Positions 1 through 64,000 of a stretch of 64,000 nt of DNA are shown one piece after another (position 1 is the first letter of the stretch; each line of letters starts with the position of its first letter). The stretch lies in IMG/VR virus record IMGVR_UViG_3300032242_001280. One strand, written 5' to 3'. Both the position numbers and the translations under genes were made by a program. The notes below the pieces were generated by a model, which saw nothing but the letters and a program-made list of their open reading frames with translations, made no database searches and was not told where the DNA came from. This stretch comes from a virus.

Positions 1-1
1 A

Positions 2-1579
2 ATTGCAGCCAGCGCAAGCCAACCAAATATTACAACTGTTGGTACACTAGTAGGTGGAACTTGGAATTCTACTATTATTTCTCCTGCATACGGTGGCACA
101 GGCATTAATAATGACACCAATACCCTAACACTAACAGGCGGAAACTATACTCTTAACCAAGCCGTTACAAGTGGCGCATCACCTACTTTTGCTGCTACTA
201 ATTTTACTGGATCGAGTGGCATCACTGGTCTTGGAACAATCACCAGTGGTATTTGGCAAGGAACACTTATCGGACCAACCTATGGCGGTACTGGCGTAAA
301 CAATGGAACAAATACTTTAACGCTAAGCGGTAGCTATACGCTAAATCAATCGGTAGCAAGCGGCGCGTCACCTACATTTACTGCTACTAACTTTACTGGT
401 ACAAGTGGTATCACTGGTCTTGGTACAGTTACAACAGGTGCATGGAATGCTTCTCCAGTATATCCACAATTTGGTGGTACTGGCGTAAACAACGGAACAA
501 ATACGCTTACAATAAGCGGCGCAAGTCGTACATTGGATCAAAGTGTGGCTAGTGGCGCTGCACCAACATTTACTGCGACTAATTTTACTGGCGCAAGTGG
601 TATCACTGGCCTTGGTACTATCGCAACAGGTGTATGGAATGGTACTGCCATTGGTCCAACTTATGGTGGAACTGGTGTAAACAATGGCACAAATACTCTA
701 ACAGTGAGCGGTAACTATACTTTAAATCAAAGTGTAGCTAGTGGCGCTGCCCCAACATTTGCTGCTACTAACATCACTGGCGCAAGTGGCATCACTGGTC
801 TTGGTACTGTAACTGTTCCAATTGTTTCAAGTGCAAATATAACTGCACGAACCGCCAATGTGTATGCTGCATACAATGTTGCTAATACTGCTACGGTTAG
901 TGCTGCGTATTACTGGGCAAACGGTGTTTCATTGGGCGGCGGCACAGGCGGTGTAACAAGTGTTGCTGGTACTGGTAGTATTCTTGTTAGTGGTACGGGC
1001 AGTGGACCATATACTGGCGCTGTCACTATAGATACTATACAAGGTTTAGCTACTACTTCTACGCCAACATTCGCTGGTTTAACTGTGCCTTCTATTACTC
1101 ATAGCGGAACAAGCGGCACTGGTGATATTGGTGCGAGTGGAAATAAATTTGGTACTGTTTATGCAACTGCCGCAACTGCGCAATACGCTGACTTAGCAGA
1201 AAAATATGCAGCAGATGCTGTATATGAGCCAGGAACAGTAGTTGAATTTGGTGGAGAAGCCGAAGTCACTATTAGCGATACACCAAATTCAATACATGTT
1301 GCTGGTATAGTTTCTAGTAAACCAGCTTATCTTATGAATGATGATTTAGAATCCGAATACATTGTATCTCTTGCACTTGTTGGTCGTGTTCCTTGTAAAG
1401 TAATTGGACCTGTTCGCAAAGGCAACATGATGGTTAGTGCTGGAAATGGAATGGCAAAGGCATTTGTTCCAGATATGTTGAAGTCCCAACCAGACATGGG
1501 CAGCGTATTAGGAAAAGCATTAGAAAATATTAATGATGATAGTATTCAAACAATAGAAATCGTAGTCGGCGTAAGATAA
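2..1579 (+). CDS. Tail fibre/tailspike-like protein (5' truncated by window) with ~63-64-aa Gly/Thr repeats and C-terminal Peptidase_G2-like intramolecular chaperone domain
   Basis: Frame is open from nt 2 (IAASASQPNITTVG...), so the TTG at 533 is internal. Contains GGTG[IV]NN repeats; C-terminus ATAATAQYADLAEKY...YEPGTVVEFGG...ALVGRVPCKV...LGKALE matches the autocleaving chaperone domain of phage fibres. Confidence 0.8.
   Translation: MAASASQPNITTVGTLVGGTWNSTIISPAYGGTGINNDTNTLTLTGGNYTLNQAVTSGASPTFAATNFTGSSGITGLGTITSGIWQGTLIGPTYGGTGVNNGTNTLTLSGSYTLNQSVASGASPTFTATNFTGTSGITGLGTVTTGAWNASPVYPQFGGTGVNNGTNTLTISGASRTLDQSVASGAAPTFTATNFTGASGITGLGTIATGVWNGTAIGPTYGGTGVNNGTNTLTVSGNYTLNQSVASGAAPTFAATNITGASGITGLGTVTVPIVSSANITARTANVYAAYNVANTATVSAAYYWANGVSLGGGTGGVTSVAGTGSILVSGTGSGPYTGAVTIDTIQGLATTSTPTFAGLTVPSITHSGTSGTGDIGASGNKFGTVYATAATAQYADLAEKYAADAVYEPGTVVEFGGEAEVTISDTPNSIHVAGIVSSKPAYLMNDDLESEYIVSLALVGRVPCKVIGPVRKGNMMVSAGNGMAKAFVPDMLKSQPDMGSVLGKALENINDDSIQTIEIVVGVR
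92..812 (+). repeat. ~4 tandem coding repeats of 189-192 bp in the tail fibre
   Basis: GGTG codon blocks start at 92, 284, 473 and 665 (spacing 192/189/192). Unit: GGTGVNNGTNTLT..G.YTLNQSVASGA.PTF.ATNFTG.SGITGLGT..TG.W. Confidence 0.9.
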
Positions 1580-1589
1580 AGGAAATAAT

Positions 1590-1988
1590 ATGTCAAGTTT
1601 ATCAGTAGCATTTTATCAACATGATGATGAAGAAATACCAGCACAAAGTATTGTTGTTTTTGGCGGTGAAAGAGATGTAACAATCAGCACAACTTCACAC
1701 GATCCTCGTGTCGCAGGTATTGCAATTGATCCTACAGCAGATGCTGAATTAACGCTTACTAATTTTGGGCTAAACGCTTGTTCAACTTTTGCTGTTATGG
1801 GAGTAGTTCCATGCAGCGTTCAAGGACCAATTTCAAAAGGCGATTGCGTAGTCACTAGTAGCATTGCTGGTGTTGGAGAAAAACTTGATCCAAAGAAATA
1901 TGTGCATGGATGCATTCTAGGCAAGTCAATTGAAAATATCCAAGATAACAGTATTCAAATTATTCAGGTTGCGGTTGGAATTAAATAA
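1590..1988 (+). CDS. Stand-alone Peptidase_G2-like tail fibre chaperone domain
   Basis: VVFGGERDVTIS...VAGI...MGVVPCSVQGPISKGD...ILGKSIENIQDNSIQIIQVAVG aligns by eye with the C-terminal domain of the upstream fibre; AAGGA RBS. Confidence 0.7.
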   Translation: MSSLSVAFYQHDDEEIPAQSIVVFGGERDVTISTTSHDPRVAGIAIDPTADAELTLTNFGLNACSTFAVMGVVPCSVQGPISKGDCVVTSSIAGVGEKLDPKKYVHGCILGKSIENIQDNSIQIIQVAVGIK

Positions 1989-2010
1989 ATACAACCGTGG
2001 GAAATAAAAT

Positions 2011-2943
2011 ATGTCGTATTTAAGTGGCGGATTAATACAGTTAGCTGACTATAACAGTCGTATTACTGGTATTAATAATCTTTGGAGCACAGGTAGCGGC
2101 TCAAATGGATATGGTCAAACTGCACTCGGCAGCGCCAGCGCCAGTAGCATTGTAACTGCTACTCAATGGACAACACTTATAAGCACGATGTCTACCATGC
2201 AACAACATCAGTTTAATAATACTACTGGTGTTCCTGCATCTCCATCAGCAGGTAGTATTATTACATATTTGAGTGCAGTAGACACTGAAATCAGTTCACT
2301 TATTACTAATAAGTTGACTACCGCAGCAGCAGGTACAAGCTTATCTAATGCGGCAACAAATGCATCATCTTGGGATGGTCACGCTACTCGTACATTTGTT
2401 CTTACCTTTCCAAGTGCTGACCAGCTTCGTTATTTCTTCAACGCTGGCGGTTATGTTCAACTTAATTTTACTGGAACATCGCTTAGCGGAAATACAAAAA
2501 GCACTTATTGGAATACTTTCTTGACAAGTGGGTTTGGAACATATACTTTAAAAGCAACTTCTTCAAGTTATACTGGAACTGGTTTTACTCCAACTACAAA
2601 CTTAACTGGTAGCGGTTATTATAATCTTTCCAACAATGCGTTTACTACTCTTTTCAAGATGCTTGATAGTCCAAGTTCCGTCGATTATATTAATAACTTT
2701 GTTCAAGTTGATTTTGCTGGTGGTGGAACTTCAACAAACGGTGGTTTTGGTGCAACTCTCATTGCCAATGTTACCCTCAGAGATGCTGCTGCCGATGTGG
2801 TAAATGACCAAGTTACAGGAACACTTACTTGTAATATGGTTGTTGTTCCGCCATGGGATACAACACATAATGCTGGAAAAATAGCAAACTCTTGGGGAAC
2901 ATATACATTAGTTTCTAATGTTAATACCCAAGGCGTATATTAA
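2011..2943 (+). CDS. Putative virion structural protein (Ser/Thr/Gly-rich)
   Basis: Composition, position beside fibre genes, and ATAAATA late-type motif at 1985-1991. Confidence 0.55.
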   Translation: MSYLSGGLIQLADYNSRITGINNLWSTGSGSNGYGQTALGSASASSIVTATQWTTLISTMSTMQQHQFNNTTGVPASPSAGSIITYLSAVDTEISSLITNKLTTAAAGTSLSNAATNASSWDGHATRTFVLTFPSADQLRYFFNAGGYVQLNFTGTSLSGNTKSTYWNTFLTSGFGTYTLKATSSSYTGTGFTPTTNLTGSGYYNLSNNAFTTLFKMLDSPSSVDYINNFVQVDFAGGGTSTNGGFGATLIANVTLRDAAADVVNDQVTGTLTCNMVVVPPWDTTHNAGKIANSWGTYTLVSNVNTQGVY

Positions 2944-2946
2944 TAA

Positions 2947-2975
2947 TTGACATTTTTTAATCATTATATTATAAT
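2947..2975 (+). promoter_or_regulatory. Consensus sigma70 promoter of the glycosyltransferase/radical SAM operon
   Basis: TTGACA (2947-2952), 17 bp, TATAAT (2970-2975); ATG 6 nt downstream suggests a leaderless mRNA. Confidence 0.85.
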
Positions 2976-2981
2976 TTTAAT

Positions 2982-3329
2982 ATGAACACAGAACAATTGC
3001 GCGATGCAGCCAGAGTAGCGTATGATCGTGAACTGGCAAAACAAAATATCAATACTGCCATAGAATCACGAATGACCGTAAATTATAATGGCGGTATGTT
3101 TATTGTAACCCAAGAACTTATTGCTTTCTTAAATGCTTGGCTGCCAACTCCAAATCTTTCACTAAATTCTGATGGCAAAATTTATATGATGGATGCCTAT
3201 GATGTTCCAGTTAAAGTTCTTCCATACGAACTATTGCACATTTGTCAACGCCGTTGGTATGAAGTAATGAACGAGTTTGCAGCAGAATACTCAGATTTTA
3301 CAAAGATTCGTAATGCAAAACAACTATGA
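2982..3329 (+). CDS. Hypothetical protein
   Basis: 115-aa ORF directly after the promoter; overlaps the next gene. Confidence 0.7.
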   Translation: MNTEQLRDAARVAYDRELAKQNINTAIESRMTVNYNGGMFIVTQELIAFLNAWLPTPNLSLNSDGKIYMMDAYDVPVKVLPYELLHICQRRWYEVMNEFAAEYSDFTKIRNAKQL

Positions 3330-4074
3330 AGGTTGTCTTATTGTTGCGTTTGATACAAAAGAAATCAATTATACGCAACAGGCAATTGAAGCTGCCAATC
3401 GAGTTAAGAAATATATAGGCATCCCTGTTACCATTGTAACAGATGATGAGACATTAGATTATAATAAAATAATTGTTGAACGACCAGTCAACAATAAACG
3501 AGGGTTCATAAACAATCCTCCACGCGATTGGTATAATCTTGTAAGAACTCAGTTATATGATTTAACGCCGTATGATCGTACTCTTGTAATTGATAGTGAT
3601 TTTTATATTTCAACAAGCTCGTTATTACCACATATTAAATCTTCTCGTGATTTTTTAATAGCAAAAGAAATATATGACATAGCGCGAGGCAAAACAAAAA
3701 TTGAAAAGATACACAGCAGTCCTATACCTATGTATTGGGCAACTATAATGATTTTTAATAAATCTAGTGAAGCTGCGACTATATTTGAAATGGCAAAAAA
3801 TATTCAAAAACACTATGCATATTATGCTTCGCTATATGGGTTTCACACAAAACCTGTTAGAAATGATTATATTTTTAGTATTGCTTGTCATTTAACAGGT
3901 GGTTATGGATTACGAGATTATGGATTAAAAAATTATCCATTAATAAACTGTGATGCTAGATCAGAATATGTTAGTTGGAAAGATAATAAGTTAATCTATT
4001 ACTATGAAGGTAACCAATGGATAAACCGCTTATCTAATGTTGATTTACATTTGATGAATAAGGACCAAATATGA
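3313..4074 (+). CDS. GT-A fold glycosyltransferase (GT8-like)
   Basis: LTPYDRTLVIDSDF (DxD), WATIMIFNK, RND, LHLMNK; ATG at 3313 preferred over TTG at 3277. Confidence 0.7.
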   Translation: MQNNYEGCLIVAFDTKEINYTQQAIEAANRVKKYIGIPVTIVTDDETLDYNKIIVERPVNNKRGFINNPPRDWYNLVRTQLYDLTPYDRTLVIDSDFYISTSSLLPHIKSSRDFLIAKEIYDIARGKTKIEKIHSSPIPMYWATIMIFNKSSEAATIFEMAKNIQKHYAYYASLYGFHTKPVRNDYIFSIACHLTGGYGLRDYGLKNYPLINCDARSEYVSWKDNKLIYYYEGNQWINRLSNVDLHLMNKDQI

Positions 4075-4913
4075 GTCAGGGCTACCTTTGTATCGCACAG
4101 AATAGTAGTAGCGTTGATTATCTTCGCATGGCATATCTTCAAGCATTAAGTTGTAAGTTGACACAATCACATGTGCGCAATTTTAGTGTTATTGTAGACA
4201 AAGAAACCGCAGAACAAGTCACAGATAATCAACGAGAAGTATTTGATAAAGTTATTATTCTTAAAAAAGATTTAGCTGAAAATAGTAAAATAAAACAGCA
4301 AAACGAATCGCAGGTATTTGCTTGCAGTCCATATAAAGAAACCATAAAAACAGAAGCAGATATGTTATTTACATGTGATGTAAGTTGGTTATGGAACATA
4401 TATTCGCAATATATAATGAATTTTACGCAAACCGTTTATACATATAACCATGATATAATTACTAATCGCAGTCAACGAAAATTGTTTGATGATAGTTTTC
4501 TGCCAAACATCTATAGCGCATGGACATACTTTAGCTATGATTTGCAATCTAAGAAATTTTATGATACAATACGCATGATAATGGATGATTGGAATTGGTA
4601 TAGAGATGAATATCTAATAAACTGTAGATATGAAACTCCTAGAACAGACGAAGTATATGCAATAGCTGCTCGTGCTATGAATGCGCCACTTGATAATATA
4701 AATTTTGGATTTGTTCACATGAAATCACAGTTACAAAATATTCGAATACATGATTGGACTAAAGAAATATATACAGAAGTTCATGATGATTTTGGGGTAG
4801 TGTTAGGATTTCATCGGCAAACGCGACCGCTACACTATCATCTTAAAACATTTGTAACCGATGAATTAATAGATAGATATGAGTATGGCTTCAAAAAACA
4901 ACTTTTGGGATGA
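4071..4913 (+). CDS. GT-A fold glycosyltransferase (GT8-like), paralog of upstream gene
   Basis: SPYKETIKTEADMLF (ExD variant), PNIYSAWTYF, RTD, FVHMK. Confidence 0.65.
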   Translation: MSQGYLCIAQNSSSVDYLRMAYLQALSCKLTQSHVRNFSVIVDKETAEQVTDNQREVFDKVIILKKDLAENSKIKQQNESQVFACSPYKETIKTEADMLFTCDVSWLWNIYSQYIMNFTQTVYTYNHDIITNRSQRKLFDDSFLPNIYSAWTYFSYDLQSKKFYDTIRMIMDDWNWYRDEYLINCRYETPRTDEVYAIAARAMNAPLDNINFGFVHMKSQLQNIRIHDWTKEIYTEVHDDFGVVLGFHRQTRPLHYHLKTFVTDELIDRYEYGFKKQLLG

Positions 4914-5238
4914 AGTAGACGCAGGTTTAGCAAAGTTAGTTCCGCATATTTCTGAAATAAAATATCGTTTATATTATAATACAGAAACTATGCGCGGTGA
5001 AATAATATCTGCGGATGAATTGGAAGGTCCGTGGGTAGATTTTCCCGCTGAAAATATCGGTATACCACCTATGGATTGGCTTGTTAAAAAAGATGGCACT
5101 ATCACACGAGAAGTGTTTACTCTTCCAACTAGAAAAAAATTAATAAAAGGCGGCACTATGTTTTATACACTTAAAAATGATTATCAATTTGCAGTAGATG
5201 CAGATTATCCAGCAGCAATAGGATGGTATTATGACTAA
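4879..5238 (+). CDS. Hypothetical protein
   Basis: 119-aa ORF overlapping both neighbours within the operon. Confidence 0.65.
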   Translation: MSMASKNNFWDEVDAGLAKLVPHISEIKYRLYYNTETMRGEIISADELEGPWVDFPAENIGIPPMDWLVKKDGTITREVFTLPTRKKLIKGGTMFYTLKNDYQFAVDADYPAAIGWYYD

Positions 5239-6169
5239 TATCATTGACATTGCAGAATTAGATTGTATATTTTTAAGTTATAAAGAACCAAATGCAGACG
5301 CTAATTGGGCATTTGTGCGAAGCATTGCGCCATGGGTAAAGCGCGTCCATGGCATAGAAGGCAGTGATGCAGCACACAAGGCTGCTGGATTAGCCAGTGA
5401 AACTGATAGATTTATATTAATTGATGGAGATAATCAGCCTGATCCTGAATTTTTTAATCAACAACTGCGCCTTGCACCAGATAGTGAACACTGTGTATTT
5501 CGTTGGCGAGCAAAGAACGCTATCAACGGTCTTTGCTATGGCAATGGCGGTATCAGCAGTTGGACTAAAGACTTTGTTGCTAATATGCGAACACACGAAG
5601 CTACAGATGGCGGCGATGAAACCGTTGTAGAATTCTGCTATGATAAAGATTATTGGGCAATGCATGATGTATGGAGCACAACTGTTCCAAATTATAGCCC
5701 ACAACAAGCATGGCAAGCAGGATTTCGTGAAGGAGTTAAGTTATGTCTAGATCGCGGTCGTCGTCCATCTGCTGAAGAATTTGAAACTGCTGCATGGAGG
5801 GGTAATCGAGAAAATTTGGTTATTTGGTGCAGTGTTGGTACAGATGTTGAATTTGGAAAATGGGCAATCCTTGGAGCAAGACAAGGCGCATATATGACAA
5901 TGTTTGATGATAGTTGGGATTATCGTGAAGTTCGTGACTTCACAAAATTAGAAAAATTATGGGACGATACCGCAGATGATCAATTTAAAAATATTGACCA
6001 TTACGGAAATGTTTTGCGTAAAAGATTAGATTTAGACATCGTTACACTTTCGCCAGAGCACAGTGCTTGGTATAAAAAACATCAACGCCCATATTATAAC
6101 ATTGATATTATGCTTCCAGAGCGAGATTTTATTAGGACATTACATGAAACAGCTAGACAATTCAGGTGA
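5231..6169 (+). CDS. GT-A (GT2-like) glycosyltransferase
   Basis: FLSYKEPNA..RVHGIEGSDAAHKAA..SETDRFILIDGDN (DxD), NGLCYGNGG, AWQAGFREGVKL. Confidence 0.65.
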   Translation: MTNIIDIAELDCIFLSYKEPNADANWAFVRSIAPWVKRVHGIEGSDAAHKAAGLASETDRFILIDGDNQPDPEFFNQQLRLAPDSEHCVFRWRAKNAINGLCYGNGGISSWTKDFVANMRTHEATDGGDETVVEFCYDKDYWAMHDVWSTTVPNYSPQQAWQAGFREGVKLCLDRGRRPSAEEFETAAWRGNRENLVIWCSVGTDVEFGKWAILGARQGAYMTMFDDSWDYREVRDFTKLEKLWDDTADDQFKNIDHYGNVLRKRLDLDIVTLSPEHSAWYKKHQRPYYNIDIMLPERDFIRTLHETARQFR

Positions 6170-7574
6170 TAAGGCTACCGCTGATGAGAGCGGCGTTCTG
6201 CACAGCGACTTCATGTCTAGTGCCGAACAAATGCAAGCAAAGCTTGGACCTGCTCTTTGCTTGGCAAAGTGGCAGCAAACAAGTTTGCACCTAACAACTG
6301 GTCATACCAACAGTTGTTATCACCCACCACTGCACAGGATTGATGCCAATGAGTTACAAGATAACCCCAGTGCGCTCCATAACACCGCTCATAAAAAGAC
6401 CCAGAGAGCACGAATGCTTAGTGGAGAGAAGCCAGAAGAATGTTCATATTGCTGGCGAGTTGAAGCCACGGGAAACCTATCCGACCGACATTACAGATCG
6501 GGAGAACCTTGGGCTGCTGAGAAGTTTAGCGAGATTTTGGTTCAAGACCCTCTAACATGGAATACAAATCCTGCTTATGTAGAAGTAAATTTTAATAGTG
6601 CTTGTAATTTAAAATGTTCATATTGTAGTCCACAATTCAGCAGTAGTTGGATGAAAGAAATCAATGAATACGGTGCTTATCCTACTTCTAATAGTCATAA
6701 TAGTCCTGCTTACTTTCGTGGTGATCGTAAACCTATACCGAATAGGGAAGATAATCCTTATGTCGATGCGTTCTGGCGATGGTGGCCCGAACTCTACCCT
6801 AACCTAAAACATTTCCGCATGACAGGTGGCGAGCCTCTTATGGATCGCAATACCTATCGCGTATTTGATTATGTGTTAGACCATCCAAAGAAAGATTTAC
6901 ATCTTAATGTAACTAGTAACTTTAGCCAAGATGAATATGTGTTTGACAAATATCTAACTTATGTCAATCATATGTGTGGCAACGGTGTGTTAGAACATTT
7001 TATGCAGTTTGTATCTATTGATGGATTTGGGGAACGCGCCGAATATGCTCGTCATGGATTAGATTTTGCTTTAATGAAAAGTAATGTAGAAAAATTTTTG
7101 ACCGATGTGCCTTATCGCAATAGTGTAACATTTATTATTACAATGAACTCTCTTAATGTTACTAGCTTGCAAGATTTGCTAGAATGGATTCTTGAACTTC
7201 GTGCTAAACACAGCAAAACTTATCAGCGTGTTTGGTTTGATACTCCTATTTTGCGCGAACCAGCTTGGCAATGCATAGATCAGTTGCCACAAAGTTATAC
7301 TTGGAAATTAGAAAAAATTGTAGAATGGATGCGTCCACAGATTGAAACTCTTGATACTAGATTTAATGGCTTCAAAGATTATGAAATTTCTAAGTTACAA
7401 CGAGTCGTAGATTGGAAACGCGATAATCAAAAGAACGATACTGTTGTTCAAGCAGATTTCTATCGTTTCTTTAATGAACATGATGCTCGTCGTAAGACAA
7501 ATTTTCTTGAAACATTTCCAGAAATGAGCGATTGGTATAACAACTGTAAGTATTGGGCAGATAATGCGAAGTAA
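6144..7574 (+). CDS. Radical SAM protein with N-terminal twitch domain (RS1)
   Basis: CNLKCSYC, TGGEP; N-terminal CLAKW..SCYH..ECSYCW; ATG 6144 preceded by AGGA. Confidence 0.9.
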   Translation: MKQLDNSGDKATADESGVLHSDFMSSAEQMQAKLGPALCLAKWQQTSLHLTTGHTNSCYHPPLHRIDANELQDNPSALHNTAHKKTQRARMLSGEKPEECSYCWRVEATGNLSDRHYRSGEPWAAEKFSEILVQDPLTWNTNPAYVEVNFNSACNLKCSYCSPQFSSSWMKEINEYGAYPTSNSHNSPAYFRGDRKPIPNREDNPYVDAFWRWWPELYPNLKHFRMTGGEPLMDRNTYRVFDYVLDHPKKDLHLNVTSNFSQDEYVFDKYLTYVNHMCGNGVLEHFMQFVSIDGFGERAEYARHGLDFALMKSNVEKFLTDVPYRNSVTFIITMNSLNVTSLQDLLEWILELRAKHSKTYQRVWFDTPILREPAWQCIDQLPQSYTWKLEKIVEWMRPQIETLDTRFNGFKDYEISKLQRVVDWKRDNQKNDTVVQADFYRFFNEHDARRKTNFLETFPEMSDWYNNCKYWADNAK

Positions 7575-8919
7575 GAAACCAGACGAAACATTTCAAGAAT
7601 ATAAACAGCGTGTGTTAGATAGCAAAAGTGCATCTTTTTGTGGCGCTAAGTGGTATAATGCAACCATTTGGTTAGGCAGTGGACAGACCACAAGCTGTCA
7701 TCACCCGCTGCCACATAAAGTAAGTGTAGAACAGGTAATGAATAATCCTGCTGCGCTGCATAATACACCAGAAAAGAAAGCACAGCGTCTACAGATGCAA
7801 AAGGGTGAACGACCAAGTGGTTGTGAATATTGCTGGCGCATAGAAGATACTAGCACAACTACCATCAGTGATCGCCCTTATAAAAGTATGATATTCAGCG
7901 AGGAAGAGTTAAATGAAGCATTTAACCTCCCAAGTGAAAGTGATGTAAATTTAAGAACATTGGAGATAGCTTTTGACCGCACTTGCAATTTTGCCTGCTC
8001 TTATTGTAATCCTGCATTTAGCACGACCTGGGTCCGAGATATTAAGACGAATGGCAGTTATATCGGGCTTCACAGCGATGGGCGTAATCATTTTACGCAT
8101 CCTCATGATGGCAGTCAGCTTTATGGATATACCGATACTAATCCATATGTAGAAGCATTCTTTAAATGGTGGGAAAGTGATCTACACAAGACTCTTCGTG
8201 AGTTGCGTATTACAGGCGGTGAACCGCTTATGAGCGGACATACTTGGAAACTACTAGATTGGTTTAAAAACAATCGCGGCAAAAGCAATACTAAGATTGC
8301 CATCAATAGCAATCTTGGATTAGAACCAAAGAAACTTGACGAATTTATAGATGCTGTTCGTGGAATGGATATCGAAGTTTATACCAGTTGTGAAAGCATG
8401 ACTGCCCAAGCTGAATATATTCGTGATGGTTTAAATTATTATCAATGGTTTGACAATATGGTCAAACTACATAGCAGCGGTTCAGTAAAGCAACTGCATG
8501 TAATGGCAACTATTAATGGGCTATGCTTAACCAAACTTCCTGATTTTCTTGCGCATATGTTAGATTTTAAACAAGCATATGGTCGTGATAGTTTAACAGT
8601 TACTCTTAATATCTTGCGGTTTCCAAGTTTTCAGAGTCCATTAGTTATGCCTGTAGAAATTAAACAAGGGTGTGCAACAAGGTTGCAACAATTTTTAGAT
8701 AGTCTTGGCGATAACCATTGGTTGCATCAAATGGAGATAGAACATATTAAGCGTCTTATAGAATACTTAAATAGTACTGAAGCGCCGCATGCTGGTGCTA
8801 GTTCCATGGATGTATTGCAGAAAGATTTTAAACAATTCTATCAACAATACGACCAGAGGCGCAACAAAGATTTTATTAATACATTCCCAGAATTGAAAGA
8901 ATGGTACAATGACTTATGA
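7564..8919 (+). CDS. Radical SAM protein with N-terminal twitch domain (RS2)
   Basis: CNFACSYC, TGGEP; N-terminal CGAKW..SCHH..GCEYCW. Confidence 0.9.
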   Translation: MRSKKPDETFQEYKQRVLDSKSASFCGAKWYNATIWLGSGQTTSCHHPLPHKVSVEQVMNNPAALHNTPEKKAQRLQMQKGERPSGCEYCWRIEDTSTTTISDRPYKSMIFSEEELNEAFNLPSESDVNLRTLEIAFDRTCNFACSYCNPAFSTTWVRDIKTNGSYIGLHSDGRNHFTHPHDGSQLYGYTDTNPYVEAFFKWWESDLHKTLRELRITGGEPLMSGHTWKLLDWFKNNRGKSNTKIAINSNLGLEPKKLDEFIDAVRGMDIEVYTSCESMTAQAEYIRDGLNYYQWFDNMVKLHSSGSVKQLHVMATINGLCLTKLPDFLAHMLDFKQAYGRDSLTVTLNILRFPSFQSPLVMPVEIKQGCATRLQQFLDSLGDNHWLHQMEIEHIKRLIEYLNSTEAPHAGASSMDVLQKDFKQFYQQYDQRRNKDFINTFPELKEWYNDL

Positions 8920-10216
8920 TTACAATGACCGAACACCAGAATTTATTAGCTTAAATAAATTAACAGAAAAAGAAAAATTTTTACTTATGGAAAGTAAAAC
9001 TTTTTGTATGTTGCCTTGGACACATCTTCATGCATTTCCTACAGGACAAGCATATGTGTGTTGCAATTCTGAAATGAAATATCCAATTGGTAATTTGCGG
9101 GAATCTACAATAAAAGAAGTGTGGAACAGCGATTCCATGAAAAAAACTAGAACTAACATGGTCACTGAAACTAAATGTGGTTCGTGCGTGAGGTGTTACG
9201 AGCAAGAAGACGCTGGTTTTTTTAGTATGCGCAATAGTAGTAATAAAAGATTCGGGCATAATATTAAGCGTGTTGATAAAACACTAGAAGATGGGCATCT
9301 TGAAGATTTAACTTTATCATATTGGGATATTCGTTTTTCAAATTTATGTAATTTTCGATGCCGTAGCTGTGGTCATATTTTTAGTAGCAATTGGTATGAT
9401 GACCAAGTTAAACTGATAGGAGATGAAAAAAATGTTGATTATTTTAAAAAAAATAGTAAAAGAATAGAATACGCTGGAAGAACTCAATTAGATATATGGG
9501 AACAATTAGAACCACATTTAGATTATGTTGAACACATTTATTTTGCTGGCGGTGAACCACTTATAATGGAAGAACATTATAAAATTCTCAATGCATTATT
9601 AAAAAAAGGAATGAATAAGGTTAGGCTTATTTACAATACCAATTTCAGTGAACTTCGCTACAAAAAACAAAATGTTTTAGAGTTGTGGAATGAGTTTTCT
9701 AATGTTTGTGTAGGGGCCAGCCTTGATGCAATGGGTCCGTTGGCAGAATTAATGCGTAAAGGCACTGATTGGGAACAAACTGAGCGCAATCGTGAAGAAA
9801 TGTTGCGAATATGTCCGCAGGTTGATTTTTATATTAGTCCTACCCTGAGTGTAATGAATGTTTGGCAACTACCAAGTTTTCATCGTGATTGGGTACAGAA
9901 AGGTTTCATAAAACCACAAGATTTAAATGTTAATATTTTGCAAGACGCACCTTTCTTTAGGATTGATATATTGCCAGATCAATGCAAAGTAGATATTCAA
10001 GAAATGTATTTAGAACATATTGAATGGCTTAAACCGCTTGATAATTTAAAAAGAGCCGTGACTGGCTTTGAAAGTGCAGTTAACTTTATGATGGCAGATG
10101 ACAAATCACATCTTATACCACAATTTTGGGCTAGAACGAATAAATTAGATAGTATTCGTGGAGAAAAATTGTTAGACCTTGTTCCAGAGTTAAGGAATCT
10201 TGATGGAAAAAAATAA
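8909..10216 (+). CDS. Radical SAM protein with N-terminal twitch domain (RS3)
   Basis: CNFRCRSC, AGGEP; N-terminal CMLPW..VCC..IGNL..CVRC. Confidence 0.9.
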   Translation: MTYDYNDRTPEFISLNKLTEKEKFLLMESKTFCMLPWTHLHAFPTGQAYVCCNSEMKYPIGNLRESTIKEVWNSDSMKKTRTNMVTETKCGSCVRCYEQEDAGFFSMRNSSNKRFGHNIKRVDKTLEDGHLEDLTLSYWDIRFSNLCNFRCRSCGHIFSSNWYDDQVKLIGDEKNVDYFKKNSKRIEYAGRTQLDIWEQLEPHLDYVEHIYFAGGEPLIMEEHYKILNALLKKGMNKVRLIYNTNFSELRYKKQNVLELWNEFSNVCVGASLDAMGPLAELMRKGTDWEQTERNREEMLRICPQVDFYISPTLSVMNVWQLPSFHRDWVQKGFIKPQDLNVNILQDAPFFRIDILPDQCKVDIQEMYLEHIEWLKPLDNLKRAVTGFESAVNFMMADDKSHLIPQFWARTNKLDSIRGEKLLDLVPELRNLDGKK

Positions 10217-11372
10217 CTTTTGTATATTGCCATTTGTTTCTATTGAGGCAGACCCGATGGGTAAATGCAAGGTATGCTGTTTAAGCTATGAAACTATACC
10301 TGATATTGATTTAAAAAAAAATACACTAAGTGAAGCTTTCAATAGTTCTTATATGAACAATCTTCGTCAAAGTTTTTTAAATAATGAAAAACCTGCCAAT
10401 TGTAATCGCTGTTGGTCAGAGGAAGCAAGTGGCAGAACTAGTAAAAGAATGCATAGTCATGCTAGGTTGCGTGAGATACTAGGTGATACAAAATTTACAC
10501 ATAGTGCCGATGGTAGTCTTATGTTTATAGATTTGAAACTTGGAAATATATGTAATCTTAAGTGTCGTATATGTGGTAGCTATAGCAGTTCAAAATGGGC
10601 ACAAGAAGAAATTGATATCTATACTGGCAATCAAACTGCTAAAGACAATCTTGAAAAAGGTCGTTGGCCTCGCGAATCAAAAAGATTTTGGGAAGATTTA
10701 ACACACTTACTTGCAACTTCAAAATACTTTGAATTTACTGGCGGCGAACCCTTTTTAATTGACGAGCATTTTACTCTTTTAGAAATTGCAGTTGAAATGG
10801 GTTTTGCTAAAGATATTGAAATTCATTATAATACAAATCTTACTACATTTCCAAAGCGTGGATTAGAAATTTGGCCACATTTTAAACTGGTTGAAATAGC
10901 AGTAAGTGTGGATGATATCGGTCCACGATTTGAATATCAACGATATGGAGCATCATGGGACAAAGCAATGGATAATCTTCAACGCCTCCGTGATCTTCGC
11001 AGCGCAAGCACAAATATTAAATTACAGTTATGCTCGACTATTAATGTTCAAAATTTTTATTACATTGATGAAATGTGTGAATGGATTTTTCAACAAAAAT
11101 TTAATTATGTTTATTTTAATGTTCTGCACGATGCTTGGCATTTTAGTATTAGCAGATTAAATGATACTGCAAAAGAACTTATTAATAGTAAATTTAAAGC
11201 ATATGTTGGTCCATATTCGAGTGAAGTTACTAATCTATTGCTTTTTATGAATCAAGGCGAAGGCAGTGATTGTAAAAAACTTGTTCAAACATTAAAAAAC
11301 AGTGACATTCAACGCAAACAAAAATTTAGTGATCATCATAGTGAGATAGCGGCGGCAATAGGATATGAATGA
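10203..11372 (+). CDS. Radical SAM protein with N-terminal twitch domain (RS4)
   Basis: CNLKCRIC, TGGEP; N-terminal CILPF..VCC..CNRCW. Confidence 0.9.
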   Translation: MEKNNFCILPFVSIEADPMGKCKVCCLSYETIPDIDLKKNTLSEAFNSSYMNNLRQSFLNNEKPANCNRCWSEEASGRTSKRMHSHARLREILGDTKFTHSADGSLMFIDLKLGNICNLKCRICGSYSSSKWAQEEIDIYTGNQTAKDNLEKGRWPRESKRFWEDLTHLLATSKYFEFTGGEPFLIDEHFTLLEIAVEMGFAKDIEIHYNTNLTTFPKRGLEIWPHFKLVEIAVSVDDIGPRFEYQRYGASWDKAMDNLQRLRDLRSASTNIKLQLCSTINVQNFYYIDEMCEWIFQQKFNYVYFNVLHDAWHFSISRLNDTAKELINSKFKAYVGPYSSEVTNLLLFMNQGEGSDCKKLVQTLKNSDIQRKQKFSDHHSEIAAAIGYE

Positions 11373-12666
11373 TTTTTGTTTGGCTCCATTTACGCATACC
11401 TATATCTCGCCACAAGGTGAACGGCGGCTGTGTTGTGCGTCACGAGAACCTGCACAAAATTTTAAACAGTATATTGATACTGCTGGCGGTGATGGACAAT
11501 TTACGCCGCTCACGCTAAAGGATTGGTGGAATGGCGAACATATTAGGCAAATTAGAAAGCAATGGTTGGCTGGTGAGGTTCCATCAGCATGTGAGGTCTG
11601 CGATAAAAAGCTACTTAACACTTCTGTATATCGTGATTACTTTGGACATCTTTTTGGTCATCTACGAGATGCTGCGGTGGCTAATACAGATGCTAATGGC
11701 TATACAACCTTAGAACCAATCTCATGGGACTATCGTTATAGTAATGTATGCAACTTTAAGTGCCGTATGTGTGGCGATATGCTAAGTTCGGCATGGGAAG
11801 TTGAAGTTCGTAAAAACAATATGGTTGATCTAACCAATCCAAAAAATCATTGGATGCAGCCAAAGAACCGCCATGCTATTCGTGATTTTACTCGTGATGT
11901 GGTCATACCAGAATTTCGTGCGGCTATTGAAAATAAAAGTGTTCGTGAAATCTATTGGGTAGGCGGCGAGCCGCTGCTATATGATGAGCACTGGACATTT
12001 ATGCGTCGAATAATAGAACTTGACTATGCAGACCAAGTTCGTGTAAGATATAATACAAATCTTAGTTATTGTAAAGATAATAAAGGTACGCTATGGGAAT
12101 TGTTAGACAATTTTCCACATTGGGAAATATGTGCAAGTTTAGATGGAACAGGAGCGATAGGTGAGTATATTAGAACTGGTCTTAATTATAATGATTGGCT
12201 CGTTGATTTTCGACAGGGGATACAGCATCAGCGAAACTCTCGCCAAATGCGCATTGACTTTACTCTTACTTTACTTGGTTTATTTGACCTTACCAATGTT
12301 ATTAGTCTTGTTAATGATCTTAATGTTTCATTATTGAGCAAAGTAGTATTTGCTTTTTCTCCTGATATTCTCTTAAGTCCACTAGCACTGCCTAGAACGG
12401 TTCTAGCGCCGCTATTAAACGATATACAAGACCGCATCAAGCCACTTATTACTCATCGTACCCAAAGTTTATGGGACACCCTAGAACATCTCAAAACTCG
12501 TCCTACTTTTGAAGAACAGTTTCCTGATACCTACAAGCGAGAAGCAATTCAAGGAAAAAAACATATTTTAAAATTGGAATTGTTGAGAAAAGATGCTAAA
12601 ATAACAATAGAAGATATTTTAAATGCTAGCCCAGAAGTGTTAGCATGGTGGCGGGGTATATCATGA
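11365..12666 (+). CDS. Radical SAM protein with N-terminal twitch domain (RS5)
   Basis: CNFKCRMC, VGGEP; N-terminal CLAPF..LCC..CEVC. Confidence 0.9.
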   Translation: MNDFCLAPFTHTYISPQGERRLCCASREPAQNFKQYIDTAGGDGQFTPLTLKDWWNGEHIRQIRKQWLAGEVPSACEVCDKKLLNTSVYRDYFGHLFGHLRDAAVANTDANGYTTLEPISWDYRYSNVCNFKCRMCGDMLSSAWEVEVRKNNMVDLTNPKNHWMQPKNRHAIRDFTRDVVIPEFRAAIENKSVREIYWVGGEPLLYDEHWTFMRRIIELDYADQVRVRYNTNLSYCKDNKGTLWELLDNFPHWEICASLDGTGAIGEYIRTGLNYNDWLVDFRQGIQHQRNSRQMRIDFTLTLLGLFDLTNVISLVNDLNVSLLSKVVFAFSPDILLSPLALPRTVLAPLLNDIQDRIKPLITHRTQSLWDTLEHLKTRPTFEEQFPDTYKREAIQGKKHILKLELLRKDAKITIEDILNASPEVLAWWRGIS

Positions 12667-13784
12667 GCGAAGTAATTGTAACATTACGAAATCCATTAAA
12701 CAAGGATGAAAAATTATCTTATTACATTAAACCTAATCCTAGTCAATTAGCTAGAGATTGGGTTGATGCTCTTAAGAAAGAATTAACAAAAAATAGTGAA
12801 CTTGAAAAAAATTATTGTTGGCATGGATGGTCAAAGACTAAACGAAATCTTGATTATCTTGCTGCTCAGTTATCTAAACATGCTACAAGGATTTGGGCAT
12901 TTAATGAATTAGGTGTTTGGCAATCGCAAGGATTATCAACATTTGATATTCGTACTAATTATACGGCAGCAGATATTATGTTGCCTATTACTGGTATAGA
13001 TGAAGATGGAAAACGAGGTGGCGGTCCAAACCATGATGTAATGAATGCTGTTCATAATTACTTTGAACATCTACAGGGAACCGTTGAAAACCTTAGTCCA
13101 TATTATAAACTTGCTACGCCAGAAGTCAAATATAGTATTAGACAAATTAATAATCTTTGTCATGAAATAGAAACACTGTGCTTGAGTTTACGAAAGGAAG
13201 TATATGCACCAGATTGGGTTCGCCCATCACAAATAACAACTTTTTTAAATGCCATGAGATATAGTTTAACACCAGAACATCGTCAAGGTTTTATTGAAAA
13301 TGGATATGATCGCCGTTTTGCACATGTGTACATGCATTGGACTCAGATAGGCAAGACGCTCAAGGAAGTATTTCATGATGAGGGTGCACCAGATTTAGAT
13401 CAGGCAACTTGCGATGCTATTACTCACCTTCAATATTATAGCGGTGAATTTGATGTTGAATGGGGGCGAGATGTTATATATAATAAACATCCTTGGCATA
13501 GAAAAGAAATGGATGAATATATAGCATGGTTAACTCGTCAAGGATACGATGTCAATGATCCTATGTTAAGTTTAGGTCATCTTGAACTAGGTCATGTAGA
13601 TTTAGAGCGCAGTTTTGGCACACATGATCCATATAAGATATGGGATATGATGAGTCCAATGCTTGATATCTATAGCATAGAAGTTGACGGGATTAAAGCA
13701 GTTTATGATTATAGCTGGGCAGATGAAGACTATGAGCAACGACAAATTAACTATCTAATGCCAGGTTATAAACGATATGTTTGA
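12663..13784 (+). CDS. Hypothetical protein (His-rich motifs)
   Basis: ATGA overlap with RS5 stop; NAVHNYFE, INNLCHEIE, YMHWTQIGK. Confidence 0.7.
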   Translation: MSEVIVTLRNPLNKDEKLSYYIKPNPSQLARDWVDALKKELTKNSELEKNYCWHGWSKTKRNLDYLAAQLSKHATRIWAFNELGVWQSQGLSTFDIRTNYTAADIMLPITGIDEDGKRGGGPNHDVMNAVHNYFEHLQGTVENLSPYYKLATPEVKYSIRQINNLCHEIETLCLSLRKEVYAPDWVRPSQITTFLNAMRYSLTPEHRQGFIENGYDRRFAHVYMHWTQIGKTLKEVFHDEGAPDLDQATCDAITHLQYYSGEFDVEWGRDVIYNKHPWHRKEMDEYIAWLTRQGYDVNDPMLSLGHLELGHVDLERSFGTHDPYKIWDMMSPMLDIYSIEVDGIKAVYDYSWADEDYEQRQINYLMPGYKRYV

Positions 13785-15531
13785 TAAACATTGGTACGAT
13801 TATGATGATTGTACCGATATTAAACAGCTAATTGAAGAAGCCAAGAAAAACAGCAGAACTGAATATGTATGGCTTTGTCATCATGCAGTAGATTATTCTA
13901 CTTTTAATTGGCGCTATCTTCCAAATCGACATCAACAGCATTTTATGCATGCATGGGCAAGTCATGATAATTCAGACTGTCTGACTACATGGCTTGTGCC
14001 GATCAATCAAGAGTTTGACAATACTGAAAAAGTATTCCATAGCGGTTTATTGCCTATCTTATATCAACCCAATGGCAAACTATGGCAGTGGAAAAAAGAC
14101 CCACTAATAGACTATTCTACTTTTAATTTTAACTGGTTTCCAAGCGTATGGGATTGGGGATATAACCATGAATTTACCATGCTTGGCAAAGAACGATTGA
14201 GCTATACTACGCTTAGCAGAAGTAGCACAAATATAAAATATCATGCCGCTAACCTAACTTATGATGGACTGTACTATGATATTTGTTGTATCGATACTAA
14301 CACCCATCCGTTACCAAACCATGATTATAAAGTTCGATTAATCACAACGATGGAAGAAGCGTTGAAGTTAGCTTTAAAACGAGCAACTAAACCTTGGCTA
14401 TGGGTAGTCAGTGATGTATGCGACTATGATGAATTTAATTTTACTTGGTTGCCAGAAGAAGGCGAAGAACATCAAGTACATTGCTGGCCAAGCGGCACAT
14501 GTGAAAAAGGCGACACATTTTTAATTCATGTTCCAACTTATCTTGGCGAATGGAATCCTTCTTACAACTTTAGCCATGATCCTGTAAAAAGAAAAAGATG
14601 GCCCGTGTATAATGTCAGTGAAAATTGTCTAGCATGGGATTTAAATAACTCGCCTAGAAACAAATCAATATACACATTATATTCTTTTACTGGAGTAATA
14701 GATTATCCAGATGTTTGTTTATGGGAAAAACGACCAGTAGTTAGTTTAAATCGCAGCAATAGTAGCTGCCTTGTTCCTCGTGATTGTATTGTTGAAAAAG
14801 AAATATATGAATACCCGCATCTGCTGCGCTATCCAGAATATGGTTTTGATATTCCTGTGGATGTAATTTTTATTCACAACGATGAAAGTTGTGCAGAAGA
14901 AAACTGGATAAAATTAAAAACGCTATGCCCAAGTGCAAAAATATTAAGTGGCGTTAACGGCAGATTGAAAGCATATAAAACTGCTGCCATAAGAAGCGAT
15001 ACTATTTGGTTTATTGCGGTTTTTGCTAAATGCAATATGAAAGAAAATTTTAAAGATTTAAATTGGCAACCAGATTTTTGGCAAGAACCTAAACATTATA
15101 TTTTTCATAATCATAATCTTAATACAGGTTTGATATATGGACATATGGCACCTATTGCGTATCATGCTAAATTACTGCATAAGAATACAGGTGGTCTTGA
15201 CATGACGCTAGCTCAACGCCATACGACCGTGCCGATAACCATAAGCGAAACTAATTTAGAAGACGATCCTTGGTTAACTTGGCGTACAGCATTTCGCGAA
15301 GTTGTTAAAATACTTCATTTTAGTAAAAATAATCCAAGTATTGAGAATGAATATCGACTGTGGTCTTGGCGTAATATTGCTAAAGGCAAAGATTCTATGT
15401 GGCAAAAGTATGCAGTTAAACACGCCGAAGAATATTATGCTGCATGCGGCGACAACGAAGAAGCATTAATGTTGACAAGCGAATGGGATTGGCTGTATGA
15501 GCACTACTTGCGTCTTACAGTGAATCCATAA
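13777..15531 (+). CDS. Multi-domain GT-A-like protein with degenerate internal repeats
   Basis: Repeated [WV]..DY..FN[WF].W.P motif; C-terminal domain parallels 5231-6169 (GVNGRLKAYK, NLNTGLIYGH, TWRTAFREVVK). Confidence 0.6.
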   Translation: MFDKHWYDYDDCTDIKQLIEEAKKNSRTEYVWLCHHAVDYSTFNWRYLPNRHQQHFMHAWASHDNSDCLTTWLVPINQEFDNTEKVFHSGLLPILYQPNGKLWQWKKDPLIDYSTFNFNWFPSVWDWGYNHEFTMLGKERLSYTTLSRSSTNIKYHAANLTYDGLYYDICCIDTNTHPLPNHDYKVRLITTMEEALKLALKRATKPWLWVVSDVCDYDEFNFTWLPEEGEEHQVHCWPSGTCEKGDTFLIHVPTYLGEWNPSYNFSHDPVKRKRWPVYNVSENCLAWDLNNSPRNKSIYTLYSFTGVIDYPDVCLWEKRPVVSLNRSNSSCLVPRDCIVEKEIYEYPHLLRYPEYGFDIPVDVIFIHNDESCAEENWIKLKTLCPSAKILSGVNGRLKAYKTAAIRSDTIWFIAVFAKCNMKENFKDLNWQPDFWQEPKHYIFHNHNLNTGLIYGHMAPIAYHAKLLHKNTGGLDMTLAQRHTTVPITISETNLEDDPWLTWRTAFREVVKILHFSKNNPSIENEYRLWSWRNIAKGKDSMWQKYAVKHAEEYYAACGDNEEALMLTSEWDWLYEHYLRLTVNP

Positions 15532-16621
15532 CAGTTTTAATAATAACATTAATATCAGCATCAGAAAGATGCCAGTGACTTGGCAAACTTATAACGCGCT
15601 GGTTATTAGTAATATTTTCAGCAGTTGAACATGGTTGATATCCATAAGACTTTACAAAATCTTCACGGTTAAGCGCCTTGGTATAGTGACTGCTATACTG
15701 AATGTTGGCTTCTTTTAACGCTGATTTGACATTTTCTTGTCGCTGCGGCGCAATAGAAAACGAATAATAATTCCATGTTCCCCATGGTTTGCGAATAGGT
15801 AAATCTACTTTGTCTGGATAATTTCTAAAATGATTATAATACAATTGGCATATTGCCATTTTTTTTGGAATCATTTCTGCGTAATAATAAATTTTAGAAA
15901 CTAAGGTAGCAGCTTGTGTGGATAGCATACGAAAGTTAAGCCCATGCAATTCTATATTTCCGTTTGATCCAGTAGTTGTTTTTCCAATGGTGCACACTGC
16001 TTGCATAATTGTTGAATGTATAGATTTGCTGATAAGCGCACCACCACCACTTCCACCAAAATTTTTAAGAGGATTAAAACTTAGGCAAATTGCATCAGCA
16101 ATAGTTTGGTCATATTGATCTGAGCATATTCCAAAGCTATGTGCAGCATCGATAATCCATTTAACATCATACTTGTTGCACCAGCGGCGGACCTTATCCA
16201 GTTCAACGCCTTGTCCATACAAGTCAACTGTGACAAGCGCACTTATCTGGTCGCCATATTTTTTATACGCATCATCTAGCAAATCAATATCTAATAGCCA
16301 ACTGCTATCAATATCAACAAATGTAGGTATACCGCCAACCGCTATTATAGCTTGTGCAGTAGCAGCATATGTCAGTGCTGGAAGCAGCACACGAGTGCCA
16401 GGTTTGATGTACAAGGCCATCAGAGCGGCTTGTATCGCACTGGTTCCGCTATTAGTAAGTACTACTTCTGCGCCATTATAATGCGTTTTAATATACTTTT
16501 CTAAAAGATCATGTGCCTCGCCGCTATAGAATTGACCGCTGCGGTAAACATTATCCATCCCGCCAAGTATGGCAAGTCTGCAATCTTCATATTGCTCCGT
16601 TAGGTTATAATAATTAATCAT
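15515..16621 (-). CDS. DegT/DnrJ/EryC1/StrS family PLP-dependent sugar aminotransferase
   Basis: NSGTSA, PALTYAAT, VDLYG, IDAAHSFG, SFNPLKNFG (PLP lysine), ISLP. Confidence 0.9.
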   Translation of the reverse strand: MINYYNLTEQYEDCRLAILGGMDNVYRSGQFYSGEAHDLLEKYIKTHYNGAEVVLTNSGTSAIQAALMALYIKPGTRVLLPALTYAATAQAIIAVGGIPTFVDIDSSWLLDIDLLDDAYKKYGDQISALVTVDLYGQGVELDKVRRWCNKYDVKWIIDAAHSFGICSDQYDQTIADAICLSFNPLKNFGGSGGGALISKSIHSTIMQAVCTIGKTTTGSNGNIELHGLNFRMLSTQAATLVSKIYYYAEMIPKKMAICQLYYNHFRNYPDKVDLPIRKPWGTWNYYSFSIAPQRQENVKSALKEANIQYSSHYTKALNREDFVKSYGYQPCSTAENITNNQRVISLPSHWHLSDADINVIIKTVMDSL

Positions 16622-17493
16622 TTAATAAGTTTTTGGATGCCGTTTTCCAAATTAATTTTTGGCGTATATCCAAGATACTGCACTGCTTTACGGATATCCA
16701 TTGCACCACGACGAGGCATGTCATCTGCTAAGTCACGACCGCATATGATTTCACTCTTGGTCCAAGTCCAATCTTTAATAACATTTGCTGCTTCTTGCAG
16801 GGATCGTCCTTCACCAAAGCTGACATTGGCAATGACTTTGTTGACAGGGGTAACAGCAGCGTTGCAAATAGCTTGTGATAGGTCTTCTACATGGGTAAAG
16901 TCAAGTTTTGCCATAGGGTCATCGACATGAATAGGTTCATGTTCTGCAGCAGCCTTTAACCATTTGGCGATAACACGATTGTTATCATCTCTTTTGCCGT
17001 ATACAGCAGTAGGACGAATGATTACCCAATCATTAGCAATGTCTTGTACCAATCTTTCACATGCCAACTTTGCCTTGCCATAGGCATTGACTGGTCGCAG
17101 TGGATCAGTTTCCTGAACCGTGCCAATCCAGTTGCCATATACCATGCTGCTGCTTATATAAACCATCTTTGCATCAGGATAAGCAGTCAACATATGTAAG
17201 GTGCTTTGTATAGCATTCTTCCACGCCGCTACACCATCTCTAGCGAACGATGCTTGATTAGGATGGCATGCTAAATGAACGATGACATCTACATCTTGAA
17301 TTACAGTGCTCGCACAGTCTGCATTAATCCAATCATCATATGCAAAGTCCATATAACGACCGCGAGCAAGATACAAATCTTGCTTGATAAATCGAATATC
17401 ATCAATTATAGTAACTGCATGTCCAGCATCTTTTAACCGTTTTACAACATGGTGACCGATAAAACCAAATCCACCTGTAACTAGTACATGCAT
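16618..17493 (-). CDS. NAD-dependent epimerase/dehydratase (extended SDR)
   Basis: VTGGFGFIG, SSSMVYG, YGKAK (YxxxK), RPTAVYG, DFTHVED. Confidence 0.9.
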   Translation of the reverse strand: MHVLVTGGFGFIGHHVVKRLKDAGHAVTIIDDIRFIKQDLYLARGRYMDFAYDDWINADCASTVIQDVDVIVHLACHPNQASFARDGVAAWKNAIQSTLHMLTAYPDAKMVYISSSMVYGNWIGTVQETDPLRPVNAYGKAKLACERLVQDIANDWVIIRPTAVYGKRDDNNRVIAKWLKAAAEHEPIHVDDPMAKLDFTHVEDLSQAICNAAVTPVNKVIANVSFGEGRSLQEAANVIKDWTWTKSEIICGRDLADDMPRRGAMDIRKAVQYLGYTPKINLENGIQKLIK

Positions 17494-17494
17494 A

Positions 17495-18379
17495 TTAAAC
17501 CGCCATTTCTGCTGTAATTGCTGGATGATGGCTATAATTCATTAAACGAATGTCTTCCATCTGTGCTGACCAAATATCTTTTACATCACTTAAATCAAGA
17601 AATGGAAGAGGATATGGTTTACGACTCAACTGTTCCATAACCTGCCCAACATGATTATTATAGATATGAACATCACCAAATGTCAAAATCAATTCACCTA
17701 CTTGTGCACCAATCGTCTTGGCAACTAAGTGTGTAAGTAGCGCATAACTTGCGATATTAAATGGCACACCTAAAAACAAATCAGCACTGCGTTGATACAT
17801 CTGGCAACTTAAAATATTTTTACGAATATAAAATTGCGCAAACATATGACAAGGCGGTAGCGCCATTTCTTTTAGTTCACCAGGATTCCATGCTGTGATA
17901 ATGTGACGGCGACCTGCTGGGTCTGCAATCAATCCATCGATTAAATCTTTTAATTGGTCTACTTCATCATAATTGCGAACTAGTGCGCCACTTTTAAATG
18001 GCGGAGTATTGTGATCTACATAGCGCCAATGACGCCATTGTACACCATATACACGACCCAAATCGCCAGGATAACGAGACTTTGGAAGCCAATAGCTTGC
18101 GTTAGCGTTTGCAGTCCAGATGGTTTTCTTTGCTTCATCTCTTGTGCCATGTAATATCTCTGCCAATCGTCGCTCATCGCCACTACCTTCAATAAACCAA
18201 AGTAATTCACTAACCACGCTCTTCCATGCAAGTTTCTTTGTTGTAACTGCTGGAAATCCTTCTTGTAGATTGTAGCGCAACTGCTCGCCAAATAAACTAA
18301 CAGTACCAACACCAGTTCTATCGATGCTTTGTGGTCCAGTTAGGATAATTTTTTTACATAGGTCATTATAATTTTGCAT
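17495..18379 (-). CDS. thyA: Thymidylate synthase
   Basis: DRTGVGT, ELLWF, LGRVYGVQWR, ALPPCH, YQRSADLFLGVPFNIASY, GDVHIYNNH. Confidence 0.97.
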   Translation of the reverse strand: MQNYNDLCKKIILTGPQSIDRTGVGTVSLFGEQLRYNLQEGFPAVTTKKLAWKSVVSELLWFIEGSGDERRLAEILHGTRDEAKKTIWTANANASYWLPKSRYPGDLGRVYGVQWRHWRYVDHNTPPFKSGALVRNYDEVDQLKDLIDGLIADPAGRRHIITAWNPGELKEMALPPCHMFAQFYIRKNILSCQMYQRSADLFLGVPFNIASYALLTHLVAKTIGAQVGELILTFGDVHIYNNHVGQVMEQLSRKPYPLPFLDLSDVKDIWSAQMEDIRLMNYSHHPAITAEMAV

Positions 18380-18863
18380 ACTTCCACACCTGAAATACTT
18401 TATCTTTGCCGTAGGTTTCCCAATCCATTTGGAAATTCTGTAGTAAGTCTACCACATCTACGCTTACATCACAATTATAATTATCATCAAATTTAGTCAT
18501 ATATATTTGTCGAAATAAATGTTTAGTGCTATCAATAAGTTTTGCACCGCCTATAATCCATATATCTTTATCAGGATAATTTGCTTTTAATACAGCTAAA
18601 CTTTGCTCAATATAGTTGCCATGAATGATAGTATGCGCATCACGAAAACTTTCAACTGGTTGATTGGTCACAACACAGCAATGGCGGTCTGGCAGAGGTT
18701 TTGGCATCTTAGGGTCTAGCCATGTGTTGCTGCCCATTACTACAATATGATTGCGGGTATTGGTAGAAAACCATTGCATATCTTGCTTGTCATAGGGCCA
18801 AGGAAGGCTTCCGCCTTGTCCTATACCGCCGTTTTTATCTACTGCAAAGATTGCCTTAATCAT
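18366..18863 (-). CDS. folA: Dihydrofolate reductase
   Basis: GGIGQGGSLPW, DMQWF, VVMGSNTW, PLPDR, WIIGG; adjacent to thyA. Confidence 0.93.
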   Translation of the reverse strand: MIKAIFAVDKNGGIGQGGSLPWPYDKQDMQWFSTNTRNHIVVMGSNTWLDPKMPKPLPDRHCCVVTNQPVESFRDAHTIIHGNYIEQSLAVLKANYPDKDIWIIGGAKLIDSTKHLFRQIYMTKFDDNYNCDVSVDVVDLLQNFQMDWETYGKDKVFQVWKYAKL

Positions 18864-19167
18864 CACCTAACAATCTATTGGTTTTTGCATCAACTTCTTC
18901 TGCCAATGCTGGTATGTTAATATGAAAATCTACTTGACTTATTATATCGTCATGTTCTGAAAGAAAATCTTCAACTGTTTCTTCAATCAACTTGACATCG
19001 TACCCATGATTAATCATATGTTGAATATCAAACACGGTTGTTTCATTATTATCAAATTCGATTGATACTTCTCGTATAAATCGCATGGGAACTTCTGAAA
19101 TTTCAACAGTAGATATCAGATGTTCCCAGCGATCATAGAAGTCTTCACTGAAATATGACTCAGGCAC
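18856..19167 (-). CDS. Hypothetical acidic protein
   Basis: 103-aa ORF coupled to its neighbours. Confidence 0.65.
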   Translation of the reverse strand: MPESYFSEDFYDRWEHLISTVEISEVPMRFIREVSIEFDNNETTVFDIQHMINHGYDVKLIEETVEDFLSEHDDIISQVDFHINIPALAEEVDAKTNRLLGDD

Positions 19168-19822
19168 TGGCCTTGGTCTTCGTGGTTTTCTTTACAGCAG
19201 GTGCCTTTGCTGGTGTGTGCACTGGATTAGGATTCTTAATTTCGTTTAACTGCTGTTGCATAGCTTGCATGGTTTGCATCATCTGCATCATTACCGCAGT
19301 CATATCTGGTGCTGCAGCAGGAGCAACTGGTGCAACCGCCTTTTCAATACCCATATCAGTAAGATTTACGCCTTCTGAAACAAACGCATCGGTTGCCTCT
19401 GTCTTCATGGGGTCAGCCATGCCTTGCTGATTTTCCATTCGTTCTAATTGCTTTACTGCACTATCGCCCCGCCCAACTTGGTTTAACAACTTGCTAAGCT
19501 CATCAAGGCGCATGCTGCTCTTGGCATTTGGAGTGACCATAACGCTGTTAGCTGTAACGCGCTTTAGATAACCTTCGCTGCTTAATGCTTCAAGCATATT
19601 CTGACCATCGGCCATCATGCGGCGTTGTAAAACATCTCTAAACTCAAATGCAGATTGACCAGCTTCGCTTTCAAGAATTTGCATAACATCATCATGGTAC
19701 TTGCTTGGCATAATATCGCTATAGATAACAACTGCCATGTGATCTTCTGGCATCGGTAATTGGCGCTGTACGATAATTACCTTCTTGCTGTTGACTTTGC
19801 CAACATGCTTAAAAAAACTCAT
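19160..19822 (-). CDS. Hypothetical protein
   Basis: 220-aa ORF with ATGA overlap and an Ala/Pro/Lys-rich tail. Confidence 0.7.
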   Translation of the reverse strand: MSFFKHVGKVNSKKVIIVQRQLPMPEDHMAVVIYSDIMPSKYHDDVMQILESEAGQSAFEFRDVLQRRMMADGQNMLEALSSEGYLKRVTANSVMVTPNAKSSMRLDELSKLLNQVGRGDSAVKQLERMENQQGMADPMKTEATDAFVSEGVNLTDMGIEKAVAPVAPAAAPDMTAVMMQMMQTMQAMQQQLNEIKNPNPVHTPAKAPAVKKTTKTKASA

Positions 19823-20049
19823 TGATTTACTTCCTCTGTTGGTTGATCAGCAACGGGTGCTGCTGGTGTATTGGCAACGACAAATGCCTTTATCTTAGTG
19901 TAAACTGCGCCTACTGTGGCTAATTCTTCAGCACGAAATGCTCCGCGCTGAGAACAAACTTCAATAATCTGTACTAGAAAACCAATATCTGCAATACTCA
20001 AGTTTGTATCTTGGGTTGGTGCAGGTTCATTAGTAATTTCATAACTCAT
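19819..20049 (-). CDS. Hypothetical protein
   Basis: GGAGA RBS; GTAAATA motif at 20072-20078; IIEVCSQRGAFRAEEL. Confidence 0.7.
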   Translation of the reverse strand: MSYEITNEPAPTQDTNLSIADIGFLVQIIEVCSQRGAFRAEELATVGAVYTKIKAFVVANTPAAPVADQPTEEVNQ

Positions 20050-20085
20050 TTTAATTCTCCGTAATATCTATTATTTACCCATAAA

Positions 20086-20118
20086 AAAATGGTGCCGATT
20101 TTTTTTCGGCACCATTTT
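20086..20118 (-). terminator. Rho-independent terminator
   Basis: aaaatggtgccga / tcggcaccatttt 13-bp stem followed by a T-run on the minus strand, directly after the vWA gene stop. Confidence 0.85.
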
Positions 20119-20121
20119 ATA

Positions 20122-21387
20122 TCAATCTTCGTAGTAAGCGTGGATACCAAATGGCGGTTCAATGGTCTTGTTGTACTTGTTATGGATGATCCATACTGTA
20201 TCGCAATAGTTCTCGTCGCCCCATGAACCGTATGGTTCGCCATCGGTAAACACAATAAAGAGTTTTGGATTTACATCTTCGTCCTTCATCCATTTCCAGT
20301 TGACATCAAAGTCAGTACCACCAAAACCTGCAGCTTCATAGTTGATGAGATCATCGCCATCAGCAGTGGTATAATCTACAGGGTTATGAATTTGCGTATC
20401 AAAACACCAAATCTTAACCTTGTAGTCATCATATGACTGCATGATGCCATTGATTTCGCTAAAGAAATCATTCAACTGGTCATTGCCAATAGAACCACTG
20501 GTATCAATTGCGATGCAAACATCAATAGCTTGATCCTTGCGCATGTTAGGCAGAACAAAACCCTGTGAGAACATTTTCTTGTTAGGAATAGTCCAAGTGT
20601 AATCGTTCTTGATAGTAGACTGGATTTGTTGTGTGATAAGTTCACGCCAGTTGATCTTAGGTTGCGTGAGTTCATTGATCATACGCTTGATATTGCCAGG
20701 CGTATTGCCAGCACCTGCGGATTGTGCAGCGGCAAGCATAGCTTCTTTAAACTCGTCCTTGATAGCCTGACGCTCTTCTGGTGTCATTGGATTAGGACGA
20801 CCATTGCCCTTGCCATCTTTGTCATCTTCGTTATCGCCTTCGCCCTTGCCGCTGTTACCTTCTAGGTGGTCATCAAGCAATTGGTCAAGCAAATCTTCGA
20901 TATTGATTTTCTGTGCGTTCTTAATCAAGTCATCATAAACTTGTTCAAAATTCCAGTCATCATACTTGCGATCATACAGGACAGGCACGACCGTAATCTT
21001 TTGACCAAGGTTGTACTTGATGCAATCAGCATTGACCACATAGTCCATTGCAATGTTAGCAAGGTCACGGTTATAACCACGACCACGGTTCATATGGTCA
21101 TACGCGCAATGAAGCAACTCATGACAGAACAAGAACATCATCTGGTTGGTAGGCAACTTGAGGATAAAGTCACTATTGTAGTAGAAGTGGCGACCATCAG
21201 TGGCAGCAGTGGTCAGCCAACTATCAGCATTGACCAGTTTGAGCCGCATGGCAAGGTTACCGAAAAATGGTTGCTTGAGAACGAGAGCAATACGCGCTTT
21301 AAGGATTGCCTGACGAGCGTCATGGTCCTTGTTTTGATCGATGGTATCGCTGAGTTTGCCAGCGCCTGGTTGGTTCTTTTTAGCCAT
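20122..21387 (-). CDS. Metallopeptidase (HExxH) plus vWA domain protein (DUF2201-like), MoxR partner
   Basis: TAATDG, FCHELLH, AIDTSGSI (MIDAS), GGTDF, FTDG. Confidence 0.85.
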   Translation of the reverse strand: MAKKNQPGAGKLSDTIDQNKDHDARQAILKARIALVLKQPFFGNLAMRLKLVNADSWLTTAATDGRHFYYNSDFILKLPTNQMMFLFCHELLHCAYDHMNRGRGYNRDLANIAMDYVVNADCIKYNLGQKITVVPVLYDRKYDDWNFEQVYDDLIKNAQKINIEDLLDQLLDDHLEGNSGKGEGDNEDDKDGKGNGRPNPMTPEERQAIKDEFKEAMLAAAQSAGAGNTPGNIKRMINELTQPKINWRELITQQIQSTIKNDYTWTIPNKKMFSQGFVLPNMRKDQAIDVCIAIDTSGSIGNDQLNDFFSEINGIMQSYDDYKVKIWCFDTQIHNPVDYTTADGDDLINYEAAGFGGTDFDVNWKWMKDEDVNPKLFIVFTDGEPYGSWGDENYCDTVWIIHNKYNKTIEPPFGIHAYYED

Positions 21388-21451
21388 AATCATGTTCTCC
21401 AATGTTTATAACTTATAATAGCACAATATAGATGTTTGTCAAGAGAAAAAA

Positions 21452-21484
21452 ATAGGGGAGCAGTTTCACGGACTGCTCCCCTAT
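21452..21484 (-). terminator. Rho-independent terminator
   Basis: ataggggagcagt / actgctcccctat 13-bp stem with a T-run on the minus strand, after the MoxR gene. Confidence 0.85.
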
Positions 21485-21521
21485 AACTCGCCCTCACTGA
21501 TGGAGAACGATGGGGCGAGAA

Positions 21522-22652
21522 TTAGTCACGCACGGCGGCGAGAATATAATCACCGTTCTTTGCATGGTATTCCTTGTAGTTGTTCATCTTGCTAGTCTTG
21601 ATTGGCAACTTGTAATTGCGCAAGATGGTAGCAAGCATCATTACCTGCAGTTCTGTGTCCATATGATCGAGGAAGAAACGGAACACATTATCCAGTTCAC
21701 CGTGCCATGCAGTGTAATCACTTTCCTTCATCTTGTCACCGCCGCGATTGACAAACGAGTCCTTGAGTTCGTAGCAGATAGAAACAGTCAACGAGTACTT
21801 GGCACCGATTTCCTTAGTACGAAGTTCCTTGACTTTACCGTTCAGAATGTCACTAGGATTAGGCATCTGGCTTGCAACCTTACGGTGGGCAGCAAACTTG
21901 AGTGCAACACCTTCACCAACCGTACCGCTCACAAGGTCATTGAGTTCGGTATCGTTAAGGTCTTCTTGCAGAAGTTCGCTGACAAACGACCACGAGCGAG
22001 GCGTAGCAAACGATGCACCTGACGAGCGAGGATCGAAGTTGAACAAGTCATTCTTATTACAGGTGACATATGCAACCACATCAGGGTTGATAGCATGGTT
22101 GATAGCCCAATCATTCCACGACTCGAAGTCAACACGCAAGTTCAAGTGAACAAAACGGTTAGCAAGTGGCGATGGCATACGATAGACTACACCACGATCA
22201 GTATCGCGGTTGCCAGCAGCAACGATAACAACATTGTCAGGAAGTTCATAAGTACCAACACGACGATTAAGAACCAACTGGTAAGCAGCAGCCTGTGTTG
22301 CAGGTGCAGCACTGTTCATTTCGTCAAGGAATAGGAATACCACAGGATACTTGGCAGCTTCTTCTGCAGATGGCAGATCAGGCGGAGCATTCCACATAGC
22401 ATTGCCGACAGTAGGATTGTAGTATAGAACGCCCTTCAAGTCAGAAGGGTCCATGAGTGCAAGACGCAAGTCATACAACTTACCACCCATGCTTTCGCAA
22501 AGGTCTGCAACGAGTTCGGACTTACCGATACCAGGCGCACCCCAAAGGAATACAGGACGCTTGCGACGAGCGCAAACCATGACCTCACGCTTTGCAGCAG
22601 CGAGGGTAACCGTGCGCACTTCGGAAAGTGCAGTGTCAGTGTTCTTAGCCAT
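21522..22652 (-). CDS. MoxR-like AAA+ ATPase
   Basis: GAPGIGKS (Walker A), LFLDEMN (Walker B), AAGN, LANRF, TPRSW. Confidence 0.9.
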   Translation of the reverse strand: MAKNTDTALSEVRTVTLAAAKREVMVCARRKRPVFLWGAPGIGKSELVADLCESMGGKLYDLRLALMDPSDLKGVLYYNPTVGNAMWNAPPDLPSAEEAAKYPVVFLFLDEMNSAAPATQAAAYQLVLNRRVGTYELPDNVVIVAAGNRDTDRGVVYRMPSPLANRFVHLNLRVDFESWNDWAINHAINPDVVAYVTCNKNDLFNFDPRSSGASFATPRSWSFVSELLQEDLNDTELNDLVSGTVGEGVALKFAAHRKVASQMPNPSDILNGKVKELRTKEIGAKYSLTVSICYELKDSFVNRGGDKMKESDYTAWHGELDNVFRFFLDHMDTELQVMMLATILRNYKLPIKTSKMNNYKEYHAKNGDYILAAVRD

Positions 22653-22718
22653 TTTGTTTCTCCATCAGTTGACTATAATTTAATATAGCATATTATTTTG
22701 TTCTGTCAAGGACTTTTT

Positions 22719-23045
22719 TTACAGTGCACCCGTCCAACGGATGCAATCAAGGGTACCGTCTAGAACATTACCACGAGCAAAGTTCATAGCAGGAGCCTTC
22801 CAAGAGGCAGGTTTCAAGATATCACCTGCACGGAATTTTGGACCATCCTTCTTAACTACAAAAGAATGCACCGAATTACGCTGAATGATCTTGAAATACT
22901 TGCTGCCTTCCTCAATACGGATAGAGGCATTATATTCTTTAATCATCTTGGCGACGATTGGATCACTAGTACGGTTGCCGCTCCAAGCAAGATAATCGGC
23001 TTTGGACTTTTCAATGATAGCGGCGAGACCAGATTGCATATCCAT
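22719..23045 (-). CDS. Conserved phage hypothetical protein
   Basis: KYFKI..SVHSFV..GDILKPASWKAPA..ARGNV motif typical of large myophages; own promoter and RBS. Confidence 0.75.
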   Translation of the reverse strand: MDMQSGLAAIIEKSKADYLAWSGNRTSDPIVAKMIKEYNASIRIEEGSKYFKIIQRNSVHSFVVKKDGPKFRAGDILKPASWKAPAMNFARGNVLDGTLDCIRWTGAL

Positions 23046-23098
23046 GGGAAATCTCCGTTGCTGTTTATATTATAACAATAACACAGAATTAGGGTATG

Positions 23099-23353
23099 TC
23101 AAGCACTTTTTGGTTTATTTAACATCATTTCTTTTATAAGAAATTTGGCGATATTTAACTGCTGACGGATAAATTCATCAACATTTGGGGACGGAATTGA
23201 TGGATTTTTTCTATCCATCATTTCCTGACAATCGGAAAGAATACCCATGACGACCATCTCCACGCCAACCAGTTTAGCAGAGAGGCTGTTGATATATTGG
23301 TCACGGATATCGGCTCTAGACATGCCGTAGCAGATTTGTTCAGAATGCGTCAT
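23099..23353 (-). CDS. Hypothetical early protein
   Basis: Own promoter and GGAGAGA RBS. Confidence 0.7.
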   Translation of the reverse strand: MTHSEQICYGMSRADIRDQYINSLSAKLVGVEMVVMGILSDCQEMMDRKNPSIPSPNVDEFIRQQLNIAKFLIKEMMLNKPKSA

Positions 23354-23411
23354 GTGTATCTCTCCATTGCTTATATTAGTAATATAACACAGAATTAGAG
23401 GCTGTCAAGGG

Positions 23412-23582
23412 TTATTTTTTAACCCCGTCTGTGAGACCAATTGCCACACATTCGTTAGGAAATTTAGCCCACATTTCCGTGATAAGAGCAGCACGAGATT
23501 CCTCAATGCCAGGAATTTCAGCGATTTCGCTAAGGGTGATGATTTCTTCCACATACTGAGAAAATGACCAAGAATTGCGCAT
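23412..23582 (-). CDS. Small hypothetical protein (56 aa; not in ORF track)
   Basis: MRNSWSFSQYVEEIITLSEIAEIPGIEESRAALITEMWAKFPNECVAIGLTDGVKK*; GGAGAA RBS; own promoter (23612-23639). Confidence 0.7.
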   Translation of the reverse strand: MRNSWSFSQYVEEIITLSEIAEIPGIEESRAALITEMWAKFPNECVAIGLTDGVKK

Positions 23583-23648
23583 CCGTGTTCTCCATCAATT
23601 GACTATAACTTAATATAACATGGATTTAGGAGTTGTCAAGCGAAAAGT

Positions 23649-23858
23649 TTAGCTATTATCACCAGACCAGTATTTTAATTCAGCCTCAGTTATTGGCGCA
23701 ACTACCTGTGGACGCCGAACTGATGACAGAGTTGCCCATGGATTAACCCGACAAACAGCCTCTTGAATATCGGCATCATTGCATCCATCAGGAAGACGAA
23801 CTGTAACAGTGCCACCAAAATCTGCATAACCTTTTGGCCAAATTTCTAAGATAATCAT
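23649..23858 (-). CDS. Hypothetical early protein
   Basis: Own promoter and GGAGA RBS. Confidence 0.7.
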   Translation of the reverse strand: MIILEIWPKGYADFGGTVTVRLPDGCNDADIQEAVCRVNPWATLSSVRRPQVVAPITEAELKYWSGDNS

Positions 23859-23910
23859 AGCCGTCTCCGTTGCTGTTTATATTATAACAATAACACAGAT
23901 TTAAAGGTTG

Positions 23911-24114
23911 TCAAGCACTTTTTTCAAAGTAGCGGATATCGGCTTCCGTGGTATGGGGGTCTTCTGCACGGATTGCCGCAACCAACATGCCCCACTTATT
24001 ATCAAGTGCCTTGCTGATCGCATTGGCTTCATCATACCGACCAGTGTCCATATAAAGACCATAGATGGTTTCTAGGGCGGTCAGGTCCATGCGGATGGCT
24101 TCGATGTGGTCCAT
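23911..24114 (-). CDS. Hypothetical early protein
   Basis: Own promoter and AAAGGGA RBS. Confidence 0.7.
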   Translation of the reverse strand: MDHIEAIRMDLTALETIYGLYMDTGRYDEANAISKALDNKWGMLVAAIRAEDPHTTEADIRYFEKSA

Positions 24115-24168
24115 GGGGTATCCCTTTCTATTGCTTATATTATGAATATAACACAGGTTTAAGGATTG

Positions 24169-24816
24169 TCAAGCATCTTTTTTAATCCGCACATAGTGCA
24201 AACGGGTTTGGTTATTGTCATCGTGCTTGTGAACACGGGCTGTCAAATTAATGACAGTTCCACGCGCCAGTTGTTCGCTGAGAGGGAAGCAAACAAGGCA
24301 ATTATCGGCAGTAATTGCGGTATGGTACCACTTATTGTAATTGGCGCTATAAACCGCTGATTTGATTGTAATTTCTGCGGAAATGTTATCGCCAACCTTG
24401 CCAATGTGACGGCTATTTTCTGAAATTTGACGGATTTCATCGCGAGAATTTTCACGATCAATAGCGTTTTTATAGGAATTTGGAACGCTAGCAACCAGTG
24501 CTAAGGTCTTGAAATCCTTGGCATTAATCTCTTTTTGTTCGGTCAGCAGAACCAAGTTCTTCCAATAATCATGAAGAGTTCCAGCAACAAGTTCAATCAT
24601 TTTGCTGTCAAGATATTGGAGAATTTCATTAGCAATTTCAATGTCTTGTGGCAAATGGTCAAAGTTTACCATTTCTGGATTGAGAAATTCACGCATAAGT
24701 GCGCCATTGGAAAGTTCACCTTCCTTGGCATCATAACGCTTGATATACTTGCCATTAACCCTTTGGGCGGCTACGGCGGCGGTCATGGCATCTTTGAGAG
24801 AAATGGTATCAGTCAT
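24169..24816 (-). CDS. Hypothetical protein with probable C-terminal OB fold
   Basis: SRHIGKVGD..I...V...TRLHYVRI; start moved to ATG 24816 (AAGGA RBS). Confidence 0.65.
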   Translation of the reverse strand: MTDTISLKDAMTAAVAAQRVNGKYIKRYDAKEGELSNGALMREFLNPEMVNFDHLPQDIEIANEILQYLDSKMIELVAGTLHDYWKNLVLLTEQKEINAKDFKTLALVASVPNSYKNAIDRENSRDEIRQISENSRHIGKVGDNISAEITIKSAVYSANYNKWYHTAITADNCLVCFPLSEQLARGTVINLTARVHKHDDNNQTRLHYVRIKKDA

Positions 24817-24928
24817 TGCTAGTTTCCTTTTGCTTCTTACGATTATAACTGCCTTTGCCTTTTTTGGCAAGAACTATTCTCTGACGGTACAGAGGTTTCG
24901 CTAATTCTCTTGCTTCTGCGCTGCGCAT
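24809..24928 (-). CDS. arfA: ArfA-like alternative ribosome-rescue factor (39 aa; not in ORF track)
   Basis: MRSAEARELAKPLYRQRIVLAKKGKGSYNRKKQKETSND*; core matches E. coli ArfA [29 protein letters not shown] RBS; first gene after promoter 24955-24982. Confidence 0.75.
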   Translation of the reverse strand: MRSAEARELAKPLYRQRIVLAKKGKGSYNRKKQKETSND

Positions 24929-24978
24929 TGCCTTTCTCCATTGCTTATATTATGAATATAGCATGGATTATATATCTG

Positions 24979-25380
24979 TCAAGACATATTTTGAATGGCT
25001 TGTCCTAAATTATTGTCACAAAGTGTCAGCATTACACTTAATTCGTTATCCATTAGGAATAGTTCCCCTTTGCTCATTTGATAAAACCAAGGGTGATTAT
25101 GGTATCGATCCATCAGCACAATTTCTTTGCCGTTTATTTGATATTTGCGCCTATCTATATGATGTTCATAGAATTTATAACCATAATTACGCATTAGTTC
25201 AAATGCAGTATTATTAAGCCTAAACCCAAAATTTTTATTGTTATTGTACCAATAAAGAATATAGATATTTTTTTGATTTATGTTTGGAATAAATGCATCT
25301 TCGCCATGGGCCAAATGATATAACTCATGGGTCCATTCAGTTTTAGATTTTTTATTTTGTTGGGTAAACGGTTGGTCCAC
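24979..25380 (-). CDS. Hypothetical protein
   Basis: 133-aa ORF (GFRL...HPWF); start uncertain. Confidence 0.6.
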   Translation of the reverse strand: MDQPFTQQNKKSKTEWTHELYHLAHGEDAFIPNINQKNIYILYWYNNNKNFGFRLNNTAFELMRNYGYKFYEHHIDRRKYQINGKEIVLMDRYHNHPWFYQMSKGELFLMDNELSVMLTLCDNNLGQAIQNMS

Positions 25381-25645
25381 TGTTCAACAACACTACGCTA
25401 AATTTAGTAGTTTTAAATTGTATGTTAAGTTTTTTACAAAGATTGATCGCATGACCAGGATTTGAAAAACTTGTTTTTTTATACTTTGGACCAGGATACT
25501 GCGCTAACATAGAAGTAGTTTTAAAGTTAATTGGATTGTTATCATAAAAGATAGCCCAAATACCTTCGCTAGCCAAAACCTGATCTGACTTGTAAGTAGT
25601 TTTATTCGTTATTTCTAATATAATTTGAGGTTTTGGTCTTGACAT
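25352..25645 (-). CDS. Conserved phage hypothetical protein
   Basis: MSRPKP..., PGPKYKKTSFSNPGHAINL; ATAAATA motif at 25665-25671. Confidence 0.7.
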   Translation of the reverse strand: MSRPKPQIILEITNKTTYKSDQVLASEGIWAIFYDNNPINFKTTSMLAQYPGPKYKKTSFSNPGHAINLCKKLNIQFKTTKFSVVLLNSGPTVYPTK

Positions 25646-25688
25646 TGTTGATTTTACGCATTAATATTTATCAATATAATATGCGCAG

Positions 25689-25916
25689 TTAAAAACTTCT
25701 TCCTTCCATGACAACTTCAATAACTTCGTTATCATTAATTTTCTTTTTTAAATCTTCAATTTGACTTTCTAATTCAAGCGTGTATGCAAGTAAATCTGTA
25801 AGTTCATTTATTACATTACGAAGTTCTTCGCCATCAATAAGATGTTTATTATTTCCACTAAGTGATTTTCCACGCTCATTAAATTTTCTTATCCAAAAAA
25901 GATTAGGCGGTCTCAT
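25689..25916 (-). CDS. Hypothetical coiled-coil protein
   Basis: 75-aa ORF in the operon. Confidence 0.6.
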   Translation of the reverse strand: MRPPNLFWIRKFNERGKSLSGNNKHLIDGEELRNVINELTDLLAYTLELESQIEDLKKKINDNEVIEVVMEGRSF

Positions 25917-26382
25917 TGTTTAAATTCCTAAATCTTTCTGTTTGTTCAATCTTAGTCTTAAATGGACCGCAGTATTCATATCGTTGAAGAGTAATCAACT
26001 TAGGCGAATACGCAAGTGTCCAAGTATTATCAAATTTAATTACATAATAACCTGCACAATAAAAACTGCTGCTCTTATCATTCTTAGTGTATAGCGGAAG
26101 TTTTAACTTTACATTCCAAATATGATTATGAGCAGTATGACTGGTTGGATAACCATATACTTCATTGGTCTTAATGGGGTTTTTAAAATCTTTTGCTCGT
26201 TTAGAGATAGTAATATTTTTTCTTTCCATCATCTCTTGTAGAGTTGGAAATTCTTCCATGGTATCACTAACGGTACACCGAACGCCGCTAGTAGTTTGCG
26301 CAATGTTCCCAATGCGCTCGCCTTTTTCGTTTTCAATGATCCAAAAACGATTTTCTACAATATTCTTAGCCTTGAGTGTCAT
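25903..26382 (-). CDS. Conserved phage hypothetical protein
   Basis: LPLYTK..KSSSFYCAGYY..PKLITLQRY..GPFKT. Confidence 0.7.
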   Translation of the reverse strand: MTLKAKNIVENRFWIIENEKGERIGNIAQTTSGVRCTVSDTMEEFPTLQEMMERKNITISKRAKDFKNPIKTNEVYGYPTSHTAHNHIWNVKLKLPLYTKNDKSSSFYCAGYYVIKFDNTWTLAYSPKLITLQRYEYCGPFKTKIEQTERFRNLNNETA

Positions 26383-26575
26383 CTTTAATCTTTCCTTCAA
26401 TCATGTCAAATAGCGAATTATATTCACTACGAACTTCAATAAACGAAGCCCAACCAATGGCAGCAACAATATCCATTAGAACACGATCTTGATCAATGTT
26501 CCAATAGTGAAAAATCTCATATCCAAAGAAAATGAGAATTACCCATGGAAAGTATTTTACAAAAAAATCACGCAT
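26366..26575 (-). CDS. Small membrane protein
   Basis: Two hydrophobic segments. Confidence 0.6.
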   Translation of the reverse strand: MRDFFVKYFPWVILIFFGYEIFHYWNIDQDRVLMDIVAAIGWASFIEVRSEYNSLFDMIEGKIKDDTQG

Positions 26576-27569
26576 CTGTGGTTTCCTTTACAAGTGGTTT
26601 GCTAAGTGCATCTGCCAGAGATTGTACGCTTTCGCTTATCTTGTTAAGTTCAAACTTTGCGCAGAACTTAATAAGTTGCGTACCAATCTGACGATTCTCT
26701 CTTGGATTAACTGCTATTAAAGCAGTATCAATTTTATCTCGTATATCTATGGGCTGGGCAGTGAGATCAATAAGCACACGGTTGGCATCATAACGGTCAA
26801 GAACGCGATGTTCTATACCATCATGGTCTACCCAACGCTGTAGCATTAAATTATTCCACGCCCAGCCCTTACGGTCGCGGTCAGCAAAGGCTTCGGTAAG
26901 TCCAACCCGCTTGGCTGTACCCTTGACACGAACGCCTGGACATGCTGACATCACATTATCTGTAGGATCGCCCCGCATACACTTTTCAAAAAGTATCCAC
27001 TTAGGGTCGCCTACAGTCTTGTGTTTCTTAGTTAGTTTATCAATAACTGGTTTGCCATTATCATCAAATACGCCTTCTAAGGTAATAAGATGATTAGCTA
27101 ACCCATTATACATAGTAACATTTTCTGCTAACAACTGATGAAAATCACTGTCATTGCTAAGAATAACATGGCTATCAGATGGATGCAACGCGATCCAACG
27201 AGCAATGATATCATCTGCTTCGGCTTGTTCTACTTTAATAACGCTTGCATTAGTACGATCATTTAACCAATTGGTCAATTCTTCATAGCATTGCCAAAAC
27301 TCTTTATCTTCTTCGGCTTCACGCACAGTCATTTTATCTTTGGTTACTTTACGATTAGCCTTGTAGCTAGCCGTATGATCTTTGCGCCAACTGCGTGACT
27401 CAAGTGCAAAGATGATATGGTCAGGCTTATGCTGACGATGTGCTTTCAAAATGCTTGTGAATGTCACATGCAACGCAAGACCAATGCGCTGCCACATATC
27501 AGCGCCACGAGCACTGCTATGACGAGCACGAGCGAAAAGATTAGCTGTATCTACAAGAAGATATTTCAT
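26568..27569 (-). CDS. rnh: RNase H / 5'-3' flap exonuclease (T4 rnh-like)
   Basis: LLVDTAN, SWRK...YKANR, EADDIIA, SNDSDFHQL, GDPTDNV. Confidence 0.9.
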   Translation of the reverse strand: MKYLLVDTANLFARARHSSARGADMWQRIGLALHVTFTSILKAHRQHKPDHIIFALESRSWRKDHTASYKANRKVTKDKMTVREAEEDKEFWQCYEELTNWLNDRTNASVIKVEQAEADDIIARWIALHPSDSHVILSNDSDFHQLLAENVTMYNGLANHLITLEGVFDDNGKPVIDKLTKKHKTVGDPKWILFEKCMRGDPTDNVMSACPGVRVKGTAKRVGLTEAFADRDRKGWAWNNLMLQRWVDHDGIEHRVLDRYDANRVLIDLTAQPIDIRDKIDTALIAVNPRENRQIGTQLIKFCAKFELNKISESVQSLADALSKPLVKETTDA

Positions 27570-27608
27570 AAGACCTAATATAATATGTTAGGGGTTAATT
27601 GTCAAGTA

Positions 27609-28055
27609 TTATCTTACTTCTGTTTTGCCATCACCTAAATCAGTACGACTGATATAACGGCTTCCATCAAGATTTTGCACATTGGCTTGTGAAGTTGCTA
27701 ATATATTGCGAGCAATATCATTGAGCCAAGCATCTACTAGTGCTTCTGGATTAACTCCACGATAACCAGATTGGCGAAGCATCTCAATAAATTCTGCGTT
27801 CCAATCAAGTTCCATAGACCCAATCTGTGGGTTTGCGGGATCAAAATCAAACTTAAGAACTTTTACTTCTGGTTTGGTATCGGCAGGTTTTTCTTCAATT
27901 AGTGCCTCTTCAACCTTTTTTGCTTTTGGTGTACGAGATTTCTTAGGTTTTATGCTAGTTTGAGTAGAGGCTAGTGGTGCGCTTTCTGTAATTACAGCAG
28001 AGGCGTTAGCGTCTTTGTTAATTAATTTGCCGATTAGTTTGTCGAGTAATCCCAT
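27609..28055 (-). CDS. Conserved phage hypothetical protein
   Basis: GSMELDWN..F...L...GY.G...E..VD.W. Confidence 0.65.
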   Translation of the reverse strand: MGLLDKLIGKLINKDANASAVITESAPLASTQTSIKPKKSRTPKAKKVEEALIEEKPADTKPEVKVLKFDFDPANPQIGSMELDWNAEFIEMLRQSGYRGVNPEALVDAWLNDIARNILATSQANVQNLDGSRYISRTDLGDGKTEVR

Positions 28056-28064
28056 TTTATACCT

Positions 28065-28391
28065 TTATTGCTGCCAGCATTGGCGTTGGCGACCTGCGAA
28101 ATTACCCCATGCATCATACATAGGAACCCAACGACAGAATGTCTGTGGGTAATACTGTGGTTGTGGATAATATTGTGGCTGTGGGTAATACTGGCGTTGG
28201 TTCTGCTCAGCCATGCTGCCTAAAATACCGCCAACAATCAACCCGCCAACAAGAGGCGCAACCCAATTACCACCGCCACCACCGCCATATCCAGGACGAG
28301 GACCGTGATGGTAACGCCAGTCGTCGGCATTTGCTGCTGTTGCAGTAATTAATGTAGCTGTTGCGAGTAGGATAGCTAGGGTTTTACGCAT
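28065..28391 (-). CDS. Secreted Gly/Pro/Tyr-rich protein (BA14K-like, alphaproteobacterial type)
   Basis: Signal peptide ending ANA, Gly-zipper GGLIVGGILG, YYPQPQ repeats, C-terminal C..C pair. Confidence 0.6.
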   Translation of the reverse strand: MRKTLAILLATATLITATAANADDWRYHHGPRPGYGGGGGGNWVAPLVGGLIVGGILGSMAEQNQRQYYPQPQYYPQPQYYPQTFCRWVPMYDAWGNFAGRQRQCWQQ

Positions 28392-28453
28392 GGTAGTTCT
28401 CCGATTGACTATAACTAATATAACATATTTATTGGTCTTGTCAAGGGTTATTT

Positions 28454-28675
28454 TTAATGTAAGGGGTGTTCAGCTTCGTATTTTTTAATGATTTCTAGGG
28501 CATCTGGGACCAAAACCATGTATATTTGCTCTGCATCGGCGGGTGCTTCGCATTGCAAGTATTCATATATTTCCGTTGCGGGAATTACGGCACGACCAGC
28601 ATAGGTCTGATCACGGATGTACTTTAACATCAAGTACTCTACTTCTTCGTCTGTTATATCAAGGTCTAGTTCCAT
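28454..28675 (-). CDS. Hypothetical protein
   Basis: 73-aa ORF in the operon. Confidence 0.55.
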   Translation of the reverse strand: MELDLDITDEEVEYLMLKYIRDQTYAGRAVIPATEIYEYLQCEAPADAEQIYMVLVPDALEIIKKYEAEHPLH

Positions 28676-28952
28676 TTTTTTCCTCGTATATCATTGATAA
28701 TAGAACCATATAATGATTCCATGCTTCTTTAAGTGATGGATACTGACTTTGAAGTGCTTTTTGATTACGCCAAGGAACTCTAAAAAAAGCTTCGTCGGTT
28801 GGATTGACATTGCCATTTTCGAGAAATTTGTTTATTTGTTTTACACGGTTAAGTTCAAATTGTCGCCATCCATCTGTATCGTTGCGTGGAATTACACGAC
28901 CAGTATCGTATTCAAAATCTTCACTTTGTGGCAAGTCTGAAAAATTACTCAT
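28659..28952 (-). CDS. Hypothetical protein (YPxLKxAxxxY motif)
   Basis: QYPSLKEAWNHY resembles KYPTLKDAYEQY in 35966-36412. Confidence 0.6.
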   Translation of the reverse strand: MSNFSDLPQSEDFEYDTGRVIPRNDTDGWRQFELNRVKQINKFLENGNVNPTDEAFFRVPWRNQKALQSQYPSLKEAWNHYMVLLSMIYEEKNGTRP

Positions 28953-29254
28953 TAATGATTACTTATAATGTACTGAACGATGATTTCACTTAACCGCTCA
29001 CCTAATTCTTCACTATCATTGATAACATGCAGTTCATTAAGACCACGATCTTTACGGTCATCATACCGATGAAACTCTACGATATATCCACCATTAGCAA
29101 CATGCAGTTTCATATTGATACCATCAGCACCAATTTTGTTTGAACTTATTGGTCTTATATTCTCGCCAGTATATATCAAGTTGTGTTGTGCTTTTTGTGT
29201 TTCTTCCCAAGCCCGTTTTGATTGCCGTTGAAACCATTTATCAAACCACCTCAT
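28952..29254 (-). CDS. Hypothetical protein
   Basis: ANGGYIVEF..YD..DR...LHVI motif. Confidence 0.65.
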   Translation of the reverse strand: MRWFDKWFQRQSKRAWEETQKAQHNLIYTGENIRPISSNKIGADGINMKLHVANGGYIVEFHRYDDRKDRGLNELHVINDSEELGERLSEIIVQYIISNH

Positions 29255-29598
29255 TGGAACCGCCTTTCAATATCATCTTCTTCACAAGCCTCGCCATATT
29301 GCGTTTCAATAATAACAAGTGGTTCCTTGCCAATATTAATAACTTGGTGCCAGTTACCAACTGAAATTTTAATAGTTTCACCTGCCTGTAAAACTTCGGT
29401 TCGGTCATTGTACATTGTATCGCTATGATTTGTAACAACTCTAGCAACACCACTTTGCACAACCCAAAACTCACTGCGCTTTTTATGCTTTTGATAACTC
29501 AAGCAATGACTTGGTTTAACAACCAGTTCTTTTACTTTTACATTTCCAGTATCATGAAGGACTGTAAAATGTCCCCAAATTCTTCCTTCACTAATCAT
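29251..29598 (-). CDS. Cupin protein, mannose-6-phosphate isomerase type II C-terminal domain
   Basis: WGHFTVL, KVKELVVKP..LSYQKH..RSEFWVV..G, WHQ..N, IIETQYG..EDDIER. Confidence 0.85.
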   Translation of the reverse strand: MISEGRIWGHFTVLHDTGNVKVKELVVKPSHCLSYQKHKKRSEFWVVQSGVARVVTNHSDTMYNDRTEVLQAGETIKISVGNWHQVINIGKEPLVIIETQYGEACEEDDIERRFQ

Positions 29599-29896
29599 CG
29601 TATTTTTCTTTCTGCATAGGAAGCTTCATAGCAGCAAAAGCTGCAGCTTCATTACTATTGAATTGTATATGAACTTTATCTAACCCGCAAGTTAAAAATG
29701 TAAAATCTTCGCCGTATTTGTAACCTGCTTCGCCCATAGCATTACAGATAACACAAGCGGCTTCAACATCACGATAGTTTGCATTTAACGCACCGCCATA
29801 TGACCAATCACCAGGATCAATCATATAACCATTTGATATAGGTCTTTGAGTAAGAGATTTACTTGGAAATTCAAGTATTAAGGGTTTTTTTAACAT
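29591..29896 (-). CDS. Hypothetical protein
   Basis: Paralogous C-terminus to 29890-30156. Confidence 0.6.
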   Translation of the reverse strand: MLKKPLILEFPSKSLTQRPISNGYMIDPGDWSYGGALNANYRDVEAACVICNAMGEAGYKYGEDFTFLTCGLDKVHIQFNSNEAAAFAAMKLPMQKEKYDD

Positions 29897-30156
29897 GCAT
29901 ATGCCAACATAAAAAAACTTACATGCTGTTCATCGGCAAACATAACTGGTAATTCTGTACCATTATCAAGTTGAAGAAATACATAATCTTGACCATTACG
30001 CAACCCATGATGATTAAAAATTTCTTTTAATTGAGACATCGCTATATTGCGTTTATTCCACAGCCCATATCTAGGCGTATTATTTAATTTTGCAAGTGGA
30101 AATCTTGCTATTTTATTTTCGTCTTTGTTATAGACTGAAACATCTAGGTTTGGCAC
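29890..30156 (-). CDS. Hypothetical protein
   Basis: GTG start; paralog of the downstream gene. Confidence 0.55.
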   Translation of the reverse strand: MPNLDVSVYNKDENKIARFPLAKLNNTPRYGLWNKRNIAMSQLKEIFNHHGLRNGQDYVFLQLDNGTELPVMFADEQHVSFFMLAYAC

Positions 30157-30172
30157 TGGCAGAACCTATTAA

Positions 30173-30391
30173 TTAATGTGAAGTATTGTGACTAGATTCT
30201 ACAATTAATGCAGCATCTAGTTCCCAGTTATTTCGAATATATTCACCACGCCGTACTTTTTCGTATTGACCATACGGAGTGTTGCGACGGTAAAGGTCTG
30301 CCTCATTAAAGACAAACCCATATTCACGGCAGAAATTGCGATATGCATCCAAATCATTGAATACACGGTTTACAGTTGAATTACGAATCAT
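30173..30391 (-). CDS. Conserved phage hypothetical protein
   Basis: VFNDLDAYRNFCREYGFVFNEADLY. Confidence 0.7.
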   Translation of the reverse strand: MIRNSTVNRVFNDLDAYRNFCREYGFVFNEADLYRRNTPYGQYEKVRRGEYIRNNWELDAALIVESSHNTSH

Positions 30392-30453
30392 TTGTTTCTC
30401 TTTTTTCTAGAGGTTAATATTATTATGGAACTGCCAGTGCCATAGTTCTTATA

Positions 30454-31134
30454 TTAGTCTGATTTCTTTTCTTTGTCAATATAATTTTTTTCTATATTGG
30501 CAATAGAAATTTCATCATTGAAATTGTTTTTTACTTTTATATCTGTGTATACTTCAATTATGCGTTTCAAATTTTTTACCATTAAAAATTTATCTACTGA
30601 CATTTTTTTAACCGTTGAAAGTTTTAAATTTAAATTTGCATTTACATTAATAGTTTTAAAAAAATTAATTTCATCCCCTATACAATCATTATAATTTATA
30701 ATATATTTTTCAACATTAAGGTCTTTGTAAATTTCAAAAATATTAGAGTAAAAATAATCAAATTCTTTTACTTTATTAATAAATTTGTAAAGATTGATAT
30801 TAAATCTTAAACCTTCAAATTGTTTCTTATATAACATTTCTTCTATTTTTGAATGTAATGTATATATTTTGGTTTCTTGTGCCACACATTGACTTATTAC
30901 CGATTCTAATATTGATCGTGTAGTTAGTAATAAAACAAAATCTGATGGAATTTTTTCAACAATTTTTATTTGATGAGTATGCTGAATAGGAAAAGACCAA
31001 TCTGGTGCAAGAAGGTCTTGTGAATAAAATACATTATTGTTCAATGACAAATAATTTTTAAAATACTCATTTAGTAGATGAGTAAAATATATGCTGCCAG
31101 TTCTTGATATTCCATATACAAGGTATTTTTTCAT
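30454..31134 (-). CDS. Sulfotransferase-like P-loop protein (very AT-rich)
   Basis: YGISRTGS (5'-PAPS-binding-like loop), HTH, R..LESVIS (3'-PB-like), INYND. Confidence 0.55.
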   Translation of the reverse strand: MKKYLVYGISRTGSIYFTHLLNEYFKNYLSLNNNVFYSQDLLAPDWSFPIQHTHQIKIVEKIPSDFVLLLTTRSILESVISQCVAQETKIYTLHSKIEEMLYKKQFEGLRFNINLYKFINKVKEFDYFYSNIFEIYKDLNVEKYIINYNDCIGDEINFFKTINVNANLNLKLSTVKKMSVDKFLMVKNLKRIIEVYTDIKVKNNFNDEISIANIEKNYIDKEKKSD

Positions 31135-31442
31135 CTTTTGTCAAGTAAATTATTATAGTGATCAATTGCTGCTTGTAGTTTAGGAATATCCTTCTTATCT
31201 ACAATTACATCATTCCAAATCAAGTCTGCGCTAAAAACATACTTTAGCGCAGCCCAAACTCGTTTGAAAAATGAACGATAATTTGAAGCTTGAACATTCA
31301 CAATAAAATCTGGTTTATAGGGCAGATTATCGCCCCAATCAAAAACTTGAACAATAATAGTATGTTCAGGGGAATGGCATTCACAAGAAAGAAATACCGT
31401 TAAGTCATCATGCTTTTCTGCTATATCTTCAATTGTGCTCAT
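31131..31442 (-). CDS. Hypothetical protein
   Basis: CECHSPEH motif; FFKRVWAALKYVF. Confidence 0.6.
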   Translation of the reverse strand: MSTIEDIAEKHDDLTVFLSCECHSPEHTIIVQVFDWGDNLPYKPDFIVNVQASNYRSFFKRVWAALKYVFSADLIWNDVIVDKKDIPKLQAAIDHYNNLLDKR

Positions 31443-31444
31443 TG

Positions 31445-32173
31445 TTATGCCTTTGCGGGTAACAGATATTCATATTTAATAAGACCGCTATCAACCATAA
31501 TCTGTGCTACACCATCATCGCTGAATTGAACAATCTTGTCGCCCTGCAGGTTCAAGATGCTTAAGAACAACCCAACTGGCCAACTCCAAGTTTTTAGTAA
31601 CTTACCAGTTACTGCACTTTGGAATACAAAGTTACCTGCGTGTGTAGAATGGTCGCCAAAATAGAACTTAAGATCACCGTTTTCTGTCTTGGCAGTAAAC
31701 ATCTTTTCTTCGCTGTTAGCCTGAGATTGAAACTTCAGTCTGGTAATATTTATTACAGTTGGTTCAAAAGTAATATTCCAAGTAGCGCCTTTAAACTTAG
31801 GCGTTTTAAGTTTCTCATTTACCATTTCAGTAGACATAAAACGATAATCGTTTTTGAAATCACCTGCGGCATTTTCAAAATGCAATCCAGTAGGAACTGT
31901 TGTTCCGTTTCGTTCTTGTGTCACGAGAGTGATGTTTGCATTTTCTTTATATTCGGGAATATTAAGAATAGTACTAAGCTTAGCTAGATTTGGCATACCA
32001 AATGTGCCATTAAAACTAGGATTAACTGTATTAAACTTTGCTCTAACAATTACTTCGCGTTGTTCACTGACGCTATCAATAGCCGTTGCAGTATCATCGC
32101 CAGTAATCTTTACCGTGTCTATGATACCTAATGCTTGCGTGTGGGAAACGATATCTGTAAGAAAATCTTTCAT
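31445..32173 (-). CDS. Putative sliding clamp / polymerase processivity factor
   Basis: 242 aa, beta-rich two-domain size, ends YEYLLPA like T4 gp45/PCNA; near the DNA polymerase; promoter TTGACT-17-TATAAT at 32193-32221. Confidence 0.55.
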   Translation of the reverse strand: MKDFLTDIVSHTQALGIIDTVKITGDDTATAIDSVSEQREVIVRAKFNTVNPSFNGTFGMPNLAKLSTILNIPEYKENANITLVTQERNGTTVPTGLHFENAAGDFKNDYRFMSTEMVNEKLKTPKFKGATWNITFEPTVINITRLKFQSQANSEEKMFTAKTENGDLKFYFGDHSTHAGNFVFQSAVTGKLLKTWSWPVGLFLSILNLQGDKIVQFSDDGVAQIMVDSGLIKYEYLLPAKA

Positions 32174-32210
32174 CTGTTTTTACCTTTTCTATATTATACT
32201 CTTGTTATTA

Positions 32211-33059
32211 TTACAAGTCAATAATTTCTGCAATACCACCAGCTATTTTTAATTTATCGTCGGGTATGCCTGGTTTTTTTACTTTTATATAGCTTGCCTT
32301 AGTTTGACGAATTGATACTTGTTCTAGTTCCCAACCTTGTTTTTCTAATTCATTTATTACCATTTGTTGATCAATAGTTGAAAATTCAAATCGTTGGTTG
32401 TGACCGATAGCCCACGGTTCGTCATTTGGTAGAAAATTAAATACAAATTTTCCACCTTCACTTAAAAGATTATATACTAATTTACTCCAAGCTAAAATAT
32501 ATTTTTCATCTGCAAAGAAAAATTCATTAAAGCAATATACTAATTTAAACACGCCTTGCGGAAGACTGCGCAAGCTAAAATAATCTACTTTATATTTTCG
32601 CAATCTACGATCTACATAAAAGTTATTTTGCAAACTTTCTGCTGCGCTATCGCATACTTCTATAAACCTATCAGCAATATATAGCGGTTCAGCAGCTAGC
32701 GCAAATTCTAAAAACTGCCCAGAGCCTGGAAACAATTCTAAAGTTGGAGCATTAAATGAACTTTCACCAGCTAACGCTCCTGATAGAAATTCTAAATCGC
32801 TGTCATTGAATTTATTCAGTTCAATAAATGATCTTCGTGTCTCTAGTGTTTGGTGCTTAAGTTTATCGCATATTGTCTGGTTGTTGATAGCTAACACTTG
32901 CTTGTCATATGCTAAGCTAACATTCATTTTTTCTAAGACTGTATCTAATAAATTAGCAATCTCAGTATATTGATCGCCAACTTCGCGATGGTGGTCTCTG
33001 GCTTTTTTTAAATTATTATAGTAAGTTTGTTTTTCTAACAAGTGCATATTAGAACTCAA
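32211..33059 (-). CDS. Class I SAM-dependent methyltransferase-like protein
   Basis: LELFPGSGQF, YIAD, LPQGVFKLVY, LLSEGGKFVF. Confidence 0.55.
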   Translation of the reverse strand: MSSNMHLLEKQTYYNNLKKARDHHREVGDQYTEIANLLDTVLEKMNVSLAYDKQVLAINNQTICDKLKHQTLETRRSFIELNKFNDSDLEFLSGALAGESSFNAPTLELFPGSGQFLEFALAAEPLYIADRFIEVCDSAAESLQNNFYVDRRLRKYKVDYFSLRSLPQGVFKLVYCFNEFFFADEKYILAWSKLVYNLLSEGGKFVFNFLPNDEPWAIGHNQRFEFSTIDQQMVINELEKQGWELEQVSIRQTKASYIKVKKPGIPDDKLKIAGGIAEIIDL

Positions 33060-35706
33060 ACAAATTTGTAAAAGTGTTTGTGATGTTTGTATGTGAACTA
33101 ATATCCCAATCTAGCACACCTAGTAGATTGTCTACCTTTTGTGTTACGATTGTATCTTCCATTTCTTGTTGGTCAAACGGCAAATCCTTAAACCATTGAG
33201 GTATACGAGATTCGTCTGTTGGGTAACCAATACTAGTTAAACCAAGTGGATTATCTTTGAGTTTGCATACAACGGTTTTCATACCATCTACAACTTCAAG
33301 ACTGCGAGAATCACTATGCATTTTGCGTAGATTATTCCAGTTAATCGCTGCACGAACATGGCCTGGCATGTTTGCTCTGCCTTGGCGTTTTTCTAAATCG
33401 CCATAGTATGTTAACTTATTAACACGCTTTGGTGTACCTTTCTCCCAACTTGGAAGATTTTTAAATGTGTACTTGAAAGCACGAACATGTTTAATAATTT
33501 CATCTCTATCTGCTCCATCAAGCACTTTCTTTAGTACATCACTTAGGAAATCCTGTACAATCTTTGGAGTATCCGACCGTTTAAGATCAAGCCCCATTGC
33601 TTTTAATTTGCCTGTCTTACCATCTTTATCAAGGCGGTTTCCTTCCAAATCATAGATTAACACAGCATAGCGTTTCTTGGTGATAAACAACCCACGAGAT
33701 GCTACAAGTTCACGACCACCCTTGATGATAGAACCAAGTTCTGGCGTAGTATGAAATGCTTCGTACATAAACTTTGGAAAAGTTAGATTGACCTGTTCAC
33801 CAATAGAATCATATAACTGCACACAGATTTCCTTGTTCCATTCCATCTTGCCGCTTTTGACATCGTTTTTGATTGCTGGCCAAGCAGAGAAGTAAACAGA
33901 ATCAGTATCGCCATAGATAATGCTTTCACCCACATGATCATATGATCCCATAATCAACTGATTAACTGTTGCATCCATGTGCTTGGCAATCGTGCGTCCG
34001 CATAGCGTTGTGCTTTGCCCAATGCGTTGGTCAAAGAAGCGACACCCTGCATTAAGAATAGCTCCATATAGTGAGTTCAAGTTAATCTTCTTAACCAACT
34101 GACGCTTATCCCAAAACGCAACTTCTTTTGGGTCTTTTGCTTCTTTCTTCTTAGCTTGCAATTCTTTGCGCTCGCTATACCAACGCTCAAGCAAGCTTGG
34201 AATAATGCCTTGATGCTCAAGATTGAAGATAGTTCCGTTGGCACTCAACGCCCATGGCGCATAGTTGTCAAATATCATGTCAAAGATTTGAGCAGCACTA
34301 TAAACTTCACTCTTGCCGTCTGTCCAATCTAGTGTAATCTCTGTGCCAACCTCGCGGTTCATAACTGCAGTATATTCCAGTGAAGAAAACAAACCTTCCC
34401 ATGCAGCAGCAAGTGACTTACCTTCATCGGTCTTGGATTTTAGATGCGCTTCTGTCATAATAGGACGCAGTTGACCAATAATTGTTTCTGGTCCCATGTT
34501 GAGTGCACGAATTACAGATGGATACAGTGAGTTAATGTCAATTGCACCAATCCAATCATGCAATCCTTTTTTAGGATATGCAACATAAGCGCCAGCAACT
34601 TGTGTATTGATTTCATCACTGCGTGGACGACGATTGGGAACTACCATGCCACGGCGATGCGCTTCATTGATAATTGCTTGATCTGTTACAGCAACTGCAC
34701 CCATAGTTGTTTGCAGCAACACTGTGTTATCGTGCGCAATTTCATTTGCTAACTCAAGAAAACGCAGTTTCTTGTCTAGTTTATTGAGAAGCGCGACATC
34801 TTGACGAGAATATTGAATAAATGTTTCGTAGTCGCGATTATATAACTGGTCAAGAGACCCTTCGTATGCGGTCTTGCGCTCATTTAATTCATATTCGCCA
34901 ATAGCATCAAGGCTGTAAGAATGACGCTCTTCATATGTATACTTTTGATAAAGCAACATATAATCTAGATGCACTCGTCCTACTAGATCATATGTGTGGC
35001 TAGTCTTGCCGTATTTTTCATATTCTCGTTCTTTTGGAAATTGATTCCACAAACAGAATCGACGAGTATCGTCTTTGCTTAGTACACGCGCAACACGGTT
35101 AACAGTATAAGGAATATCAAATCCTTCACTATTCCACCCACTTAACACATCAGCATCTTCGATAAGTTCTAAAAATGTAAGAAGCAAATCACTTTCTTTT
35201 TCAAAGATAAAAGTGTTATCAAACTTAGTAGCAATTACATTTGCTTCATCTATTGTCATTGTTTTTGGCGGCATTGCCAGTGTGATTAATTGGTCTAGCC
35301 AATCAAGATATATTGTAATAGCAGTAATCTTAGTAAACGGATCATCTGGTGTGCTATATCCACGGACGCTATCAAAGTCCGTCTCAATATCGAAAAACGC
35401 TGTTTGTAGTTGTGGCGAGTCCTTGCCTAGATAGTTTTCTGCTAAACAACGAAATGTCTGATTAACATCAGATTCAAACAATCGCTTGTTAGCATGCGCT
35501 TTTAATTCATTGTGAAATTCACGACTGCTGCGACAGTTTACACGGCGAACAGGAGTGTCGTATATACTTTTGAAACTCCCGTTGCCATCTTCATAGTAAA
35601 ATACATAATTTATTGGATAATCTTTATAGATGCGCTTGCCATCTACTCGTTCTACAACGAATACTTTTTCATTCTTTCGGTCAAGTAATGCATCTACATA
35701 TGCCAT
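33049..35706 (-). CDS. Family B DNA polymerase with 3'-5' exonuclease
   Basis: FFDIET, GWNSEGFDIPY, DINSLYPS, KINLNSLYG, YGDTDS, KKRY. Confidence 0.97.
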   Translation of the reverse strand: MAYVDALLDRKNEKVFVVERVDGKRIYKDYPINYVFYYEDGNGSFKSIYDTPVRRVNCRSSREFHNELKAHANKRLFESDVNQTFRCLAENYLGKDSPQLQTAFFDIETDFDSVRGYSTPDDPFTKITAITIYLDWLDQLITLAMPPKTMTIDEANVIATKFDNTFIFEKESDLLLTFLELIEDADVLSGWNSEGFDIPYTVNRVARVLSKDDTRRFCLWNQFPKEREYEKYGKTSHTYDLVGRVHLDYMLLYQKYTYEERHSYSLDAIGEYELNERKTAYEGSLDQLYNRDYETFIQYSRQDVALLNKLDKKLRFLELANEIAHDNTVLLQTTMGAVAVTDQAIINEAHRRGMVVPNRRPRSDEINTQVAGAYVAYPKKGLHDWIGAIDINSLYPSVIRALNMGPETIIGQLRPIMTEAHLKSKTDEGKSLAAAWEGLFSSLEYTAVMNREVGTEITLDWTDGKSEVYSAAQIFDMIFDNYAPWALSANGTIFNLEHQGIIPSLLERWYSERKELQAKKKEAKDPKEVAFWDKRQLVKKINLNSLYGAILNAGCRFFDQRIGQSTTLCGRTIAKHMDATVNQLIMGSYDHVGESIIYGDTDSVYFSAWPAIKNDVKSGKMEWNKEICVQLYDSIGEQVNLTFPKFMYEAFHTTPELGSIIKGGRELVASRGLFITKKRYAVLIYDLEGNRLDKDGKTGKLKAMGLDLKRSDTPKIVQDFLSDVLKKVLDGADRDEIIKHVRAFKYTFKNLPSWEKGTPKRVNKLTYYGDLEKRQGRANMPGHVRAAINWNNLRKMHSDSRSLEVVDGMKTVVCKLKDNPLGLTSIGYPTDESRIPQWFKDLPFDQQEMEDTIVTQKVDNLLGVLDWDISSHTNITNTFTNLFEF

Positions 35707-35709
35707 TTA

Positions 35710-35976
35710 TTATTCGCTATCCAAATTGTTAGTGCTGTTAAGAATGCTTTCAATGATATCAAGGTCTTCACGCGCCTTGTCAAAGTCACGCTTCTGTGCC
35801 ATCTTAATTGCTTTCTTAAGCAGATTTGGCTTGATATTCATTTCTTCTGCAATTGCAGCAATAGTATCGTTAAGTCCACCTGTCAAAACCTCTACTTCGG
35901 TCATTACAGACATGCTTTCGCTCATTAATTGCTTAAGTTTCGTGCGTTCCTCTGCATTAAAATTTCTAGTCGCCAC
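35710..35976 (-). CDS. DsbA/GapR-like dsDNA-binding protein
   Basis: 88-aa helical protein (IAEEMNIKPNLLKKAIKMAQK) beside the polymerase. Confidence 0.55.
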   Translation of the reverse strand: MATRNFNAEERTKLKQLMSESMSVMTEVEVLTGGLNDTIAAIAEEMNIKPNLLKKAIKMAQKRDFDKAREDLDIIESILNSTNNLDSE

Positions 35977-36412
35977 TTTCTTCTCCTTGCTTGTAAAGTT
36001 CTAATAGGGTATGGTATTGTTCATATGCATCCTTTAGCGTAGGATACTTTTCTGTGAAATATGGATCATCTGCGATAATCATCATCTTATCTGCAATCAT
36101 CATAACAGTTTTATATAATTTATCAAGATTTATTTCATTATGATTAGTTCTAATAATTGCATCACCTTTATCTTGTGGTGTAATTTGCAATTCTTTACTA
36201 GTTATTGATACTGTTGGGCTTACAGTAGACCAATTCATAGAACCAGTATTTGATAGATATCCAGTGCCGCCATTGCCTCCACTTGAAACAATTCCTACTG
36301 AATAAGAACTTGAACCAACTGCGCCGATTGCGGGTGTATATGTAGTTGAACCAGCGGCACCAATTGTAGTATAAACTGTATTAGATGGATTTTGGACGGT
36401 TTTGGCGGTCAT
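35966..36412 (-). CDS. Hypothetical protein with low-complexity N-terminus
   Basis: Ser/Thr/Gly-rich N-terminus; KYPTLKDAYEQY. Confidence 0.6.
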   Translation of the reverse strand: MTAKTVQNPSNTVYTTIGAAGSTTYTPAIGAVGSSSYSVGIVSSGGNGGTGYLSNTGSMNWSTVSPTVSITSKELQITPQDKGDAIIRTNHNEINLDKLYKTVMMIADKMMIIADDPYFTEKYPTLKDAYEQYHTLLELYKQGEESGD

Positions 36413-36737
36413 GCTTTAATTTAGCAGCATAACGGTCTGGTGTCAATTTATATTTGGTAATAAATGCATTATGCAAGTCTTTTGGATCAATCTGAAATGC
36501 CATGCAAATGCTTTGCATTTCATGATCTATGCTATCATAATCTATTTTTTCTATTTCTGGCAATCTGCTAGCTAGTCTTGCAACTGCATTTTTCATATTG
36601 TTTGGTTCTGCGCTACGAACAATATTGTCATATTTCCAACGAGCAGCCATAAGACCACGGGCACCCGCACTTACTGGTCTACGGCCTTGGATGCCTACAC
36701 TCATCGCTGCTTCGGAAATAATCTCGTTAATTTTCAT
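36381..36737 (-). CDS. Putative head internal protein (CTS-like N-terminus MKINEIISE)
   Basis: Start moved to ATG 36737; YDSID..MQ.IC......LH..F..KY..TPD.Y domain. Confidence 0.6.
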   Translation of the reverse strand: MKINEIISEAAMSVGIQGRRPVSAGARGLMAARWKYDNIVRSAEPNNMKNAVARLASRLPEIEKIDYDSIDHEMQSICMAFQIDPKDLHNAFITKYKLTPDRYAAKLKHDRQNRPKSI

Positions 36738-36738
36738 T

Positions 36739-37689
36739 TTATGCTGTTCTAATCTTTTTAACAATTGCTGGTATAAAAAGTTTTTTAAGCAATTCAGAAC
36801 TATAAATTTCTAATGTTGCTTCTTTAAATTTTACCATTTCTTCTTTTGTAAATTCAAAGAATCCTGCGCATCTTGATTTACTTTCATCCACAAATGCTTC
36901 ACTATCTGTGATTGTTTCTTGACGCTCAGCCAATGCTGTTTTCTTAGCAGCATCTTTGAATAATTCCTTATCTTCGTTGGATAATGAATCCCAAAATTCA
37001 TTTGATATTACGATAGTTGTTAGAAATAAACTATGCTTTGTATTTGTAATATAAGGAGTTTTTTCTTTTACTCTGTCAAAGCGAACTAATGTTGTTTCAC
37101 CACCATCAAAATCAATATCTGGGTTCTCATCAAAGTGCACTGATAAATCATGTCCACTGCGATCCAATACAGGATTTGCTCCTAGAATATTATATATTTC
37201 TTCTGCAATAGGGCTTTCAGAACAACTAATTGTTTTTCCCTTAATATCTTCCAAATTCTTAATTGGTGAATTTGATACCATCACTCTAAATCCACCACTA
37301 TATGTAAATGCCAAGCCTCTAACTTTGGTGTTTTTGCTTAATAAATCAAGCAAATTTTCGCCAATTGAACCATCTAGTACTCTGGTTGCATGTGCATGAT
37401 CTTTAAATAAAAATGGTAAATCAAAAATGTGAAAATTTTTATATTTTGTACCAAGTGCAGTAGTTTGAAATTGCGCCATCTGAAAACGATTATTAACTAA
37501 ATCACTAAAAAATCCTCTTCTGTTAGCAGCATTTGGATCATTATAAAATTCTGATTTTGTTAAAATTGTTACATTGATTCTACCATTTGTTTGTTCTTCA
37601 ATAATATTCTTAAATGCATTTGCTGTTCTAAGAAATAAGTGCAGTGGTTCGTGTGCAACAACCCATGTTAAATTAACTTTCTCAGTCAT
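36739..37689 (-). CDS. dctP: TRAP transporter substrate-binding protein (DctP-like), no signal peptide
   Basis: F...IEEQTNGRINV, IFDLPFLFKD..HA.RVLDG.IG, GGFR, PIKNLEDIKG, LGANP, FWDSLS. Confidence 0.8.
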   Translation of the reverse strand: MTEKVNLTWVVAHEPLHLFLRTANAFKNIIEEQTNGRINVTILTKSEFYNDPNAANRRGFFSDLVNNRFQMAQFQTTALGTKYKNFHIFDLPFLFKDHAHATRVLDGSIGENLLDLLSKNTKVRGLAFTYSGGFRVMVSNSPIKNLEDIKGKTISCSESPIAEEIYNILGANPVLDRSGHDLSVHFDENPDIDFDGGETTLVRFDRVKEKTPYITNTKHSLFLTTIVISNEFWDSLSNEDKELFKDAAKKTALAERQETITDSEAFVDESKSRCAGFFEFTKEEMVKFKEATLEIYSSELLKKLFIPAIVKKIRTA

Positions 37690-37761
37690 ATGATATTCCT
37701 TGGCTTAATGTATTTATTACTAGTTTTTTTTCATGGACTAGTCTTATTAACTGATATATTA

Positions 37762-38553
37762 TTATTTACTTAACGCTAATATATTGTTTTTTATAATTGC
37801 ATTTATAATATTGGCTACACTTTGATGCGTTTTAATTCCTGGATGGTTATCTCGCCCAAAATCTTTCCATGCAATAAAATCTTTCATCTGATCGCTTTCA
37901 TACCATACAGGTTTGGAATAAAAACTTTCTACATTAAAGTTTATTTTAACAAAATTTGTACTAACTTGGATAACAGGTATATTATGCAATTTTGCCAATA
38001 GATCAACGGTTCGAACATACTCTAACAAATGCAATTCGCTGCAGTTTTGACTCCAGTATATCATATGATTTTGTTCTTCTTCAGTCATCTCATCAATCCA
38101 GCCAGGACCACGGGTAACACGAACATAATCATCTTTAGTAGGTACAGCATATGAAAACCTAGCACAGTCTGCCCACATAACTACCAGTAATTTAACATCG
38201 ATATTTTCACATGAACTGTTAAAAAATGAATTAATGTTGCGCATTATAGCAAGATTATCACCACCTGTGCTAGCAAAGCTAAAGTTTGTTAAATTATGTT
38301 TTTTTGCTACCAGATCACAGAAGCGCAATTCTACTGGTATACCTACGCCAACAGAAAAGCTAGGACCAAAACTTGCTAATGCTGGTGTATCTCTTTCTAA
38401 TTGAGGACCACGAAACCCGTAGTCGTTAAATTTATAATCAAAATCAGGTCCACGATAATTGCCATGCCAATTTCCTGCTCTATCTGGCCCATGATGCGGC
38501 GTTTGTTTTTTAGCAGTAGGCAGTATACAAGATATGTATTTTAGTTCTGGCAT
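37762..38553 (-). CDS. SGNH/GDSL-hydrolase-like protein
   Basis: YKFNDYGFRG, FGPSFSVG (block I), NF..GGDN, DNHPG..TH (block V). Confidence 0.55.
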   Translation of the reverse strand: MPELKYISCILPTAKKQTPHHGPDRAGNWHGNYRGPDFDYKFNDYGFRGPQLERDTPALASFGPSFSVGVGIPVELRFCDLVAKKHNLTNFSFASTGGDNLAIMRNINSFFNSSCENIDVKLLVVMWADCARFSYAVPTKDDYVRVTRGPGWIDEMTEEEQNHMIYWSQNCSELHLLEYVRTVDLLAKLHNIPVIQVSTNFVKINFNVESFYSKPVWYESDQMKDFIAWKDFGRDNHPGIKTHQSVANIINAIIKNNILALSK

Positions 38554-38762
38554 TATACTTTGCCGTCTGACCTTAATTGAGGAGGACGCCCAAGTTTGTC
38601 TGTTTTGTTACCAAACTTAGCTGCTTGCTTTTGTGTTTCACCTGGATGGATATCGACCGTTAGCGCATTGGCATAACGAGGGTCTTTTGCAGCCTTCTTA
38701 GTAGCAGGAACTACACCAACACCAGCGGCTTCATCGAGGTCAAATAATTCAGTTAATAACAT
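38553..38762 (-). CDS. Putative head internal peptide (MLLTELFDLDE leader)
   Basis: Acidic leader followed by a basic peptide. Confidence 0.55.
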   Translation of the reverse strand: MLLTELFDLDEAAGVGVVPATKKAAKDPRYANALTVDIHPGETQKQAAKFGNKTDKLGRPPQLRSDGKV

Positions 38763-38767
38763 TCAAA

Positions 38768-39610
38768 TCACCACTTACGGCAAGACCAGTATCTCGCCTT
38801 AGTGCGTGGACCTGGATTCTCACAATGATGTCTAGCACGGAAACTCTTACGACGCTTTGGATTACTCTTCTTAATACGCATATTAGGATCACCAAAGTTG
38901 ACTTTCTTTACATTGCCGCTCTTTGGGTCTTTAACAAATACTTTAAACTTCTTTACATCACCACGCATTGGTTTGCCAAGTGCAACCTTACGACCATGAT
39001 ATTCTGCCTCATAAAGGTCATCCATAAAGAAACGAACTTCTTGATCGCCCTTGTATAGAACAACATCATCGTCTTCTTCTTCAACATCCCACCCCATATT
39101 ATCAAGCATCTTTGCGGCTTGGGCATGTTTCCCTTCATCGCCATTCCACCACATTTTTACCAATCGTTTTAAGGTTTGTTCATTGTTTTTTAGTGAAACT
39201 ACTTCACCTTCTTCAATGCTTTCACCATAATCTTTCTTATCGGTGTTTTCACGATAGCCTTTGGAATATGCTTCTACTTCACTTGGGTCAGTTAATTTTT
39301 CATGACTGTGACCACCATGATTGTTTGGAACAAGCTTGTGTGGATTGTGTCTGCGACCATAGTAAGAATCTGCACGACCGCGATCATATGGTGAACCATG
39401 CTTATCTTCTATATCATCTAAATTTTCAAGCATATTCATAAGTTTTTCATCGGCCATGAGGATAATGCCATCGCCATCATCGGTCATTTCCATGATATGC
39501 GTTTCTACTTCAATTGCATTGCCAAATTCTAAAAACACACCATCACCAATAGTTGGTCTGTTTTCTTGTATTGCTGTAAGTTTTTCAATTATATAACGCA
39601 TATCACTCAT
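38768..39610 (-). CDS. Modular putative internal-head polyprotein with basic C-terminal domain
   Basis: Modules GSPYDRGRADSYY..., and KKVNFGDPNM..NPKRRKSFRARHHC..ARYWSCRKW, separated by ESIEE and LYE linkers. Confidence 0.65.
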   Translation of the reverse strand: MSDMRYIIEKLTAIQENRPTIGDGVFLEFGNAIEVETHIMEMTDDGDGIILMADEKLMNMLENLDDIEDKHGSPYDRGRADSYYGRRHNPHKLVPNNHGGHSHEKLTDPSEVEAYSKGYRENTDKKDYGESIEEGEVVSLKNNEQTLKRLVKMWWNGDEGKHAQAAKMLDNMGWDVEEEDDDVVLYKGDQEVRFFMDDLYEAEYHGRKVALGKPMRGDVKKFKVFVKDPKSGNVKKVNFGDPNMRIKKSNPKRRKSFRARHHCENPGPRTKARYWSCRKW

Positions 39611-39632
39611 TTTATAAATCCTAACATATTAT

Positions 39633-40115
39633 TTATTTTGCTTTAGTGCTTACACGGATTGGAGCTTTTCCGTTGCCACCGCTGTCTTTGCCGCCACGCC
39701 CTGATGCATTTTGTGCTTTGCGTTTACGGGTAACTGCGCTCTTTTTTTCCGATGCACTCATACTACGGGCTTTTGCTGCTGGTACGCATTTGGCATAGCC
39801 ACTTTTACTGCCACTTGTTCCGCATGGCGGATGTTTGCCACCTACTTTCTTACCAATATTAACCCACTTGTCTTTAAACCACTTATGAAGATTGCTGCTT
39901 GCTTCTGGTAGAATTAAATTACCGCAGTTCATACAATAATCAACTTGTTCCAATAAAGTACTTTCACTTATTGGATCACAACTGATTTCTGTGCTCTCGC
40001 TGCGTTTCTTTTTATTCTTGACGCAGTTTGGATATTTCTTTCCAAACATAGTCTTCATGCCTTCTTTATGGTAACCTTTCCAGCATGCTTCGCCAAGAAT
40101 TTCTTCCGCTTTCAT
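39633..40115 (-). CDS. Modular basic polyprotein (MKAEEILGE leader)
   Basis: CWKGY..G.K...PNCV module plus LHKWFKDKWVNI..PCG..KCVP module, joined by Glu linkers. Confidence 0.65.
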   Translation of the reverse strand: MKAEEILGEACWKGYHKEGMKTMFGKKYPNCVKNKKKRSESTEISCDPISESTLLEQVDYCMNCGNLILPEASSNLHKWFKDKWVNIGKKVGGKHPPCGTSGSKSGYAKCVPAAKARSMSASEKKSAVTRKRKAQNASGRGGKDSGGNGKAPIRVSTKAK

Positions 40116-40954
40116 TTGGATTTATTTCCCCAGTTTGCAGCACCCTTCTTACGGCAAGTAACTAGCGCACCACTGGCATAAGCACTAGGCCATACTTTAT
40201 AACGACTTTTTACTTTATAATAACAAGCATCTTGTTTTTCATCAACACGCGATTCTGGTAGTATAAGTCCACCACAGTGTGGGCAGCTTTCATTCATATC
40301 ATCATGCGCAGCACTGCCAACGATTTCATTATAATTGTCCATGCAAAGATAATCATGGTTCTTGCTCAGCGCAATCATCTTTTCGGCAACATCGTGCAAA
40401 TCTAGATCAGTCTTTGCATCTTCACGAGCATATTCCATCATACGAAGTAGTAGCGGAATGTCTAGTGATACTGTATCTGTCTTATCTGCTTCCATTACAC
40501 TTTCATCATGCTTTGGCTTCTTGCCACGCTTTTTCATATTAATAGCAATGGCTGCTTGTTGTGCTGCGCTACTTGCTTCACCAATACTTTTCTGCGTACC
40601 ATCAATGTCAAATGTATTCTTTATTTTCTCAAGTGTTTTTAATAAAATTTCGCGATTTGGTTCTGCTGGATTCATTCCAAATTCAGCACGAGCAACATCA
40701 ACTAATTTCAAATATTGTTCAGGCTCAGCTCCGCCCATCATTCCACGAGAATTTTTTGAAATAACTCGCATGATAGCTTGGTTGCGTTTGTTTGGTGGGA
40801 GTTTATCTGCAGTAAAAACTTCGTCGATTGCTGCTGATATTGTATTGGCATTGCGAACTAGTTGTTGCGCAATATGCGGATTTCTTAAAAGATTAGTGTT
40901 CTTTTGTATATCAAGTTTATTAGATGATTCTGCAATAATATCTTTTATTCTCAT
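40112..40954 (-). CDS. Modular polyprotein (MRIKDIIAE leader)
   Basis: Modules AAQQAAIAINMKKRGKKPK, DIPLLLRMMEYAREDAKTD and DACYYKVKSRYKVWPSAYASG, each preceded by x-x-E. Confidence 0.65.
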   Translation of the reverse strand: MRIKDIIAESSNKLDIQKNTNLLRNPHIAQQLVRNANTISAAIDEVFTADKLPPNKRNQAIMRVISKNSRGMMGGAEPEQYLKLVDVARAEFGMNPAEPNREILLKTLEKIKNTFDIDGTQKSIGEASSAAQQAAIAINMKKRGKKPKHDESVMEADKTDTVSLDIPLLLRMMEYAREDAKTDLDLHDVAEKMIALSKNHDYLCMDNYNEIVGSAAHDDMNESCPHCGGLILPESRVDEKQDACYYKVKSRYKVWPSAYASGALVTCRKKGAANWGNKSK

Positions 40955-41550
40955 TATACTCTCGCAGGTTCTCTTGCTGGCTGCGCGGGTGCAGTTGCAG
41001 CAGTAGCAGGTTTTACTTGTGGTTTCTGTGTGATAGTTTGGTTGTAAGCTGGTTTCAAAGGTTGCTTTTGTTGCTGCGCTGGTTGCTCTGGCGGTAACGC
41101 ATTTTTTGATTTAAGATAGTTATACAGTTTATTGCCACCGTACAGTAACGCAATAACACCAGCAACTGGCAACGCATATGAAACTGCTAGTTTAGCAAGA
41201 CCAGTTATTGCTGCGTTTGGCAAATTATCGCCAATAATCATAGAAAGATCACTTGCAGCTTTTGCAGAATCTGCCCATGGAGTTATTTGGTTTGCAAGAA
41301 TTTTTCCTGTTGCAGCAGGATCAGATACCAAATTAAAAGTAAGATTGGCAAGATTCCATGCACCTTTTGGATGAGTAGTGGCTGCTGCCAATGTAACAGC
41401 TTTTATTGGATTTGTCACAACCCAAAAAACGCCCTTAGCGCCTTTTTGCAATCCCCATGCAAGTGCTTGTAATATTTTATCACCAGATGCTTTCATATCT
41501 GCTTCGGATAATAATTCATAATCTTCTAAAATTATTTCGTTGATTTTCAT
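40954..41550 (-). CDS. Putative internal/membrane-active protein (MKINEIILE leader)
   Basis: Start at ATG 41550; hydrophobic YALPVAGVIALLYGG; Pro/Gln/Ala-rich tail. Confidence 0.6.
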   Translation of the reverse strand: MKINEIILEDYELLSEADMKASGDKILQALAWGLQKGAKGVFWVVTNPIKAVTLAAATTHPKGAWNLANLTFNLVSDPAATGKILANQITPWADSAKAASDLSMIIGDNLPNAAITGLAKLAVSYALPVAGVIALLYGGNKLYNYLKSKNALPPEQPAQQQKQPLKPAYNQTITQKPQVKPATAATAPAQPAREPARV

Positions 41551-41551
41551 A

Positions 41552-42475
41552 TTAAACTCCGCCACCTACCATTTTCTTGCCAGGAGTTCCCTTGTCGGTA
41601 CCTTTCCAATAGCCAGTAAATTTTGGACCGCTGCTTCCTTTTTCAGCAGCAGTCATAGTGCCTTCTAGTTTTTTTTTCTTGCGTTTTTTCTGATTGTAAG
41701 TGCCACCAAATAGCGAACCAACGCTACTGCTGCCAGCACCACCATTCATGCCACCGACGGCTATGCCACCAGCGCCACTTGCGCCAGAACTAGCACTTTC
41801 GCCTATTACATGGAATCCAGCTTGTTGTTTAGATTTAACTTGCGCAGCAGGTACAATAATTGGTTGACCTTGAACTTTTCCATTTGTGTCAACCTTTGCC
41901 ATCTTAACCATTCCTGGAGTTTGATTTGCTCCAGATACGGATGCTGGTGCTTTTTGTCCAGGAACTTGCGGTGATTGTTGCCCTTGCGGTGGTTGCAATT
42001 GGCCAGGAACTTGTGGTTCTTCGTTCATTTCTTCAGGATAGCGCATTTCATAATCCATATAATCAAATACGCTTTCAATATAATCAGCAGCACGAGTTAG
42101 TTTGCGCTGTACCCAGCCATCAAGTCCTTGGCGTTCGTCAATATTTTTTAACATTTCATGCAGCATAATAGCTAACTTTGCTGTGCGATAAAGATCAGCA
42201 CGAGCCATATGAACTTCATTGTCGCGAGGTTCTTCATTATATGGTTGCATAACATATTCTGTACTGTCGTTGCCAGCACTTTGACAATCACATTCTTCAA
42301 TACTGTTGATTGTTTCTGGCAATTTAATTAGATAACGACCATCGTATAACTTCCAAACTGAAGCATTAAAGCGTTGTGTGAGTTTATCCGCTTCATCATA
42401 ATTTACAATTACTGGACGCCCGTCCTTATATAATATCTTTCCATATACTGGACTATTGTGGACTTCATATCCCAT
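41552..42475 (-). CDS. Modular hypothetical protein
   Basis: MARADLY..GWVQRKLTRAADYIESVFDY module, Gly-rich segment, KKRKKKK, GYWKGTD..PGKKMVGG; ATAAATA at 42495-42501. Confidence 0.65.
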   Translation of the reverse strand: MGYEVHNSPVYGKILYKDGRPVIVNYDEADKLTQRFNASVWKLYDGRYLIKLPETINSIEECDCQSAGNDSTEYVMQPYNEEPRDNEVHMARADLYRTAKLAIMLHEMLKNIDERQGLDGWVQRKLTRAADYIESVFDYMDYEMRYPEEMNEEPQVPGQLQPPQGQQSPQVPGQKAPASVSGANQTPGMVKMAKVDTNGKVQGQPIIVPAAQVKSKQQAGFHVIGESASSGASGAGGIAVGGMNGGAGSSSVGSLFGGTYNQKKRKKKKLEGTMTAAEKGSSGPKFTGYWKGTDKGTPGKKMVGGGV

Positions 42476-42514
42476 AAGAATTATTCCTTTGGAGTATTTA
42501 TTCTGTCCTATAAA

Positions 42515-42838
42515 TTATGTTTGGATAATAAATTTACCGCCTTTATTGTCTATTTTAAAAAAAATAAATTCTTCTGACAAATCAATCTTTACATCATTTA
42601 TTACAATTTTTGATAATTTTATCTTTTTTGGTTTTAAATTAATTATTTTAAAATCAATTGTATTATCTGGCGCAGGAAGAAGAATATATTTTTCTGCAAG
42701 TGCTTGGTTATTATTTAAACAGGGAATTGCTCGTTCAGTCAATAGCTGACGATTGCCAATAATTCGATATACAATATCGCCATCGGCATAATCATATGTT
42801 TCTGGGTATAATACAAAAGTTATTCTATTTTCAATCAT
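42515..42838 (-). CDS. Hypothetical protein (AT-rich)
   Basis: YRII..QLLTER motif; ATGA overlap. Confidence 0.5.
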   Translation of the reverse strand: MIENRITFVLYPETYDYADGDIVYRIIGNRQLLTERAIPCLNNNQALAEKYILLPAPDNTIDFKIINLKPKKIKLSKIVINDVKIDLSEEFIFFKIDNKGGKFIIQT

Positions 42839-43134
42839 TGATTACATTTGAAAACTCTTTGTAATTCTTGTGCAAGTTTTGCACCACGAGCTTTTTCTTC
42901 CTTATCTGCACTGTTTTTCATTTTTTTAATTTTGGCAGATAATCTACGAAGATCGCTGCGAGTTACTTTGCGATTTATCTTTTTTCTAAGATAATGTATG
43001 GCTTGTCGTTTTATACTTATTGGGTGAGGATCGTAATCTGTTCTTTCTTGAAAGTCATTCCACAGCGATAATATTTTGAACCAGTTGTCATCGGTATATT
43101 TGGTATATTCGGTATTGTCATATTCGTAATACAT
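42835..43134 (-). CDS. Hypothetical basic protein
   Basis: GAGGA RBS; 99 aa. Confidence 0.55.
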   Translation of the reverse strand: MYYEYDNTEYTKYTDDNWFKILSLWNDFQERTDYDPHPISIKRQAIHYLRKKINRKVTRSDLRRLSAKIKKMKNSADKEEKARGAKLAQELQRVFKCNQ

Positions 43135-43144
43135 TTATATATCC

Positions 43145-43678
43145 TCATGCTACTTCTCCTTGTTTTGCAAATTTTTTAAGTGTTTGCGCAACACGGGAAA
43201 AATCTTTATCATCATATTTGATACCAATTCCGCCAGCCATTTGCCAAGAAGCAATGTTCTTGCCATAATCATCAACGAGAATATTGCTCATGCCATATTC
43301 ATTAGTGGCAAACTGCGCTTTGTTATGCGTAAGTTCAATGCCGCTTGGCAGCATATCACTGAAATGCATATTAATCCATGCTCGTTTGCCACTTTCGCTG
43401 CGAGGATCATTAGCTAGTGGGGTACTACAAATATAATATTTTCCATAAAATTCTTTGACAGTACGCACAAGTTCCCTTGCATGAGGAAGCAGTGGAAGGT
43501 CTACCCAAAAGGTAGGATGTTGGCGCACTAATTCTAATTTAGCTTCTGGGTTGTCAATGTCTTTGTAATGGCTCTTGCCATCCAACCTTGCCCATTCACC
43601 AAAGAAATCGGCAAGAACGCCGTCCATATCAAGATATACATTAAATTCTTGGTGGGCAACGACTTCACTGATACGCAT
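43145..43678 (-). CDS. 5'(3')-deoxyribonucleotidase, HAD superfamily (NT5C-like) with CTS-like leader
   Basis: YLDMDGVLADF, ICSTP, K.AW, ILVDDYGKNI; start MRISEVVAHQE at 43678. Confidence 0.85.
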   Translation of the reverse strand: MRISEVVAHQEFNVYLDMDGVLADFFGEWARLDGKSHYKDIDNPEAKLELVRQHPTFWVDLPLLPHARELVRTVKEFYGKYYICSTPLANDPRSESGKRAWINMHFSDMLPSGIELTHNKAQFATNEYGMSNILVDDYGKNIASWQMAGGIGIKYDDKDFSRVAQTLKKFAKQGEVA

Positions 43679-43683
43679 AATTT

Positions 43684-43792
43684 TATTTATCCTAGTTTTT
43701 GTCATGCTTAATCATAGCACAAGCTGTGGATAAGTCAAGTCCTATTTTTTCCTTGACAGATAAGCTATTTGTGCTATTATAAGGTATAAATA
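43684..43792. promoter_or_regulatory. Back-to-back divergent promoters (sigma70-type plus late-type on each strand)
   Basis: Minus strand: TTGACT..TGTGCTATGAT then ATAAATA (43684-43690). Plus strand: TTGACA..TGTGCTATTAT then TATAAATA (43785-43792). Confidence 0.75.
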
Positions 43793-43806
43793 TTACAGGA
43801 GTTCCG

Positions 43807-43989
43807 ATGCGTATCAGTGAAGTTATCCCTACAAATGAAGATTTTTCAAGCCAAATTGTAGCTGTTGATCCTGTTATTTCTCAGGAAGATACTGCTCGCA
43901 TCCTTGCTGTGCAGGAAAGCAATTTCAGCGAGCCTATGAGCGGCGATGAACTTGTTGAACATATGAAATCTGTTCTTGGAATTCAATAA
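43807..43989 (+). CDS. Putative antitoxin-like small acidic protein (MRISEVIPTNE leader)
   Basis: 60 aa, CAGGAG RBS, TAATG coupling to the downstream toxin-like gene. Confidence 0.5.
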   Translation: MRISEVIPTNEDFSSQIVAVDPVISQEDTARILAVQESNFSEPMSGDELVEHMKSVLGIQ

Positions 43990-44348
43990 TGGCTACAGTT
44001 TTTAGAACCTGTGCACTATTTGATGAGACGCTAAAATCACATGGCGCTACAGTTCTAAAAGCATTTATTGATTTTAAAAAGACTAAAGAAATCAATGCTA
44101 TGACTCCGTTTGGCAGTAAAGATCGTCCGTTTAATGGCGATGGTCCACTTGGAATGATGAAGCCACGCCTTATACATGCTGGCATGACTAAAGACATTAG
44201 TTTATTTTATTATATCTCAGGTCAAAATCCACAAGTTATTAGCTTGTATGGTTTCTTTACGCATGATGAAAGCGGCATTGGTCAACCTGCTAAACCTGCT
44301 ATTCAAAAAGCACTGGTTAAAAAGTTTGGCAATCAAGAAATGAAGTAA
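43989..44348 (+). CDS. RelE/YafQ-like ribosome-dependent mRNase homolog
   Basis: KDRPF.G.......HA.M..D.SLFY......ISLYGFFTHDE parallels YafQ DHPLQG..RDAHVEPDWILIY....GTH. Confidence 0.6.
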   Translation: MATVFRTCALFDETLKSHGATVLKAFIDFKKTKEINAMTPFGSKDRPFNGDGPLGMMKPRLIHAGMTKDISLFYYISGQNPQVISLYGFFTHDESGIGQPAKPAIQKALVKKFGNQEMK

Positions 44349-47300
44349 TTACGATAGCTGTCTTACTGTCCAACCTGTAAAACCTGAATTATTCACTAGC
44401 GGCGTGAAATGGCGTAGTGCATCTTGATAGGAATTAAATTCTAATTCTTCGGATATCTGCGTTCCATTTTGAACAAATAAAGCATATGTGCCACGACCAC
44501 CAGGATTTGCAATTCTAGGTGTGTTATTAGTTACACTAATATTGGGATCATTTGCCCAATCTGGCGTAGGTTCAGCAGCAGGTTGATTTACAATAGCCTC
44601 GCCTGGTCCCATATAGAATAGTTCTTCTTCAGCGGTGTCTGGATCAATGGCATACATCGCCATGCCCCTAATTCCACCTAATGTGCCACCCCAACGCATT
44701 GAACTGCTATAGCGTCGTTGAACACTATTAGCATACTCTTTTGCTTGTTCTGGATTGTAGAAAGTAAATGAAGTAATATTTGCTCCAGTATCTGTGTATT
44801 TTAACACATACCTTACAGAACGACCTGTAGCAGCACCAGAAGCAGTTGTACTTGATTGTGGTGGTGCCGATGGTGGTGATGGCGCACGGTCTTCGCCACG
44901 AGTGGTAATACGCATCATTTCATCACGCATATATTGTAGTGAATATTCATCTAATACACGAACAGAAAGACGATCCGCTCGCAAGCCGCTTACGCCCCAG
45001 TTTACGCCCCAGTGTTTCTCTATTACTGGTATAGCTAGTTTTTCTATTTCACTTGAATATGTTGAATACATCTCAACCTGTGGTATAAACACCATAGTTT
45101 TACTGTCTGTTTCATTTGGATTGGTAGAATAGTATTGAACAGTCACTAAACTATAACCAGGATAGCGTAGGGCTATATCGCCCAGCGGCAGTTGACGAGC
45201 GTTAGCAAACTTTATTGCCGTCTCAATCATATCATATGGTGCAGTGCCGTTGATTTTTACAACATTTTCACCGTCTTCATTTTCCAAGAAACCATCAACT
45301 GGACCAGACCCAAGTGGTGCAACAGGCTTACGACGCTCTTGAGCAGTGCGTAATTCTTTTACAAGTTGTTCTTTGTTTATTGCGCCAGCAGTATATTTGG
45401 CAAACAGTTGCATCGTGTTATCTTTTTCACTGATACCGCCGCTTACAAATTTATACAGTTTCTTTTGATATTCTTGACGAGCATCTTCGGTATCAGCGGC
45501 TGCTCCCATAACACGAACATAACGCAACATAGTCTTGCGAATTTCTTCGTATTGCTCAAAGTAATTGCCGCCAGCACTGCGGAACTCAATATAGTTTGGC
45601 TTGATGTTTACGCTTACATAACGGTCGCCACGAGGAACCAACAGTTTATTGATTTCTTTTTTAGCAATATCTTCCAATCCACTACGCATCTTATCAAGGA
45701 TAGCAGGAATATTCTTTCTGCCACTTCTGCCACGCACTTCACGCTTGGCTTGGTCAAAACTACTCTTTGTCCATCGTGAACCAGCACGACCAAATGCTTT
45801 TAACACATACTCATCACCAAGCAACATAATCACTTTAAGATGGTCAATGTTTTCCATTGTTTGGTTAGGGATACTAACACCAATATGGAAACCAGTTGTG
45901 CGATTAGTATAATAATCATTGCTCTTTGCCCAACTGAAAACATTTTCTAACGCAGCCAAACCATCTTCCAAGTTCATTGGCGGTGATACAAGTTCAATGC
46001 CACCATCGCCATCATTGTTTGGACTATCAAGCGAACTATCTGGTTCAAATATCCAAGTGGTTTCATCACGGTCTGCTCCGTGATAACCGCTGCTTGCTCG
46101 TGCCTTATAACCAGTTGTGCGTCTAAAATCATCAACGACATCGCCAATGTCTTCGGTTGGTTCTTCTCTACTGCTGCTAAATGTATAATGCGGCCAAGTT
46201 AGCGATTCACGAGTATTGCGATTTACCCAACGCATCCAATCATACATATCACCAATGTTATTGCGATAAAGGAATTGACGCCAAATACCTTCTTCGTTTT
46301 CGCTCATCCAATTTTCACGAACGCTGTCTTTGGCATCATCAAGTTCACGCTCACTTGCTTCGTCCGCAGGAGTATCGCCTAATTCTTCTTGAATTGCATC
46401 TTTCCAATCTGTGGTATTTTCATAATTATCGTCATAATATTCAGATTGATAATCACTAAATGCTTCATAGAATAATTCTAGCGCACTTTCAACCTCACGG
46501 CGGGTATTGTGATCGCCAGCAAAAAAATCCATAACATCACGCTGACGATCACGATATGAAGCCGTGCCAGGAAAATCCTCATTGGTATCCATATCCTCTT
46601 CCTCTTCCTCTTCGCCTTCTTCGCCACCAAGACCAGGAATATACATTTCAGTTTCAAAACCAACTTTCATACTCTTGGCAAATGGTGTTTGGGAAAACTT
46701 TTCAAGAGATGTAGGACTCATATTGATTTCGTTAAGGATACTTTCTTCAAGGCTTTCTTCTCTATTTGGAACTTCTGCCAATTGCCAAGGTGCTGCCAAA
46801 TTATGTTCCTCGGCATAACTTACAGCATAACGACGAGCACCAGTTACACTTGCAGCGTTAAATGTATGAACAACACGACTTTCACTATCCAAAATATTAT
46901 ATGTTGTGCCATTTGTAGCAGTGATGTTTGCTTGTGGTCTTGGGATAGCATTGCCCGCAATATCATAACCACGATCAATTTCTGCTTGTGTATATTGGCG
47001 AGGTTGTTCTGGTTGTGGGCTTGGTTGAGGAATTACTTGACCTTGCGTATCCCATAGATTATTGTTGTTTGGTGATCTTATAGCAATACTTGCTAATGGT
47101 AGACCATGTTCTTGCGCAAATCTTTGGGCTGCTTGCGTTGCTGCGTAAAAACTTTGTGCTTGTGTTGCTAATAATTCTGTGCCATCGCTACGGTTTACAA
47201 CAACATAGGTTGCTGCGCTACCACTAGGCAATTGTAGTGCCTGTGTACCTGCACCAGGTATTGGTGTATTTGTGTCATCACTTGCAAGGGTTAGAAACCA

Positions 47301-49223
47301 ATCGCTATCACGATAGCCATATTCACGGGTCATACGAACAGCAATATCTCGTGCTTGCTCATTATCTGGCGCACGAAACTGTGTAACCGCCATTTGATTA
47401 TTTGCTAAGCGAATCATATACATTGGTTGCATAGATAATACAGGTCGGTCACCGCCAATTGATAATGGTTGGCGTGTTAGAATATCACCTGCTTGACCAT
47501 CACGGGTATCTTTTAACGCAACTAAGTCAAATGAACGACCACTTGCTCGCACTATGCGTGCGGCAATATCATATACATCACTGTAAGTAATTCTTGGAGA
47601 TACTACAAATTCTTGAATTACGCCACCAGTTATACGACTAATAATCTGGAATGTGATACCACCAATACCATCATAATCTACATGCGGTTCATCATCAGCC
47701 GCTAGTTTAGCATACGGATCACTTGACTGTGGTCGGTCTGACTTTGCTTTCTTGGCAAAATCACGCTTGCTTTGTGCATTCTTAATATAACTTACCAATG
47801 CTGTACGAGGCAGATTTCCAGTAGCAAACTGTGTAAAATACTTGATAGTATCAGTTTCATCTTTCTTATCAGCAGTTAACAGTTTCGCAAATTTCTTTTG
47901 ATATTCTTTGCGTTCCATCTCTGGATGTAGTGCGATATTCATAGCATATACAACACGGAGCAGTGTATTCACTACTTCATCAGTATTCATATCAAGCCAA
48001 TTGCCGCCTGGTGAACGAAACTCTACACGATTATCTTTAGTATTGATAGAGGTAAACTTATCAGTATAACCATTATGAATAAGTTTGGATGCTACGGTAT
48101 TCAAGCTCTTACGCATAGCATCTACGGCTTGGTCTGCTTTTGTAGGGTTTTGTTTAATGAATGATGCAATCTGGTCAAAAGCACTGCGAGCATAAGAATT
48201 GCCAAGACGACCAAACTTTTCAAGAATATACTTGTCGCCTAAAAACAACGCAAGTTTAACATAATCAAGTTTATCTAACTGATAACCTGGTATAGAGATA
48301 TTCATATGCAAACCAGTTTTATCATTGGTATAAGCATTGCCATCTTTTGCCCATGCTTTGACTTTATTAATTTGGTCAATCATAGTTGGAATATCAAGTG
48401 GCGGTGATACGAACTCTAAACCTTCGCCACCTTTGCCACGAGTAGGTGATAGGCTGCTATCTGGTTCAACCACATACGCATCGTTTGGCTTTGCAATACT
48501 ATGATAACTACCACTCTTAATAGTTTTCATACCAACAGCACGGCGGAAATCACCTACATCAACAGTAGAACGAGTTCTGCGGTCATATTCATCTGGTTCA
48601 GTCCAAACTGGCCAAGATAGCCCAAGATTGCTATCATTTGCCAAATCACTCATGTAATTACCACCATAGGTATCTTCTAAAAATTTTTCCAGATAATCAT
48701 CTATGTTATCATCATCTTCAATATTATCACGCCAAGTTTGATAGTATTCTTTTCTAAATGTTTCGTATGGATCAATGGCATCTAATTCACTAAACAGTTC
48801 TTGTTGGTTTTTATAATCACGACCATAACGCTTGTCAATAAAATCTTGAATACGATCACCTGCCCAAGTGTCCCATAGACCACTACCAATATAATCTTCC
48901 CATGCATCCTTCATTAAATCAATTGCACGATTTACATCACGGCGACTATTGTGATCGCCAGCGAAGAAATTCATAAGGTCTCGTTCTAAGTTGCTCCAAC
49001 TGACAGTAGAAACACGCTCATCTTGGTCATAATCTGGTTCGCTATCAAAATCTTCATATGGATCATAATCATCGTCCTCTTCTTCTTCAAGATTAGTGAC
49101 GATAAGTTCAAATTCAAGACCTGCCTTAGCATTGGGAATCTTTGCCACCGCCGCACGAAGGGCTGCTGGACTCATATTCACTTCATTTAGGATTTCTTCA
49201 AGGATCAGGTCTTTGTTTTTCAT
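44349..49223 (-). CDS. 1624-aa polyprotein with two amidoligase (COOH-NH2 ligase, Amidoligase_2-like) domains and repeated small accessory domains
   Basis: Two sets of G[LF]E[FT]E / EPDSSL / [LI]E[FL]VSPP / TG[LF]H / EFRS.GG motifs; start MKNKDLILEEILNE at 49223, 5 nt after GTAAATA. Confidence 0.8.
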   Translation of the reverse strand: MKNKDLILEEILNEVNMSPAALRAAVAKIPNAKAGLEFELIVTNLEEEEDDDYDPYEDFDSEPDYDQDERVSTVSWSNLERDLMNFFAGDHNSRRDVNRAIDLMKDAWEDYIGSGLWDTWAGDRIQDFIDKRYGRDYKNQQELFSELDAIDPYETFRKEYYQTWRDNIEDDDNIDDYLEKFLEDTYGGNYMSDLANDSNLGLSWPVWTEPDEYDRRTRSTVDVGDFRRAVGMKTIKSGSYHSIAKPNDAYVVEPDSSLSPTRGKGGEGLEFVSPPLDIPTMIDQINKVKAWAKDGNAYTNDKTGLHMNISIPGYQLDKLDYVKLALFLGDKYILEKFGRLGNSYARSAFDQIASFIKQNPTKADQAVDAMRKSLNTVASKLIHNGYTDKFTSINTKDNRVEFRSPGGNWLDMNTDEVVNTLLRVVYAMNIALHPEMERKEYQKKFAKLLTADKKDETDTIKYFTQFATGNLPRTALVSYIKNAQSKRDFAKKAKSDRPQSSDPYAKLAADDEPHVDYDGIGGITFQIISRITGGVIQEFVVSPRITYSDVYDIAARIVRASGRSFDLVALKDTRDGQAGDILTRQPLSIGGDRPVLSMQPMYMIRLANNQMAVTQFRAPDNEQARDIAVRMTREYGYRDSDWFLTLASDDTNTPIPGAGTQALQLPSGSAATYVVVNRSDGTELLATQAQSFYAATQAAQRFAQEHGLPLASIAIRSPNNNNLWDTQGQVIPQPSPQPEQPRQYTQAEIDRGYDIAGNAIPRPQANITATNGTTYNILDSESRVVHTFNAASVTGARRYAVSYAEEHNLAAPWQLAEVPNREESLEESILNEINMSPTSLEKFSQTPFAKSMKVGFETEMYIPGLGGEEGEEEEEEDMDTNEDFPGTASYRDRQRDVMDFFAGDHNTRREVESALELFYEAFSDYQSEYYDDNYENTTDWKDAIQEELGDTPADEASERELDDAKDSVRENWMSENEEGIWRQFLYRNNIGDMYDWMRWVNRNTRESLTWPHYTFSSSREEPTEDIGDVVDDFRRTTGYKARASSGYHGADRDETTWIFEPDSSLDSPNNDGDGGIELVSPPMNLEDGLAALENVFSWAKSNDYYTNRTTGFHIGVSIPNQTMENIDHLKVIMLLGDEYVLKAFGRAGSRWTKSSFDQAKREVRGRSGRKNIPAILDKMRSGLEDIAKKEINKLLVPRGDRYVSVNIKPNYIEFRSAGGNYFEQYEEIRKTMLRYVRVMGAAADTEDARQEYQKKLYKFVSGGISEKDNTMQLFAKYTAGAINKEQLVKELRTAQERRKPVAPLGSGPVDGFLENEDGENVVKINGTAPYDMIETAIKFANARQLPLGDIALRYPGYSLVTVQYYSTNPNETDSKTMVFIPQVEMYSTYSSEIEKLAIPVIEKHWGVNWGVSGLRADRLSVRVLDEYSLQYMRDEMMRITTRGEDRAPSPPSAPPQSSTTASGAATGRSVRYVLKYTDTGANITSFTFYNPEQAKEYANSVQRRYSSSMRWGGTLGGIRGMAMYAIDPDTAEEELFYMGPGEAIVNQPAAEPTPDWANDPNISVTNNTPRIANPGGRGTYALFVQNGTQISEELEFNSYQDALRHFTPLVNNSGFTGWTVRQLS

Positions 49224-49239
49224 GATATTATTTACCCGT

Positions 49240-52200
49240 TTATTGTAGCCATGCACCAGAAGCAGGTTGGTCAAGCACGATTGGTGGTATGCTATGATCA
49301 TCTGGCTCCAAGTATAAACTTTTAGCATCAAAGGTACTTGAAAGACGATCTGCATATGATTTTGCCCAAGCATATGCTTCACTTGGTGTAGCAAAGCGTT
49401 TTGGGTCAGAGAGATTAGAACCATATGGCGGTTCGCCAATCCATACTCTATAAATCTTTGTGCTAGCAACAAATGCTGATCTTGCTGCTGCATCTGCTTT
49501 ATCGGTCTGACGCTTCTGCAAGCGCATCTTCAACACATTTTGGTCAATTAAACCACTGGCATACATGGTAAAGTTTGAAAGTTGGTCATCATCTTGTGGA
49601 ATATGTTTGGCAATCATTGCATAAAGTTTTTTAGCATATTCTTCACGATATGCCTGTGGATCAGCCGCAATTGCCATTACCTGAACATAACGCAACACAG
49701 TATTCTTGATGTCGTCTATATGTTCCATGAAGTTGCCGCCAGCACTGCGGAACTCAATGTAATTTGTTTTTATATTCACACTTACATAACGATCAGTACT
49801 AATTGAACGATTTATAATCTCTTTTGCAACTTTTGCTAAGTTGGTGCGCAGTTTTTTTGCATACTCTTGTGGTGTTGTTGCGCTGCCTCGTCTTTTTAAC
49901 ATCTTTTGTATTTGTGTAAACATACTTTTAGTATATGCGTTACTGCCACGATCAAATAGGTCTAGCACATATTGATCACCAAGCAGCATTACTACTTTGA
50001 GTGGGTCAACTTTTGCTTGTAGTTCTTCTGGCAAACTAACTCCAACATGGAAACCAGTTGATGTATTGCCATAATAACCGTTTTGTCCTGCCCATTGGAA
50101 GAACTTATCAAGTGCTGCTATACCTTGTTGCAGCGGCATTGGCGGTGAAACAAGTTCAATGCCACTATCATCACCACTAATACTGCCATCAGGCTCAAGA
50201 ATCCAACTAGTAGCATCGCGTTTTGCGCCATGATATCCACTACTGACTTTTGTTTTAAAGCCGCTGTACTCATTCCAATTCTTTGCAAGTTGCGCTATCG
50301 TTATCACGCCACTAGGTTGCATATTTGGTTTTAAATAAGGGAACCATGCTCCACCACCGCCATATTCTGCATATTTTAGAACCCAATCGGATATGTGTTT
50401 AACATTTTCTGACTTTAGAAATTTTTTCCATTGCTTTTCATAATCTTCTGTGGAAAGTTCATTTATTGTTTTTGTAAAAAATATTGCTCGCGCCCGTGCA
50501 CCCAATCCATATGGATTGTTTGGTTCATCGGCAATTCTATCTCTTATCTCTCGCTGGCCTGACCAACCACTTCTGCGCCCGCCAAGATCGTCATAGATTT
50601 TTTTAGCAATTACTTTTAAATTTTCTGGTTTCAGCATTTCATCAATCATGCTAGGATTTTTCTCAACTATATAATCAATGAATGAATGTTTCAAGGTCAA
50701 TAAGTCATCATTTATTGCTGACAAATCACTTTCACCAGTACCAGCATCCTTATACCAGTTTAAGACTTCATCTTGCCATGTTCTAGTAATTGGAAATTTA
50801 ATATCTTTAGTCATATCCCAATTTCTTGCATCTTGGCGAGGATCAGATTCATCGTCATCTTCATCTTCTAAACCAGGTACTAGCATTTCTGCTTCAAATC
50901 CAATAGTCATTGCTTGTGCTTGTGGGGTGGCAGCAAACTTTGCCAATGAACCAGGTGACATGTTTACTTCATCAAGCTCACCGACATAATCTACTTCGCT
51001 GCCGCCTGTATCTGGCTGAACCCAACGGTCCCAAGGAAAAACCGCTACCTGACGGTCAGGATAATCATTACCACCGCCTACAGTTCCTATGATAGAGCCA
51101 GCATGTTCGCCAACAGAACTTGGACCAAGCAACTGCATAAACTTTGCTTTTTCTTGTGGTATTCTAAAATCATGACTTGAAGTTGCATTTCCTCTATTGC
51201 CATAATAAACATCTACGGCAATATTCGGTCTTGATAGTGCAGATGCTGCATAAACTCTATATAATTTTTTAAGACTACCTAATGTTCCCTCTAGAAAAAA
51301 TGTATTGGGAAGATTTACAAAACGAACATATCCTTGGGTAAATGCTTCTTCATATCCATCAATGTCGTTATCATAAAGCCATGACAGATGTTCTTCTGAA
51401 CCAACATATTCTACACGACGATTAGGCAAAATCCAACCATGTGTTTCATTTGTATCAAGTGCTTCTTCTACACTTTCTTTTTTGGCAGTGGCAGCACGGA
51501 TTTTAGCAATAGCACTTTGTGCGGCATTATCACTCTTGGCTGGTTGTTGTGCTTCTGCGTCCCATTTCTTGTGTAGGAATGTTAATAAACCTTTTAGGTC
51601 TGCAACACCAATCTTACGCATAGCAGCAATAATTTTATTAGCCTGATCATAGCCACTATTGCCTGGCTTGCGAGCATTTGAAATTTCATTGCGCAGACCT
51701 AAGTCATCAGCAAACTGACCGCCGTTCCAATAAGTTAAACTATAACGCAGTTCATTTGCTCGCTTGGATAACTCGCTGCGACTTTTCTTGAATATTAGTT
51801 CTAACCACGGACCTAACATTCGCTTACCATAATTACTGGTACTTACATAACCAGTTTTCTTTTGGCCACGAATTAAATCTTGGGCTTTGCTTACTGGTAT
51901 TGCTCGCTTGGTGTCCTGTAATTTCCATGCATTTTCGTTGCTATAGAGATATGTTGGTAAACCACGCTTCTTTGCTACAATCATCAACTGACGAGTAGTT
52001 GGACTTGCAAACTCACCTGCTTCTTTAAGCAGAATATGAACTGCTGTAATCGCATCTGCTGGTATTGTTGGCTCACGAGCAAATATACGGTCTTCGCTTT
52101 CACTGTGTTTTTGCTTATCAAATCCTGCCCAGTAATCAATAGCCTTCACAGGATAACGACGATTAAACCAATTACCATCAAGATTAAACATAACGGCAGT

Positions 52201-54918
52201 GCCACCTGTTAACTCGTGATAGCCGCCTACTTTGCTGCGTGTAGTAGATAAGAAATAGTTATATCCTTTTGGCGCATACGGTGCTTCTACGGTGCCAGTA
52301 GAAATGCTCAACATAAACTCATTGTTCTTGAGAATGTTTAATGCTGCACCCACGCTGCCTGTATAATGGAACAACACTGGTGATGCTGCTTCATCTAAAC
52401 TTTCTGTTTCTTCTAAATCTTTACGATGACTACGCTTGTAGTATGAACACCAACCATTTGCCGCAATCTTGCCACTAACAGCCGAACAACCGTGTGGAGG
52501 ACGCCACATAGTGCAGTGATCACAGCGTTGACCATTGCGAGGCATAGCCTGATACTTTGCTTCGGCTTTGGTTGATTTTTCTGCAACTTCATTCAAGCCT
52601 TCCGCCACACTTTCTTTTACTGCAAATTGCGCCATATCTGCAATAGGAATAACCTTTGCATTTATACTTGGTAATTTATTCAATATAGCTTTGTGTGCTC
52701 TATGGGTGCCATCGGCTATCCAAAACTGCCCATTTTGTCTTTTAACAACAATAATTGGATATTGCAAGTCTGCTTTTTGCATCCGAGCCATAGATTGTGT
52801 TTCATCTTCTTCACGACCTGCAATTTGGTCAGCAAACTGTTTTGGATCAACTTTAACAACAGGATATTTGTCTGCTAATGCAACTAAATCTCTAATTTTA
52901 AACTTAAATGATTTTCCATCTATGCCAATACCTGCTTCTTGTTCAAATCCTTCACCTTCTTCTAATTCTTCATTAACTTTGTTTTTACTGATTTCTTCAA
53001 TATCACTATCAGGAACTAATCGTGCAGGTATACTATCTTTTTTAAGTGTTTTATAAGCCCAAAATCTATGATGACCATCTAATACTTGATACCCACCTTT
53101 GTATTTGCGGACTAAAATAGGTGGTATATTTTCATTCTTCTCTAGACCATCTATAATTTTCGCAACATTTGCTTGGGCTTTTGGTAATTTCATCTTTTCA
53201 TCTGGTTCAAACCCAACAAGTTCTTTTGTAGGAATGTTGATGATAGGCAGTGAATCAAACCCGCTATCATCTACTTCTGCACCAAAATAGTCTGGATCAG
53301 TATATAGTTTTACTTTACCTTCGTTTGCCAAGTCAGGAGCAACCATGTAACTGTTCTTGCTGCCTGGCGGAAACTCAAAGCGTTGCGCACCCTTTTCACG
53401 AGCAGCAGCACGAGCCTTCTTAAACTCCAGTGTCCACCAACGACGATTAGTATAATCCTTATTGCCCATATAGGCTTTTGGATCAGTAATACGCAACTCG
53501 TTCCATTGGTCAGGAGTTAGGTCTTCGTTTATTTGAACGCCCAACGCTTGCAACATAGCACGAGCAACTACACGATCTTTTTCTTTTTCTACTTCTGGCA
53601 ACTGACCATAAGTTTGTTGGGCAAGTGCATAACGCTTCTTTTTCTTATCGGGAATTGTAGGCGCATCTAACTGCAACTTGCCCATATAATCAGCCACTGC
53701 AGTCTTATTCCAACCATCGTGGATTGCGCTAGCAATAGCGTCAACATCTGTTATACCACTATCAATCATACGCTTGGCAGCGGTTGCACTTTCAATGTTC
53801 GCTAACCAACCAAAGTTAGCACCTGGTGTGGATAACCCATAATGATAAGCATCATCTAGGGCTTTATCACTTATGTGAGCAAGTTGCTCTACTGATAGGC
53901 TTTCAGGGATAATGCTTTCAATAAATTTACTTTCATTTGAGTTTCGGGTCAAATTGTAGCGCACTGCATATCCATCATCAATAGTTCTTGCATCGTAACC
54001 AAGAGATGTGGCATAACGGTCTACAAGTCTATTGTATAGCTTGGCACGGCTTTGTTTGTTTGATCCAGATTCAACTTCTTTGTCAACAGAGAAAGTTATT
54101 TGTAATGGTTTGTGTTTTTTAATAAATTTTTGTATAGCATTTAAAACAGTTGCAAATATTCGTTGTGCATCACCTTCACCAGTGACATCTTGGCTGTTGT
54201 TTCTCCAGAACTCAACTTGCCATTTGGCGTCGCCTTCGTTATTAAACATGACACTTAAATTTGTTCCATCTGGTAATGGAACTAGCATATCATAGCTACC
54301 AAATTCACTTTTTTCCCACTTGCCTCGGTAAGGTTTATCAAAGGTTTCTTCCATACTTTCGCCAAGTCCCATACCACGGCGAACTGCTTGAAATAGCGTC
54401 TTGTCATCAACCGTCATATTTTGTGGCACACGAGTAGCCCGTTCAAACGCATCTGGATCACCATCTTCTGCAGCTTTTCTTGCATTGGTTGCGCTTGTTA
54501 AACGAGGACTTTCCATAAAAGAAAGTGGTTCAAATTTATAATAGCCGTGCGCTACTTCTTTTCCATTGTACTGTTCCAGTACTGGTCGCATGCTTGCCAT
54601 GTCATCTTCACCAGCCACAAAAGTGGCACTGCGGAAACCTTTGTCATAAAGATATGCGGCTGCTTGTAGGAATGTTTTGATGTTTGGGTCTTCAACTAGA
54701 TGTCCTTGAACTTGTGGATATAATAATTTAACCCATGCTATTTTTTCTACATAGGTAAGTGGATTTTTCTTTGCATCATGGCTTTTACTTAAGAATAGCG
54801 CCCATGCGCCTTGTTTTGCCACGCTAGCAATAGTATTAATTAAACCTTCGTGTCCATAATGTGGAGGATTCAGACGCCCGAAAGCAAACGCGATATGAGG
54901 ATTATTAGCCATTTTCAA
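49240..54918 (-). CDS. 1892-aa polyprotein: HIGH nucleotidyltransferase, unknown domain, RyR, 2x ParB-like, HiPIP, ART-like, unknown domain, amidoligase
   Basis: FGRLNPPHYGH; AIHDGW..YGQLPEVEKEKDR; VLDGHHR and IADGTHR; CDHC..C..GWC; LFHYT..LSTTRS..ESEDR; GFEAE/EPDGSI/IELVSPP/TGFH/EFRSAGG. Confidence 0.8.
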   Translation of the reverse strand: MKMANNPHIAFAFGRLNPPHYGHEGLINTIASVAKQGAWALFLSKSHDAKKNPLTYVEKIAWVKLLYPQVQGHLVEDPNIKTFLQAAAYLYDKGFRSATFVAGEDDMASMRPVLEQYNGKEVAHGYYKFEPLSFMESPRLTSATNARKAAEDGDPDAFERATRVPQNMTVDDKTLFQAVRRGMGLGESMEETFDKPYRGKWEKSEFGSYDMLVPLPDGTNLSVMFNNEGDAKWQVEFWRNNSQDVTGEGDAQRIFATVLNAIQKFIKKHKPLQITFSVDKEVESGSNKQSRAKLYNRLVDRYATSLGYDARTIDDGYAVRYNLTRNSNESKFIESIIPESLSVEQLAHISDKALDDAYHYGLSTPGANFGWLANIESATAAKRMIDSGITDVDAIASAIHDGWNKTAVADYMGKLQLDAPTIPDKKKKRYALAQQTYGQLPEVEKEKDRVVARAMLQALGVQINEDLTPDQWNELRITDPKAYMGNKDYTNRRWWTLEFKKARAAAREKGAQRFEFPPGSKNSYMVAPDLANEGKVKLYTDPDYFGAEVDDSGFDSLPIINIPTKELVGFEPDEKMKLPKAQANVAKIIDGLEKNENIPPILVRKYKGGYQVLDGHHRFWAYKTLKKDSIPARLVPDSDIEEISKNKVNEELEEGEGFEQEAGIGIDGKSFKFKIRDLVALADKYPVVKVDPKQFADQIAGREEDETQSMARMQKADLQYPIIVVKRQNGQFWIADGTHRAHKAILNKLPSINAKVIPIADMAQFAVKESVAEGLNEVAEKSTKAEAKYQAMPRNGQRCDHCTMWRPPHGCSAVSGKIAANGWCSYYKRSHRKDLEETESLDEAASPVLFHYTGSVGAALNILKNNEFMLSISTGTVEAPYAPKGYNYFLSTTRSKVGGYHELTGGTAVMFNLDGNWFNRRYPVKAIDYWAGFDKQKHSESEDRIFAREPTIPADAITAVHILLKEAGEFASPTTRQLMIVAKKRGLPTYLYSNENAWKLQDTKRAIPVSKAQDLIRGQKKTGYVSTSNYGKRMLGPWLELIFKKSRSELSKRANELRYSLTYWNGGQFADDLGLRNEISNARKPGNSGYDQANKIIAAMRKIGVADLKGLLTFLHKKWDAEAQQPAKSDNAAQSAIAKIRAATAKKESVEEALDTNETHGWILPNRRVEYVGSEEHLSWLYDNDIDGYEEAFTQGYVRFVNLPNTFFLEGTLGSLKKLYRVYAASALSRPNIAVDVYYGNRGNATSSHDFRIPQEKAKFMQLLGPSSVGEHAGSIIGTVGGGNDYPDRQVAVFPWDRWVQPDTGGSEVDYVGELDEVNMSPGSLAKFAATPQAQAMTIGFEAEMLVPGLEDEDDDESDPRQDARNWDMTKDIKFPITRTWQDEVLNWYKDAGTGESDLSAINDDLLTLKHSFIDYIVEKNPSMIDEMLKPENLKVIAKKIYDDLGGRRSGWSGQREIRDRIADEPNNPYGLGARARAIFFTKTINELSTEDYEKQWKKFLKSENVKHISDWVLKYAEYGGGGAWFPYLKPNMQPSGVITIAQLAKNWNEYSGFKTKVSSGYHGAKRDATSWILEPDGSISGDDSGIELVSPPMPLQQGIAALDKFFQWAGQNGYYGNTSTGFHVGVSLPEELQAKVDPLKVVMLLGDQYVLDLFDRGSNAYTKSMFTQIQKMLKRRGSATTPQEYAKKLRTNLAKVAKEIINRSISTDRYVSVNIKTNYIEFRSAGGNFMEHIDDIKNTVLRYVQVMAIAADPQAYREEYAKKLYAMIAKHIPQDDDQLSNFTMYASGLIDQNVLKMRLQKRQTDKADAAARSAFVASTKIYRVWIGEPPYGSNLSDPKRFATPSEAYAWAKSYADRLSSTFDAKSLYLEPDDHSIPPIVLDQPASGAWLQ

Positions 54919-54955
54919 TTCCAGATAAAATATTTATCTGCTTTGAAACTTGACC

Positions 54956-56083
54956 TTAATTTGGTGTCCAGCGATGCCTTGGCACTAATTTTATGTTTGG
55001 GTCGCCATAGTGAACATAGCCTTCGCCGCCGCGCTGACCTTTGGTAGATTGCTGAATATCACCGCCTTCGCTATCTAATTGGTCAATAATTTGATTTTTG
55101 ACTGTACGAAGATTCTCTAGTGTAGCAAAGGTTGCAATAAAACCTTTTTGGTTTTGCGCAATCCAGTCGCTAATCTTTGCTTGCATTGGCGCACTTTGTT
55201 TGCTGCTACTGTTTAACCAGTTTACAAACTCACTAGCAAGATCGTTTGTTCTACCAACTCTTGCCATTTGATTATTAAAGTTATAAAGAACGCCTTTAAA
55301 CCCTGCCATTTTCATGGCAGCGAGGCGGTCATCGTCCAAGAAGTTATCAATTACATTTTTGTTTGCAGCAATATACTTTTGTAAGTCTTGTAACTTTTTT
55401 GTATCTACTTTTATAGGCTGTTGTGCATATCGTGGACCTAACACAATCAATCCTTGTGTTTGATTAAATTTAGTGAAGTCATCTATTGGTTGTTGTTGAT
55501 CATCGCCCATTCCAAATTGTGGAAAGAAAGCATGCCCAACAACGGCTGCAGTTGCTTTTGAAATACGCTGCCCAAGTTCAGTTGTTGTTGGTACGCTATA
55601 TGTTACATTGTTTGGTGTAAAGGTATATGAATCATTTTCCATTTGTGGGCGGCGCATAAACAACAAATCGCCATACACATATCCACGAAAATCTTTAGGG
55701 GTTGCTGCTTCGAATAGCGCCCATAAACTAGCATACTCGTTTGCAAAACGCATACGCTCATCTTCTTTATCTGGCGTTACATTGCCAGTGCTCATAATAA
55801 ATTTTACAAGTTCTTGTGGACTGCGACTTTTACCACTGTCATTTGGCTTTAACCAACCGTTGTGCCCAACCATTATAAAACTGCCATCTGGTTCGCGTCC
55901 CCAATATACTTGAGGTTTACCGTCCCATTTCCAACGAATTTGAGTTGGGCTACGAGCAAGATCACTGAGGCGACTAACTGCTGTCTCTGCTCCAGCACTG
56001 CCGCTGATAAGCACAAGGTCTTCTACATGCTGAAATGCACGACCAACTTTTGGGGCTTCGTTAATAATTTGGTTTATAAACAT
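54956..56083 (-). CDS. Ligase-like covalent nucleotidyltransferase (DUF6267-like) with CTS-like leader MFINQIINE
   Basis: KWDG (motif I), YGDLLF (III), GEGYV (IV), IKLV (V); QHVED N-terminal motif. Confidence 0.65.
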   Translation of the reverse strand: MFINQIINEAPKVGRAFQHVEDLVLISGSAGAETAVSRLSDLARSPTQIRWKWDGKPQVYWGREPDGSFIMVGHNGWLKPNDSGKSRSPQELVKFIMSTGNVTPDKEDERMRFANEYASLWALFEAATPKDFRGYVYGDLLFMRRPQMENDSYTFTPNNVTYSVPTTTELGQRISKATAAVVGHAFFPQFGMGDDQQQPIDDFTKFNQTQGLIVLGPRYAQQPIKVDTKKLQDLQKYIAANKNVIDNFLDDDRLAAMKMAGFKGVLYNFNNQMARVGRTNDLASEFVNWLNSSSKQSAPMQAKISDWIAQNQKGFIATFATLENLRTVKNQIIDQLDSEGGDIQQSTKGQRGGEGYVHYGDPNIKLVPRHRWTPN

Positions 56084-56093
56084 TATGCAATAT

Positions 56094-56570
56094 TTATAGG
56101 TTTTCTAGGAACCACATATATGTGGGAACTGAAAACTTCAAACGCCATTCGCCGTTGAAACCAAAATTTTGATACTTTTCAGGCGTTGGAGTATCTGAAA
56201 AAACAGGAGAACCATTACTAGTTCCTGTCTGGCGATAAAATTCACCAGATGAATAGTATAGATAATCTAATTCAATTTCATCTATCTCAACTTGTTTTAA
56301 ATTTAACAGTTGGTCTTTTAAAATTTTTCCACTATCATCTACTTGTGTGTTTATGTCTGTTTTACCAAGAAGGCGAATTTTTAAATAGTGTTCGCCTTCT
56401 TCTAAATCTTCGCTAAAACTAATAACTTTTTGTTGCCCATCTTCTTCTTTTTCAGTAACTTGTCCATATTCAATAAAATCATCATCAATCAATATTTCAT
56501 AGTTTGGTGCATCTTTCCACCAAACAGAATCCATTGTTAATTTAAATTCTACAGTTTCAATATCGGACAT
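56094..56570 (-). CDS. Hypothetical acidic protein
   Basis: 158 aa; GFNGEWRLKF..P.YMWFLENL. Confidence 0.65.
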   Translation of the reverse strand: MSDIETVEFKLTMDSVWWKDAPNYEILIDDDFIEYGQVTEKEEDGQQKVISFSEDLEEGEHYLKIRLLGKTDINTQVDDSGKILKDQLLNLKQVEIDEIELDYLYYSSGEFYRQTGTSNGSPVFSDTPTPEKYQNFGFNGEWRLKFSVPTYMWFLENL

Positions 56571-56571
56571 G

Positions 56572-57462
56572 TTACTTTCCTTTAGAAGAAATCTTTAATT
56601 TGCTTTTGTCACCACTATTTAATTTAAGTTTAATTGGCGTTGGTGCGCCTTGTGGTGGAGCAGTCTGTGGTTGACTCTGTGGGTCAAGATGATGCGGTCC
56701 ACCATTTGAAACTTGGTTTGTCAACACCTTCTTAAGTTCTTCAACATTACCTTCGTACTTGTGATATCCAGTATGATCCAGTTTAATGCCAGTGTCAGCA
56801 AAAATCTTACCACCAGCAAGTCGCCATAGATAACAGAATGTCCAATCTTCGCTCAGATAATTGTCATCCTTATCAATCATGGTATCAAACAAGCCATACA
56901 TAAGTGGTTCGTATTGTGGACCAATACCAATATTATCGCGATATTTTAATTCTGGATGCAATGAGATTAGGTTCTCAATAACATGACGCTTAACCATCAT
57001 GAAACCAGTTCCAAGTGTACTAACTTCAACAAGGTCGCCCATAGTAACTGGATTTGGAACAGTGTTAATAACATAACGAATTGGAATACGCTTCATTGGA
57101 TATACGCCACCGACGACATCCTGATTGGCAAGTAGTAGACGAATGATTGCTTCTGGGTCAAACCCTAAGTCAACATCAATAAACATAAGGTGTGTTGCTG
57201 CTTGATTATACAAGAACTTAGCAACAAGATTGTTACGACCACGGGTAATAAGTGATTCGTTAACCATGGTATCAATTGAATAATTAAGACCAAGTTTTCC
57301 AGCAATGATACCAAACTTAATCATTGCGATAAAAGTAGCTTCGTTACATAATCCGCCGTACATTGGCAGACAGAAATGAATATGTTGTTGGCGGAGAAAT
57401 TCTAGTGCTTCTGGCGGTAAGCCATGGTCGTTCTGTGGTGGTACAGTATTTTCTTCAGTCAT
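56572..57462 (-). CDS. GT-A fold glycosyltransferase-like protein
   Basis: PMYGG, ESLITRGRN, HLMFIDVD (DxD), GGVYPMK, GTGFMM, YLSEDWTFC, LDHTG. Confidence 0.75.
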   Translation of the reverse strand: MTEENTVPPQNDHGLPPEALEFLRQQHIHFCLPMYGGLCNEATFIAMIKFGIIAGKLGLNYSIDTMVNESLITRGRNNLVAKFLYNQAATHLMFIDVDLGFDPEAIIRLLLANQDVVGGVYPMKRIPIRYVINTVPNPVTMGDLVEVSTLGTGFMMVKRHVIENLISLHPELKYRDNIGIGPQYEPLMYGLFDTMIDKDDNYLSEDWTFCYLWRLAGGKIFADTGIKLDHTGYHKYEGNVEELKKVLTNQVSNGGPHHLDPQSQPQTAPPQGAPTPIKLKLNSGDKSKLKISSKGK

Positions 57463-57495
57463 TCGTTGATAATCTTTCCTAAGTTTTATTGAGTA

Positions 57496-57867
57496 TTATG
57501 TATTATATAGCACTCTACCAATGTTACCCGCAGAAAAGTTTGTTATGTGGGCACGACACCAGACGAAGTTGCCAGTAAAATTGAAATAATAAGTTCCTGA
57601 AACAGGAGTAGTTCCATCACCAATACTAGTGTCAGGAACATCAAACCAATCGCTTTCTTGTGGATTGGTTACGAGAGTAGCTTGAAATTTTAATATGCCT
57701 TTAAAAGCTATAACATTATAGGTTACTGTGTGCAACCCATCGGTATAACCATAGTAACCATTGCCTTTAAATTGGTTACTGCTCCAAGTAGTACTAGAGC
57801 CATCATATGGCGGATAAACTTGTCCAAACTGAATTGCACTTAATACTACGGTCGGTAAACTAGCCAT
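57496..57867 (-). CDS. Hypothetical beta-rich (probably structural) protein
   Basis: KGNGYYG..DGLHTV..QATL..P.ESDWF..NFTGNFVWCRA. Confidence 0.6.
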   Translation of the reverse strand: MASLPTVVLSAIQFGQVYPPYDGSSTTWSSNQFKGNGYYGYTDGLHTVTYNVIAFKGILKFQATLVTNPQESDWFDVPDTSIGDGTTPVSGTYYFNFTGNFVWCRAHITNFSAGNIGRVLYNT

Positions 57868-58027
57868 TATTTTCCACTTCTACTAAACATTTGTCGCCAG
57901 CAAGTTCTTGAATAACTGCAACCAACTGGTATACTGTATCCTGATCTAGTTTTGTGTCAGCAGTTTTATTGTCTGCAACTAGTTGTGATACCTTAATTGT
58001 AATTGATTCTTCAAATAGGTGTGCCAT
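57860..58027 (-). CDS. Small hypothetical protein (55 aa; not in ORF track)
   Basis: MAHLFEESITIKVSQLVADNKTADTKLDQDTVYQLVAVIQELAGDKCLVEVENNG*; GGAGAA RBS; ATAAATA at 58043-58049. Confidence 0.7.
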   Translation of the reverse strand: MAHLFEESITIKVSQLVADNKTADTKLDQDTVYQLVAVIQELAGDKCLVEVENNG

Positions 58028-58370
58028 TGATATTCTCCAAAGTATTTATTCTAGGTTTACGACCACGCTTTTTACCTGCGCCACGAACCACGCCATTTGC
58101 TTTAATATCATATGCAAGTCCAAGGCGCGTAGGTTCCATGCCATCAATTTCATCAATCTTGTCAATGGGAACACTAAACTTGCGACCTGTTCGATGTGAA
58201 GAAATAAACTTCATGGTGCCTTCATCGCTGACAATTCTATCTACATTAAGGAATAGCAGCTTTTCCGTTGGCATACCACCAAATGCAGAAACTGGACATC
58301 TTGCTAAGATACGAGTTTTGCTATTCACGATACCACGATTGATAAGGGCTGTTGCTAATTCTAAATTCAT
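58011..58370 (-). CDS. Hypothetical protein with basic tail
   Basis: IDGMEPTRL..AYDIK..GKKRGRKPR. Confidence 0.65.
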   Translation of the reverse strand: MNLELATALINRGIVNSKTRILARCPVSAFGGMPTEKLLFLNVDRIVSDEGTMKFISSHRTGRKFSVPIDKIDEIDGMEPTRLGLAYDIKANGVVRGAGKKRGRKPRINTLENINGTPI

Positions 58371-58374
58371 TGTG

Positions 58375-59076
58375 TTACACCTTTACTTTCTTTACTAATT
58401 TGTAAACTTTTTTAATTCCATTTTGAAATAACATATACAACAGTGGAATATTGTCTGCACTTCTGCAGAATACACGAACACTGCCATAATAATAATGATT
58501 ATCAAGTCCTATCATAGCACGAGAACACCAACGGTTTAGCTCAAATGACAGGAACAAATCATCTTTGTTGTTATTAACAAACTCATACAATTCAAGCAAG
58601 TTTTGTCTTTGTGTTTGTTTGCTACTACCTTGTCCACCACCTACCCAACCCCAATAAGTTTCAAAGTCAACTTGATAAGGAACTGTTGGATCATATTTTT
58701 TCTCACTTACCAGTTTAACATCTACTGCGATATTGTCAAGGTTTTTTATCGCTGTAATATACTGATCATTACTTGTGGTAAATCTTTTGACTGCGGCAAG
58801 AAGTGATGGATCATCAAGAATAGCATCAAGTGCTGTCGTGCTATTGGTAAAGAAACGCAAGTATGATTCTTTACGAAGCCGACAGTCTGGGTCAAGATTT
58901 TTTAAGGTTTTTCGCATATTTTCACGAATATCCCAATCTCTTGGAATTGCTAATTCTACACGAAAGTGATACTTGCCATACCACAGTTTGTTTTCGGTAT
59001 CAATGCGCCACTTAAACAAATGGTCTCTGAACCGATCACGGTATTCAATTAGCGTTAATTCTGCTATCTCTGTCAT
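58375..59076 (-). CDS. Hypothetical protein
   Basis: 233-aa ORF; KLWYGKY. Confidence 0.65.
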   Translation of the reverse strand: MTEIAELTLIEYRDRFRDHLFKWRIDTENKLWYGKYHFRVELAIPRDWDIRENMRKTLKNLDPDCRLRKESYLRFFTNSTTALDAILDDPSLLAAVKRFTTSNDQYITAIKNLDNIAVDVKLVSEKKYDPTVPYQVDFETYWGWVGGGQGSSKQTQRQNLLELYEFVNNNKDDLFLSFELNRWCSRAMIGLDNHYYYGSVRVFCRSADNIPLLYMLFQNGIKKVYKLVKKVKV

Positions 59077-61282
59077 CTTGTGCTACCAATTCTAGCTTGT
59101 CAACATTTAGGTCTACCTTAATACTAGCATGATTCTTTGTCTTGTCAAACAAAATCATCTTAGCTAACGGAACTTTAATGTGTTCATGAATTGTGCGACT
59201 CATGGGGCGAGCACCTAAACTTGGTGTATAACCAGTCTTACATAGCCAATCAAGCGCAGAATTAGTTAATGATACAGATGTATTCTTTAATGCAAGTTGT
59301 TCATTGAGTTCACGAATGAATTTCCCTGCAACCTTGCGAATAGTAGCGCCATCAAGTTTATTGAATGTAACAATCGCATCAACACGATTTCGAAACTCTG
59401 GACGGAAAAACTCTTTAACAGCAGCATCAACTGTATCGCTGCGATCTTGATTACCAAAACCAATAGCAAGGCGTTCACTGTCTGCAGCACCAAGATTGCT
59501 TGTCATAATAAGAATAGATTGACGACAATCTGCTTTCTTGCCATTGCTACCCGTAATAAAACCTTCGTCCATTACTTGTAGTAGAACTTGAGTTACATCT
59601 GGGTGCGCCTTTTCAATCTCATCAAAGAGAATGATACAATGTGGGTTCTTTGCTACTTCACTGATGAGCAAGCCACCAGCTAGGTTACTATCTTCATATC
59701 CAACATAGCCAGGCGGTGCACCTATAAGGCGTGAAATAGCATGTTTTTCTTGATATTCACTCATATCAAAGCGCAGCAGTTTCATGCTTAAACGATCTGC
59801 CAGTTGCTTAGCAAGTTCTGTCTTACCTGTGCCAGTTGGACCAAGGAATAAAAACGATCCAACAGGTTTATTATCACTTTTTAAACCAGCTTGCGATACC
59901 CACACACGATCAAGAACCTTATCGACTGCAGTATCTTGGTTAAACACAATAGATTTAATTTCTGTGCCAATATTAGGCATAATCTTTTGTGTATTTTCTG
60001 CGCCAAGTTGTGCTTCTGGAATACCAGTGATACGGGAAAGTTCACGACGAATTTGATTTACATCAATGGTACGAGAACCACGAGACTGTGTACGACGAAG
60101 CGCAGCAGCACTATCAATAAGATCAATTGCTTTATCTGGTAACCGCTTGTCTGCTTGATAACGATGACTTAAGTTTACTGCTTCATTAATAGCATTTTCT
60201 GTGATTTTTACATTATGGAATGTTTCGTAGATTTCTTTAAGACCAAGCAGGATTTGCTTACTAACTTCAACACTTGGTTCATCAACAGTAACACGATTGA
60301 AACGACGCATAAGAGCACGATCTTTTTCAAAGTGCTGCGTATATTCTTCCCAAGTTGTTGATGCAATAACTTTAAAGTCACCACGAGCAAGTGCTGGCTT
60401 CAACATGTTGCTCAAATCAACTGCACTGTTGCTGCCACCACCTGCGCCACGCATCTGATGTGCTTCGTCAATAAACAGGATAACATTTCCTAATTCTGTT
60501 GCAGCAGAAATGATTTCTTGAAGTCGCTCTTCGAAATCACCACGATATTTGGTACCTGCGAGCAAGCTGCCAATATTGAGGCTGTAAACTTCATAGTTCT
60601 TAATAAACTTTGGTACATTGCCATTGATAATATTCAGTGCAAGACCTTCTGCAATTGCAGTTTTACCTACACCTGCATCGCCTACGAGCAACGCATTGCA
60701 TTTATTCTTACGAGCAAGAATTTGTGTTAATTCAGCAAGTTCTGTTTCACGCCCAATTACAGGATCAATCTTGCCATTTGCTGCTTGAGTATTAAGGTTT
60801 GTGCAATACTCTTCCATTGTTTTGGTGGCAAATCCACCCGCCGATGTTTTCTTTGGCTTAGATTTATTATAAATTTCAACGACTTTTTCTGGTTCTACAC
60901 CATACTTGTTTAAGAAATATACAGCGTGACTGTGAATTTCTTTAGAGATACTAAGGTATAGATCAGTAACATGAATAGTTTGACGACCAAGTAAAATAAC
61001 TTGTGTGAAAGCACGATTGAACACTCGCTCAAGACTTTGTGTTCTTTTTGGTTCATCTATGGATTTTACTGGAACATTATCAAAGATATGCTCTTCGATT
61101 TCTGCGGTTAGTTGCTCTACATCAACTCCTAACCCTTGCAAAATTCCAAAGAATCCTTTTTCATGGAGCATACTAAGCAATAGATGCTCAATGGTGAAAT
61201 ATTCGTGACTGTTATCCGTTGCAAACTGCTTTGCAAACTTAACAATCTTTTCTAGGTCGCCGTTACTACTAAATTGGGTCAT
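59045..61282 (-). CDS. clpA: ATP-dependent Clp protease ATP-binding subunit ClpA
   Basis: EHLLL, DPVIGR, GDAGVGKT, GTKYRGDFEER, FIDEAH, LPDKAIDLID, GPTGTGKT, RLIGAPPGYVG, DEIEKAHP, IGF loop, GARP. Confidence 0.95.
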   Translation of the reverse strand: MTQFSSNGDLEKIVKFAKQFATDNSHEYFTIEHLLLSMLHEKGFFGILQGLGVDVEQLTAEIEEHIFDNVPVKSIDEPKRTQSLERVFNRAFTQVILLGRQTIHVTDLYLSISKEIHSHAVYFLNKYGVEPEKVVEIYNKSKPKKTSAGGFATKTMEEYCTNLNTQAANGKIDPVIGRETELAELTQILARKNKCNALLVGDAGVGKTAIAEGLALNIINGNVPKFIKNYEVYSLNIGSLLAGTKYRGDFEERLQEIISAATELGNVILFIDEAHQMRGAGGGSNSAVDLSNMLKPALARGDFKVIASTTWEEYTQHFEKDRALMRRFNRVTVDEPSVEVSKQILLGLKEIYETFHNVKITENAINEAVNLSHRYQADKRLPDKAIDLIDSAAALRRTQSRGSRTIDVNQIRRELSRITGIPEAQLGAENTQKIMPNIGTEIKSIVFNQDTAVDKVLDRVWVSQAGLKSDNKPVGSFLFLGPTGTGKTELAKQLADRLSMKLLRFDMSEYQEKHAISRLIGAPPGYVGYEDSNLAGGLLISEVAKNPHCIILFDEIEKAHPDVTQVLLQVMDEGFITGSNGKKADCRQSILIMTSNLGAADSERLAIGFGNQDRSDTVDAAVKEFFRPEFRNRVDAIVTFNKLDGATIRKVAGKFIRELNEQLALKNTSVSLTNSALDWLCKTGYTPSLGARPMSRTIHEHIKVPLAKMILFDKTKNHASIKVDLNVDKLELVAQDDRDSRINAN

Positions 61283-61288
61283 ATTATT

Positions 61289-61316
61289 AATATAACAGAT
61301 TTCTATTGTTTGTCAA
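61289..61316 (-). promoter_or_regulatory. sigma70-type promoter of clpA (leaderless)
   Basis: TTGACA (61311-61316), 16 bp, TATATT; ATG 6 nt downstream; the -35 box contains the dnaJ stop codon. Confidence 0.7.
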
Positions 61317-62185
61317 GTATTTATAGGACGAATTTTTTGAATTTCTTTGATTAAATTTAACTGGTCGGTTGTTAGGGCAGTTGGTATCATGATATTGATC
61401 TTGGCTATGTATTTACCTCTACCAGCGTTATGGTTTCTAGGAAAACCTTCGTCTGTAATGCCAAACTGCGATTGGTGCTGCGTTCCTGGCGGAACATATA
61501 ACTCTATTGTTCTGCCGCTTGGTAATTGTACATTAAGTGTATGTCCAATAATTGCTTGAAAACAATCAATAGTAATGTCTTCAATGATGTTTTCGCCATT
61601 TCTGAAAAACCTGTTATGTGGTTTTATTCGTATAGCTACTTCAAGGTTTCCACGAGGGATGCCAATATTTAAATCATCACCGCGATTGGCAACAGTAAAA
61701 ACTGTGCCACTATCAACGCCACTAGGAATCTCAATCTGCAGTGTTTCTGTTGTATTTGAAGTTTTATATTCTAGAACTTTAACCTGCGAATTAAGTGTTT
61801 CTAAAAAATCTAGTTCAACTGTTAATCTGATATTACGATTGCGCTGTGGTTGACGAGTGTGAAACCCAAAATGTTGAAAAATTTGTTCATGTATGTTTGG
61901 AAACGGATCGCCAGCATTGAAGTTAAAATTAAATTCAAATGGATTGCCGCCGCCAGAATGTTGTGCATGTGGGCTATACTGTGGTTGAGGATTGCGCAGC
62001 ATATGGTCATAATGTGCACGAGCGTTTTGATCACTTAGTGTACTATATGCCTCGTTAATCTGTTGAAACTTTGCCAGATCACCGCCCATATCAGGGTGAT
62101 GTTGCTTTGCAAGTTTTCTAAATGCAGATTTAAGTTCTTCTGGTGTAGCATTTTCTGTTACACCCAATGTTTGATAATGACTCAT
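61313..62185 (-). CDS. dnaJ: DnaJ/CbpA-like (class II) co-chaperone
   Basis: J-domain YQTLGV..HPD..INEAY; G/F-rich region; C-terminal domain; no zinc finger; start MSHYQ at 62185. Confidence 0.9.
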   Translation of the reverse strand: MSHYQTLGVTENATPEELKSAFRKLAKQHHPDMGGDLAKFQQINEAYSTLSDQNARAHYDHMLRNPQPQYSPHAQHSGGGNPFEFNFNFNAGDPFPNIHEQIFQHFGFHTRQPQRNRNIRLTVELDFLETLNSQVKVLEYKTSNTTETLQIEIPSGVDSGTVFTVANRGDDLNIGIPRGNLEVAIRIKPHNRFFRNGENIIEDITIDCFQAIIGHTLNVQLPSGRTIELYVPPGTQHQSQFGITDEGFPRNHNAGRGKYIAKINIMIPTALTTDQLNLIKEIQKIRPINT

Positions 62186-62224
62186 ATTGGTAATTATGCC
62201 ATAATTGTTCTTAGGAGTCAATTA

Positions 62225-62839
62225 TTAAGTGGTACTAATTGTTCCGCCACTTGGCTTTACTCCAGCCGCCGCGCTAGCCGCTGATGTTTTCTCTTGTGTT
62301 CTACCATAAGCACTAATACCAAGAATAGCACCAAATGCAAGGTGAATTAATCCACCATTTGATAATGTAAGGCTTTGCCATTGAGCATATGTAACCGTAT
62401 TGGCACCAAGACTTTTCAAGAAGATCGGCATTAACATACTTAAAACTGGCGCAATAACAAAGTCAAACGCACAGATTAACATATAAAGCCAACCCATTGC
62501 TGGACGCCAGTATGACTTCATCCAGTGTTCGCTTTCTTTATCTTTTTTCTTGGCTTCTTCTTTTGCTATTTGTGCTCGTTCATAAGAAACTTCTTCTTCT
62601 TTTTGTTCTTCATGACGAATTTCAATTTGCATCTTATGAATTTCTTTGCGTTCTTCAAGATGAAAACGCATTTCTTCAAGCATTAATTTACGAAGTTCAA
62701 TATCATTAGATAGCGAAACAGGTGGCGCAAGGGATTCGGTTGTAGCAGCAGTTTTTAACTGCGCATCTGCTGAACGCTCATCATCTGCCATACGGCGAGG
62801 ACCAACTGGCTCGTCATCTTCATCAATTGGTGCTGCCAC
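62225..62839 (-). CDS. Holin-like membrane protein (3TM holin family)
   Basis: WRPAMGWLYMLICAFDF, WQSLTLSNGGLIHLAFGAILGISAYGRTQEK; GTG 62839 with AGGA RBS (or ATG 62791). Confidence 0.6.
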   Translation of the reverse strand: MAAPIDEDDEPVGPRRMADDERSADAQLKTAATTESLAPPVSLSNDIELRKLMLEEMRFHLEERKEIHKMQIEIRHEEQKEEEVSYERAQIAKEEAKKKDKESEHWMKSYWRPAMGWLYMLICAFDFVIAPVLSMLMPIFLKSLGANTVTYAQWQSLTLSNGGLIHLAFGAILGISAYGRTQEKTSAASAAAGVKPSGGTISTT

Positions 62840-63221
62840 TAGTGCTTCCTGATTTAGTTGTACCACTAGTAGAGGCTTGGCTATCGTAGTACTGCTTGTA
62901 TGCGTTAATTTGTATTTGATATTGTCTAATGATTTTAACAATGTTGGCTTGATTAATTGCCATGTCTTCATAATCTCTTGGACTAATGGCGAAAAGGCTT
63001 TCGCTATGTGCTTTTCCAAATGCCGTGTCAATGTGATCTTCACTTCCTGGTTTTGCTGCTTTATTTACCACATGCCATTCTACATCATTCAGCTTAACTC
63101 GGTCTACACTTGGTAGCACAAGAGTTGGGCGTTCAACAGTAACGACTGCTGTGGTAGGCTGCATCGTCTGGCAAGCAGTGAGTAATAAACATAGCGGGAG
63201 TATTTTAGCAACCTTGAGCAT
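62823..63221 (-). CDS. Outer-membrane spanin (Rz1-like lipoprotein)
   Basis: Lipobox LLLTAC; overlaps the i-spanin 3' end. Confidence 0.7.
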   Translation of the reverse strand: MLKVAKILPLCLLLTACQTMQPTTAVVTVERPTLVLPSVDRVKLNDVEWHVVNKAAKPGSEDHIDTAFGKAHSESLFAISPRDYEDMAINQANIVKIIRQYQIQINAYKQYYDSQASTSGTTKSGSTSGSTN

Positions 63222-63606
63222 TGGTTATACCTTTGTTGATTGTATCTTCAATACAGCGGAATGATTTGGCTGTGGCATCATTCATACGCTTCTTAACTTC
63301 GGCTGGTTTTGCAGCAGCAAATGCGCCAAGGTCACGATTATTCTTTGTGAACTTGTCCTGAATATCTTGTACTTCATTGCGAGCAGCTTGATAATCATCG
63401 AATGTCTTTTGTGAAATAGCTTGCTGTTCTTTTAAATCTGCTTGTGTTTTTTCTAGCGTTGCAGTAGTAGTTTTGAGAGCAAAATCTTTTGTTGCAACTT
63501 CTTGATTTAATCTTGCTAGTTCATCTTGCGTATATTTAAAATACCCAACACCTGCACCAATTAAACCAATGATAACAAATATTTTCCAAAGACTAAATCC
63601 AAACAT
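63205..63606 (-). CDS. Inner-membrane spanin (Rz-like)
   Basis: N-terminal TM segment, coiled coil, C-terminal Cys residues. Confidence 0.7.
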   Translation of the reverse strand: MFGFSLWKIFVIIGLIGAGVGYFKYTQDELARLNQEVATKDFALKTTTATLEKTQADLKEQQAISQKTFDDYQAARNEVQDIQDKFTKNNRDLGAFAAAKPAEVKKRMNDATAKSFRCIEDTINKGITNAQGC

Positions 63607-64000
63607 TAGATAATCCCGCTTAGTTTTTTGATAGCTTCTATTTCATTATTTAGTTTCTTGGTCTCTTCGGTAATTCTCTCAAATTGTGTAACATCCTGTT
63701 CATATTTTTCAGGAGTCATTGGAACAACTTTAGTAAAATTTTCTTCATTCATTTGCATATAATCACTGCTTTTGTACCAACGGAACTTCCACTTATCTGG
63801 TTTAATTCCAGTTAAATGGTCAAGATCAGTTAGCATTTCGCTGATATATTTGTAAAGATTTGGACGGCGTTGTGCCTCAACAAACACTAAACGATTCATG
63901 TCACTGATTTCACCAGTGCTAACATCTGCATCTAAAACCCAATCATATCCGTTTTCTAAGAAGCTAACTAAATCAGTTGCTGGCATGATATCGCGGATTT
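63606..64000 (-). CDS. Hypothetical protein (probably 5' truncated by window)
   Basis: FLENGYDWVLDADVSTGE..LVFVE; frame appears to continue to the window edge. Confidence 0.55.
   Translation of the reverse strand, partial: IRDIMPATDLVSFLENGYDWVLDADVSTGEISDMNRLVFVEAQRRPNLYKYISEMLTDLDHLTGIKPDKWKFRWYKSSDYMQMNEENFTKVVPMTPEKYEQDVTQFERITEETKKLNNEIEAIKKLSGII

Follow-up and report, generated by a model that had tools for sequence, protein, structure and literature searches.

A phage giant protein carries a minimal high-potential 4Fe-4S protein (HiPIP) as one of its exchangeable domains. The window analysed here, the whole 64,000-nucleotide stretch of IMG/VR virus record IMGVR_UViG_3300032242_001280, encodes this domain on its minus strand within a mosaic protein of 1,890 residues. 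The explanation that we favour, at a probability of roughly 0.55, is that phage-captured HiPIP is a cleavable cargo cassette that is loaded into the head and injected by the four-step mechanism set out below. Judged from the sequences, this capsid-cargo reading is well supported for the HiPIP family and weaker for the window copy, because the N-terminal leader of the latter is missing. HiPIPs are known from textbooks as electron carriers in the periplasm of proteobacteria, normally exported by the Tat pathway, and the minimal form consists of some 50 residues around one oxygen-stable [4Fe-4S] cluster.

A minimal HiPIP inside a giant phage protein

The features concerned are the following, with residues numbered from the TTG start of the open reading frame (P0002).

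49240-54912, minus strand: gene of the giant mosaic (polyvalent) protein, 1,890 residues (open reading frame, translation, Pfam and PHROG domains, relatives)
52405-52593, minus strand: HiPIP cassette, a mobile unit of about 189 nt, residues 776-838
52438-52578, minus strand: HiPIP core, residues 781-827 (PF01355, PioC match, alignment, AlphaFold model)
52447-52524, minus strand: four predicted cluster-ligand cysteines spaced C-x2-C-x8-C-x12-C (translation, alignment with the PioC cysteines), namely C799 (52522-52524), C802 (52513-52515), C811 (52486-52488) and C824 (52447-52449)

The 47 residues quoted in the preliminary description are the exact translation of positions 52438-52578 on the minus strand, the plus strand running into stops, and correspond to residues 781-827 of the open reading frame 49240-54918. 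The true start of the giant protein is the ATG at 54912, which lies beyond a 43-nt spacer after the upstream stop. The preliminary description had called the domain a HiPIP and had staked this on a match to the Pfam profile PF01355, and the identification was borne out. Against a gathering cut-off of 22 bits, the profile scored 23.7 bits with the whole protein and 28.2-29.6 bits with the excised domain (29.6 bits, E 8.7e-7, on residues 760-860). A phmmer search of the PDB matched PioC (6xyv) at E 1.6e-9 over its residues 2-51 of 54, gap-free and at 40% identity, with all four cysteines aligned and their spacing identical. In a 20-sequence alignment of phage and Tat-exported relatives, a K, a Y, the four cysteines, a V, a G and GW are invariant, and the aromatic signature that shields the cluster (Y789, G822, W823) is shared by both groups. 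The AlphaFold model of the cassette has a pLDDT of 82, rising above 90 in the core, and its Foldseek ranks 1-18 against the PDB are HiPIPs throughout; superposed on solved HiPIPs, the predicted fold deviates by 1.1-1.3 A (for 1isu, rmsd 1.1 A over 55 columns; for 6xyv, TM 0.66/0.77). By sequence and predicted fold, residues 776-838 are a genuine PioC-type minimal HiPIP, for which binding of a [4Fe-4S] cluster is predicted.

An exhaustive search returned 935 relatives of the domain at E<=1e-3, and the closest cellular one is 60% identical. An N-terminal signal of the Tat or another type, called from a twin-arginine motif or a long hydrophobic N-terminus, is present in 58 of the 150 closest relatives, and phage-type relatives are without one. 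The preliminary description was equally right in finding no signal peptide, and hence no mark of Tat export to the periplasm, at the window domain, since it lies inside the giant protein. The domain occurs in a single copy within the 64-kb window; a plus-strand cysteine pattern at 39705-39776 sits in a non-coding frame and was dismissed as chance.

A recombining cassette with candidate cleavage sites at its edges

The N-terminal part of the giant protein comprises a cytidylyltransferase, a DUF6934-like domain, unknown cassettes and two ParB-like domains (ParB_N at 22.5 bits, under the cut-off of 26.3, and PHROG ParB-like families at E 6e-11). These are followed by the HiPIP, a domain with a predicted ADP-ribosyltransferase (ART) fold, further unknown cassettes and an amidoligase with a C-terminal tail. 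At least 10 cassettes can be counted, and they are shuffled among 38 metagenomic relatives, with recurrent breakpoints at residues ~190, 339, 463, 533, 652, 775, 838, 1150, 1270 and 1315. The protein has the hallmark of polyvalent proteins as defined by Iyer et al. (2017), namely from two to 15 effector domains, unrelated to one another, that share a polypeptide and are shuffled between orthologues. Searching 50,697 phage records with the giant gene by megablast gave no match; Atu_ph07 and Dickeya JA29 carry homologues of other cassettes, both annotated as hypothetical.

The HiPIP is a discrete, recombining cassette that is swapped between such giant proteins. Across at least 25 viral contigs, a block of DNA homology (187-190 nt, 88-94% identity) is confined to residues 775/776-837/839 and is separate from the next block, at residues 842-1007. 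The domain is present in 25 other giant mosaic proteins at about 85-95% identity, and its neighbours differ, with at least 11 upstream and at least 6 downstream contexts. The cassette that follows it in the window was modelled with a pLDDT of 76 and contains the invariant motifs H-Y-T, S-T-T-R and E-S-E-D; its top Foldseek matches are DarT, Tpt1/KptA, pierisin and other ARTs, all of them weak (E 2e-3 to 1e-1).

51469-52404, minus strand: cassette with a predicted ADP-ribosyltransferase-superfamily fold (DarT/Tpt1-like) and a helical tail, residues 838-1150
52579-52611, minus strand: upstream HiPIP junction with three or four overlapping (L/I/V)-x-E motifs (VKE769, VAE773, LNE777, VAE780), candidate cleavage sites
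52390-52419, minus strand: downstream HiPIP junction with LEE837 and LDE843, candidate cleavage sites

As the preliminary description had noted, the domain lies between acidic, Glu-containing linkers (...SVAE-GLNE-VAE upstream and KDLEE-TESLDE downstream). In relatives, (L/I/V)-x-E followed by A or S stands right before a conserved AEKSTKA in 10 of 11 distinct upstream contexts, and at the downstream edge every relative has L/V/F-x-E ahead of unrelated cassettes. Within 8 residues on either side of the ten junctions of the giant protein, [LIV]xE was observed 14 times where 5.3 were expected (z 4.65), and control motifs were not enriched there. In the domain interiors the same motif is found 11 times versus 16.3 expected and [LIV]xD 37 times versus 22; no such split between junction and interior was seen in ordinary enzymes of the same phage. 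Among 208 junction contexts of the family, 42% contain [LIVF]xE[ASG], versus 9% of random and 19% of Glu-matched windows, and 65% contain [LIV]xE, versus 44% of Glu-matched random windows, although part of this signal is compositional, as acidic linkers raise the background of x-x-E. The P3 position of the junction Glu is L, I or V twice as often as elsewhere.

The T4 prohead protease gp21 cleaves after Glu at sites of the ITE, LTE and LIE type, and Asp blocks processing (PMC5694885, PMC9026906). By their motifs, the cassette edges match this type of cleavage and are candidate sites for it; alternatively, the conserved linkers could serve recombination rather than cleavage. A gp21-type protease (Peptidase_S77) is encoded in 3 of 3 related viral records, one of them a complete 338-kb genome (G002, gene at 146086-146511), and no gene of this type was found within the 64-kb window or in the nearest record (G001, a 51-kb fragment and hence uninformative on this point). 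No MuF, peptidase or zincin-like autopeptidase domain was detected in the window giant protein, so that its processing would rely on a prohead protease.

Leaders, stand-alone HiPIPs and fusions to head proteins

Homologous giant proteins open with 11-residue leaders that end in F/L-x-E before an A, as in MTLSHRTIFNE followed by A. The window protein begins with MANNPH... and carries no capsid-targeting leader. The place where its leader would be is occupied by an upstream gene with a leader and stop of its own, and consequently the window protein may not be loaded. Read-through from this gene as a source of the leader was ruled out by the TAA stop, the 43-nt spacer and the different frame. In other phages, proteins of PHROG 455 combine a DUF6267 domain and a cytidylyltransferase in one chain. 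Both genes flanking the window giant gene carry leaders of this kind, as do four genes in a run further away.

54956-56083, minus strand: upstream gene, DUF6267, 375 residues, with the capsid-targeting-like leader MFINQIINE followed by A
44349-49223, minus strand: second giant cassette protein with amidoligase domains, 1,624 residues from the Met at 49223, with the leader MKNKDLILEEILNE followed by V
36381-41550, minus strand: gene run in which four genes (36381-36737, 39633-40115, 40112-40954, 40954-41550) have M-[KR]-x-x-[ED]-I-[IL]-x-E leaders

In a relative, the counterpart of one member of this run (39633-40115) is the cassette that opens the giant protein P0014. The neighbourhood of the window giant gene consists of replication and nucleotide-metabolism genes, not head genes, and the window also encodes five tandem radical SAM/SPASM paralogues.

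At least 80 viral loci (80 kept of 87 matching) encode stand-alone HiPIPs of 66-67 residues with a leader of the MKSFQEFLSE type, and the mature start that follows this leader aligns with the cassette edge. Five of these leaders read MKSYQEFIAE and are identical in 9 of 10 positions to the T4 capsid-targeting sequence MKTYQEFIAE, a stretch of 10 residues that is enough for the loading of foreign proteins. A gp21-type protease is encoded in 4 of 5 large records bearing a stand-alone HiPIP. The closest homologue from a cultured phage, at 54.5% identity across the domain, is QPX48026.1 of Synechococcus phage S-SRM01, a stand-alone HiPIP of 67 residues with a T4-type leader that is annotated as hypothetical; it is the sole match for the HiPIP domain among the 50,697 deposited phage records. 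To our knowledge, HiPIPs have not been found in the group to which the cyanobacterial host of this phage, Synechococcus sp. KCZYC6, belongs, a point against the capsid-cargo reading. In another phage lineage, a HiPIP is fused between ChaB and a Peptidase_S78 prohead protease within a head module, and fusions from other lineages place it inside a MuF-like protein or join it to InPase, to LysM-GH19 or to a ParB-like domain; the contigs of P0052, P0043, P0088 and P0074 (0.6-1.6 kb) are too short for context.

In a phylogeny built on 50 columns (support of 80 at the key fork) the signal-less forms cluster, which falls short of proving a single capture. The phage HiPIP core is no more basic than the cellular one (p 0.91), and the tails alone differ (p 0.004). 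As the core charge is equal and the whole PioC-like HiPIP group is already basic, basicity was dropped as an adaptation to a DNA-filled head.

Taken together, these observations bear on the earlier proposal that a polyprotein is cleaved at its Glu linkers and travels in the capsid. It gains from the (L/I/V)-x-E motifs at the cassette edges, the gp21-type protease in relatives, the T4-like leaders of stand-alone homologues and the fusions to head-interior proteins; where it falters is the window protein itself, which is without the N-terminal leader of its closest homologues. The functions put forward with that proposal, those of an iron carrier, a redox buffer or an electron shuttle, are speculative.

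Comparison with known systems

The phage domain shares its length, fold, ligand spacing, Tyr and G-W-C with PioC of Rhodopseudomonas palustris TIE-1 (6xyv), a minimal HiPIP of 54 residues, and with 1isu of Rhodocyclus tenuis. PioC is exported by the Tat pathway and works in the periplasm, where it takes electrons from PioAB to the reaction centre, whereas the phage domain has no signal and resides in a giant protein; the TMWR(P/D)P that follows its second cysteine is specific to the phage lineage, unlike PioC. A parallel on the phage side is provided by T4 IPI, IPII, IPIII and Alt, small basic cargo that has a 10-residue leader, is cleaved behind the Glu of (L/I)-x-E and is injected along with the DNA. 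The leaders of stand-alone phage HiPIPs are up to 9/10 identical to that of T4, and the cassette adjoining the window HiPIP recalls Alt in its ART fold, as far as the weak structural matches allow. In contrast, no T4 internal protein is known to have a cofactor, and the phage analysed here strings many cassettes into one chain of 1,890 residues, in a copy that is leaderless.

Polyvalent proteins (Iyer, Burroughs, Anand, de Souza and Aravind 2017, PMC5512222) likewise combine many unrelated, shuffled effectors, among them ParB-like and InPase domains, and include MuF fusions and predicted delivery with DNA; the survey makes no mention of HiPIP, iron-sulfur or amidoligase domains. Such proteins are linked to the hub domains MuF, zincin peptidase, ART and DdrB-like ParB, for which the ParB-like domains and the predicted ART-fold cassette are the candidates in the window protein. 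The ejection proteins of phiKZ and SPN3US also form a large head-internal mass, which a T4-related prohead protease cleaves behind Glu, but they belong to another lineage, their sites are (S/A/G)-x-E with a small rather than aliphatic P3, and no Fe-S cargo has been reported for them. QPX48026.1 of S-SRM01 has the same mature start point as the window cassette but is encoded on its own, behind a T4-type leader, by a T4-like cyanophage.

Proposed mechanism and competing explanations

In the capsid-cargo reading, phages would have captured a Tat-exported bacterial HiPIP that then lost its export signal. The protein would be synthesized in the host cytoplasm, where Isc or Suf would load the cluster, as for Tat-exported HiPIPs before export, and the giant protein would be incorporated into the prohead core. 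A T4 gp21-type prohead protease would, to judge from the motifs, cut after the Glu of (L/I/V)-x-E at the cassette edges and release a basic peptide of 57-60 residues (~6.5-6.8 kDa, pI about 9.4, range 9.3-9.5). More speculatively, the peptide may stay in the head and enter the cell with the DNA, like the T4 internal proteins and Alt, and could function early in infection, either in one-electron redox reactions or as a compact module for binding.

A rather unlikely account holds that the giant protein is an uncleaved polyvalent protein, intracellular or packaged intact, with the HiPIP built in as a sensor of redox state or oxygen, or as a rigid spacer, for neighbours such as the ParB-like and ART-fold domains. 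The Glu-rich linkers would then act as flexible joints and points of recombination. For most polyvalent proteins of Iyer et al. (2017), cleavage into single domains is not known, and the leaderless window copy, its non-structural gene neighbourhood and the partly compositional motif signal of Glu-rich linkers all fit this account. It sits less well with the HiPIP having no constant neighbour in its at least 11 upstream and at least 6 downstream contexts, which argues against a dedicated partner domain, or with a stand-alone form that has a T4-type leader and a mature start aligned to the cassette edge. Furthermore, L, I or V at the P3 of junction Glu residues is doubled in frequency, and inside the domains LxD stands in place of LxE.

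Improbable, in our estimate, is a HiPIP fold that was kept with zinc or no metal, as a small, protease-resistant and basic filler or binding knob like T4 IPI*. Mini-domains with four cysteines frequently bind zinc, small size and a basic character mark the T4 internal proteins and would also mark the predicted peptide (pI 9.3-9.5), and no redox partner is evident. Conservation nevertheless reaches beyond the cysteines to the Tyr and G-W-C, invariant between phage and Tat-exported forms in the same gap-free spacing; identity to the closest cellular relative is 60%; and the core charge equals that of cellular HiPIPs, so that there is no sign of a re-purposed surface. We also give little credence to an auxiliary electron carrier that is used in the infected cell, by phage Fe-S enzymes or host respiration, rather than as virion cargo. 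Genes for electron carriers, ferredoxin and plastocyanin among them, are common in phages, and the window has five radical SAM paralogues. A HiPIP serving these enzymes was rejected, since its potential, given as +50 to +500 mV in PMC7462912, is far too high to reduce radical SAM clusters. Moreover, the domain is embedded in an effector chain of 1,890 residues and is not a free gene, stand-alone versions bear capsid-targeting leaders, others are fused to a prohead protease or MuF, and the periplasmic partners of cellular HiPIPs would be out of reach without export.

Implications

A search of the literature combining HiPIP with phage, cyanophage or virion returned nothing relevant, nor was a head-cargo role found for the HiPIP family; the S-SRM01 paper mentions neither HiPIP nor iron-sulfur. 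A wider proposition, which we hold at somewhat less than even odds, is that several unrelated lineages of tailed phages (T4-like cyanophages, jumbo phages of the window type and phages with HK97-type proteases) package holo-[4Fe-4S] HiPIP in the head and deliver it by injection. The idea of capsid cargo is directly testable, because S-SRM01 is in culture and the leader is almost identical to the T4 packaging leader.

If the wider proposition holds, HiPIP would become the first redox protein with a cofactor to be known from the cargo of virions, and redox chemistry and a metal cofactor would join the repertoire of injected phage effectors. Its action would fall within the first seconds of infection; it might, for instance, donate or accept single electrons, serve as a redox decoy, or inhibit a host defence or a redox sensor. 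Phages would be using three devices to load it into the capsid: a leader of the T4 targeting type, chains of cassettes that are cleaved at Glu sites, and fusion with either a prohead protease or MuF. Iron atoms would number tens to thousands per capsid, which would extend to capsids the 'Ferrojan horse' idea, so far applied to tail fibres, and virions of abundant freshwater phages would contain a concrete and countable source of iron. For annotation, the HiPIP, and the amidoligase beside it, are added to the network of polyvalent proteins, and evidence is supplied that giant proteins of this sort can be strings of cleavable cargo.

A HiPIP domain within a giant protein

The giant cassette protein of the window (1,890 residues) harbors one domain that is a high-potential 4Fe-4S protein (HiPIP) by every test that sequence comparison and structure modeling afford. 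The 47-residue peptide placed at 52438-52578 in the preliminary description is an exact translation of the minus strand and corresponds to residues 781-827 of an ORF at 49240-54918 (-); plus-strand reading does not yield it. The biological start of this ORF is the ATG at 54912, and the resulting 1,890-residue form is also recorded in the protein collection (contig of at least 167,842 bp). A PF01355 profile search, proposed there as a check on a HiPIP assignment, exceeded its cut-off of 22 with both the whole protein (23.7 bits) and residues 760-860 (29.6 bits); the acidic (Glu) linkers are indeed present around the segment, which was also correctly described as having no signal peptide.

The closest solved relative is PioC (PDB 6xyv), the 54-residue minimal HiPIP of Rhodopseudomonas palustris TIE-1, which aligns gap-free over residues 2-51 (E 1.6e-9) with all four cysteines in register (C-x2-C-x8-C-x12-C). 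The columns that never vary in an alignment of phage-type and Tat-exported relatives are those of all four Cys, the Tyr ahead of the first of them, the Gly-Trp preceding the last, and one Lys, one Val and one further Gly. An AlphaFold model built from this alignment has a core pLDDT >90, and its top 18 PDB matches are all HiPIPs (1isu, rmsd 1.1 A; 6xyv, TM 0.66/0.77).

Exhaustive searching recovered 935 relatives of the domain. A Tat-type or other N-terminal signal is carried by 58 of the 150 closest, the remainder being signal-less. A quick tree, weak at 50 columns, gathers 76 signal-less rows with only 5 signal-bearing ones (assigned by the same signal rule) and suggests that phage HiPIPs derive from one or few captures of cellular HiPIPs. 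Two metagenomic proteins among the closest relatives, P0042 and P0045 (~155 residues), contain a tandem pair of HiPIP domains, and P0042 bears a Tat signal.

A mobile cassette in a jumbo phage

The window comes from a jumbo myovirus whose DNA polymerase is nearest (~45%) to those of Atu_ph07, Phosso and GAP32; viral contigs related to it extend to 338 kb, with terminal repeats. Genes around the giant protein serve replication and nucleotide metabolism rather than the head. The features discussed here are as follows.

Features of the window
6144-12666 (+): five tandem paralogous radical SAM genes, two with SPASM domains
12645-15531: two unknown genes after the radical SAM run
49240-54912 (-): giant cassette protein
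51469-52404 (-): cassette with an ADP-ribosyltransferase (ART)-superfamily fold (structure model), residues 838-1150, directly after the HiPIP
52405-52593 (-): HiPIP cassette, limits of the shared DNA block
54956-56083 (-): DUF6267 ligase-like gene upstream of the giant gene, with its own leader (MFINQIINE, then A)
59045-61282 (-): ATP-dependent protease, 745 residues (phrog_4871, E 2e-249), phage-encoded a few genes upstream of the giant proteins

For a phage, the radical SAM run is an exceptionally big complement of Fe-S enzymes, and it may act in peptide or nucleic-acid modification.

The giant protein is a chain of unrelated cassettes (cytidylyltransferase, DUF6934-like, two ParB-like domains, HiPIP, ART-type fold and amidoligase). 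Cassettes are shared with 38 metagenomic giant proteins in differing orders and with recurring breakpoints. The HiPIP occurs at ~85-95% identity in 25 of the 38, flanked by at least 11 different upstream and at least 6 different downstream neighbors. At the DNA level, 25 or more viral contigs share only the block encoding residues 775/776 to 837/839 (187-190 nt, 88-94% identity), which is separate from the adjoining block. Because the shared block ends at the cassette limits, stands apart from the next block and has varying neighbors, these sequence comparisons identify the HiPIP as a discrete mobile cassette.

The best matches to the model of residues 838-1150, all with weak E-values (2e-3 to 1e-1), are DarT, Tpt1/KptA and pierisin; this cassette, in which H-Y-T, S-T-T-R and E-S-E-D motifs are invariant, may be a counterpart of T4 Alt. 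Three amidoligase (PF12224) domains, within 44349-49223 (-) and 49240-50970 (-), are spread over the two giant proteins; amidoligase is not mentioned in the 2017 polyvalent-protein survey (PMC5512222).

Leaders and head-associated relatives

Of 50,697 deposited phages, just one, the T4-like cyanophage S-SRM01, encodes a homologue: a 67-residue product annotated as a 'hypothetical protein' and beginning MKSFQEFLFE. Scanning viral contigs yielded 87 loci of this stand-alone form, of which 80 were kept, and every one opens with M-K-[STN]-[FYL]-x-[ED]-[FY]-[LI]-x-E. Five open with MKSYQEFIAE, identical at 9 of 10 positions to the T4 capsid-targeting sequence MKTYQEFIAE, whose ten residues are enough to bring foreign proteins into the T4 head. 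After the leader, the start of stand-alone HiPIPs coincides in the alignment with that of the cassette, and a protease of the type of gp21, the T4 prohead protease, is encoded in 4 of 5 large records with a stand-alone HiPIP. A second stand-alone type has the leader MKIEDLFEE and an (I/V)-D-E site directly after the HiPIP, and is extended by GH19, LysM-GH19 or ParB-like domains.

Besides these leaders, fusions are a further line of evidence, separate from the junction motifs, for phage HiPIPs as head cargo. A 62.5-kb contig of an unrelated phage (L130) carries the following gene within a head module of portal-like, InPase and adaptor genes, adjoined by a free InPase gene.

L130, 8001-8948: ChaB, then HiPIP, then Peptidase_S78 prohead protease (315 residues)

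Other fusions in unrelated phages place the HiPIP inside a MuF-like head protein or join it to InPase. Metagenomic proteins P0062, P0069, P0063, P0074, P0162 and P0086 are N-terminal HiPIP fusions or the MuF-like insertion, the N-terminal HiPIP being joined to GH19 or LysM-GH19 wall hydrolases, ParB-like nucleases or InPase. Since GH19/LysM partners target peptidoglycan, the site of action of some injected HiPIPs may be the periplasm, where the family natively resides.

Homologous giant proteins start with 11-residue leaders (for instance MTLSHRTIFNE or MTIINSTLKE, each followed by A). No such leader is present at the N-terminus of the window protein, which begins MANNPH; its place is occupied by the DUF6267 gene, followed by a TAA stop and a 43-nt spacer. 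Elsewhere, DUF6267 and cytidylyltransferase are joined in one 764-residue protein (PHROG 455), which suggests a split or insertion in this phage. With the leader absent and a gene, stop and spacer preceding, capsid loading is less certain for this copy than for its relatives. Leaders do occur on both flanking genes and on four genes at 36381-41550 (-). The openings of at least six genes (36381-41550 (-), 54956-56083 (-), 49223 (-)) are of the M-[KR]-x-x-[ED]-I-[IL]-x-E type and recall the T4 capsid-targeting sequence. One of the genes in this region, 39633-40115 (-), recurs as the first cassette of the related giant protein P0014, so free genes and cassettes are interchangeable.

Junctions as candidate cleavage sites

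The HiPIP cassette is edged by (L/I/V)-x-E motifs (upstream VAE773, LNE777, VAE780; downstream LEE837, LDE843), and in 10 of 11 distinct upstream contexts among relatives this motif plus Ala or Ser immediately precedes the conserved cassette start. Within 8 residues of the ten junctions of the window protein, [LIV]xE occurs 14 times vs 5.3 expected from composition-preserving shuffles (z 4.65), with no enrichment there of [LIV]xD, [AGS]xE, [KR]xE or [FYW]xE. Inside its domains [LIV]xE is under-represented (11 vs 16.3 expected) and [LIV]xD over-represented (37 vs 22), a split that may reflect selection against protease sites within domains; ordinary control enzymes in the window lack it, having both motifs mildly and equally enriched. 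Across the family, 42% of 208 junction contexts contain [LIVF]xE[ASG]; in random windows the figure is 9%, and in Glu-matched ones 19%.

T4 gp21 cuts after Glu (Alt at ITE-6 and LTE-619, gp21 itself at LIE-9), and Asp at the cleavage position prevents processing (PMC5694885, PMC9026906). Three related records, including a complete 338-kb genome, encode Peptidase_S77, itself starting with an LIE site at residue 7. The junction motifs are thus consistent with cutting by a prohead protease, Glu-rich linkers accounting for part of the signal.

A proposed route for the HiPIP

Tat-exported HiPIPs mature in the cytoplasm. By that precedent, the giant protein would be synthesized there and its cluster loaded by the host. 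Assembly into the prohead would follow, and cutting at the junction Glu residues would split the chain into single domains. The predicted HiPIP product (57-60 residues, 6.5-6.8 kDa, pI 9.3-9.5, with no internal (L/I/V)-x-E) would be injected along with the DNA. Tiny size and a cluster that is buried and tolerates oxygen would suit a cofactor protein that has to last in an oxic virion and fit through the tail. After entry, the putative role we prefer is that of a redox-active effector or decoy, ahead of an inert stable binder and, last, iron delivery.

The polyvalent-protein survey (Iyer et al. 2017, PMC5512222), which treats polypeptides carrying many effector domains, mentions neither HiPIP nor iron-sulfur; the S-SRM01 paper does not mention the HiPIP gene, and searching full texts for HiPIP in connection with phages, cyanophages, virions or jumbo phages gave nothing relevant. 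HiPIPs, T4 internal proteins and polyvalent proteins are each already known kinds; what is new is their combination, a cofactor-bearing redox protein as apparent head cargo.
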